Source of the DNA: an uncultured Opitutia bacterium | Lineage (GTDB): Bacteria > Verrucomicrobiota > Verrucomicrobiia > Opitutales > UBA953 | Direction: 5' to 3' | Length of the DNA: 38,350 nt | NCBI GenBank assembly: GCA_937875975.1 | Contig: CALEEU010000088.1 | Coordinates: 1-38,350 of the forward strand | Shown: positions 1 through 38,350 of the stretch, in pieces | Position numbering within the stretch: the first letter of the stretch is position 1 | How the letters are laid out: each line of letters begins with the position of its first letter | Program-made: the position numbers and the translations under genes | Notes under the pieces: model-generated | Database searches by the model: none | What the model was told of the DNA's origin: nothing | The model's input: only the letters and a program-made list of their open reading frames with translations

Positions 1-1
1 A

Positions 2-862
2 CGTCAGCTAGCCGGTCGTCGACTGGCCGCCCTTTCGTGCCTGACCTACGGGCGTTCGCTCAAGGGCTTCGCGCTCTGGATGAAGTCCAACGGCGGCTGG
101 GACGGCGATTGGTCCAAGCTGACTGCGCGTCATCTCCGCGACTTCGTCATCGAGCGGCAGGGCTCGCATAACCGTCGTTCCGTGCACAACCAGGTCTCGG
201 CGCTGCGCGCTTTCCTAGCCGACCTGCGCGAGCGCGGCGGAATCACGACCACGCCCGCCGCGGGCCTCGTGCTACCCAAGTTGCCGAGGTCGCTGCCCAA
301 GTTCCTGACGGAAGCGCAGACCGACACGCTGATGGATGCCGCGGAAGATTCCGAAAAAGACGATCCGCAGGAAGTCGCCCGCGACATGGCAATCCTCGAA
401 CTGCTTTACGGCGGCGGCCTGCGTGTGTCCGAACTCTGCGGCATCAACGGGGGCGACCTTGACCTTGGCAACGGCCTCGTGAAGTTGATGGGCAAAGGCT
501 CGAAGGAGCGCGTCGTGCCCGTCGGCGACAGCGCCGTGCAGGCCGTGAAGGATTATCTCGCCTTGCGCGGCGCGCCGGCCCGCGGGGCGCCGATGCTGCT
601 CGCTGCCCATGGCGGCCGACTGAATCCGCGCGCCGTGCAGCTGATGTTGAAGCGTAAGCTCGCGCTCGCGGGCCTGCCCGCGGACCTTACCCCGCACAAG
701 CTGCGGCATGCGTGCGCGACGCACCTGCTCTCCAACGGGGCGGATCTCCGTCTTGTGCAGGAGCAGCTCGGTCACGCCTCGCTTTCGACTACGCAGATCT
801 ACACGCACCTCAGTGTCGCCAAGCTGCGCGAGGTACATCGCAAGTCGCACCCGCGGGCCTGA
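2..862 (+). CDS. xerC: Tyrosine site-specific recombinase, XerC-like (5' end runs off the window; first in-frame ATG at 80)
   Basis: Frame is open from nt 2 (..AALSCLTYGRSLKGFALWM..) and matches the N-terminal Xer core-binding region. Catalytic-domain motifs ELLYGGGLRVSEL, GKGSKERVVP, HKLRHACATHLL and LGHASLSTTQIYTH are present. Confidence 0.85.
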   Translation, partial: RQLAGRRLAALSCLTYGRSLKGFALWMKSNGGWDGDWSKLTARHLRDFVIERQGSHNRRSVHNQVSALRAFLADLRERGGITTTPAAGLVLPKLPRSLPKFLTEAQTDTLMDAAEDSEKDDPQEVARDMAILELLYGGGLRVSELCGINGGDLDLGNGLVKLMGKGSKERVVPVGDSAVQAVKDYLALRGAPARGAPMLLAAHGGRLNPRAVQLMLKRKLALAGLPADLTPHKLRHACATHLLSNGADLRLVQEQLGHASLSTTQIYTHLSVAKLREVHRKSHPRA

Positions 863-910
863 GCCGCTGATTCGCCTCGCCTCCGCCGCCGCCCGGGAGC
901 ATCTTGTCGC

Positions 911-1780
911 GTGCTCGTTTCAGCCGCCCATGCGAAGCTCAACCTCTCGCTGGCCATCACTGGTCGGCGGGCGGATGGCTTTCATGAGCTCGTCAGCCTC
1001 GTCGTCCCGATTGGTCTCGCGGACACGCTTACGTTCGACGTCAGCCGGCCACTCGGACTGACGTGCGATGACGCGTCCTTGCCGGTCGACGGTTCGAATC
1101 TGGTGCTCAAGGCCGCGTCCGCTTACGGGAAGCGACGTTCGTCCGCCCTGACCGGACATTTCCATCTCACCAAGAAGATCCCGCACGGCGCCGGCTTGGG
1201 CGGCGGCAGTTCCGATGCCGCCGCCGCGTTGCGTCTGCTGGACCAGGCTTCCGGCGATCCTCTCGGTCTGGAAGTGCTCGAGGCGCTTGCCGCTGAGGTC
1301 GGCTCTGATTGTCCGTTCTTCGTGCGCCGCCAGGCCGCGATCATGCGGGGCAGGGGAGAGCGCTTGGAAATTTTGCCCGTCGCGGTGCGCGCCGCTTTGG
1401 CCGGAAGAAAGGTCGTGCTGGTGAAACCTCCGTTCGGGATTCCGACGCCGGAAGCTTACGGTCTCTTGGCCAAGGTCGGGAAATATCGTCCTGAGGCCCA
1501 GGCCGAGGCAGAGCTCGCCGCCTGGATCGCCCGGCCCGCTTCAGATCCGTCGGTTCTGGGTAACGATCTGGCCATCCCCGTGTTCACCAAGTACCTCGCC
1601 CTGCCAGTCGGACTCGCCTCTTTCCTTAGGACTACCGGGTTGAAAGGGCAGATGACGGGCAGTGGAAGCGCCTGTTTTGGCTTCGTCACAGATGGTTTCG
1701 ACCACGCCCGCTTGCGGGAAGACGTCCAGAGGGCCTGGGGGCCCGGAGCCTGGGTGGAAGAGACCGTTATTTCGGCTTAG
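911..1780 (+). CDS. ispE: 4-diphosphocytidyl-2-C-methyl-D-erythritol kinase (MEP pathway)
   Basis: GTG start. N-terminal [20 protein letters not shown] and GHMP-kinase motif [23 protein letters not shown]. Length of 289 aa is typical. Confidence 0.9.
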
Positions 1781-1833
1781 TTTCGGCTTTACTGTCGGCC
1801 GAGGGGTCGCCAAGTTGCGAGTCACTATCACCC

Positions 1834-1932
1834 ATGGGAAGCCTCAAGAAGAAGCGTCGTCTGAAGATGAACAAGCACAAGCGCCGCAAGCGCTCGAAGG
1901 AAAATCGCCATAAGAAGCGTCTCTGGGGCTGA
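1834..1932 (+). CDS. 32-aa highly basic small protein, bS22 / AURKAIP1-COX24-like ribosomal protein family (not in the supplied ORF track)
   Basis: ATG at 1834, TGA at 1930-1932. Translation is [32 protein letters not shown]. The N-terminus resembles actinobacterial bS22 (MGSVIKKRRKRMSKKKHRK...). It is followed by a strong intrinsic terminator and lies next to rpmG. Confidence 0.65.
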
Positions 1933-1954
1933 TTAACCCACCCCACGGAACGAA

Positions 1955-1987
1955 CCGGGCGGCCCAAAAGGCCGCCCGGCTCTTTTT
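1955..1987 (+). terminator. Rho-independent terminator after the bS22-like ORF
   Basis: Perfect 10-bp GC stem CCGGGCGGCC / GGCCGCCCGG with loop CAAAA, followed by CTCTTTTT. Confidence 0.8.
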
Positions 1988-2044
1988 CGGGCTTGCTCCG
2001 ACCTCGGCCGTTCCCAAACCTCAACCTTCCAACCGACACAAACC

Positions 2045-2215
2045 ATGGCTCGCGAAACCGTTATCATTGAATGCACCGAAGCCCGCAAGGAGGGCAAGCG
2101 CCCTTCCCGTTACATGACCACCCGTAACAAGAAGCTTTCCCAGGAGAAGGTGGAACTGAAGAAGTATAATCCTTCCCTGCGCCGTCACACGCTGCACAAG
2201 GAGATCAAGGGCTAA
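2045..2215 (+). CDS. rpmG: 50S ribosomal protein L33 (not in the supplied ORF track)
   Basis: Translation is [56 protein letters not shown] (56 aa). L33 hallmarks are YxTTRNKK, ELKKYxP and RRHTLHKE. It has only one Cys, so it is the zinc-independent (C-) form. Confidence 0.9.
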
Positions 2216-2234
2216 GCTCCTTTCTTCCCAACGC

Positions 2235-2273
2235 CAGAAGGGCCGGCCGCAGCGATGCGAGCCGGCCCTTCTG
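2235..2273. terminator. Hairpin between convergent rpmG (+) and a small ORF (-); possible bidirectional terminator
   Basis: 13-bp arms CAGAAGGGCCGGC / GCCGGCCCTTCTG with a 13-nt loop. Only a weak U-tract (CTTT) follows on the + strand. Confidence 0.5.
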
Positions 2274-2294
2274 CTTTGGCGGGTCAGGCGGGGC

Positions 2295-2516
2295 TCAGGC
2301 GACCTTGCCGATACGGCGAAGCTCGCGCCAGCGGGCGCGGTGGTGGCGGGTCCAGTCGATCAGGGCTCGCTCGAAGCCGATGTCGCGGCCAGCCTTCTCG
2401 GACTCGATCCACTTATGCCGGAGGATCTCTTCGCGCTCAGCGAGGAACTCCGCATACAGGGTCGAACGAGCCGCCAGGTCGGCGGCGGGCTTCGGCTCCT
2501 GATGCATTTCTCTCAT
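2295..2516 (-). CDS. Small hypothetical protein (73 aa from the first ATG; the track ORF extends to a TTG at 2555)
   Basis: The ORF has plausible composition. The motif RHKWIESEKAGRDIGFERALIDW looks like a conserved small-protein signature, but I cannot name the family. Start chosen at the first ATG (MREMHQ..). Confidence 0.5.
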   Translation of the reverse strand: MREMHQEPKPAADLAARSTLYAEFLAEREEILRHKWIESEKAGRDIGFERALIDWTRHHRARWRELRRIGKVA

Positions 2517-2574
2517 GCTTAAGGGGAGCGTGAGAGAAATATGACGAACTTGCAAGCCGTAGGCGACGGCTGGG

Positions 2575-3663
2575 TTACGCCTGTTTTTCGAGCCCTTGCA
2601 GCACGGTCAGGCCGACGGACCGGAAGACGCGGGCTGGATTGCTGTCCGGGTGGCTAATCACCACCGGGATGCCGTGATCGCCGCCCACGCGGATGGTCTG
2701 GTCGAGCGGGACTTCTCCCAGGAGGATGGTCTGCAGGGCCGTGGCGACCTTGAGGCCGCCACCTTGGCCGAAGAGGTGCTGACGGGAGCCGTCGGCCCCT
2801 TCCAAGAAACTCATATTTTCAGCCACGCCGAGAATCGGTACGCCGACCTTCTCGAACATCGCCGCTCCGCGGAGGGCGACCGCGACCGCCGCCGTCTGCG
2901 GGGTGGTCACGATGATGGCACCGCTCAGGGCCATCGCTTGGGCGATGGAGAGCTGGGCGTCGCCCGTGCCCGGGGGCAGGTCGATCAGCAGGACATCCAA
3001 TTCGCCCCAGCGGACATTCGTCGCGAACTGCGAGATGGTCTTCATGATCATCGGACCACGCCAGACCACCGGGGCGTCGGCGTCGATGAGGAGGCCCATG
3101 GACATCACCTTTACGCCAAAGTTTTCAAGGGGGATGAGGGTATCGCCGTCCAGCATGGGGCGGCCGTTCACGCCAATCATCAGGGGAACCGAAGGCCCGT
3201 AGATATCGCAGTCCATCAGGCCGACCTTGTCCGGGCGGCCTTGGTCCGAGAGGGCGCGGGCGAGGGCACAGGCCAGATTGACCGCGAAAGTGGACTTGCC
3301 GACGCCTCCCTTGCCGCTGGCGACGGCGATAATGTGCTTCACCTTGCCCACGCCCGCATCGGCCGGGAGCTTGGCGGTCGAAGTTGGGGTGCCGGCGGGG
3401 GGCGGACTACCCTTAGGGACCGTCACCGTGATGGCGATCTCCGGATTCTTCACCCCGATGGCCTGCAAGGCGGCTTCGATGTCGGCGTAGAGTTTCTTGG
3501 GGACTTCAGGGTCGGCGCTCGTGACCGCTAGGCCGATGCTGACCTTGCCCTCGAGGGTGACCTCGATGCCCTTCACGAGGCCGAAGGAGACGATGTCGCG
3601 GCTGTAGCCGGGGTAGCGGACCTGGCCGAGGGCCTTTTGGACTGATTCCTTGTCGAGCGACAT
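2575..3663 (-). CDS. apbC: Fe-S cluster carrier ATPase, Mrp/ApbC/NBP35 family, with N-terminal DUF59/MIP18 domain
   Basis: N-terminal VRYPGYSRDIVSFGLVKGI (DUF59-like). Deviant Walker A is VASGKGGVGKST. Also DCDIYGPS and the family-typical C-terminal half. 362 aa. Confidence 0.9.
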   Translation of the reverse strand: MSLDKESVQKALGQVRYPGYSRDIVSFGLVKGIEVTLEGKVSIGLAVTSADPEVPKKLYADIEAALQAIGVKNPEIAITVTVPKGSPPPAGTPTSTAKLPADAGVGKVKHIIAVASGKGGVGKSTFAVNLACALARALSDQGRPDKVGLMDCDIYGPSVPLMIGVNGRPMLDGDTLIPLENFGVKVMSMGLLIDADAPVVWRGPMIMKTISQFATNVRWGELDVLLIDLPPGTGDAQLSIAQAMALSGAIIVTTPQTAAVAVALRGAAMFEKVGVPILGVAENMSFLEGADGSRQHLFGQGGGLKVATALQTILLGEVPLDQTIRVGGDHGIPVVISHPDSNPARVFRSVGLTVLQGLEKQA

Positions 3664-3726
3664 CAGCGGGATTGAACTCCCTGCCCAACTTAGGTCAAAC
3701 TGCTAACCTCATAACAAACCCGCTCG

Positions 3727-4914
3727 ATGCGCTTCCTTTCCCTCTTCGCCGTCTTTCTCGCCGCACCCCTCTTCGCCCAAGGCAACATCAAGGTCGACAC
3801 CGAGATTAGCGGCTTGATCAGCCGTAAGATCGTGCCGGTGGCAATCGTCTCTGACGATCCGGTCCTGGGCGATCTCGTCCAGTTCGCTCTTTCCACGCAC
3901 GGAGGCATCGAGATCTCGCCCAGCTCGCCCATCAAGGTGCGCATTGGCCGCGGCGGGCTCGCCGCCGTCGTCTCCTGCGATAACGCGCTTTGCGCTTTTA
4001 CGTCGAACGTCGAAGGCAAGGACGAGGACCAGCTCGCGCTCCGGATCGCCGACGCGGCCGTCGTGGGCCTCGGTCGTCGCTGGCAGCTCAAGCCGTTGTT
4101 CGCTGACACGAAGATCACGTTCGTCTCGCGTCGTACCGGTAGTGCCGAAATCTACGTCACCAACCTCGCGCGCTCCAGGACGCTGCAGCTCACGAAGTAC
4201 GGCAACACCTCGATCGGCCCACGTTGGTCGGCCGACGGCTCCCGGGTCTTCTTCATCTCCTCGTTCCGTTCGAACTGGCCCGAGATTTTTTCGACCAACG
4301 GTTATGGCGAAGCCTCCAAGGTGATCATCAACGTCCGGGGCGCCCTGGGCGCCGCCAGCAGCGGTCCGGATGGACGCATCGCATTCGCATCCTCCAACAA
4401 GGGCACGATGGATATCTTCGTCGCCGGCCCGCAGGGCCAGACGCCGACGCGCGTGATCAAGGCCCCGAGCATGCAGTGGGTGAATACGGACCCTTCGTGG
4501 TCTCCGGATGGTTCCCGCTTCGCGCTGACCGCCGGACCGACCGGCAGCCCGGGCATCTACCTCGCGAGTTCCGCCGGCGGCCCGTTGCAGCGGATCTCTA
4601 CCAATCATAATTACAGCACCGAGCCGCGCTGGAATCCCGTCGTCCCGAATCAGCTCGTCTTCACTTACCAGGAGGCCGGCGCCCTCCGTCTTGGCGTGCT
4701 TGATCTCGCTGCTGGCACGATGACGCCCATCGTGACCAAGAGTCCCGCGTCCATCGCCCACGCCTCATGGTGCGCCGACGGCCGTCACCTCGTCGCTGCG
4801 CAGGGCAAATGGCTGGTCGTCATCGACAGCGTCACCGGCAAGGTGACGCGCCTCACGCCTTCGCAGCTCGGCGATTGCTCCGAGCCGGATTGCTGGACGC
4901 CGCGAGCGCGGTGA
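3727..4914 (+). CDS. TolB-like periplasmic beta-propeller protein (PD40/WD40-like repeats)
   Basis: Signal peptide MRFLSLFAVFLAAPLFAQG. Repeated PD40-type blades (GPRWSADGSRVFF, SSGPDGRIAF, DPSWSPDGSRFAL, EPRWNP, ASWCADGRHL). No tolQRA or pal genes lie next to it. Confidence 0.7.
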   Translation: MRFLSLFAVFLAAPLFAQGNIKVDTEISGLISRKIVPVAIVSDDPVLGDLVQFALSTHGGIEISPSSPIKVRIGRGGLAAVVSCDNALCAFTSNVEGKDEDQLALRIADAAVVGLGRRWQLKPLFADTKITFVSRRTGSAEIYVTNLARSRTLQLTKYGNTSIGPRWSADGSRVFFISSFRSNWPEIFSTNGYGEASKVIINVRGALGAASSGPDGRIAFASSNKGTMDIFVAGPQGQTPTRVIKAPSMQWVNTDPSWSPDGSRFALTAGPTGSPGIYLASSAGGPLQRISTNHNYSTEPRWNPVVPNQLVFTYQEAGALRLGVLDLAAGTMTPIVTKSPASIAHASWCADGRHLVAAQGKWLVVIDSVTGKVTRLTPSQLGDCSEPDCWTPRAR

Positions 4915-4920
4915 CCAGGG

Positions 4921-6579
4921 TCACTCGACGTATAGGCCGTCGGGTCGTGATGACTCTTCCGCTTTCGGGTAGAGGCTGAACTTCGCGAGCTCGCTGGGCG
5001 TCATCGTCGAGCCCTTGATGGCGGCGGCGTAGGTCTTCTCGTCGACCATCGCGAAGATGGTGTCCTTATCCGGGTCGCGGGCCAGCGCGAGGTAGAGCCA
5101 CTGCGGAGAGTTGCGTTTGTAGACGAAGCGGTGCGTGCCCGTCTGGAGGGTGGTGTAGTAGGTCCGTCCGCCGGCGATGACCTTGTCGATGACCTTATAG
5201 CGTTCTCGGTCGATCAAGAAGGCCTTGGCCATTGGCTCGCTGGCCCACCTGCCGGCACCGAGATGCTTGGAGTTCCAAGGGAAGAAGACCGTATCGCCCG
5301 CAATGCGCGTGCTGATGATCACTTGGTTCAACGAATCAGCATTGATACCCGGGATGGCCGTGACGACGAACGTGCCGTCAGGATTGAGGCGGGCTTCCTT
5401 GGCGCCCGAGGTCAGCATCCAGGCGGCCAGCTCGGCGCCTTGGCCGGAGCTAAAGGCGCTCCACCGCTGGCCGCGGGCCACGGGCGAGGTCATCGCATGG
5501 ACCTTTTCTTGGAGGGCCTTGAGGCGTTCCGAGAAGGCAAGTAGCTCGCCACTCCAGGCTTTCTGGGCCGACTGCGTGCTTGCGGCCTGCGCCCGGAAGT
5601 CGACGCGATCGATAAAGATCTTCAGCCCGCTCATGCGCATGCCTTCAGCTTCGACGCGGAGGCGCCCCGCCTCGGGGAAAGTGGCGGACGGGAAGGTGCT
5701 CATCACTTCAGCGAAGAGCTGGACGAAGCCGGCTTCGTCGAGGGCAGGCCTAAGCACTTCGTCGAGGACCGCGGCTTGGGCGCCCAGCAGTTCGGTGGCC
5801 CTGGGGGAGGGGGCCTCCCTCAGCACGTAGACCCGGCGGTCGGCGTCGAGCTTGAGCGCCCAAAGGGCGATTTTCCGGCTGAGCGGAGCGGTGTCGACCT
5901 GACCCCGCAGCGAGAACGACGTGTAAGGGTCGATGTTCAATCGGCTGGCCAGCACGTTGAGGCCAGGTGAGCCGCCGCGCGGTTTCTCGAAGACGGCCTG
6001 TTCGGCGCGGGTCTTGAGCTCGGCGAAATGGCTGAGCTCGCCGCGGAGTTGCTGCAGGCTTTTACGCGAGTTGACCTCTTCTTTGACGATGGGTCCGCTG
6101 CAGAACGCGAGGATGTCGCCGCCGATGCCGCGCGAAAGCCCTGCCACCAGGCCGACGACGATCATCGTGCCTAGCGCGGCATAGCCAACCACCAGGTGGA
6201 GGCGGTTCTTCAAGGAGAGGGTCTTTTCGTGATCGGCGAGCGCGAGCATCGCTTGAACCTGCGTGAAGGTGTCGACGCTGGCAGGTTCGGCTAGGGCGTA
6301 CAGGAGGAGGCGACGGCGGGTGTCCGGGTCAAGCCGTGAGGCGGCAATCTCTTCTTCGGCTTCCGTGGAGACGGGTTTGGACCGCTTCAACTTGAGGGTG
6401 ACGCCGAACTTGAAATGGTCGGAAAGCGGCACCCAGTCCTGGGCCCCTTCGGGCATGCAGGGTGTGTCCGCGGCGAGCACCCCCTCGGAGATCATCGCCA
6501 ACACCTCGTCTTCGGTGAGAGGCCCGCGGGTTTCGTTGCCGATGAGGAGTGAGAAGTGGCGCATGCAGGCGGAGTCCAT
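4921..6579 (-). CDS. Membrane-anchored hypothetical protein with N-terminal GYF_2 (DUF4339-like) domain
   Basis: N-terminus GPLTEDEVLAMISEGVLAADTPCMPEGAQDWVPLSDHF fits the GYF_2 pattern. One hydrophobic helix (LVVGYAALGTMIVVGLVAGL) is followed by about 400 aa with no motif I recognise. An alternative ATG lies at 6564. Confidence 0.6.
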   Translation of the reverse strand: MDSACMRHFSLLIGNETRGPLTEDEVLAMISEGVLAADTPCMPEGAQDWVPLSDHFKFGVTLKLKRSKPVSTEAEEEIAASRLDPDTRRRLLLYALAEPASVDTFTQVQAMLALADHEKTLSLKNRLHLVVGYAALGTMIVVGLVAGLSRGIGGDILAFCSGPIVKEEVNSRKSLQQLRGELSHFAELKTRAEQAVFEKPRGGSPGLNVLASRLNIDPYTSFSLRGQVDTAPLSRKIALWALKLDADRRVYVLREAPSPRATELLGAQAAVLDEVLRPALDEAGFVQLFAEVMSTFPSATFPEAGRLRVEAEGMRMSGLKIFIDRVDFRAQAASTQSAQKAWSGELLAFSERLKALQEKVHAMTSPVARGQRWSAFSSGQGAELAAWMLTSGAKEARLNPDGTFVVTAIPGINADSLNQVIISTRIAGDTVFFPWNSKHLGAGRWASEPMAKAFLIDRERYKVIDKVIAGGRTYYTTLQTGTHRFVYKRNSPQWLYLALARDPDKDTIFAMVDEKTYAAAIKGSTMTPSELAKFSLYPKAEESSRPDGLYVE

Positions 6580-6691
6580 CCCTCTTCGGGTGTTTCCAAG
6601 TCTGTTTGTTGTCGGTGGTTAGGCAAGATGAATGGGCTCAGCGATACCTTTTGCAAATCGCCCCAGAAACCTCTTTGCTCGGATTCGTTCG

Positions 6692-8140
6692 ATGGCTAAT
6701 CCAGGCATCAATCAATCGCAGAAGCAGGTCCAAGGCCTCGTCCTGACGCCGCAGCTTCGTCAGTCGCTCCGCATCCTCCAGGTGCCAGCGGCCGAGCTGC
6801 TGCGTGAGATCTCCGAGGAGATGGCCGCCAACCCTTTACTGGAAGAAGTCGAGCCAGTCGGCAACGAGAGCTTGGATGCTCCGGTGCCTTCCGAGGATGC
6901 GGAAGAGGAGGGCCCGCGCGAACTCTCGTTGGGCGACGACGACTTCGACGCCCTAAAGCGCATGAAGGACGATTGGGACGAAAGCTACTACGAGGAGATC
7001 CGTTCGCAGGGCTATACCCAGGAAGATGAGGAACGCCGCCGCCACATGATGGAGTCGGCTACGGGTGAAGCTTCGCTCTCCGAACACCTCGCGGACCAAG
7101 CCCGCACGGCCTCCGACGATCCGGCCGTACAAGAGGCGCTCAAGCTCCTGATCGCATCGCTCGATGAACGAGGCTTCGTCGAGGAAGACCTTTCGACCGT
7201 CGCCCTCCGTTCTGGCCAGCCCTACGAGGCTGTCATGACGGCCCACACGTTGATGATGGCCTTCGATCCGCCCGGCATCGGCGCCCGTGATCTCCGCGAA
7301 TGCTTTCTGGCTCAGCTCCGCAACCGAGGCCGCGGGCTTTCGACCGCCGCGCGCCTCATTACTGATTGCTGGGAGCCCATGATGGGTCGCCGACTCGAGG
7401 AGTGCGCTCGCGTTCTCGACGTCGAGCTCGACGGTATCCGCGAGGCGCTCTCCGAACTTGCCAAGCTAGAGACCGTGCCGGCCCGTCGATTCTCCCGCGA
7501 CGACAACCGGGTGGTGACGCCCGATGCCACGGTGGAGCTCGACGAAGAGGGCAGATGGAAGGTCAGCATGGATGACCGCCATGTGCCTCGCCTGCGTCTC
7601 GTCCCTGCCTACAAGGACATGCTCGCTGGTCAGGCTCTCGGGGACAAGGAGCGCGCCTATATCTTGGAGCGCATGCGTCAGGGCAAGTTCCTCATCGGCG
7701 CGATCGAGGAGCGCCAACGCACCATCGAGAAGCTCGCCCATATCATCGTCGACCGCCAAGCCGATTTCTTCGAACACGGTCCTTCCAAGCTGCGTCCGCT
7801 CACCATGACCGACGTCGCCAAGGAGATGGGCGTGCATGAGACCACCGTCGGCCGTGCCGCGGCCAACAAGTGGATGCTGACGCCGCACGGCCTTCGTGAG
7901 TTTCGCTGGTTCTTCACTTCGGGGGTTGCGACTTCCGACGGCGGCACGGTGGCGCAAGAAGGCGTGCAGGAACTGATCGCCGACATCCTCGCCCGCGAGA
8001 ATCCCGCCGAGCCCTTGGCCGATGAGGCCATCACCGCCGAGCTGCGTAAGCGCGGCGTCCAGATCGCCCGACGCACGGTGGCGAAGTATCGCGAAGCCTT
8101 GGGGCAGCCTTCGGCGCACATGCGCCGGAAGCGTCTCTGA
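6692..8140 (+). CDS. rpoN: RNA polymerase sigma-54 factor
   Basis: N-terminal Gln/Leu region LVLTPQLRQSLRILQ, an acidic linker, the core-binding domain and the C-terminal RpoN box ARRTVAKYRE. Start placed at ATG 6692 (MANPGINQ..); the track ORF starts at 6632. Confidence 0.9.
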   Translation: MANPGINQSQKQVQGLVLTPQLRQSLRILQVPAAELLREISEEMAANPLLEEVEPVGNESLDAPVPSEDAEEEGPRELSLGDDDFDALKRMKDDWDESYYEEIRSQGYTQEDEERRRHMMESATGEASLSEHLADQARTASDDPAVQEALKLLIASLDERGFVEEDLSTVALRSGQPYEAVMTAHTLMMAFDPPGIGARDLRECFLAQLRNRGRGLSTAARLITDCWEPMMGRRLEECARVLDVELDGIREALSELAKLETVPARRFSRDDNRVVTPDATVELDEEGRWKVSMDDRHVPRLRLVPAYKDMLAGQALGDKERAYILERMRQGKFLIGAIEERQRTIEKLAHIIVDRQADFFEHGPSKLRPLTMTDVAKEMGVHETTVGRAAANKWMLTPHGLREFRWFFTSGVATSDGGTVAQEGVQELIADILARENPAEPLADEAITAELRKRGVQIARRTVAKYREALGQPSAHMRRKRL

Positions 8141-9418
8141 TCACGAGAAGCGCCCGAGGACGGAGTCCCAGCCGAAGTTGGCCATGTCGGGGAAGACGAA
8201 CTGCACGCCGGCCGTAAGGCCGTTCGGCAGTCGCGCCGGCGCGACGACGAGAGGAAGGCCGGCCAGCGAGGCGGGCGCATTGAGCGCGAGGAGGCGTCGG
8301 CGATGCGCCGCGTCGGAGTCGGCCTTGCGGACCGCGCCGCCGAAGGTCGCGGGCAACGCGATGAAGTGATGTCGCCGAAAGATGAGGCGGAAGGCATCGA
8401 TGATCCGGGTGCGGATGGCTTCGGCGGCACGGATCTCCTCATGAGTACGCCGGCGGCCGGCATCGAGGCGTTCCCATACGACGGGGTCGTAGTCTGGGCG
8501 GCGGCGTTCGAGCCAAGCGGCGTGCACGCGGGCGGCGGCATGGCCCCCGAGCGTCGGGTACGCCTCAGCCGCTTCCTTGAAGGCGAGCCGCAGGAGCATC
8601 GCGGCGGCGGCGTCTTCCTGCGCTCCTGCCTGCACGGCGACTGCGCGCATGGCGGCGAGATCGTCCTGCGGGATATCCAGGCCTAGGTCGCCAGCCCAGA
8701 GGCCAGCGCCGGCGGGCGGGGCTTCGCCGAGCACGGCGGCCGACACCTGGCGGAGATCCTTGGCGGTGCGCGCGATCCATCCTTGGGTGTCGTAGCCCGG
8801 AGAGAGCGGGAAGATGTCGCCAATAGGTGCGACATCAGGCGAGAGACGCAGTCCCCAGACTCCACAGTAACCGCAGGGCACGCGGATGGAGCCGGCGGAA
8901 TCGGTCGCCAGGGCGAAAGGGACTAGACCCCGGGCGACGGCGAACGCCGAGCCGGAGCTCGAACCGCCAGAGAGTAGCTCCGGGTGTTCGGGGTGAGGGC
9001 AGTCACCGAAGTGCGGGTTCTCTCCGGTGAGACCGAAGGCGAACTCGTTCAGTTGCGTTCGTCCGCATTCAATCGCCCCGGCATCGGCTTCGAAGGCGGC
9101 CGGCAGGGTGGAAGTTGTGCTGGCTGGGCCGATCTCCTCGGGCAGAAACGTCGAGCCTGCGTAGGTCGGTTCGCCTTTTCGAAAGTAGAGGTCCTTCGTG
9201 AGGAAGGGCACACCGCCCAGGGCGGCTTCGCGCAGAGGCCAAGCCGCTTCGAAGCGGCGGGTCAACGTGGCGACGTCGGGCAGGCCGCAGAGCGAGGCGC
9301 GTTGTTCCTCGGCGCCCAGCGCGCCCAGTTTGATCAGGAAAGCTTCCGCCGCCATACGAGGACCGCGCGTGAGGGTGAACTCACGCCAATCTTCGACGGA
9401 CTGCGGCAGCAGGCTCAC
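8141..9418 (-). CDS. Amidase-signature (AS) family amidase, GatA-like
   Basis: Ser-cisSer-Lys signature: PFLTKDL (Lys), GGSSSGSAFAVARG and ATDSAGSIRVP. The GTG start overlaps the upstream stop (GTGA). Confidence 0.8.
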   Translation of the reverse strand: MSLLPQSVEDWREFTLTRGPRMAAEAFLIKLGALGAEEQRASLCGLPDVATLTRRFEAAWPLREAALGGVPFLTKDLYFRKGEPTYAGSTFLPEEIGPASTTSTLPAAFEADAGAIECGRTQLNEFAFGLTGENPHFGDCPHPEHPELLSGGSSSGSAFAVARGLVPFALATDSAGSIRVPCGYCGVWGLRLSPDVAPIGDIFPLSPGYDTQGWIARTAKDLRQVSAAVLGEAPPAGAGLWAGDLGLDIPQDDLAAMRAVAVQAGAQEDAAAAMLLRLAFKEAAEAYPTLGGHAAARVHAAWLERRRPDYDPVVWERLDAGRRRTHEEIRAAEAIRTRIIDAFRLIFRRHHFIALPATFGGAVRKADSDAAHRRRLLALNAPASLAGLPLVVAPARLPNGLTAGVQFVFPDMANFGWDSVLGRFS

Positions 9419-10773
9419 AGCTCGAGGGGGACGCCCGGCTCGGGGTCGTGCACGCGGGTGCCGGGCATCGCGGCGGCGAGGGTTTCCTTCATCCAGGCGC
9501 GGGCGGGCGGGTCGCCGTGCGTCAGGATGATGTCCTTCGGTTCGAGGGCCTTCGCGAAATCAATCAGTTCCTCGCGGTCGGCGTGGCCGCTCAGGTGGAA
9601 GCGTTCGACCTTGGCGCGCAGCGTCGAGGTATGGTCGAGCGACTTGAATCTGAACTCTCCGCCCGGATTCATGCCGATGAGTTCGCCCCCCGGGGTCTCC
9701 GGATCGCAGTAGCCGACGAAGAACACCGCGTTCTCCTCGTGGTCGAGCATGTTGGCGGCGACGCGCCAGGCCGGAGTCTTCTCGACGAGCATGCCGCTCG
9801 AGAGGAGGTAGATGCCGCGTTCAGGCATGTTCTTGCCGGGCTGGGTGTACTTACGCGATAGCGGCAAGATACCGAGGTCGCGGAGGACTTGGCGGCTGAA
9901 CTTAACCTGTTTCGTCTTCTTGCTGGCGGCATCGAGATAGTCGCAGAGATCCATGCCGAGTCCCGAGCAGAAGATCGGCACGTCGGCGAGATTGCCCGCG
10001 TCGGCGGCTTCCTGAAGCAGCATCAGGATCTCCTGCATGCGGCCGAAGGCGAACGCCGGCAGGAGGACCGAGCCGCCTTCGTCGCAGATGGCGTTGACGG
10101 CCTTGATCAGGCGCTGCTCTTCCTTGCCGCGGTCGAAGCCCGGGACGGTCGCCGTGGCGCCGCGGGTGCATTCCATGACGAGGGTATCGACCGGCGTGCG
10201 CGGGAAGTTGGCGCCGGCGACGGTGCGCTGGGCCTTGAAATGGACGTCTCCTGTGAAGAAATGCTTCTTCTTACGGTGCTCGATGAGGCAGCCCACCGCG
10301 CCGGCGACGTGGCCCGCGAGGTGGAAACTGAGGGCGACTTCTTCGCCGCCGCGGCCGATCATGCGCGGGTTGGCGATGGGTACCGCCGCGAGGGCGTGTT
10401 CGACGCGTTCGACGTCGGTCTCGACGTAGAGAGGGTAGTCCTGGTTGCCGGTCTCCTCGCGCTGGCGCTTCATGACCTGGATGGAGTTGCTCAGCAGCCG
10501 GCGGACGAAGAGCGTGGTGGCGGCGGAGGCGTAGACGCGCGACGTCGGGTGCTGCTTCAGGAGCAAGGGCAGCGAGCCGAGGTGGTCCAGGTGGCAGTGC
10601 GTCAGGATCACGCCGTCGACGTTGCCTTGGATCTTATCGATCTGGGGCAAGGCCTTGCGGCCGTCGAGCTTGGGGTGGAGGCCGCAATCGATCACCAGCC
10701 GCAGGCCGCCGAATTCGGCGAGCATGCAGTTGGCGCCGATCTCACGGCCGGAGTTCAGGTCGGTAAGTCGCAT
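9415..10773 (-). CDS. MBL-fold beta-CASP family hydrolase (CPSF73/TTHA0252-like ribonuclease)
   Basis: MBL motifs HCHLDH, AGH and TGD. Beta-CASP motifs MECT (A), LSGHAD (B) and ILTHGD (C). 452 aa, with no RNase J C-terminal domain. Confidence 0.8.
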   Translation of the reverse strand: MRLTDLNSGREIGANCMLAEFGGLRLVIDCGLHPKLDGRKALPQIDKIQGNVDGVILTHCHLDHLGSLPLLLKQHPTSRVYASAATTLFVRRLLSNSIQVMKRQREETGNQDYPLYVETDVERVEHALAAVPIANPRMIGRGGEEVALSFHLAGHVAGAVGCLIEHRKKKHFFTGDVHFKAQRTVAGANFPRTPVDTLVMECTRGATATVPGFDRGKEEQRLIKAVNAICDEGGSVLLPAFAFGRMQEILMLLQEAADAGNLADVPIFCSGLGMDLCDYLDAASKKTKQVKFSRQVLRDLGILPLSRKYTQPGKNMPERGIYLLSSGMLVEKTPAWRVAANMLDHEENAVFFVGYCDPETPGGELIGMNPGGEFRFKSLDHTSTLRAKVERFHLSGHADREELIDFAKALEPKDIILTHGDPPARAWMKETLAAAMPGTRVHDPEPGVPLEL

Positions 10774-11204
10774 CAGGAAGGGTCGGAAGGAGGGGTCAGG
10801 GCGAAGACCGGGATACGCGTGAAGATGCGTTCGCCGGATAGGGTGGTGCCGTGGAAGGAGCCCTCGGCCGTCAGCGGTCCGCCGGCGAGGTGATAGCTGT
10901 TATAGGAGAACTTCTCGCCCGGGGGGAGGGTGGGGGTCTCGCCGACGATGCCGTCGCCCTCGACGATCTCGATGGTTCCGTCTGGGGCGCGAATGATCCA
11001 TTTCCGGCCCAGCAACTTCACCGTCTCCTGGGAGAGGTTGCTGATGGTCAGGAAGTAGACGAAGGCGTGCGGGGTTTCGGGAGGGAAGTTCACATCCCTA
11101 TGGTGCACCACCTTGTCGACGGTGACCCTGAGGCCTGGGAGTTCCTTTCCGGTGGGTTGCACGTTGGCCAAGACAAGAGGGGTTGGCCCTGTTACGGAAG
11201 CCAT
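10773..11204 (-). CDS. apaG: ApaG (DUF525) domain protein
   Basis: HAFVYFLTISNLSQETVKLLGRKWIIRAPDGTIEIVEGDGIVGETPTLPPGEKFSYNS matches the ApaG fold signature. Start placed at ATG 11204 (MASVTG..). The track ORF to 11327 would overlap the divergent gene. Confidence 0.8.
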   Translation of the reverse strand: MASVTGPTPLVLANVQPTGKELPGLRVTVDKVVHHRDVNFPPETPHAFVYFLTISNLSQETVKLLGRKWIIRAPDGTIEIVEGDGIVGETPTLPPGEKFSYNSYHLAGGPLTAEGSFHGTTLSGERIFTRIPVFALTPPSDPS

Positions 11205-11277
11205 AAATCGGCGAATCGAGCGGTATTTACCCTTCCCGTCTTGCCCCGAGGGCCTGACGACCTTTGATGGGCTTCGG

Positions 11278-13848
11278 ATGTCTACCATAGCTGAGCGTAA
11301 GCGCAACTTCGGGCGCGTTCCGGTCAAGTGGATCGTCCTGGCGTGCTATGTCCTGCTGGTCCTCGTCTCCCGCTGGGTCACTTCGGCCGACCGGGTACCC
11401 AACCCCGAGCTGGCCCAGCGGGTGGAATTCACGCCGCTCGGCAGTCCGCCGGGCCATACCGCTTTACCGGTCATCGTCATCCCCCGTCTCCCGGACGGTG
11501 GCGCCGACTTAAATCAGGCCGCCGTCGACCTCGTCAAGATACCGAAGGTCGCCGACGACGTGGGCCCGGTCTACGCTATCCGCTGGCCGACCGCCTACCA
11601 TCGTTCGCGCGCGTCGATGAGCGACGAGAGCATCGCCGACGACATGCTGCGTTCGATGGAGCCGCGACTCGGCAAGGGTCGCTTCCATCTCGTCGGCGAA
11701 GGCATGGGCGGGATGGTCGCCCTCGCGGTCGCGACGAAGTATCCGGACCGCGTGGCCTCGCTGACGCTGATTTCCGCGCCCGGCGCCCAGGAATATACGC
11801 TCCTCGGTAACGCCGTCGCCAACAAGTTCGTCTACTTCTTCCATCACATCCCGTTCTTCCTGTTCGACGTCGCCACGCCCCATTTCGGGCTGGCCGACCG
11901 CCTGCCTTATAACCGCGGTTACTCCGGCGTCTTCTTCGACAGCGACCTCTCGGGCGCCAAGGCCATGCTCCGCGCCTGGGCCGGCCCGACGCTCATCGTG
12001 CATGGCAGCTCCGACTGGATCACGCCCGTCGATGCCGCCCGCTATTCCGCCCGGCTCATGCCGCAGGCCAGGCTGATCGAGTTCGAAGGCGGACACGGCC
12101 GCGAGGTCGCGCAGGCGGCCGCCGAAGACATTCGACGCTTCATCGTCGACGTCGAGGCCGGTAAGGCCCCGCGCCGTGCTGCGCCCGTACCGGCGACCGA
12201 GCCTTATCCGCATCTGGTGGCCTCGGATGGCGCCCGCTTCTGGATCCTCGTCCTCATCATCATCCTCTGCACCTTCGTGGCGGAGGATCCGACCTGCCTG
12301 GCCGCGGGCCTCCTCGCGGCCGAAGGCATCATCGGTTTCTGGTGGGCCGCGCTGGCCTGCACGGTGGGTATCTTCATCGGCGACATGGTCCTCTACGCGC
12401 TCGGCCGCTGGCTGGGTCGCGACGCGCTGCGGCGCGCGCCGCTCAAGTGGATCGTCAAGGAGCACGAGATCGACCGCATGGCCGGCTGGTTCGGTTCGCC
12501 GCGCGGCATGCTCGTGATCGTCAGTTCACGCTTCATCCCCGCCAGCCGCGTCCCGACCTTCGTGACTGCGGGAATCCTGCGTCTCGGCCTGCCGCGCCTG
12601 GCGATGCTGCTCTTCACCGCGGCGCTCGTCTGGACGCCGGTGCTCATGCTGCTCGGCAGCACGCTCGGACCGCCTTTCATGGAGCAGTTCCCGCGCTACA
12701 AACAGTACGCTGCGTGGATCTTGCTCGGCCTCTTCGCCTTGATCTGGATCGGCACGCATTGGCTTGTCCCCGCCATGACCTGGCGCGGCCGCCGGGAGAT
12801 CGTCATGAAGGTGCGCGGTCTGCTCCAGCCTTCGCTCTGGCCCGCGTGGCTGCTCTACCTGCCGGTCCGCCTCGGCATCGTGCTCCTCTGCCTCCGTCAT
12901 CGCCGCCTGACGGCCTTCGCTTCCGCCAACCCCGCCTTCGGTCGCATCGGCGGTTTCATCGGCGACTCCAAGTCGCTCCTCCTGCGTCCGTTCCAGCGCG
13001 ATTCCCGCTGCTGCCCGACGCTCGCTCTTTCGCTCGAGGATGCGGCGGAAGAACGCGTCAAGGAAGCCGCTGCCTTCGCGGCCTGCCATGGTTTCCCGGT
13101 CGTCTTCAAGCCGGAGGTCGCCGAAGACGGCGCCGGTCTACGTTTCCTTCATACGCAGGAGCAGCTCGAGCGCCTCGTCCGCGGCGCCACGGAGGACTTC
13201 CTTCTGCAGAAGTTCATCGCCGGTTTCGAGTTCGAGGTGGTCTGGCGCCGCAACCCGGGCAAGGACGACGGCCATATCATGGCGCTCGTCCAGAAGCGCG
13301 ACGTCACCGTGCGCGGCGATGGCGAGCAGACGCTCGAAGAGCTCATCTGGCTGGACGAGGTCGCGGTCTCGCGCGGCGGACTTTTCATCCAGTGCCACGC
13401 GCGCGATCTGAACCGCGTCATCCCCGCCGGCGAGAAGGTGACGCTCAATCTTACCGGTAGCTACGGCCATGGCGCCCGCTGCCTCCACCGCCACGACCTG
13501 CTTACCGTGGAACTCGACACCGCGATGACGGCCTTCGCCAAGCGCTTCCCGGGCCTCCACTTCGCCCGCTTCGACCTCCGCGCCGTCTCGGTCGAGGACC
13601 TCAAGGCCGGTCGCTTCACCGTGACCGAGGTCGGTGGTTGCTGCCACGTCTCGAGCCTGCTGCGCGACGAGTCGCTCCGTTTCTCCCGTTCATACGCGAT
13701 CGTCTGGAGCCAGATCAAGGCCTGCCTCGAGGCCGGCGCCTACAACCTTTCGCAGAAGGTCCGCCCCGTGCCGCTCGATGAGCTGATGGCCCGCTGGAGC
13801 CAGGCCCGCGGTCGTCACGACGAGTTTGCCGTCAGCGAGGAGCTCTGA
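11278..13848 (+). CDS. Multidomain membrane protein: alpha/beta-hydrolase fold + DedA/VTT membrane domain + C-terminal ATP-grasp ligase
   Basis: Alpha/beta elbow region HLVGEGMGGMVALAVATKYPDRV, then HGSSDWITPV and FEGGHG. VTT-like FVAEDPTCLAAGLL..GDMVLYALGRWLGR..SRFIPASRVPTFVTAG. ATP-grasp VVFKPEVAEDGAGLRF, QKFIAGFEFEVVW, VRGDGEQTLEELI, NLTGSYGHGA and FARFDLR. Start placed at ATG 11278 (MSTIAERK..). Confidence 0.7.
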   Translation: MSTIAERKRNFGRVPVKWIVLACYVLLVLVSRWVTSADRVPNPELAQRVEFTPLGSPPGHTALPVIVIPRLPDGGADLNQAAVDLVKIPKVADDVGPVYAIRWPTAYHRSRASMSDESIADDMLRSMEPRLGKGRFHLVGEGMGGMVALAVATKYPDRVASLTLISAPGAQEYTLLGNAVANKFVYFFHHIPFFLFDVATPHFGLADRLPYNRGYSGVFFDSDLSGAKAMLRAWAGPTLIVHGSSDWITPVDAARYSARLMPQARLIEFEGGHGREVAQAAAEDIRRFIVDVEAGKAPRRAAPVPATEPYPHLVASDGARFWILVLIIILCTFVAEDPTCLAAGLLAAEGIIGFWWAALACTVGIFIGDMVLYALGRWLGRDALRRAPLKWIVKEHEIDRMAGWFGSPRGMLVIVSSRFIPASRVPTFVTAGILRLGLPRLAMLLFTAALVWTPVLMLLGSTLGPPFMEQFPRYKQYAAWILLGLFALIWIGTHWLVPAMTWRGRREIVMKVRGLLQPSLWPAWLLYLPVRLGIVLLCLRHRRLTAFASANPAFGRIGGFIGDSKSLLLRPFQRDSRCCPTLALSLEDAAEERVKEAAAFAACHGFPVVFKPEVAEDGAGLRFLHTQEQLERLVRGATEDFLLQKFIAGFEFEVVWRRNPGKDDGHIMALVQKRDVTVRGDGEQTLEELIWLDEVAVSRGGLFIQCHARDLNRVIPAGEKVTLNLTGSYGHGARCLHRHDLLTVELDTAMTAFAKRFPGLHFARFDLRAVSVEDLKAGRFTVTEVGGCCHVSSLLRDESLRFSRSYAIVWSQIKACLEAGAYNLSQKVRPVPLDELMARWSQARGRHDEFAVSEEL

Positions 13849-14445
13849 TCAGGCCCGCGCGGTGAACGCGTGGCAGAGGGCCGCCGCGGCCGCGTCGGAT
13901 TCATCCAAGGCCAGTTCTTCACCCAGGCGGAGCACCGTCCGAATCATCCGGCCGACCTGTTCCTTCTTGGCGCCGCCATGGCCCGCCACCGCGAGCTTGA
14001 TGCGTGTGGGGGCGTATTCGCCCACCTTGACGCCAAGGCGGGCGAGCACGCTGAGGGCGGCGCCGCGCGAGGCGCCCATCGCCTGGGCGGTGCGGAAGTT
14101 CTGGACGTAGATCGTCTCCTCGATGGAGGCGTGTGTGACCGTATGCTCGCGGACGAGTTTCTCCACCGCGTCGGCGATAAGCCCAAGGCACTCATAGGCT
14201 TCGAACTTCGGGCTTAGCTTCAGCGTGACGCTGGCGAGCAGGCGCATCGGCTCCGAGCGCGCATCGATGACGGCCAGGCCGGTGCCGCGCAGCGAAGGGT
14301 CGATCCCGAGGATGATCGCGCGACAGCCACGGCCGGCGGGAGCGACCGCAGCCTTGCGGGCACGGGGCGACTTCGCCCCCGTCGGCGTCGACGCGACGCC
14401 GCGGAGCTTATCCGTCCAGAGCGTGCGGGAGGATTTGCGGGCCAT
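13849..14445 (-). CDS. ruvC: Crossover junction endodeoxyribonuclease RuvC (with about 43-aa basic N-terminal extension)
   Basis: ILGIDPSLRGTGLAVID (first catalytic Asp), EETIYVQNFRTAQAMGASRGAA, GHGGAKKEQV and DESDAAAAALCH. There is no alternative in-frame ATG/GTG/TTG between 14445 and the RuvC core. Confidence 0.85.
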   Translation of the reverse strand: MARKSSRTLWTDKLRGVASTPTGAKSPRARKAAVAPAGRGCRAIILGIDPSLRGTGLAVIDARSEPMRLLASVTLKLSPKFEAYECLGLIADAVEKLVREHTVTHASIEETIYVQNFRTAQAMGASRGAALSVLARLGVKVGEYAPTRIKLAVAGHGGAKKEQVGRMIRTVLRLGEELALDESDAAAAALCHAFTARA

Positions 14446-14535
14446 GACGCGAGGATGATAAGGTCAGCCCTGATTTCGACAGCAAAAGCATCGGCGACGG
14501 ATTGCCAAGGGGCCGGGGCAGGGTAGGGTGACCGC

Positions 14536-15450
14536 ATGCGGATCGCGCTCCACCTCGCCTGCCTGACTTGGGTCGCTTCCGGCTTAGGCGCCGAGCCTGA
14601 GGTCATCCGTCGCGAGGTGCCGACCATGCCCTCGGTTGAACTGAAGAGCGCGGGGAAGCTGAACCTCAAGCTCGTCCCGGAATGTTCGGCGCTCTGGGTC
14701 AGTCCCTCGCAGCCGGGGGTGTTCTGGACGCTGGCCGATTCCGGCGCCAAAGCCGCCATCACCCCGATTCGGATGGACGGCACCATGGTGCCCGTCGGCA
14801 AGACCTACTGGGGAGCGGTCGCGCTCAAGGGCGCCACGAACGTGGACTGGGAAGCCATCACGGGGGATGCCGCCGGGAATATGGTCGTCGGCGATGTCGG
14901 CAACAACGTCTCCCGCCGCAAGGAACTAGCCTTCTACCTTTTTAAGGAGCCCGCCCCCGGCGTCAGGGAGGTGGCCGAAGTCCGCAAGGTGAGCTTCGCA
15001 TGGCCGGATCAGACTGCCTTTCCCGACCCCGAGCTCGCATATGACTGTGAGGCGATCTTCATGTTGCGCGGGAAGCTCTATCTTCTGACCAAGCATCGCC
15101 GGGATACCCTCACGGACCTCTGGCGCGCGGACATCCCGCCGGTCGGAGACCGGGCGATGCTGACGAAGCTAGCCCGCTTCGATGTCGGTGGCATGGTCAC
15201 CGACGCTTGCGTCTCACCGGATCAGAAGCGTCTCGCCATCCTGACCTATCGCAATGTCTGGGTCTTCGACGTCCCGTTGGTCGGCGAAGATTTCTTCCGC
15301 GCGCCGGCCCTCCATGCGCCGATTTCGCCGCCGATGCTTTCCTTTCAGGTCGAGGGCTGCTCTTGGGTCGACAACGGCCACCTCCTCCTCGGGTCCGAGC
15401 AGGGTGATCTCTTCCGCATCGCGCTGACGGACCTCCGCGAGGCGAAGTAG
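14536..15450 (+). CDS. Secreted hypothetical protein (possibly beta-propeller-like)
   Basis: Signal peptide MRIALHLACLTWVASGLGA. Motifs such as ECSALWVSPSQPGVFWTLADSG and DWEAITGDAAGNMVVGDVGNN recall SdiA-regulated/phytase-like propellers. The family assignment is unverified. Confidence 0.5.
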   Translation: MRIALHLACLTWVASGLGAEPEVIRREVPTMPSVELKSAGKLNLKLVPECSALWVSPSQPGVFWTLADSGAKAAITPIRMDGTMVPVGKTYWGAVALKGATNVDWEAITGDAAGNMVVGDVGNNVSRRKELAFYLFKEPAPGVREVAEVRKVSFAWPDQTAFPDPELAYDCEAIFMLRGKLYLLTKHRRDTLTDLWRADIPPVGDRAMLTKLARFDVGGMVTDACVSPDQKRLAILTYRNVWVFDVPLVGEDFFRAPALHAPISPPMLSFQVEGCSWVDNGHLLLGSEQGDLFRIALTDLREAK

Positions 15451-15455
15451 AACAA

Positions 15456-15486
15456 GAAGACCGGCGGCGCAGGGCCACCGGTCTTC
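15456..15486. terminator. Hairpin between convergent genes (secreted protein + / tkt -)
   Basis: 9-bp arms GAAGACCGG / CCGGTCTTC with a 13-nt loop. U-tracts are weak on both strands. Confidence 0.45.
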
Positions 15487-15507
15487 GGTGAGGCGATGTC
15501 AGGTCGC

Positions 15508-17502
15508 TTAGAGCGCCTTGGCGGCGGCGATCACCGCTTCCTTCGTGATGCCCAGTTCCTTCATCACCACGTCGCCCGGAGCGGAGAGGCCGAAGGTGTC
15601 GGTGCCGATGGCCTTGCCGGCGGTGCCGACATAGCGGCCCCACGAGATCGTCACGCCGGCTTCGATGCTGACGCGCTTCGTGCAGGCGGCGGGCAGGACT
15701 TCTTCCTGGTAGGCCTTCGGCTGACGCGCGAAGACTTCCATCGAAGGCATCGAGACCACGCGGACACCCGCGCCGAGTTCTTCGCCGGCCGCGAGGGCGA
15801 GCGAAAGTTCGCTGCCCGTGCCGATGAGGATGTGGGTGAGCGCGGCGGTTTCCTTGCGGAGGACGTAGCCACCCTTGAGCGTACCCTGGCGGCGCGTGGC
15901 CACCGGGACGGCATCGAGGGACGGGACGTTCTGGCGCGAGAGGATGAGGGCGACCGGTCCGTCCTTGCGGGCGACCGCGTGGGCGAAGGCGGCGGCGGTC
16001 TCTTCGGCGTCGCCGGGGCGGACCACGTCGAGGTTAGGGATGCAGCGCAGGGCGCTGACGGTTTCCACCGGCTGGTGGGTCGGGCCGTCTTCGCCGACGC
16101 CGACGGAGTCATGCGTGAAGATGTAGAAGGCCTGCAGCTTCGCCAGGGCGGCGACGCGGATCGACGGGCGGAGGTAGTCGGAGAACGTCAGGAACGTCGC
16201 GCCGGAGCCCTTGAAGATGCCGTGGTAGGCCATGCCGTTGAGGATGGCGCCCATCCCGTGCTCACGGATGCCGAAGTAGAGGTTGCGGCCAGCCGGGGTC
16301 GCGATGTCGAAATCGCCGGCGTCCTTGATGTAGTTCTTGGTCGAGCCGTGAAGGTCGGCGGAACCGGAGAGCACGAGCGGCGAAGCCTTGGCGACGGCGT
16401 TGATGCACGCTTCACCGGAGAGACGGGTGGCGAGGGCGTTCTTGCCGAATTCCGGGATGGCGGTGAGGAGCGACTGGACGTCGCCGTGGTCGCCTTTCTG
16501 CGCCTTGGCGAGGAGGACGGCTTTCTCGGGGTTGGCCTTGGACCAAGCGGCGAAAGTCTTCTGCCATTCGGCATGCGCGGCGGCCTGCTGGGCCTTGCGG
16601 GCGTTGAAGTATGCACGGGTCTCCGGGGAGACGTAGAACTTTTCTTCCGGCAGGCCGAGGGCCTTGCGGGAGGCGTCGACGAACTTCACGCCGGCTTCGC
16701 CGTGACCCTTGGAGGTGCCTTGGACTTCGGCGATACCCTTGCCGATGACGGTCTTGCAGATGATCAGCTTCGGCTTGCCGTTCTTGCTGGCGCGGGCCTG
16801 GTCGAGGGCCGCGGCGATCGGAGCGAGCTCGTTGCCCTGCTTGACGGTGAAGACTTCCCAGTTGGCGGCTTCGTAGCGCTTGGCGGTGTCCTCGTTCTGC
16901 GTCTTGGAGGCCATCGCGTCGAGGGTGACGTCGTTGGAGTCGTACAGCATGATGAGGTTATCGAGGCCGAAACGGCCGGCGAAGGAAGCGGCTTCCTGTG
17001 AGATGCCTTCCTGGAGGCAGCCGTCGCCGGCGAGGCCGACCACGATGTGGTCGAAGATCTGATGCTCGGCGGTGTTGAAGTGGGCGGCGGCCATCTTGGC
17101 GGCGACGGCCATGCCGACGATGTTGCCGGTGCCTTGACCGAGCGGGCCGGTGGTGGCTTCGACGCCGACCGTCTCGCCGAACTCGGGGTGACCCGGGGTC
17201 TTGGAGTGGAGCTTGCGGAAGTTCTTCACTTCCTGGAGGGGGAGGTCGAAACCAGCGAGGTGGATCCAGCTGTAGACGAACATCGAGCCGTGGCCGGCCG
17301 AAAGGACGAAGCGGTCGCGGTTGATCCAGGAGGGGGCGGCGGGGTCGTGGCGGAGGAAGTTACCGTAGAGCACGGAGCCGATTTCGGCGGCGCCGAGAGG
17401 CAGGCCGAGGTGTCCCGAGTGGCAGGCGGCGACGGCATCCATGGCGAGGCCACGGGCTTCGGTGGCGGCGCGGGAAAGGTCGGCGGAATTGTTGAGCGAC
17501 AT
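15508..17502 (-). CDS. tkt: Transketolase
   Basis: [12 protein letters not shown], the ThDP motif [35 protein letters not shown] and the C-terminal domain. Start placed at ATG 17502 (MSLNNSAD..; 664 aa). Confidence 0.95.
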
Positions 17503-17578
17503 AGGCTTAATCCGTAAGGCATAAACGGGTGGGGTTTCCAGCCTTGAATGAGCCTCCAAACCCCTTCAAAAAGGTCAC

Positions 17579-17986
17579 ATGTCCGACAAAGAACTCGAAG
17601 AAGGCCTGGCCCTACGACTCGACTTCGGGAAATTGCGAAAAATCGCTTCCGGACAGGCCGATGTCATCCCGGCCGTGGCCCAGGACGCCCAGACCGGCGA
17701 AGTGCTCATCGTCGGCTACGTCAACGAGCTCGCCCTGCAGACGGCGCTCCGTGAAAAGAAGGCCACCTTCTGGAGCACGTCGCGCAACGAACTTTGGATC
17801 AAGGGCCTGACTTCCGGCGATTTCCTCGAGCTCCTCGAGGTGCGTGTCAACTGCGAGCAGAACTCGATCCTCTACAAGGTCCGTCCCGCGGGTCAGGGCG
17901 CCTGCCACACGAAGGAGGATGGTAAGGCTCGCTCGGGTTGCTACTACCGTCGACTCAAGGCCGACGGTTCGCTGGAGAAGGCCTGA
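17579..17986 (+). CDS. hisI: Phosphoribosyl-AMP cyclohydrolase (monofunctional HisI)
   Basis: IPAVAQDAQTGEVLIVGYVNELAL, FWSTSRNELWIKGLTSG, VNCEQNSILYKV and GACHT..SGCYY. 135 aa. Confidence 0.9.
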   Translation: MSDKELEEGLALRLDFGKLRKIASGQADVIPAVAQDAQTGEVLIVGYVNELALQTALREKKATFWSTSRNELWIKGLTSGDFLELLEVRVNCEQNSILYKVRPAGQGACHTKEDGKARSGCYYRRLKADGSLEKA

Positions 17987-17989
17987 GCC

Positions 17990-18718
17990 TCAGCGGCGGC
18001 CGAGCGCCGGCAGCACGAGGTCCGTCTCGATGTCGAGCCGGATCACGAGCAGCTTCGTCTGACGCGTGATGCGGTCGGTCCCTGGCCGTGCGGCGAAGCC
18101 GAGGGATTCAAAGTCACCTTGCTTTTCCGTCAGGCGGGCGAGCGCGGCTTCGGCCTCGTCGCCGGTCCGATAGGCGAAGGCGATCGTCGCGACAAGGAAG
18201 GCGCCGCCGTCGCTTTCGCCGACCGCGATGGTCGCTGATTCGGCCTGGGCGCCGGCCTCGATCAACGCGCGCCCGAGCCAGCGGCGGCGGGCGGCGGTCT
18301 CGAGCAAGGCCTGCGCGGGCGCGGCGTGGACGAGCAGGTAGCCATGCGGGACGCCGCTGAGCTGCACGCGCGCGAGACCAGGGATGACCTTGCCGCCGTC
18401 GGTGATCTCAGGCGGGTTCTCGCTGAGTTCCGCGGCTTGTCCCGGGATGAAGCCCACGGTCGCCCGCTCGGCTTTGTCCAAGGTAGCTCGGGCGAGCCCG
18501 GCGCGTAAGGCCTCGCGCTGTTCCAGCGGGGCCAGTTCGGCGAGCGCCCGAAGAACGGCGGCGGAAGTCCGGAGTCCTTGGGCTTCGCGGGGCAGGATCA
18601 GCGCGACCTCGCGGCTGCGCGGGTCGATGCGCAGGCGCAGGTCGCCAGGATGCGTCCAGAGCCACGCTACGCTGCACGCCATGGCCAGGAACGCGAGCAG
18701 CAGGAGCGGGCGACGCAT
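17990..18718 (-). CDS. Hypothetical exported/membrane-anchored protein
   Basis: N-terminal hydrophobic signal/anchor MRRPLLLLAFLAMACSVAWLW. No recognisable motifs. It lies 6 nt downstream of the preceding same-strand gene. Confidence 0.45.
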   Translation of the reverse strand: MRRPLLLLAFLAMACSVAWLWTHPGDLRLRIDPRSREVALILPREAQGLRTSAAVLRALAELAPLEQREALRAGLARATLDKAERATVGFIPGQAAELSENPPEITDGGKVIPGLARVQLSGVPHGYLLVHAAPAQALLETAARRRWLGRALIEAGAQAESATIAVGESDGGAFLVATIAFAYRTGDEAEAALARLTEKQGDFESLGFAARPGTDRITRQTKLLVIRLDIETDLVLPALGRR

Positions 18719-18724
18719 GCGCGC

Positions 18725-19726
18725 TTACTTGGCGCCCGGAGCGGCCGCGCTCTTCCGGGCTTTCTCGACCACCCGTCCGATCGCCTGCGCGAGCTTGTCC
18801 GCCGGGTAATCAAGGCCGAGGGTCGCCTGCTTGCCCTCGCCGCCGATGCGGATCTTCTGCACGAGTTCGACGAGCGTCCCCATTTCTTCCTTCTCCTCGG
18901 GCGATTTCCCGTCGTCGTTCGAGAGTCCCATCATCGAGAGCGCTTGGAAGCCTTGGAGCTGCTTGCGCATCGTCGAAGCCTTCTCGACGCTCACGAAGTT
19001 GGCGGCGACCGCGAGCTGCAGGTCGGTGGCGTTTTCGCCGAGCACCAGCGAAAGGTCTTCCACGCCGGCTTCTTGCTTCGTGTTAGGCATCTTCGCGGCA
19101 TCGGCGTAGAGAAAGAGCCAGCCCTGCGGGGCGGCGGCGAACTTCGCGGATACCACGGTGGGCAGTTGCGCGGCCTTCTCGCCGCGATCGGCCGCGGCGA
19201 CGGCGCGTTCGAGGAACTCCGCGCTGACGACGACGAGCAGGCTTTCCGAATGGGCGACGACGTAGGCGTCCTTGGCGTCATCCTTCGGCTTCTCCCCGGA
19301 AAGTTTCTCGATGAAGGCGCCGGCTTCCCAAGCCTGATGCTGGCCGACGGTCTTCGACGGGAGGGAGTTGCTCTGGCCGAACGCGTTGATGCGTGCCGGC
19401 ACGAACTTGCCCCGGATGAGCACGACGCCGGAGGCGCTCTTCTCGGCGACCTTGCCGTCGGGGCCCGGGTAAATCGCAACGACGAGCTCATGCAGGTCGT
19501 TTTCAGAATCCACCCCGAGCTGTTCGCGCAGCCTGCGGGAAGCCTCGAGGTCCTTCGCCTTCAGGTCGGCGAGCTTCTCGAGGGCCTGTCCGACCTTGGT
19601 CCTGCGGAAGGTCTTGAGGTCGAAGCCGACAATGGCGACGGAACCGGCGGGCAGGCCTTCGGTGTTCAACGCGGCCTGGGCCGAGTTGAAGAAGAGGGCC
19701 AGGATCAGGGCAAGCAGGGGTCGCAT
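18725..19726 (-). CDS. Hypothetical secreted protein
   Basis: Clear signal peptide MRPLLALILALFFNSAQA-AL. Composition is balanced, unlike the shadow ORFs. No recognisable catalytic motif. Confidence 0.55.
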   Translation of the reverse strand: MRPLLALILALFFNSAQAALNTEGLPAGSVAIVGFDLKTFRRTKVGQALEKLADLKAKDLEASRRLREQLGVDSENDLHELVVAIYPGPDGKVAEKSASGVVLIRGKFVPARINAFGQSNSLPSKTVGQHQAWEAGAFIEKLSGEKPKDDAKDAYVVAHSESLLVVVSAEFLERAVAAADRGEKAAQLPTVVSAKFAAAPQGWLFLYADAAKMPNTKQEAGVEDLSLVLGENATDLQLAVAANFVSVEKASTMRKQLQGFQALSMMGLSNDDGKSPEEKEEMGTLVELVQKIRIGGEGKQATLGLDYPADKLAQAIGRVVEKARKSAAAPGAK

Positions 19727-19816
19727 GACGGTCGGGCATTAAGCCCGCCGGGCTGGAGGGGACAAGCGGATACCCCGTTTTCCTAGGATAAAACAGGGAT
19801 TTCATCCCATTGGGGC

Positions 19817-19843
19817 ACAAAAAAGGGCGCCGAAAGGCGCCCT
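19817..19843 (-). terminator. Rho-independent terminator of the RRM-protein gene
   Basis: On the minus strand, GGGCGCC-TTTC-GGCGCCC is followed by TTTTTTGT. It starts about 24 nt after the stop codon. Confidence 0.8.
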
Positions 19844-19866
19844 TGAGGAGGGTGATAATCCGAGGA

Positions 19867-20325
19867 TTAGTAGCCGCCGCGATCGCCGCCGCCGAAGCCG
19901 CCGGAGCGACGTTCGCCGCCGCCGAAGCCGCCGCGAGAGCCGCCGCCGCCGAAGCCGCCACGAGAGCCGCCGCCGCCGAAGCCACCACGATCTCCACCGC
20001 CGAAGCCGCCGGAGCGGGGACGGTCGCCACCGAAGCCGCCGGAGCGGGGACGGTCACCACCGAAGGACGGGCGTTCTTCGCGAGGACGAGCGACATTGAC
20101 CTTCAGGGGACGACCCATGAAATCGATGTTTTCAGTCTTAGCGATCGCATCCTGAGCGGCCTGAGCATTGGCCATGGTCACGAAGGCGAAGCCACGAGGG
20201 CGACCCGTGAACTTGTCCATCATGACTTCCACGGAGACCACTTCGCCGCCTTGGGAGAAGTGAGCGCGGATGTCGGATTCGGTTGCGGCCCAGGGCAAGT
20301 TGCCCACGAACAGTTTGTTTTCCAT
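19867..20325 (-). CDS. RRM-type RNA-binding protein with C-terminal RGG/FGG glycine-arginine repeat tail
   Basis: RNP2 is KLFVGNL and RNP1 is RGFAFVTM. The tail is (FGGDRPRSGG)x2, FGGGDRGG, (FGGGGSRGG)x2, FGGGERRSGG, FGGGDRGGY. Start placed at ATG 20325 (MENKLF..). Confidence 0.9.
   Translation of the reverse strand: MENKLFVGNLPWAATESDIRAHFSQGGEVVSVEVMMDKFTGRPRGFAFVTMANAQAAQDAIAKTENIDFMGRPLKVNVARPREERPSFGGDRPRSGGFGGDRPRSGGFGGGDRGGFGGGGSRGGFGGGGSRGGFGGGERRSGGFGGGDRGGY
19915..20059. repeat. In-frame tandem DNA repeats encoding the Gly/Arg tail
   Basis: A 27-nt unit at 19915-19941 and 19942-19968 (1 mismatch). A 30-nt unit at 20001-20030 and 20031-20060 phase (1 mismatch, G/A at 20026/20056). 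The repeats are contiguous with no spacers. Confidence 0.85.
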
Positions 20326-20575
20326 ATTATCTTTTGTTTTGCTTGTTTTACCTACACCGCATTGCCCGTTTCCGACTTTCGGATTTCGATTTGCCGTCTT
20401 AACGACCGTCAACTCACCGGATTATTGCGGGGTTGTCTCTTACTTTGGTTATTTTCCGAGACAAACCTGACTGCTTATAAGTCAGTTTAGCGGGGCTTCG
20501 GCAAGTTTATTCACAATAGGGGGGTTCCCTCAGCCCTGCGTTGACTCCGTTAGCGGGGTGAAAGAGGCTGTTTTC
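20326..20575. promoter_or_regulatory. 250-nt AT-richer divergent intergenic region: promoter(s) plus a long leader for the RRM gene
   Basis: This is the lowest-GC stretch in the window. Inverted repeat CTGACT-N7-AGTCAG lies at 20467-20485 around CTTATAAG, which reads TATAAG on both strands. Leader hairpins are TTGTCTC/GAGACAA and TCCGA-AAG-TCGGA. AAAGAGG lies 8 nt before the + gene ATG. Confidence 0.4.
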
Positions 20576-20866
20576 ATGAGCGCAGCTTTGACTCAAAGCC
20601 AGATCGAGGAGGCCCTGAAGGGTCTGGACGGGTGGAGTGTCGAACACGCTAAGTTGTTGAAGGCCTATAGGTTAAAGGATTTCAAGGCTGCCTTGGCCTT
20701 CATTAACCAGATCGGAGCCGAGGCCGAGCGTCTCGATCACCACCCGGAAATCCATAATAGCTGGAATCGGGTGACCCTACGGCTTTGTACCCATGATGCC
20801 GGCGGGCAGATCACAGAGAAAGATTTGACCCTCGCCCGCGCCATCCAATCCATCTCCCTCCCGTGA
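20576..20866 (+). CDS. Pterin-4-alpha-carbinolamine dehydratase
   Basis: LDGWSVEHAKLLKAYRLKDFKAALAFINQIGAEAERLDHHPEIHNSWNRVTLRLCTHDAGG is the classic PCD/DCoH signature (HHPE..W..V). The ATG at 20576 is preceded by AAAGAGG. Confidence 0.9.
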   Translation: MSAALTQSQIEEALKGLDGWSVEHAKLLKAYRLKDFKAALAFINQIGAEAERLDHHPEIHNSWNRVTLRLCTHDAGGQITEKDLTLARAIQSISLP

Positions 20867-21771
20867 TCGACGACCCCGCCGAGGCCCTGGACATCCTCCT
20901 AGAGGAGCTCAAACGCCAGAAGGCCGCTGGGCTCCGTCGGGTTAGCGTCTCGGACGAAGCCGTGGCGACATTGAAGGCGCTCGCCGGTGCTCCGGTCGCC
21001 TTGCCTGTGCCCGCCGCCGCGGCCAAACCTTCCGCCAGCGCGGCGACGGCCGCCTCCGTCCGTCCGACGCCGATCCCGGTCACGCCGAAGCCTGCCGCGG
21101 TCGTGACGACCCCGGTCATCGCCGATGCGCCGATCTTTACCTTGCCCGCCGGCACCAAGGCCGAGCGCATGCAGGCCCTCCGTCAGCTCGTCGACGCCTG
21201 CGTCGAGACGAAGAAGCATCTGACCGGTTCGCATCGTCCGCTGCTCGGCCATGGTTCACTCGACGCCAAGGTCGTGTTCGTCGGCGAAGCTCCTTCGCAC
21301 GAAGAGATGGAAGCCGGCGAAGCCTTCGCAGGCGCCTCTGGCGAACTCCTTCAGAAAATCCTCGGCGCCGCGGCGATCAGCCCCGCCGACTATTATCTCG
21401 CGCCCGTCATGGTCTGGCGGCCTGAGCCCCCGACGCAGTATGGCAAGCGCCCGCCCACCGCGCGTGAGATCGCCTTCAACCTTCCGTACCTCCGCGCGCA
21501 GATCGACGTCGTGGCCCCGCGCATCGTGGTCGCGCTCGGCGCCCAGGCGTTCGAGGCGCTGCATGGCCGCACGCCGAGCATCACGCAGGCCCGCGGCCAG
21601 TGGTTCGACCTGTCCGGCGTGCCGTTGATGCCGACGTACCACCCGAACTACCTGCTGCATAATCCGAGCGCGTCCGCCAAGCGTGCCGTCTGGGAAGACT
21701 TCCTGCGGGCCATGGAGAAGCTCGGCCTCCCGATCAGCGAGAAGCAACGCGGCTTCTTCGCGACGAGCTGA
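20863..21771 (+). CDS. Uracil-DNA glycosylase superfamily protein, family-4-like, with about 120-aa Ala/Pro-rich N-terminal extension
   Basis: VVFVGEAPSHEEMEAGEAFAGASGELL (motif A-like) and PTYHPNYLLHNPS (motif B-like). The GTG start overlaps the upstream stop (GTGA). There is only one Cys in the whole protein. Confidence 0.75.
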   Translation: MIDDPAEALDILLEELKRQKAAGLRRVSVSDEAVATLKALAGAPVALPVPAAAAKPSASAATAASVRPTPIPVTPKPAAVVTTPVIADAPIFTLPAGTKAERMQALRQLVDACVETKKHLTGSHRPLLGHGSLDAKVVFVGEAPSHEEMEAGEAFAGASGELLQKILGAAAISPADYYLAPVMVWRPEPPTQYGKRPPTAREIAFNLPYLRAQIDVVAPRIVVALGAQAFEALHGRTPSITQARGQWFDLSGVPLMPTYHPNYLLHNPSASAKRAVWEDFLRAMEKLGLPISEKQRGFFATS

Positions 21772-21774
21772 GCC

Positions 21775-23100
21775 TCAGCGGACCGAATCGCTGAGGCGGC
21801 TGAGCGAGAACGAGAGCACCTGCGAATTACGGCCGCTTGCCTTGAGCGCCTTGCGACGCTCGGCCGGCAGGTCCGTCAGCGCGCCCGGCACGAAGTTACA
21901 GGCGGACTGGAAGAAGCCCTGCGTCTGCGTGGTGAGCGCGATGAGTTTCTTGGCGCCGAGCTGCTTGGCGCGACGTTTGGCGAATTCGACCAGTTTGCTG
22001 CCGACGCCGCGTCCGTGGTAGAACGGCTGCACGTAGACCGCGCCGAGCTCCATCGATTTGCCGCCGGGAAAGGGACGCAAGGTGGCGCAGCCGATGATGC
22101 TGTCATCGATTTCGTAGACGTAGAAATCTGCGAAAGATTGCTCGATCTGCTGGCGCGTACGGGCGACGAGGGCGTCGGTCTTCGCGCCGTGCTTGGCGAG
22201 GTTGTAGAGGGCCTGGGCGTCCTTCTTCTTGGCCTGGCGGATACGGTCGTAGTCGTTGGCGTGCACCATCGTGCCGAGGCCGACCTTGTCGAAGATCTCG
22301 GTGAGGAGGCAGCCGAAGACGCGGCCGTCGAGGATGTGGGCGCGCGGGACGTCGTTGTCGAGGGCCTTGGCGGCTTGGACGGCCTTGCTGCGGATACGTG
22401 GGTCGAGCTTCGCGGTCTTGTCCGCAAGGAGGCGCTTGAGGTCGTCCTCCGGCAGGTTGAGCTGCACGACGCCGTTGACCTGCAGGCCGCTGAACGGGGT
22501 GAGGTAGATGAGCTTCGAGGCGCCGAGGGCGGTCGCGAGTTCCATCGCGAGGTGGTCGCTGTTCACGCGCAGTGACTGGCCTTCGCGGTCGCACACGATG
22601 GGCGTGACGAGCGGCAGGATATCCTGCGAGAGCATCGACTTGAGGATGGCGGCGTCGACCTTCTCGACCTTGCCGGCGTAAAGATGGTCCACGCCCTTGA
22701 GGCGTCCGATCTTGGTGGAACGTACCGCGTTGGTGATCGCGCAGCGGAGGCCGGCCTGGGAAAGGTTCTCGAGCACAGACTGGGAGACGAGCGCCGAAGC
22801 TTCACGGGCGAGCGACATCGTGGTGGCGTCGATGGGGCCTTCGCCTTGGACGTCGGAGAGGACGATGTTATGTTCACCGGCGAGGCCGACGAGTTGCTGG
22901 CCGATGCCGTGCACGAGGACGACCTTGATGGACAGGCTGCGGAGGACCGCGATGTCGGTGACGATGTTCGCGAAATTCTCGTGCGACACGATCGACCCGT
23001 CGACCGCGATGACGAACACGTGGTCGCGGAACATCGGGACATACCGGAGGATTCCCCGGAGGTCGGTCGGCTTCATGGCGCGCTCACGCTGGCTGGACAT
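21775..23100 (-). CDS. argA: Amino-acid N-acetyltransferase (N-acetylglutamate synthase; amino-acid-kinase fold + GNAT)
   Basis: AAK domain VFVIAVDGSIV..VVLVHGIGQQ. C-terminal GNAT has FYVYEIDDSIIGCATL and the acetyl-CoA loop HGRGVGSKLVE. First ATG is at 23100; alternatives are TTG 23106 and ATG 23076. Confidence 0.85.
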   Translation of the reverse strand: MSSQRERAMKPTDLRGILRYVPMFRDHVFVIAVDGSIVSHENFANIVTDIAVLRSLSIKVVLVHGIGQQLVGLAGEHNIVLSDVQGEGPIDATTMSLAREASALVSQSVLENLSQAGLRCAITNAVRSTKIGRLKGVDHLYAGKVEKVDAAILKSMLSQDILPLVTPIVCDREGQSLRVNSDHLAMELATALGASKLIYLTPFSGLQVNGVVQLNLPEDDLKRLLADKTAKLDPRIRSKAVQAAKALDNDVPRAHILDGRVFGCLLTEIFDKVGLGTMVHANDYDRIRQAKKKDAQALYNLAKHGAKTDALVARTRQQIEQSFADFYVYEIDDSIIGCATLRPFPGGKSMELGAVYVQPFYHGRGVGSKLVEFAKRRAKQLGAKKLIALTTQTQGFFQSACNFVPGALTDLPAERRKALKASGRNSQVLSFSLSRLSDSVR

Positions 23101-23148
23101 GCTCAATCCTTATGGACTCCTCGACGGGCGGGGCAATACTGATGACGC

Positions 23149-24096
23149 ATGCCGAAGCCGCCCCGAGTCCGCCGAGAGACGGTGCCTCCTGACCTCCGGG
23201 AGTCGGTGGACGCCTTCCTGGCCCACCTCTCGCTTGAGCGTGGCGCCGCCAAACTGACGACGGAGGCCTACGAGTCCGACCTGCTCCGCTTCGCCGCCCA
23301 CTGCGGCCGGGCCGGCCGGACGAACTGGACGGAGGTCTCGCTCGCCGACGTGGATTCCTGGACGCGCGCGCTCGACCGCAAGGGGCACGCCGCCGCCTCG
23401 ATGGCCCGACGGCTCTCGGCCGTCCGTTCCTTTTCGGCCCACCTGGTCCGCAGCGGCCTGCGTCGCGATGATTTCACCGAGCTCGCCCACGGCCCGAAGC
23501 TTCGCCGCAAGCTGCCCGGCATGATCAGCGCCGAGGAAGCCGCCAAGGTCGTCTCCGCGCCCGACACCCGCACGCCGCAGGGCCTACGCGATCGCGCGAT
23601 GCTCGAGATGATGTACGGTTCCGGTCTGCGTATCTCCGAACTTTGTAGCCTGGAGATCCAGGCCGTCGACGCCGACTCCGCGCTCGTGCGTGTCACCGGC
23701 AAGGGCTCCAAGGATCGCGTCGTGCCCGTCGGCGAGACCGCGTTGGTCGCCTTACAGGCCTATCTCAAGGCTGGCCGGCCCAAGCTCGTGCGTCCGAAGA
23801 CCGGCAGCGCGCTCTTCCTGAGCGCCCGCGGCGTCGCCATCTCCCGCAAGACCTTCTGGCTCGGCGTGAAACAGGCGGCCCAGCGTGCCGGGGTCTCCGT
23901 GCCCGTGAAGCCGCACCTCCTGCGCCATGCCTTCGCGACGCATCTGCTCGAAGGCGGCGCGGACCTGCGTTCGATTCAGGAGATGCTCGGCCATGCCGAC
24001 ATCGCCACGACGCAGATCTACACGTCGGTCGACCGCACGGCCCTCTCGGATGCGCACCGTCGTCACCACCCTCGCGGGCGGGGCAAGGGGCGTTAA
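23149..24096 (+). CDS. xerD: Tyrosine site-specific recombinase, XerD-like
   Basis: FLAHLSLERGAAKLTTEAYESDL, RDRAMLEMMYGSGLRISEL, GKGSKDRVVPVG, HLLRHAFATHLLEGGADLRSIQEMLGHADIATTQIYT. 315 aa. Confidence 0.85.
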   Translation: MPKPPRVRRETVPPDLRESVDAFLAHLSLERGAAKLTTEAYESDLLRFAAHCGRAGRTNWTEVSLADVDSWTRALDRKGHAAASMARRLSAVRSFSAHLVRSGLRRDDFTELAHGPKLRRKLPGMISAEEAAKVVSAPDTRTPQGLRDRAMLEMMYGSGLRISELCSLEIQAVDADSALVRVTGKGSKDRVVPVGETALVALQAYLKAGRPKLVRPKTGSALFLSARGVAISRKTFWLGVKQAAQRAGVSVPVKPHLLRHAFATHLLEGGADLRSIQEMLGHADIATTQIYTSVDRTALSDAHRRHHPRGRGKGR

Positions 24097-25619
24097 CGTC
24101 CGAACAGGACGAAGAGTCCGCCGATGATCGAAGCCGCGGTGAGCGCGCCGATCAGGAAGCGAGTACCAAACGGGATCTCGAGCGGGGCCAGTTCTTCGTC
24201 GGCGTCGGTCGGCCGGACCACCGCCTCGCGGAGGATCGAGAAATAGTAGTGGATGCTGATTGCGACGCCGAGAAGGGCGGCGCCGAGGATCCACCAAAGC
24301 TTGGCGGATACGAGCAGCATGAGTACGAGCAGCTTGGCGATGAAGCCCACGGAAGGCGGTACGCCGGCGAGGGAGCCGATGCCGAAACCGAGGGCGCTGG
24401 CGAGGAGCGGTGAACGACGGAGCAGGCCGCGGAGCGCGAGCTGCGGGCGGCGATGGTCTTCAATCGCCGGTAGCGAGACGAGCGCTTGGGCGGTGAGGAA
24501 CGTGCCGATGACGTAAGCCAGGAGGTAGATGACGATGACCTGTTCGACATCGTAGCCAAGGGCGTTGGCGCCCGGGAGGACGAGCGCGGCCGTGACGGCG
24601 GCAAGGATGAAACCGGCGTGCGAGACGCCCGAAAGCGAGAGCGTGCGCTTCACGTCAGTCGTGGCAAGGGCGCCGAGATTCCCGAAGAGGAGGGTCAGCA
24701 CGGCGGTGACGCCAAGGAGCGGAGCGAGCTTCACCGCGATCGGGGCGAAGGGTCCGGTCGCCAGCAGCACTAAGGTGAACGCGCCGGCGGCCTTGGAGGC
24801 CGTGCCGAGGAAGGCGGTCGTCGGGGTCGGGGCGCCTTGGTAGACGTCCGGAATCCAGGTGTGGAACGGGAAGGCGCCGAGCTTGAAGGCGACGCCGCCG
24901 AGAATCAGGGCGATGCCGGTGAGCGTCAGGGGCGAAACCGTATTCGCGACGGACTGGGCGGCGAGGGCCTTGCCGATCTGGGTGAAGTTGAGCGAGTCCG
25001 CGACACCGACGGAACCGAGCGCGCCGTAGACGAGTACGATGCCCATCAGGAGCAAAGCGGAACTAAGGCCGCCCGCGACGAGGTATTTCACGCCGGCTTC
25101 AAGCGAGGCTTCGCTGCGGCGCAGGTAGCCGACGAGCACGTAGAGGCCGACGGCGGCCGTCTCGAGCGAGAGGAAGAACGGGACGAAGTGGTTCGACTGC
25201 GCGAGGAGCATGAACGCCGCCGTGACGACCAAGAGCACATGGTGGTAGTCGGCGACCGCGGCGTCGCGTTCGCGTAGGAAGCCTTCGGCGAGGAAACTCG
25301 TCAGCAAGGCCGATAGCAGGAAGACCATGCGCACGCCGTCGGTGGGCAGGTTCTGACGGAGCAGGCCGGCGAACGAAGCGACGTCGGTCGGCTGAACCCA
25401 GGGCCCGTTGGTCAAAGCCATGATCGCGACGAGCACTAGGCCGACGCGAGCGGTGATCGGGATGAGCGAGCGGAGTGCCTTGGGGAGGAACATCGCTTGC
25501 AGGAGGCAGATGAGCGAGAGGCCGGCGACGGCGATCTCGGGTAGGATGGATAGCCAGTCAGCCGGGCGCGGGGCCAGGACCTTGAAGACTGGATCGATAT
25601 CGGCGAGGAAAGGAATCAT
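24093..25619 (-). CDS. nuoN: NADH-quinone oxidoreductase subunit N
   Basis: Polytopic antiporter-like subunit with HTWIPDVYQGAPTPTTAFL. It is last in the J-K-L-M-N order. 508 aa. Confidence 0.9.
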   Translation of the reverse strand: MIPFLADIDPVFKVLAPRPADWLSILPEIAVAGLSLICLLQAMFLPKALRSLIPITARVGLVLVAIMALTNGPWVQPTDVASFAGLLRQNLPTDGVRMVFLLSALLTSFLAEGFLRERDAAVADYHHVLLVVTAAFMLLAQSNHFVPFFLSLETAAVGLYVLVGYLRRSEASLEAGVKYLVAGGLSSALLLMGIVLVYGALGSVGVADSLNFTQIGKALAAQSVANTVSPLTLTGIALILGGVAFKLGAFPFHTWIPDVYQGAPTPTTAFLGTASKAAGAFTLVLLATGPFAPIAVKLAPLLGVTAVLTLLFGNLGALATTDVKRTLSLSGVSHAGFILAAVTAALVLPGANALGYDVEQVIVIYLLAYVIGTFLTAQALVSLPAIEDHRRPQLALRGLLRRSPLLASALGFGIGSLAGVPPSVGFIAKLLVLMLLVSAKLWWILGAALLGVAISIHYYFSILREAVVRPTDADEELAPLEIPFGTRFLIGALTAASIIGGLFVLFGR

Positions 25620-25630
25620 CGGACGGAAAA

Positions 25631-27178
25631 TTAGCGCTGGGTAGGAACGGCCGGGCCAGCCTTGACGGGTGCCTTGGCGTTATGCTGCGAGAAGGTGGTG
25701 ATACCAGCGGCGACGGGATTGACGGACTTCGTGATGAGCGAAGGCACGAAGCCAATCGTCAGCGAAGCGCCGAGCAGCACGAAGGCGGCGAAGCGCTCGG
25801 CCCAGCCGAGGTCGCCGAAGGGCGCGGAGGCGAAGCGCTTCTCGAGCGCCTCGGAGGCCGGACCGAAGAAGGTGGAGGCCACGGCGCGGAGGGCGTACAC
25901 GGCGGAGAGGATGACCGTCGAGGCGACGAGGGCCTGCAGCCAAAGCGGCTGGGCGCGGAGGGCGAGGAAGACGCCGACTTCACCCCAGAAGTTTCCGAAG
26001 CCCGGCAGGCCGATGGAGGCCATCGTCGCGGCGATGAAGAGCGCGGCAAGGATCGGCGTGCGCGTGGCGAGGCCGCCCAGTTCGTCGAGGCGATAGGTGC
26101 CGGCGCGGGCGCGGACGGCGTTGGCGAGCAGGAAGAGCGCGGCGCAAGAGAGGCCGTGTGCGACCATGAGGAAAGCGGCGGCATCGAGGCCGTCGGCCTG
26201 GCCGGACACGCCGCAGACCCAGATGCCGAGGAAGATCGGACCCATGTGGGCGACGGAACTCCAGGAGAGCAACTGCTTGAGGTCGCGCTGCGCGAGGCAG
26301 ATCAGGCCGACGAGGACGACGTTGGCGACGGCGAACCAGAGGAACCAAGTGCCGAGCGAGCCGCCGGTGATGTCGAGGCTGCTGAGGCCGAGGAGGATGA
26401 TGCCGTAGAGGCCGAACTTCTTGAGGGCGCCAGCGTGTAGCATCGAGACCGGGGTCGGCGCGGCGGAGTAGCCAGGCGCGGCCCAGGAGTGGAACGGGAA
26501 GAGCGAGGCGAGCGTGCCGAGGCCGAAGAGCACCAGCGCACCAGTGGCGGCGGGGATGGACTTCGCGTTCTGGAGGCCTTGGGCGACGTTCTCGAAGGTC
26601 GCGACGCCGTACTCGACACCGGAGGCGTCGATGGCGATCAGGATGCCCGCGAGGGAGGCCATGGCGCCAGCGGTGAGGTAGATCGCCATCTGCATGGCGG
26701 CCGGCCGACGGCCTTCGCCACCCCAGAAGAGCGTGAGGATGAACGTGGGGATGAGCGCGAACTCGTGGAAGAAGTAGAAACCGACGAGGTGATTGGTGCC
26801 GAACACGGCGAGCGTGCCACCAAGCATGAACAGGATGAGGCCCAGGTAGGTGTTCCGTCCTTCCACTTCCTGCGTGAGGGCCTTGATGCCCGCGGCGAGG
26901 CCGACGAGCGAGGTCATCGCGAGGAGCGGCGCCCCGAGGCCATTGAGCGCGAAACCGAAGCCCCAGAACCCTTCGGACTGGAACTGCTGCGGCGCGGTGC
27001 TCGGATCGCTCCAGAGGACGAGCAACCAGGGGCCGAGCACGGCCGGGATGGCGAAGCCGCCGAAGGCGAAGCCCGAGGCGAAGCTGCGAGGGAGGTCGCG
27101 TCCGGCGAGCAAGATCAGGCCGACGAGAATCGGGGCCGTGATGGCGAGCGCGAGGAGCGTGGCAGGAAAAGTATCCAT
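25631..27178 (-). CDS. nuoM: NADH-quinone oxidoreductase subunit M
   Basis: Antiporter-like subunit with FPFHSWAPGYSAAPTPVSMLHAGALKKFGLYG. Its position is between nuoL and nuoN. 515 aa. Confidence 0.9.
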   Translation of the reverse strand: MDTFPATLLALAITAPILVGLILLAGRDLPRSFASGFAFGGFAIPAVLGPWLLVLWSDPSTAPQQFQSEGFWGFGFALNGLGAPLLAMTSLVGLAAGIKALTQEVEGRNTYLGLILFMLGGTLAVFGTNHLVGFYFFHEFALIPTFILTLFWGGEGRRPAAMQMAIYLTAGAMASLAGILIAIDASGVEYGVATFENVAQGLQNAKSIPAATGALVLFGLGTLASLFPFHSWAAPGYSAAPTPVSMLHAGALKKFGLYGIILLGLSSLDITGGSLGTWFLWFAVANVVLVGLICLAQRDLKQLLSWSSVAHMGPIFLGIWVCGVSGQADGLDAAAFLMVAHGLSCAALFLLANAVRARAGTYRLDELGGLATRTPILAALFIAATMASIGLPGFGNFWGEVGVFLALRAQPLWLQALVASTVILSAVYALRAVASTFFGPASEALEKRFASAPFGDLGWAERFAAFVLLGASLTIGFVPSLITKSVNPVAAGITTFSQHNAKAPVKAGPAVPTQR

Positions 27179-27181
27179 GAA

Positions 27182-29026
27182 TTAGCGGGCGATGAGGAAC
27201 CAGGCCAGGAAGAGAGTACCCACTACGATCCAAAGCGCGTAGGCACGCGTCTGGCCGCGGTGGAAGGAACGGCCAGTGAGGTAGCCCAGTACGGCGGGGA
27301 CGCCGCCACCGATCCAGCGCACGGCGACACCGTTGATGATGAGGAGGTCGAGGAACGCGACGAACTCGGAGGCGCGACGCTGCACGGAGTCGACGTACCA
27401 GCGGTAAAGGCCGTCCATCCAGCGGTGCTCAAGGAGGTGATACGTGCGAGGCGAGACGACTTGGAGGGCGTCGGCGCCACGGACGACGCCGTAGAACTTG
27501 AGCGCACCGAAGAAGCCGACGACGAGTGAGAAGAGGCCGACGATGGTCGAGGGGGCGTTCAGGTGGAAGGCGATGGCGTCGAGGGCGGGCTTGATCGGCT
27601 GCAGCGAACCAGCCGGCAGCAGGGTCGAGGCAAGGAAACCGCCAGCGACGGAGTAGACGAGGCCGAGCACGACGAGCGGCAGGGTCATCGTCCAAGGAGA
27701 CTCATGGGCGTGGGCGGCTTCTTCGGAGTTCGCTTCGCCGAGGAAGACGAGGCGGATCATGCGTCCGCTGTAGAGGCAGGTCGCGAGCGCGGCGAGGGCC
27801 AGGAAAGCGAAGATCACGAAGCGTCCGTCATGGTAGGCGGCCTCGATGATGGCGTCCTTGGAATACCAGCCCGCAAGGAAGGGCACGGCGCAATTTGAGA
27901 GCGTCGCGGCGATGAACGTCACGGCGGTGAGCGGCATCTTCTTCAGCAGGCCGCCCATCTTGAGCATGTCCTGTTCGTGGTGGCAGCCGTGGATGACCGA
28001 ACCGGCCCCGAGGAATAGCGTGGCTTTGAAGAACGCGTGCATCGCCATATGCATGAGCGCGAGCGCGGGGTGACCGAGGCCGATGGCGCAGCCCATGATG
28101 CCGAGGTGCGCGAGCGTCGAGTAGGCGAGGGACTTCTTGATGTCGGTCTGCGCGAGCGCGCAGAGGCCGGCCAGCGCCGCCATGCCAGCACCGGAGACCG
28201 CGATGAACTGCAGGACATCAGGGGCGAGCAGGAAGCTCACGCGGGCCATGAAGTAGACGCCGGCGGCCACCATCGTCGCGGCGTGGATGAGCGCCGAGAC
28301 CGGCGTCGGGCCGGCCATCGCGTCCGTGAGCCAGACGTGGAGCGGGAACTGGGCGGACTTGCCGAGGAAGCCGCACATGAGCAGCGCGCCGACGGCGACG
28401 GGGATGGTCTTGGCAGCAGCGGCGTGGTCCTTGAGCGCGACGAAGTCGAGCGTACCGTAGAGCGAGAGGCACATCGCGATGCCGAGGATGAAACCGAGGT
28501 CGCCGATTCGGTTGACGATGAACGCCTTCTTCGAGGCGGCGGCGGCGTAATCCTTGTCGAAGTAGTGCGCGATCAGCATGTACGAGCTGAAGCCCACGAG
28601 TTCCCAGAAGATGAACGTCATGAGCAGGTTGTCGGCGACGACGATGCCCAGGATGGAGAACATGAAGATCGAGAGACCGGCGAAGAAACGGCCGCGGGCC
28701 GTGTCTTCCTTCATGTAACCGACGGAGAAGAGGTGGATCCACGCGGCGACGAAAGACACCACGAAGAGCATCAGGCGCGCGTTGGCATCGATGAGGTAGC
28801 CGAAGCCGAGGCTGATGCCGCCAAACTTCGCGAGCTCGACGTGCCAGGTGACGTCGACGCCCTTGCTGAGCAGGTTGAGCGAGAGGCCGGCGATGGCGAA
28901 GGCGGTGCCGGTCGAGAGCCAGGCGGCGAGTCCGCCGGCGCGGCGCAGGAACAGCGCGGAGAGCGCGGCGGCTCCCAGCGGCAGGAACAGGATCCAGTGG
29001 ACCAGGGACGAAAGGTCGGAAGGCAT
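27182..29026 (-). CDS. nuoL: NADH-quinone oxidoreductase subunit L
   Basis: FIFWELVGFSSYMLIAHY, GKSAQFPLHVWLTDAMAGPTPVSALIHAATMVAAGVY and a long C-terminal extension (lateral helix). 614 aa. Confidence 0.92.
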   Translation of the reverse strand: MPSDLSSLVHWILFLPLGAAALSALFLRRAGGLAAWLSTGTAFAIAGLSLNLLSKGVDVTWHVELAKFGGISLGFGYLIDANARLMLFVVSFVAAWIHLFSVGYMKEDTARGRFFAGLSIFMFSILGIVVADNLLMTFIFWELVGFSSYMLIAHYFDKDYAAAASKKAFIVNRIGDLGFILGIAMCLSLYGTLDFVALKDHAAAAKTIPVAVGALLMCGFLGKSAQFPLHVWLTDAMAGPTPVSALIHAATMVAAGVYFMARVSFLLAPDVLQFIAVSGAGMAALAGLCALAQTDIKKSLAYSTLAHLGIMGCAIGLGHPALALMHMAMHAFFKATLFLGAGSVIHGCHHEQDMLKMGGLLKKMPLTAVTFIAATLSNCAVPFLAGWYSKDAIIEAAYHDGRFVIFAFLALAALATCLYSGRMIRLVFLGEANSEEAAHAHESPWTMTLPLVVLGLVYSVAGGFLASTLLPAGSLQPIKPALDAIAFHLNAPSTIVGLFSLVVGFFGALKFYGVVRGADALQVVSPRTYHLLEHRWMDGLYRWYVDSVQRRASEFVAFLDLLIINGVAVRWIGGGVPAVLGYLTGRSFHRGQTRAYALWIVVGTLFLAWFLIAR

Positions 29027-29035
29027 CGGAAAAAC

Positions 29036-29344
29036 TTAGTCGCGGAGGGTGGTGAGCGCGTCGGACTGCACCGTGCCGCGCTTGCGGAACAGGGCCACGA
29101 TCAGCGCGAGGCCGACGGCGACCTCAGCGGCCGCGACGGTGATGACGAAGAAGACAAGGACCGCGCCGTCCATGGTGCGGTTGAAGCGCGAGAAGGCGAC
29201 GAGGGCGAGCGTCGCGGCGGCGAGCATGAGCTCGAGGCACATGTAGACGACGAGCAGGTTGCGGCGCACGAGAACGCCAGTCAGACCCAGGACAAAAAGA
29301 AGGCCCGCCAGGATGAGGTGGTGAGCAAGAGAGGTGTTTTCCAT
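29036..29344 (-). CDS. nuoK: NADH-quinone oxidoreductase subunit K
   Basis: A 102-aa protein with three TM helices. Motifs RRNLLVVYMCLELMLAAATLALVAF and AAAEVAVGLALIV. Confidence 0.9.
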   Translation of the reverse strand: MENTSLAHHLILAGLLFVLGLTGVLVRRNLLVVYMCLELMLAAATLALVAFSRFNRTMDGAVLVFFVITVAAAEVAVGLALIVALFRKRGTVQSDALTTLRD

Positions 29345-29354
29345 GGCGGAAAGA

Positions 29355-29888
29355 TCAGGCTTTGGTTTCGGGGTTATCCTTGCTCAGCGACACGACGCCG
29401 ACGAGGGCGACGAGGAGCAGGAAGCCGGCGATTTCCAGGGGCAGAAGATACTTCGTGTAGAGCAGGCGACCGAACGACTTGGCGGCGGTGGTGAACTCGG
29501 CCGGGTTGACGGAGAGCTCGGGCGGCGTGCTGCCCGCTTTCACGGCGGAGACGGCACCGGACCAGTGGAAGAGCCAGAGCACGCTGGCGGCGAGGAGGAA
29601 GAAAGTCGCGAGACCGAGCGCCGCGGTCTTCCACGGATAGGCGCCCGTCGCGTCCTCGGTATCCAGGAGCATGATGATGAACAGGAAGAGCACCATCACC
29701 GCGCCGGCGTAGACGAGGACTTGGAGCACACCGAGGAAGTAGGCATCCAGCAGGAAGAACTCGGCGGCCACCCCGACCAAGGCCAGGATCATCCCCATGG
29801 CGGAGGTCACCGCGTTGCGGCTGACGACCAAGAGAAGGGCAGCCCCGAGGGTCAGTGCTGCGAAGAAAATAAACAGGCCGTCCGGCAT
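29355..29888 (-). CDS. nuoJ: NADH-quinone oxidoreductase subunit J
   Basis: VSRNAVTSAMGMILALVGVAAEFFLLDAYFLGVLQVLVYAGAVMVLFLFIIMLL is the typical NuoJ/ND6 signature. 177 aa. Confidence 0.9.
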   Translation of the reverse strand: MPDGLFIFFAALTLGAALLLVVSRNAVTSAMGMILALVGVAAEFFLLDAYFLGVLQVLVYAGAVMVLFLFIIMLLDTEDATGAYPWKTAALGLATFFLLAASVLWLFHWSGAVSAVKAGSTPPELSVNPAEFTTAAKSFGRLLYTKYLLPLEIAGFLLLVALVGVVSLSKDNPETKA

Positions 29889-30023
29889 GGGTCGGACGGT
29901 AGGGCGGGGGGAGGCATTGGAAAGGAGAAAACGCCCCTAAACGCCCTTTTTTGCCACTTTATGGGGGTCAGTAGCCCCCTCCCGCTCGAGACCCCTTAAA
30001 TATGAGCGAAAGCGCTCAATACC

Positions 30024-30494
30024 TCAAAGCGGCCGGTGTCGACGCATCACGCAGGTGGGGTGCTGGGCGATGACCTCCCCGGCATCGAACCGTCCGGTCC
30101 AATCGGGGAAAAAGGCGTCCGCCTCGGGCTCCATGTCCACATGGGTGAGGATCAGCTCGGCACACCAAGGCAGGGCTTCGGCATACAGCGCAGCGCCACC
30201 GGCAAGGAAGAGGGTCTTGGTCGGTTCGACCAACGCGGCCTCGTGCCAATCCTTGGCGACGATCACGCCAGGCGCGGTGAAACCAGAGCGGCTGAGCACG
30301 ACGGTCGTACGTCCCGGGAGAGGCCTACCGATGGACTCATAAGTCTTACGGCCCATGAGGAGCACCTGGCCCATGGTGGTCGCCTTGAAGAACGCGAAGT
30401 CCTCCGGGATGCGCCACGGGAGCTTATTGTTCAGGCCGATGCCGCGATTGCGCGCGACGGCCGCGATGGCGATGAGCGGGCGACCGAGGTCCAC
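30024..30494 (-). CDS. folA: Dihydrofolate reductase
   Basis: IAIAAVARNRGIGLNNKLPWRIPEDFAFFKATTMGQVLLMGRKTYESIG. Start placed at GTG 30494, 4 nt after the thyA stop. The track ORF to 30575 would overlap thyA by 77 nt. Confidence 0.88.
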   Translation of the reverse strand: MDLGRPLIAIAAVARNRGIGLNNKLPWRIPEDFAFFKATTMGQVLLMGRKTYESIGRPLPGRTTVVLSRSGFTAPGVIVAKDWHEAALVEPTKTLFLAGGAALYAEALPWCAELILTHVDMEPEADAFFPDWTGRFDAGEVIAQHPTCVMRRHRPL

Positions 30495-30498
30495 GACG

Positions 30499-31344
30499 TC
30501 AGATGGCGACGGGCGCCTTGATCGCCGGATGCGGGTCGTAGCCTTCGATCGCGATGTCTTCGAACTTGAATGCAAAGAGATCCTTCACGTCAGGGTTCAG
30601 CACCAGGCGGGGCAGGGCGCGCGTCTCGCGCGAGAGCTGCAGTTCGACCTGCTCCACGTGGTTGGAATAGATGTGCGCGTCGCCGAAGGTGTGCACGAAA
30701 TGGCCCGGTTTCAGGCCCGTGACCTGCGCGATCATGTGCGTAAGCATGGCGTAGCTCGCGATGTTGAACGGCACGCCGAGGAAGAGGTCCGCGCTCCGCT
30801 GATAGAGCTGGCAGCTGAGGCGCCCATCGGTCGAGACGTAGAACTGGAAGAGCGTATGGCAAGGGGGCAGGGCGACCTGGTCGGCTTCCTGCGGATTCCA
30901 ACCGGTGACGATGAGGCGGCGGCTCGAGGGGTTGCGCTTGATCTCGTCGACGACGCGGCGGATCTGGTCGACGCCGTCATTCTCATAAGTGCCATCAGGC
31001 TTTTTCGTCGCACCGAAGCGGCGCCACTGGTGGCCGTAGACGGGACCGAGGTCGCCTTCCGGGCGGCCGAACTTCGCACACTGTTCAGCGCTAGCCCATT
31101 CGTTCCAGATGCTGACGCCACGCTCGGTGAGCCAGGCGTTCTGCGTGCTGCCGGAGAGGAACCAGAGTAGTTCGTGCGTGATCGACTTGAGGTGGACCTT
31201 CTTGGTCGTGAGCAGCGGGAAGCCTTCGGCGAGGTCGAAGCGCAGCTGCGCTCCGAAGATGCCGATCGTGCCCGTGCCGGTGCGGTCGCCCCGGATTTCT
31301 CCGTGCTGCCGGACTTGGCGAAGCAGGTCGAGATAGGCCTTCAT
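30499..31344 (-). CDS. thyA: Thymidylate synthase (ThyA type)
   Basis: [31 protein letters not shown] (catalytic Cys), [14 protein letters not shown] and GDAHIYSNH. 281 aa. Confidence 0.95.
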
Positions 31345-31448
31345 GGGTCTCGGTTATTCTCCGGAAAGCCCCCGCCGCAACACGGAAAGCCGAACCTTTC
31401 GCCCTTGCCACCCCGCCTGCTCGGAGGCACCCCTTTGGGGTAGCCAAC

Positions 31449-32933
31449 ATGAGCGAAAAGCCCGACCTCAACGCCATCTCCCACGACCTGCATGCGGTCC
31501 GTAAGGAGAAGCTCGCCCTCCTTCGCGCCGCGGGCGAAGACCCCTTTCGTGCCGAGTGGAACCAGACCCATGTCTCGAACGAATGCCCGGCCCTTCTGCC
31601 CGAAGGCGTTGAAGAAGGTCCCGAGGTCTCCGTCGCCGGCCGTATCGTCGCCCTGCGCGTGATGGGTAAGGCCAGCTTCGTCAAGATTCTCGATCGTGGC
31701 GGCCTGATTCAGACCTACTTCACCCGCGACGCCCTGGGTGATGCGTACGACACCCATTTTAAGAAGATGGTCGATTCCGGCGACTTCGTCGGCGTCCGCG
31801 GCAAACTCTTCCGCACCAAGACGGGCGAGGTCACCGTGCGTGTCGCCGAATATAAGATGGTCGCGAAGTCCCTCCGCCCGCTGCCCGAGAAGTGGGCCGG
31901 TCTGACCGACGCCGAAAAGATTTACCGCCAGCGCTACCTCGACCTCGTCGTCAACGAGGAGTCCCGCCGCCGTCTCTTCACTCGCAGTCGCGTCGTCGAA
32001 TCGATCCGCCGTTTCCTCTGGAGCCGCCAGTTCACCGAAGTCGAGACCCCGGCCCTGCACGCCATCGCCGGCGGCGCCGCGGCCCGTCCGTTCGAGACGC
32101 ACTCCAACGCGCTCGATTGCGATTTCTATCTCCGTATCGCCCTCGAACTCCACCTGAAGCGCTGCCTCGTCGGCGGCATGGACCGCGTCTTCGAGATCGG
32201 CCGCGTCTTCCGTAATGAAGGTGTCTCGGTGAAGCATAGTCCTGAATTCACGATGCTCGAGGCCTACCAGGCCTATACGGATTACCGCGGCATGATGGAA
32301 CTCGTTCGCTCGATGATCCAGAAAGTCTGCGCCGAAGTCCTCGGCACGACCAGCGTCGTCCGTCCGGACGGCGTCGCCATCGAGCTCGGCGGCGAATGGC
32401 GCGAAGCGAAGTATAAAGACCTCATCATCGAACGCACGGGCGACCCGCAGTGGTTCTCGCGCTCGAAGGAAGAGAAAATCGCCGCGTGCAAGGCCCTCGG
32501 TCTGCATGAGCCCCGCACCGACTGGGAAGACTTCGAGGTCACCAACGAAGTGTTTGGCAAACTCATCGAGCCCGGCCTCATCCAGCCGACCTTCGTCACG
32601 CACATCCCAAAGGAACTCTGCCCGCTCGCTAAGGTCACCCTCAGCGACGATTCGACCATCGACGTCTTTGAACTCTGCATCAACGGCCAGGAGATCGCTC
32701 CGGCCTACTCCGAGCAGAACGACCCCGGCGTGCAGCGTCAGATGTTGCAGCTCCAAGCCGGCGCCGAGACCCAGAAGATCGACGAAGACTTCCTCCTCGC
32801 GCTCGAGCACGGCATGCCCCCCGCGGGCGGCCTCGGCATCGGCATCGATCGCCTGGTGATCCTGCTGACCGGCGCGGCCAATATCCGCGACGTCATCCTG
32901 TTCCCGACGCTCGCGCCCGAAGCGCAGGCCTGA
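31449..32933 (+). CDS. lysS: Lysine--tRNA ligase, class II
   Basis: OB-fold N-domain. Class II motifs FTEVETPALH, VFEIGRVFRNEG and EHGMPPAGGLGIGIDRLVILLTG. 494 aa. Confidence 0.95.
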   Translation: MSEKPDLNAISHDLHAVRKEKLALLRAAGEDPFRAEWNQTHVSNECPALLPEGVEEGPEVSVAGRIVALRVMGKASFVKILDRGGLIQTYFTRDALGDAYDTHFKKMVDSGDFVGVRGKLFRTKTGEVTVRVAEYKMVAKSLRPLPEKWAGLTDAEKIYRQRYLDLVVNEESRRRLFTRSRVVESIRRFLWSRQFTEVETPALHAIAGGAAARPFETHSNALDCDFYLRIALELHLKRCLVGGMDRVFEIGRVFRNEGVSVKHSPEFTMLEAYQAYTDYRGMMELVRSMIQKVCAEVLGTTSVVRPDGVAIELGGEWREAKYKDLIIERTGDPQWFSRSKEEKIAACKALGLHEPRTDWEDFEVTNEVFGKLIEPGLIQPTFVTHIPKELCPLAKVTLSDDSTIDVFELCINGQEIAPAYSEQNDPGVQRQMLQLQAGAETQKIDEDFLLALEHGMPPAGGLGIGIDRLVILLTGAANIRDVILFPTLAPEAQA

Positions 32934-32943
32934 GTCCTTTCCC

Positions 32944-34164
32944 TTGCCCTGGTTCCTCCATCTCGCCCTCCGTCAGCTCTTTCCTCCCGGTAAGCGCTTC
33001 CCGGCGTTCGCGACGGTATCGATCCTCGGCGTCGGCCTCGGCGTGGCGTCGTTGCTCATCGTGCAGACGGTGATGAACGGCTTCGGCGAAGAGCATCGCC
33101 TGCGCATCCGCGAATCCTTCGGCGACTGCCAGGTCACTGCCGCCGCACCCATCGAGCGCCCTGAAGCGCTCGCGAGGCAACTCGCCGCCAGCCCCGAGGT
33201 CTCCTCCGCTTCCCCCTATGCCGAAGGCCCCGCGCTCGCGCGCAATGGCGACTTCTCCGGCATCGCGCAGGTGCGTGGTATCGATCCGTCGGACCCCGCC
33301 CAGCCAGCCCGCAAGTACGTCTATGGCGGCAGCTTCGACGACCTCGACGACGGCCGCATCATCCTCGGCGCCGGCCTCGCCCGCGCCCTGCGCGTGCGCG
33401 TCGGCGACCGCATCGAGATCTGGTCGCCCGCGATGGCCGAGCGCGCCGAGAAGGGCAAGGCCCCGCTGCCTGCTGAATTCGAGGTCTGCGCGGTGATCGT
33501 CACCGGCTTCACCGAGGTCGATAACGCCGCGGCGCTCATCCCGCTCCGCCGCTTCCGCGAAATCTGGAATCTCGGCCCGCGCGCCCACGGCCTCACGCTC
33601 CGCCTGAAGCAGCCAGCGCTCGCTGAGGCGACCGCTGGCCGCCTCGCGGTCGGCCACCCTGGACTACGTTTCCGCCCATGGCAGGATATCAAGAAGGACT
33701 TCCTCGCGGCCATCCGCTTCGAGAAGACGATGCTCTTCTTCCTGATGTTCATCATCACACTCGTCGCCTCGTTCTCAATCGGCAGTACGCTCTTCTCGGC
33801 CGTCATCCGCCGTTCACGCGAAGTGGGTGTGCTCGCCTCGCTTGGTGCCGCGCGCTGGCAGGTCGTCTGCCTCTTCGGACTGCAGGGCCTTCTCATTGGC
33901 GCCCTCGGCACACTCCTCGGCTTCGTGCTCACTTGGACGATTCTCGCCTTCCGCGACGGTATCCTTGGCACGATCAATCGCTTCTTCGGTGGCGGTGACA
34001 TGGTGGCTAATATCTATCAGTTCTCAAAGGTGCCGCTCCATTACGACGCCACGGATTTTGTTATCGCTGCGGCGTTTACCTTACTGACTACGGCGATCGC
34101 CGGCCTGGTGCCTGCGCTCTGGGCCGCCGGTCGCAAACCCTCGGAGGCCATGCGCGATGCCTGA
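32944..34164 (+). CDS. ABC transporter permease, LolC/LolE (FtsX/MacB-type) family
   Basis: TTG start. N-terminal TM helix, a large periplasmic domain and a C-terminal FtsX-type 3-TM bundle (FFLMFIITLVASFSIGSTL..GVLASLGA). It overlaps the following ATPase gene by 8 nt. Confidence 0.8.
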   Translation: MPWFLHLALRQLFPPGKRFPAFATVSILGVGLGVASLLIVQTVMNGFGEEHRLRIRESFGDCQVTAAAPIERPEALARQLAASPEVSSASPYAEGPALARNGDFSGIAQVRGIDPSDPAQPARKYVYGGSFDDLDDGRIILGAGLARALRVRVGDRIEIWSPAMAERAEKGKAPLPAEFEVCAVIVTGFTEVDNAAALIPLRRFREIWNLGPRAHGLTLRLKQPALAEATAGRLAVGHPGLRFRPWQDIKKDFLAAIRFEKTMLFFLMFIITLVASFSIGSTLFSAVIRRSREVGVLASLGAARWQVVCLFGLQGLLIGALGTLLGFVLTWTILAFRDGILGTINRFFGGGDMVANIYQFSKVPLHYDATDFVIAAAFTLLTTAIAGLVPALWAAGRKPSEAMRDA

Positions 34165-34828
34165 CGTCGTCCTTCAAGCCCGCGGCCTCGCCAAGGCCTT
34201 CGCCTCGCCTGCCGGCCCGCTGCCGGTACTGACCGACGTCTCGCTCGAGATCTTGGCGGGTGAGTCCGTCTCGATCCGCGGTTCCTCCGGCTCGGGTAAG
34301 ACCACGTTGCTCCAGCAGCTCGGCGGCCTCGACCAGCCGGACTCGGGTGAAGTCCTTATCTTCGCGCCAGGTGCTGGCCTCGTCGCCCCGCGCTCATCGC
34401 TTGGCCGCGGAGTGGGCTTCGTCTTCCAGAACTACCAGTTGATGCCCGAGCTCACCGCGCTTGAGAACGTCGCGCTCGCCGCACGCATCGCCGGTGTGCC
34501 CTCGGTTTCCGCGACTGCGGCCGCCCGCTCTTTACTGACGCAGGTCGGTCTCGGCGCCCGTCTGGAGCATCTCCCTTCGAAGCTTTCCGGCGGTGAATGC
34601 CAGCGTGTCGCCATCGCTCGCGCCTTGGTTAACCGGCCCTCGGTGATTCTGGCCGACGAACCGACCGGCAATCTCGACGAGCGCACGGGTGCGGAGATCA
34701 TGGACCTCCTGCTGGGCGTCGTCGCCGAGCGCGGAGCGGCCTTGATCCTCGTCACGCACAGCCGTGAGTTCGCCGAGCGCGCCCACCGCCGCTTCGTGCT
34801 CTCCGGCGGCGTGCTTACTCCTGCCTGA
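34157..34828 (+). CDS. ABC transporter ATP-binding protein, LolD/MacB-like
   Basis: Walker A is GSSGSGKTT, signature is LSGGECQRVAIARAL, Walker B is ILADEPTGNLD and the H-loop is VTHS. Confidence 0.88.
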   Translation: MPDVVLQARGLAKAFASPAGPLPVLTDVSLEILAGESVSIRGSSGSGKTTLLQQLGGLDQPDSGEVLIFAPGAGLVAPRSSLGRGVGFVFQNYQLMPELTALENVALAARIAGVPSVSATAAARSLLTQVGLGARLEHLPSKLSGGECQRVAIARALVNRPSVILADEPTGNLDERTGAEIMDLLLGVVAERGAALILVTHSREFAERAHRRFVLSGGVLTPA

Positions 34829-34866
34829 TTTGACAAAAGGGCGGGGCAGTGTTGTGTGGGCAGGAC

Positions 34867-35517
34867 ATGAACGCCGCTCTGACGCCCGCCCAACTTCTCG
34901 CTTCCCTTGAATGGCGCTACGCCACCAAGGCTTTCGATACCCGTAAGCTTCCGGACGCCACCTGGGCCGCACTCGAGGAGTCCCTTCGCCTGACGCCTTC
35001 GTCCTACGGCCTCCAACCTTGGAAGTTCTTCATCATCTCGGACCCGGCCGTCCGCGCCAAACTCCGTCCGGTTTCCTGGAATCAGACGCAGGTCACCGAT
35101 GCCTCGCATCTCGTGGTCTTCGCCCGTCGTACCGAAATCACCGAGAAGGACGTGAACGATTTCTTCCACCAGATGGTCTCCGAGCGTAACGCGGATGCTT
35201 CGAAACTCGAACCCTACCGCCAGATGATGCTCGGCGGCGTGGTCAACGGTAAGGACGCCGCGGGCCAGAAGGAATGGGCGGCCCGTCAGCTCTACATCGC
35301 CCTCGGGCAGCTCATGGGAGCCGCCGCGGCCCTCGCGGTCGACACGTGCGCGCTCGAAGGTATCGACCCCGACGCCTACACGGAGATTCTCGGACTGAAG
35401 GGCAGTGGCTATGAAGTCATCGTCGCCTGCGCCATCGGCTACCGCTCTCCGGAAGACAAGTACGCCGGGATGAAGAAGATCCGTTATCCGGCCAGCCGCG
35501 TCATCGGCCGCGTCTGA
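34867..35517 (+). CDS. NAD(P)H nitroreductase family protein
   Basis: RYATKAFD, PSSYGLQPWKFFIISD and the C-terminal CALEGIDP..RYP pattern of the nitroreductase fold. Start placed at ATG 34867. Confidence 0.8.
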   Translation: MNAALTPAQLLASLEWRYATKAFDTRKLPDATWAALEESLRLTPSSYGLQPWKFFIISDPAVRAKLRPVSWNQTQVTDASHLVVFARRTEITEKDVNDFFHQMVSERNADASKLEPYRQMMLGGVVNGKDAAGQKEWAARQLYIALGQLMGAAAALAVDTCALEGIDPDAYTEILGLKGSGYEVIVACAIGYRSPEDKYAGMKKIRYPASRVIGRV

Positions 35518-37812
35518 TCAGCTGCGGGCGGACCAGCGCACGAATTCCTCGTCGTCGGTCAGTACCTGTGGGTCTCCGTATTCCGTCGAAAGCAGGCTGC
35601 GATACGCCTCGTCGGCGAAGCGGCGGCAGTGCAGGAGCACGCGTGCCGAGTGGCCGGGTGCACGGACGAGTCGGCCGAGCGCCTGGTTGACCTTGCGCAT
35701 GCCGGGGCGGACGTACGCCAGCGAGAACGCGTCTTCGGCACCGGCTTCGACGAACATCTTGCGCCGGGCTTCTTGGAGCGCGTTGACCTCCGGGAGCGCC
35801 GGACCGATCACCACCGCCGAGCGGATGCGACCGCCCAGCATGTCGACGCCTTCGCCGAGCGAGCCCCCGAGAATCAGGCAGAGGATGGTGTAGCGGTTGA
35901 GTGAATCCTCGACGAAGCGCGCGGTACCATCAGGGCCCAGTCCGCGGGGTTGCACGGCCACGTCGGCCTTCGGATCAAGGTTGCGCACTTCCTTCACTGC
36001 GGCCTCGGCATATTTATACGACGGGAAGAAGGCCGCGACTGCGCCTTCTTGCGAGAGACGGAGTAGGGCAGCGCCGGTGCGAGCCATGTAGCCTTCGCGG
36101 GTTTTAAGGCGCGTGTCCACGCGTCCGTCGATCGCGACGGTGTAAGCGCCTTGGCGCCACGGCGCCAGGGCGTTGACCATCACGAGATTATCCGGGTCGA
36201 GCCCGCAGTCGGCCGCGAGCGAGCCGCGCGGCCCGGGCGTGGCGGTCATCAGTAAGGTGTGGCCGAATGCGCGCAGGCGTTCGCCGGTGGCTTTGGCGGC
36301 GGAAAGGCAATCGAGGCTGAGCAGGCCAGGCTTCGGCGACCAGAGGAGCCAACCGAGGTCAGCGGCTTCGAGGCGTTCGGACCACGTTGCGGCGTTCCAG
36401 ACGGCCTGTTTGGCCGCGTCCGGAAGGTCGTCGGTGTTGAACGGGTGTTCGGCGGCGAGTACGGACATGCGTTCCGCGATGGCCATCGCTTCAATACGGT
36501 CATCCGGCGAAATCGCGTCGGCCTTCGGTAGGCGATGGAGGAAGTCGGCCCACATCTGGGCGGTCTGACACCAGGCTTCGGGAGCGCGGAAACGCGTGAG
36601 CGTGAAGGCGAAGTCGGCCGCCGCCTGTTCATCATCACGGAGCGAGAGGCATTCCGCGGCACGGTCAGGCAGGTTGTGGGCTTCGTCTACGATGAGCACC
36701 GTATCATGGATATCCCATCCCGGCACGGTCTCGAGCGCGGCCCGATTACGCGGGGAGAAGACGTAGTTGTAGTCGCAGATGACGACGTCGGCGTGTGCGA
36801 GCATCGCTTTGGTGATGTCCCACGGTGGCACGCCCGCGATGCGGCCGATCTCGCGGACACGACGGAGGTCGGCGGCTTCCTCAAGGAGATGCTGCGGGTC
36901 GATCTTCGCGTTGGCCCAGTTGCGCCGGATTTGCTCAGGGTCGTCGGTGATGCCGTCGACCTCGTGTTCAGAGCGCGGGCGGAGCAGCACGGCGCGGAGC
37001 TCGTTGCTGCGGGCGAGGCGGCGGAGTTCGGTGAGTACCTGCGTCTGTCCGGTGCCCTTGCCGGTGAGGTAGAGGAGGCGACCGGCGCGGCCGCCGCGGA
37101 GGAGGCCGAGTCCGTGACGCAAGGCCGCGGAGGTCTTGCCGAAGCCCGTCGGCGCGACGAGCAGGCGCGTGGGCGAATCGAGGCCGGCTTGGTCGAGGTC
37201 GGCGCAGCATTGGAGCCACTCCGGCCGTGGTTCCTTGAACGGGAGCCGGTCCGGAAGGTTGAGCAGTCGCGCATGACTGGCGCGACGATTCTCGGCGTGC
37301 GCGGCGAGCGTCTCCGCCTGCGTGAGCAGGTCGGCTTCGGCGGAGCGGGGTAGGGCGACGGGCTGGCGGGTGCCGTCCGCGGGGTCGATGAAGATGAGTT
37401 CCCCTTTTACCTCGCGGGCGCCGGAGCCCAAACGGGCGGCGTGGCAGTAGGCCGCGAGCTGCAGGAAGTGGTGGGCGAAGCGACCGATGAGGAATTCGGG
37501 TTTCCGCGGGAGCTTCAGGCTGATCGTTTTGATCTCACGGATGCGGACCTCATTGGCTGTCTCGAGCCATTGGTCAGCGCGGCCGGTGATGGCGATCGTC
37601 CAGCCAAGGGCGCCCACTTCGCAGGCGATGGTGCGCTCGAACTGCCAGCCCTGGCCTTCGGCTTCGGCGACCTTGCGCATGGTCTCGTGCCATTGGCGGC
37701 CCGCTTCGGCGCGCCAAGGAGCACCACCGGCACCGGCGCCCGGACCAGGTCGGAACGTCGCGAACTCCTGTGCGCTCAGTTCCACGCGCTTCGCCTTGAT
37801 GTCGATGCGCAT
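35518..37812 (-). CDS. Fusion of N-terminal PD-(D/E)XK (RecB/Cas4-like) nuclease domain and SF2 DinG/XPD(Rad3)-like DEAH helicase
   Basis: Nuclease motifs are GRAD80..E93-I-K95 and Q118LAAY122. Helicase has Walker A VAPTGFGKTS, ICDYNYVFSP and DEAH box LIVDEAHNL. The C-terminal half has SLGEGVDM and QALGRLVR (motif VI). Confidence 0.75.
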   Translation of the reverse strand: MRIDIKAKRVELSAQEFATFRPGPGAGAGGAPWRAEAGRQWHETMRKVAEAEGQGWQFERTIACEVGALGWTIAITGRADQWLETANEVRIREIKTISLKLPRKPEFLIGRFAHHFLQLAAYCHAARLGSGAREVKGELIFIDPADGTRQPVALPRSAEADLLTQAETLAAHAENRRASHARLLNLPDRLPFKEPRPEWLQCCADLDQAGLDSPTRLLVAPTGFGKTSAALRHGLGLLRGGRAGRLLYLTGKGTGQTQVLTELRRLARSNELRAVLLRPRSEHEVDGITDDPEQIRRNWANAKIDPQHLLEEAADLRRVREIGRIAGVPPWDITKAMLAHADVVICDYNYVFSPRNRAALETVPGWDIHDTVLIVDEAHNLPDRAAECLSLRDDEQAAADFAFTLTRFRAPEAWCQTAQMWADFLHRLPKADAISPDDRIEAMAIAERMSVLAAEHPFNTDDLPDAAKQAVWNAATWSERLEAADLGWLLWSPKPGLLSLDCLSAAKATGERLRAFGHTLLMTATPGPRGSLAADCGLDPDNLVMVNALAPWRQGAYTVAIDGRVDTRLKTREGYMARTGAALLRLSQEGAVAAFFPSYKYAEAAVKEVRNLDPKADVAVQPRGLGPDGTARFVEDSLNRYTILCLILGGSLGEGVDMLGGRIRSAVVIGPALPEVNALQEARRKMFVEAGAEDAFSLAYVRPGMRKVNQALGRLVRAPGHSARVLLHCRRFADEAYRSLLSTEYGDPQVLTDDEEFVRWSARS

Positions 37813-38350
37813 CAGGGCAGGACGAAATGGGCTTCACCGGCGGCCCAGCGTTCAAGGTCGACCGCTAGCTTCGCGACCGTCTCTTCATCGGTCGTCTGCC
37901 CGTCGAGCGGCTGGCCGAGAATCGCCGCCGCGTGGGCTTGGCGGGCGCCGAGGCGTGTGAACCACTGCTCATGTACGCCCCAGCCGCCGTCTTTAAGCAT
38001 GAGCCAGAGGCTCTTGAAATAGGCGCAGTCGGCGCGCGGGCGTGCGGCCATCGCATCGAACGTCTCGAGGGCGATGCGGTAGCAGACCTCGGCGGATTCG
38101 GGCGGTGGCGGGTTCTTGCGCAGCATCGATGCGAGTCGGCAGGCGCGTTCGAGCGTGCGGTGGTCGCGCGCGAGGCCGGCGCGGCGCGTAAGCAGGCGAT
38201 AGTCGCGGGCGAAGCGGATGCCGCCGTCCTTGGCGCGTTCGAGGCTCACTTCGCCTTCGTCGAAGAGGTCCGGCAGGGTGGTGCCGTTGCCGCGCTGGGT
38301 CCGGATCAAGCAGCGGACGATGCCTTCGGCGGGCTCAAGCAGCGTGAGCA
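37812..38350 (-). CDS. Hypothetical protein, possibly RecO-like DNA repair protein (5' end runs off the window)
   Basis: Frame is open to nt 38350. GIVRCLIRTQRGNGTTL, LARDHRTLERACRLASML and AYFKSLWLMLKDGGWGV loosely parallel E. coli RecO (GRVRLVAKGARSKRSTL; RRFELALLGHLGYGV). Its stop overlaps the helicase start (TGATG). Confidence 0.4.
   Translation of the reverse strand, partial: LTLLEPAEGIVRCLIRTQRGNGTTLPDLFDEGEVSLERAKDGGIRFARDYRLLTRRAGLARDHRTLERACRLASMLRKNPPPPESAEVCYRIALETFDAMAARPRADCAYFKSLWLMLKDGGWGVHEQWFTRLGARQAHAAAILGQPLDGQTTDEETVAKLAVDLERWAAGEAHFVLP

Follow-up and report, generated by a model that had tools for sequence, protein, structure and literature searches.

An orphan, derived Opitutales copy from a large and so far undescribed family of DedA/ATP-grasp membrane proteins

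The window analysed here, a stretch of 38,350 nucleotides from an uncultured Opitutia bacterium, encodes an 856-residue membrane protein (complete CDS, 11278..13848, + strand) that joins an N-terminal transmembrane helix, an alpha/beta-hydrolase fold, a DedA/VTT core and an ATP-grasp module in one polypeptide. As a derived orphan it belongs to a large and so far undescribed family, whose constant core is a DedA lipid-translocating domain together with a membrane-tethered ATP-grasp ligase and of which about half of the members carry, in addition, an N-terminal, predicted periplasmic Ser-Asp-His alpha/beta-hydrolase. The four parts had been proposed in an earlier, sequence-only reading, and all of them are real; the coordinates it gave and the motifs it quoted (VRGDGEQTLEELI at residues 678-690, NLTGSYGHGA at 724-733 and FARFDLR at 762-768) were correct. 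That reading missed three features: the nucleophile position of the hydrolase fold is Gly142, the Mg-binding Asn of the ATP-grasp is Gly786, and helix 520-538 is probably a monotopic anchor. The enzymatic activities that it assumed may be reduced, altered or lost in a copy with neither the Ser nucleophile nor the E-x-N Asn and with no ols operon, and its interpretation as a whole is partly supported. We think it an even call that the canonical family combines a cytoplasmic aminolipid head-group ligase with a flippase and, optionally, a periplasmic hydrolase, and that the window's copy is a derived form acting mainly as a translocator. Throughout, we infer the topology, the substrate class, every reaction step and all functions.

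Family definition and size

The family is defined by a W-P-x-W-x-x-Y-x-P anchor, an N-P..G-G..G-(E/D)-x-K motif, an ATP-grasp of the CphA/GshF type and a DedA core that is either fused or adjacent. In the window's protein the anchor reads LWPAWLLYLP and is followed by N551-P552..G558-G559..G562-D563-x-K565. An exhaustive HMMER search with a profile of its C-terminal module returned 2,584 representative clusters (50% identity) at E<=1e-3, 543 of them at E<=1e-30. At least 6,473 proteins score E<=1e-10, none with an informative name. Family members occur as alpha/beta+DedA+grasp fusions, as DedA+grasp fusions or as split genes; among the top 150 clusters, 60 showed the three-domain form, 56 DedA+grasp and 38 the ATP-grasp only. 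The architecture is not rare: it is one of the forms taken by a family whose members number in the thousands. The remark of the sequence-only reading that it knew of no characterised protein with this architecture is supported: neither the curated models of Pfam and NCBIfam nor any paper in the searched library covers the family or the architecture. The searched literature contained nothing relevant that pairs DedA or ornithine lipid with ATP-grasp, olsB with DedA, or TANGO2 with ornithine lipid, and in a published survey of fusions to DedA the sole partners are rhodanese, PAP2 and pyridine-nucleotide-disulfide oxidoreductase (PMC10127716).

Operon context and proposed function

The canonical gene is the last of an olsB-olsA-(DinB_2-like)-(TANGO2-like)-X operon. 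A scan built on six closer sequences covered 20 informative metagenomic loci, whose upstream sequence was 4.5 kb or longer; in 18 of them one or more of the four partner genes lie upstream on the same strand, and olsB or olsA lies within 5 kb in 12. The individual ols-linked loci are L085, L086/L087, L088, L090 and L092, and the best NCBIfam matches of the relatives' neighbours were to OlsB (1e-40 to 1e-46) and OlsA (1e-36 to 1e-39). The occurrence of 18/20 loci in ols-type operons therefore ties the family to aminolipid biosynthesis. Where the gene is split, the order is dinB-like, DedA, TANGO2-like, ATP-grasp.

These contexts suggest a scheme in three steps. At the cytoplasmic leaflet, OlsB and OlsA would produce an aminolipid in the form of an N-acyl amino acid whose alpha-carboxylate is free; the anchored ATP-grasp would turn this carboxylate into an acyl-phosphate and ligate an amine or amino acid to it; and the DedA core would flip the lipid to the periplasmic leaflet, where the serine hydrolase, if present, might trim or remodel it. 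The nearest solved relatives of this ATP-grasp, the CphA G domain and GshF, all work on N-acylated amino acids, whose free alpha-carboxylate they activate. In the Opitutales lineage the gene has left the operon, and the main role of the protein would be that of a DedA-type translocator, its cargo an anionic or zwitterionic membrane lipid. The ATP- and acyl-phosphate-binding residues of its ATP-grasp are all present apart from the Mg-binding Asn (Gly786). Tentatively, and with some doubt, we extend this to a family that would be an unrecognised aminolipid machine, in which the membrane-anchored ATP-grasp extends ornithine-type head groups by amide ligation, the DedA core is the first dedicated aminolipid flippase and a periplasmic lipid hydrolase is often attached, the Opitutales copy having been repurposed, with remodelled active sites, for a different lipid.

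The aminolipid assignment rests on operon context, and the window's copy lacks that context. The window and 81 verrucomicrobial loci syntenic with it (1.04 Mb in all) contain none of the four partner families, and the copy stands outside the ols operons of the family. For the order Opitutales, a 2026 review notes only OlsH homologues (PMC12971839).

The sequence-only reading had likened the protein to MprF, as a synthase joined to a flippase. As logic the comparison holds, since both would place a cytoplasmic head-group enzyme beside a membrane domain that translocates the modified lipid, and it gains independent support from the relatives in which separate DedA and ATP-grasp genes share one operon, and from the olsB-olsA setting. 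The likeness extends to the periplasm: the MprF system is accompanied by separately encoded periplasmic aa-PG hydrolases, PA0919 and AcvB, and the canonical three-domain relatives would also have a periplasmic hydrolase. As homology it fails: there is no sequence or fold relationship, and no MprF family appeared among the Pfam matches at E<=1. MprF works by aminoacyl-tRNA transfer, whereas this family would work by ATP-grasp acyl-phosphate ligation; the translocating part is a DedA core here and the MprF flippase domain there, and the neighbouring genes are olsBA, not those for phospholipids. The accompanying suggestion of lipid or lipid-carrier modification keeps its link to lipids, but the favoured substrates move from polyprenyl-phosphate carriers and muropeptides to aminolipids.

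ATP-dependent transfer of taurine to the ornithine-lipid carboxyl, giving cerilipin, was described by Tahara in 1976-78 and its gene is unknown (PMC12971839); this ornithine-lipid:taurine transferase is a biochemical activity without an assigned gene, and the ATP-dependent amide bond that it forms is just the reaction that would be expected of an olsBA-linked, anchored ATP-grasp. Peptide head groups, Ser-Gly and Orn-Ser-Gly, also occur (PMC12971839). Ornithine lipids are enriched in the outer membrane, and with related aminolipids they are predicted in about half of sequenced bacteria (PMC12971839); an aminolipid inner-membrane flippase is mentioned neither in the searched papers nor in that 2026 review, in which the words 'flippase', 'transport' and 'DedA' do not occur. 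A DedA translocator and a carboxylate-activating ligase directly behind olsB-olsA are therefore a candidate for both missing functions, aminolipid flipping and ATP-dependent taurine addition to the ornithine-lipid carboxyl. If this is true, the family would supply the long-missing type of gene for taurine or peptide addition, an MprF-like synthase-flippase system for phosphorus-free lipids, and for DedA proteins a substrate class beyond undecaprenyl phosphate and phospholipids.

The ATP-grasp module

The DedA core is followed by an amphipathic, K/R-rich helix (residues 501-519) and the hydrophobic W-P-x-W-x-x-Y-x-P helix (520-538), together at 12778..12891 (+). W521, P522, Y527 and P529 are near-invariant across the family, stand-alone ATP-grasp forms included, and the hydrophobic helix is probably a monotopic anchor that holds the ATP-grasp module on the cytoplasmic face rather than a spanning helix.

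The module itself (residues 539-856, 12892..13845, +) is of the cyanophycin-synthetase G-domain/GshF type, as judged by profiles, Foldseek and column counts. Pfam CPSase_L_D2 (ATP-grasp) matched residues 589-639 at 21.4 bits, above the cut-off of 19.8, in agreement with the earlier assignment. Against the PDB, a profile of the C-terminal 316 residues found ATP-grasp enzymes only, the best being cyanophycin synthetase 2 (7ta5, 4e-6; 8fxh), and a profile of canonical members aligned to CphA2, CphA1 and GshAB through the E-x-N motif (1.8e-11 to 3e-8). An AlphaFold2 model of the module (pLDDT 83, pTM 0.83) matched CphA1, CphA2, GshF and Ddl in Foldseek, with CphA1, GshF and CphA2 at the top; the match to CphA1 (2e-11, TM 0.54-0.59) places the module in the ATP-grasp superfamily. 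CphA1, CphA2 and GshF are thus its closest profile and structural matches, and the inserted 'v.GDG..T..eLi' subdomain is common to both sides. The window's protein differs from them in having neither the CphA N and M (Mur-ligase-like) domains nor the GshA domain, in its membrane tether by the W-P-x-W-x-x-Y-x-P helix and the N-P..GG..G(E/D).K stretch behind it, and in the Gly at the Mg-binding Asn. The cyanophycin synthetase models TIGR02068/NF010623 scored 21-22 bits against cut-offs of 850-877, with the G-domain region alone aligning.

Residue states in the two flanking domains

The alpha/beta-hydrolase-fold domain (residues 41-295, 11398..12162, +), predicted to be periplasmic, belongs to its fold by Pfam Abhydrolase_1 (E=1.1e-16, 61.7 bits against a cut-off of 25.8), and its AlphaFold2 model matched esterases in Foldseek at E about 1e-9. 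An active serine hydrolase of this fold has a Ser, Cys or Asp nucleophile in the G-x-S-x-G elbow together with an acid and a His. The acid and the His are present (Asp246, 12013-12015; His273, 12094-12096), although the His273 column holds Arg in many members of the clade; the nucleophile position is Gly142 (GGC, 11701-11703), in an elbow that reads G-E-G-M-G-G. PDB alignments placed G142 on the catalytic Ser of the lipase ORF17 and the esterase EstX. This Gly is invariant in 75 Opitutales sequences, while the column among wider relatives holds Ser in 41/61 and Gly in 20/61. By these alignments, the nucleophilic Ser of the hydrolase domain has given way to Gly142 in the window's Opitutales lineage, where the domain is, by its residues, non-catalytic. 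The lid motifs G169, E172, G177, N182, P201, F203, G204 and D223 are conserved without the Ser.

Whether the ATP-grasp has followed the same course bears on the strongest alternative, that both flanking domains are pseudoenzymes here: the DedA core would be a scramblase or transporter, the ATP-grasp part would sense or bind a nucleotide or head group for regulation or gating, and the alpha/beta domain would be a binding or docking module. The invariant Gly142 and the lid motifs that persist despite the absent Ser are in keeping with it, as is the replacement of the canonical Asn of E-x-N by Gly786 (13633-13635), a position that is Asn in 53/61 relatives and Glu in one subclade. In other ATP-grasp enzymes, such as biotin carboxylase, mutants in the equivalent Asn are reportedly one to two orders of magnitude less active. 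The ATP-binding K611 (13108-13110), Q644, E651 and K673 are invariant among relatives, which counts for it as well. Three related degenerate lineages (P0150, P0151 and P0159) likewise have Gly where the nucleophile would be. R764 and E784 are gone from P0151 and P0159, while P0150 keeps both and has Glu in place of Asn786, states that suggest a trend toward a non-catalytic domain. All four degenerate lineages, that of the window included, are orphan genes outside ols operons.

Against this, the window's protein keeps 7/8 of the canonical catalytic and ATP residues, with R764 (13567-13569), D766 (13573-13575) and E784 (13627-13629) beside the four ATP-binding ones, and N551-P552 and K565 are present as well. 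The loop past E-x-N has not decayed: remodelling has given it a new motif, GGCCHVSS..RD, that is strictly conserved; the domain is conserved as strongly as the housekeeping neighbours; and the Glu786 of the one subclade could still bind Mg. We regard the double-pseudoenzyme explanation as possible, though on balance doubtful. The ATP-grasp of the window's copy probably still binds ATP, and the chances that it still ligates are about even; the catalytic status of this copy, which keeps the DedA core and the ATP-binding residues, is uncertain. Its scaffold persists under strong constraint after the operon and two catalytic residues were lost.

An alpha/beta-hydrolase fold beside aminolipid genes also recalls OlsI, an O-acyltransferase of alpha/beta-hydrolase fold that acts in the OlsH/OlsI pathway to ornithine lipids (PMC12493201). 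The NCBIfam match is weak (1.8e-5; 24.4 bits against 385 for the equivalog NF052614), and the domain in the window differs in being predicted periplasmic and in having no nucleophile. An OlsI-like role as replacement for OlsA, prompted by locus L090 with no OlsA-like gene, was rejected as a general rule because L092, L103, L105, L113, L116, L158 and L163 hold both OlsA and the alpha/beta domain, which in relatives thus co-occurs with OlsA; the predicted periplasmic location also disfavours it.

The DedA core and membrane topology

A Pro/Ala-rich linker of low confidence and low conservation (residues 296-318, 12163..12231, +; AlphaFold2 secondary structure and pLDDT) leads into the DedA/VTT core (319-500, 12232..12777, +), where Pfam VTT_dom (PF09335) matched residues 345-461 with E=1.6e-15 and 58.1 bits against a cut-off of 33.9, so that this assignment of the sequence-only reading also held in profile searches. 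The core begins with re-entrant hairpin 1, whose tip is E336-D337 (12283-12288, +), continues with a transmembrane helix bearing D369 (12382-12384, +) and a cytoplasmic K/R-rich loop, and then forms re-entrant hairpin 2 with R418 and R424 (12529-12531 and 12547-12549, +), after which come two further transmembrane helices. The AlphaFold2 model has helical hairpins at 319-348 and 408-433, and E336, D337, D369, R418 and R424 are invariant in 61/61 diverse relatives. A search for a solved DedA structure gave no PDB sequence match at E<=1.

The VTT match above threshold, the two re-entrant hairpins, the acidic tip and the invariant R-x5-R are shared with COG0586 proteins (UptA, YqjA, YghB), and they bear on the lipid-carrier idea of the earlier reading, under which the protein would be an UptA/COG0586-type flippase recycling undecaprenyl phosphate (a polyprenyl phosphate) with accessory domains. 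UptA is indeed the best curated (NCBIfam) match of the DedA part (3.2e-15), and paired Arg six apart at the hairpin 2 tip with an acidic hairpin 1 tip are the hallmarks ascribed to such flippases (PMC10127716). The scores, however, fall far under the UptA equivalog cut-offs (NF052604/NF052605: 56.7 against 250 and 41.7 against 300 bits), and the acidic pattern departs from the E39/D51 spacing: E336 and D337 are adjacent, and the next helix adds the extra invariant D369. The relatives are linked to olsB/olsA and not to peptidoglycan, O-antigen or teichoic-acid genes, and COG0586 proteins are reported as fusions with PAP2 and rhodanese, the ATP-grasp and alpha/beta partners seen here being unreported for DedA proteins (PMC10127716). 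We consider undecaprenyl-phosphate recycling unlikely, and an aminolipid translocator remains the preferred reading of the canonical core.

The chain starts with a cytoplasmic N-tail (residues 1-18, with five K/R) and transmembrane helix 1 (19-37; together 11278..11388, +, from hydropathy and charge counts), for which the AlphaFold2 model has a helix at residues 16-39. Mapping the DedA core onto YqjA SCAM (accessibility) data, in which the first hairpin is entered from the periplasm, and onto charge counts yields, from sequence arguments, a predicted topology with the alpha/beta domain in the periplasm and the ATP-grasp in the cytoplasm. K/R residues number 5 in the N-tail and 8 in loop 377-417, with 5 and 4 on the two sides of helix 520-538; the loops predicted to be periplasmic have 0 and 2. 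Across 56 proteins, Cys per 100 aa is 0.16 in the alpha/beta domain and 0.88 in the ATP-grasp, and the alpha/beta domain has no Cys in the window's protein or in 40/56 family members. An alternative with 319-334 as a spanning helix and 520-538 as a sixth transmembrane helix was dropped in favour of the hairpins because it would place the K/R-rich loops outside, while the hairpins agree with YqjA accessibility.

The gene, its locus and the exchanged 5' half

The gene is monocistronic and runs in one uninterrupted frame from ATG 11278 to TGA 13846-13848, as had been claimed, between divergent apaG (10773-11327, -) and convergent ruvC (13849-14445, -); the rest of the 38-kb window holds housekeeping genes. 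A longer ORF from TTG 11113 was not supported, since homologues begin at MST(I/L)A(E/D)RKRN, the ATG position. Database entries that keep the full-length architecture number 193, with identity down to 51%, and in 80 or more Opitutales genomes (independent assemblies) it recurs at a single syntenic locus; the full-length AlphaFold2 model has a pLDDT of 77. Although a GC content of 64-68% gives the region many spurious long ORFs on all strands, the reading of this one as a mis-assembly, a frameshift fusion of separate genes or a chance open frame is refuted by those database entries and by synteny across different genomes, by significant profile and fold matches for every domain, and by domain boundaries that match those of fused and split relatives. 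A single, real gene encodes this membrane protein, which would span two compartments.

Nucleotide identity to close relatives revealed a mosaic within the gene. The flanks and the 3' half are 85-97% identical in DNA, while a block covering the 5' half (11280..12850, +; transmembrane helix 1, alpha/beta domain and DedA) is mostly 36-60% identical to L001 and L003, reaching 70-73% in parts of the DedA core, and per-domain identities are discordant between the gene halves. The 5' half has been swapped as a block between close relatives, which adds an evolutionary angle: the half exchanged is the one predicted to face the periplasm.

A conserved gene at a conserved locus

The sequence-only reading reported one uninterrupted 856-aa frame joining an alpha/beta-hydrolase fold, a DedA/VTT membrane domain and an ATP-grasp ligase, and its coordinates and motif strings proved accurate. 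The single open frame runs on the + strand from the ATG at 11278 to the TGA at 13846-13848 (856 aa). A longer start given by the ORF lister (TTG 11113) was rejected, since all homologues begin at the position of MST(I/L)A(E/D)RKRN, which places the start at 11278. A database search returned 193 proteins, and the full-length ones listed (about 800-915 aa, down to 51% identity) have the same architecture. Scanning for the locus, with one genome per species, revealed 94 loci, of which 80 were kept; nearly all are labelled Opitutales or Verrucomicrobiota, mostly freshwater MAGs, and the few that carry other taxon labels are probably mis-binned. Contigs that are long enough share the synteny rpoN, amidase, beta-CASP, apaG, window gene homologue, ruvC, orf304 and tkt. 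The suspicion that the long ORF is an artefact, a mis-assembly of separate genes, is excluded by the full-length homologues and by the same locus position across genomes.

Six loci (L010, L022, L031, L041, L066 and L080) show clear Opitutales synteny yet were deposited as Klebsiella, Flavobacterium, Akkermansia muciniphila and Polynucleobacter, and are probably mis-binned or mislabelled MAGs. The stop codon of the window gene ends at 13848 and that of the convergent ruvC begins at 13849 (window 13846-13851), leaving zero intergenic bases, so that any terminator must lie inside coding sequence. At the other end, an ApaG-domain ORF listed from a TTG start (10773-11327, - strand) shares 50 nt with the beginning of the gene; because the ApaG domain spans only its residues 84-157, its true start is probably further downstream.

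Domains and topology

All three domain assignments were upheld by profile scanning and fold matching. Pfam scanning gave Abhydrolase_1 (1.1e-16), VTT_dom (1.6e-15, residues 345-461) and, marginally over its cut-off, the ATP-grasp family CPSase_L_D2 (residues 589-639). For the membrane part, NCBIfam ranks UptA, an undecaprenyl-phosphate transporter, best (3.2e-15), at 56.7 bits against a cut-off of 250, and the C-terminus matches cyanophycin synthetase far below cut-off. A profile of the last 316 residues retrieved only ATP-grasp enzymes from the PDB sequences, with the cyanophycin synthetase 2 entries 7ta5 (4e-6) and 8fxh on top. AlphaFold2 modelled the whole protein with a mean pLDDT of 77 and the C-terminal module with a pLDDT of 83 and a pTM of 0.83. 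Foldseek matched the N-terminal domain model to esterases and the C-terminal model to CphA1, GshF and CphA2, then to D-Ala-D-Ala ligases.

The layout of the protein was derived from hydropathy, the secondary structure of the model and charge counts. A tail with 5 K/R (residues 1-18) precedes TM1 (19-37), the alpha/beta domain (41-295) and a low-confidence linker (296-318). A first helical hairpin (319-348, tip E336-D337-P338) is followed by a TM helix containing D369 (355-376), a loop with 8 K/R (377-417), a second hairpin whose tip carries R418 and R424, and two further TM helices (438-460 and 479-499). An amphipathic stretch with 5 K/R (500-519) and a hydrophobic helix (520-538), then RHRR, lead into the ATP-grasp (539-856). 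Cysteine accessibility in E. coli YqjA showed that the ends of the first hairpin are periplasmic and the K/R-rich loop cytoplasmic (bioRxiv 10.1101/2021.10.18.464800). Mapped onto the window protein, these data would place the alpha/beta domain in the periplasm and the ATP-grasp in the cytoplasm, and helix 520-538, flanked on both sides by positive clusters, would be anchored monotopically and would not span the membrane. The composition of the family as a whole fits this topology: across 56 three-domain proteins, cysteine occurs at 0.16 per 100 residues in the alpha/beta domain (none in 40 of the 56) and at 0.88 per 100 in the ATP-grasp, and ahead of the N-terminal helix the median counts are 3 K/R and 0 D/E.

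Catalytic residues and a mosaic 5' half

The nucleophile elbow of the window protein reads G-E-G-M-G-G. Alignments to solved hydrolases place Gly142 on the catalytic serine position, where glycine is invariant in 75 Opitutales sequences; Asp246 and His273 are kept, the His being Arg in many clade members. Judged from these residues, the alpha/beta module would be a non-catalytic periplasmic domain, with lid motifs still conserved. The ATP-grasp retains K611, Q644, E651, K673, R764, D766 and E784, and the Asn of its Mg-binding E-x-N motif is Gly786 (Glu in one subclade). The DedA residues E336, D337, D369, R418 and R424 are invariant. The loop after E-x-N (residues 786-797, window 13633-13665), canonically N-G-V-T-S-E-A-T-H-I-Y-D, carries in the Opitutales clade a strictly conserved new motif, G-G-C-C-H-V-S-S-x-x-R-D, and looks like remodelling, not decay.

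Comparison of the DNA with the syntenic loci L001 and L003 gave 85-97% identity in the flanks and again downstream of about 12865. In the interval from about 11280 to about 12850, most of the sequence is 36-60% identical, and parts of the DedA core reach 70-73%. At the protein level, one set of relatives is 88-95% identical to the window protein in the ATP-grasp, about 34% in the alpha/beta domain and about 60% in DedA; a second set is about 50% identical in the alpha/beta domain, about 78% in DedA and only 43-57% in the ATP-grasp. These discordant identities indicate that TM1, alpha/beta and DedA, which form the 5' half, were most probably swapped as a block at the same locus, by recombination or allelic replacement, with a 3' breakpoint near residues 508-530. 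The N-half comes in two types, GEGMGG/FVYFFHH and GQG[YL]GG/VYGFHG, whose phylogeny conflicts with that of the ATP-grasp half.

The wider family

In an exhaustive HMMER search, the C-terminal profile matched 2,584 representative clusters (50% identity) at E<=1e-3, of which 543 reach E<=1e-30. The best 150 representatives, classed by HMMs made locally from the window's family, include 60 with alpha/beta, DedA and grasp domains, 56 with DedA and grasp, 38 with grasp only and 7 with alpha/beta and grasp; some of the grasp-only class are fragments, and the complete ones have the anchor helix. A word-indexed search with the canonical profile, at a threshold of E<=1e-10, retrieved no fewer than 6,473 proteins, named only 'hypothetical', 'VTT domain-containing' or 'RimK-like', and Acidobacteriota proteins scored best. 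On the family's ATP-grasp part, all Pfam and NCBIfam models stay below their cut-offs.

Among 61 diverse three-domain proteins, the nucleophile position holds Ser in 41 and Gly in 20, and its triad partners are present in 55 (Asp) and 51 (His); the ATP-grasp residues Asn786, E784, R764 and D766 occur in 53, 57, 59 and 60, respectively. These counts suggest that the ancestor had a full serine-hydrolase triad and a full ATP-grasp site, the window's clade being derived. Glycine also stands at the nucleophile position in three related degenerate lineages: P0150, with the elbow GFGMGG and with E-I-E replacing E-x-N, and P0151 and P0159, in both of which R764 is changed to Val and E784 to Gly.

Operon context

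In two Acidobacteriota genomes (L086/L087 and L088), the DedA+grasp gene comes directly after, and overlaps, Acetyltransf_5 and PlsC-type acyltransferase genes. At L085 the DedA+grasp gene lies upstream of an Acetyltransf_5 gene; at L090 a three-domain, Ser-containing member follows Acetyltransf_5, DinB_2-like and TANGO2-like genes; and L092 has the order PlsC-like gene, 176-aa gene, TANGO2, three-domain gene. The best NCBIfam matches of the neighbours are L-ornithine N-alpha-acyltransferase OlsB (1e-40 to 1e-46) and lyso-ornithine-lipid O-acyltransferase OlsA (1e-36 to 1e-39), with full-length coverage and scores under the equivalog cut-offs. When 80 metagenomic loci were scanned with local HMMs, 20 had at least 4.5 kb upstream; 18 of these 20 carry at least one of olsB, olsA, DinB_2-like and TANGO2-like genes upstream on the same strand, and 12 have olsB or olsA within 5 kb. 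Loci with two-domain and with three-domain forms alike usually show the order olsB, olsA, dinB-like, TANGO2-like, family gene. At L107 (6533-9011) and L151 (6512-9005), DedA and ATP-grasp are separate genes of the same operon with a TANGO2-like gene between them. That fused and split forms share one conserved operon argues that DedA and ATP-grasp work together, and with aminolipid enzymes.

The family's most constant operon partners, present in olsB-olsA operons across many phyla, are the DinB_2-like (about 175 aa) and TANGO2-family (about 245 aa) genes (L088 6671-8004; L090 6598-7859; L092 395-1632; L093-L172), which are without NCBIfam match and which no paper in the literature searched ties to aminolipids. 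At L082 (338-5163), a stand-alone anchored ATP-grasp of the family adjoins genes for a methyltransferase, a type III polyketide synthase, a UbiA prenyltransferase and a flavin-dependent oxidoreductase on the opposite strand; this branch could have a different lipid context.

Neither the window nor any of 81 syntenic verrucomicrobial loci (together 1.04 Mb) contains a member of the four partner families (olsB, olsA, DinB_2-like, TANGO2-like), and the remaining window genes are housekeeping. P0150 shares the apaG locus, and P0151 and P0159 too are orphans amid housekeeping genes. Since all four degenerate lineages (the window's clade, P0150, P0151 and P0159) lie outside ols operons, operon loss and catalytic-residue loss coincide.

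A model for function

The nearest solved relatives of the family's ATP-grasp are the CphA G domain and GshF, to which the canonical profile aligns through the E-x-N motif (1.8e-11 to 3e-8). Both kinds of enzyme act on an N-acylated amino acid, phosphorylating its free alpha-carboxylate and then adding an amine. An ornithine-type aminolipid offers that group at the membrane surface, and the ATP-grasp has a conserved helix that, together with an N-P..GG..G(E/D).K motif, tethers it to the membrane. Taurine transfer to the ornithine-lipid carboxyl is ATP-dependent, its gene unknown; Ser-Gly and Orn-Ser-Gly head groups exist, and the outer membrane is enriched in ornithine lipids (2026 review, PMC12971839). 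The words 'flippase', 'transport', 'DedA' and 'ATP-grasp' do not occur in the text of that review. The ATP-grasp enzymology, the aminolipid carboxylate and these facts lead us to propose a model in which canonical members would ligate a head-group amide at the inner leaflet, flipping would occur through DedA, and the serine hydrolase, where present, would trim or remodel in the periplasm.

For the window protein, the intact DedA core would be expected to translocate lipid and the C-terminal domain to bind ATP; judged by its residues, the chances that this domain is also an active ligase are about even. It is plausible that the window lineage is instead a fully non-catalytic, ATP-sensing DedA. 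An UptA-like undecaprenyl-phosphate flippase, a reading drawn only from the sub-threshold match and an R-x5-R motif, has the operon data counting against it.

DedA fusions have been described with rhodanese, PAP2 and pyridine-nucleotide-disulfide oxidoreductase domains (PMC10127716). Literature searches found nothing on DedA with ATP-grasp, nor on ols operons with such partners. The constituent parts are of known kinds and the logic resembles that of MprF; what appears undescribed is the domain combination, together with the subfamily of anchored ATP-grasps and the link to ols operons. The family of DedA plus anchored ATP-grasp is interesting and testable. The initial observation is thus confirmed, and its interpretation as an envelope or lipid-carrier modification activity is borne out in part. 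The aminolipid model concerns canonical members; the window copy is an atypical member, possibly partly inactivated.

Other features of the window

Three window ORFs, 14536-15450 (+), 17990-18718 (-) and 18725-19726 (-), are without Pfam match and are conserved at syntenic Opitutales loci (53-95% identity). Genes for two tyrosine recombinases of the phage-integrase family lie at 80-862 (+) and 23149-24096 (+); the second encodes the SAM-like N-terminal domain that is typical of XerC/XerD. The interval 24093-29026 (-) holds three consecutive Proton_antipo_M genes (NuoL/M/N or Mrp type) and coincides with a stretch, 24-30 kb, in which GC and AT skew are both markedly positive.
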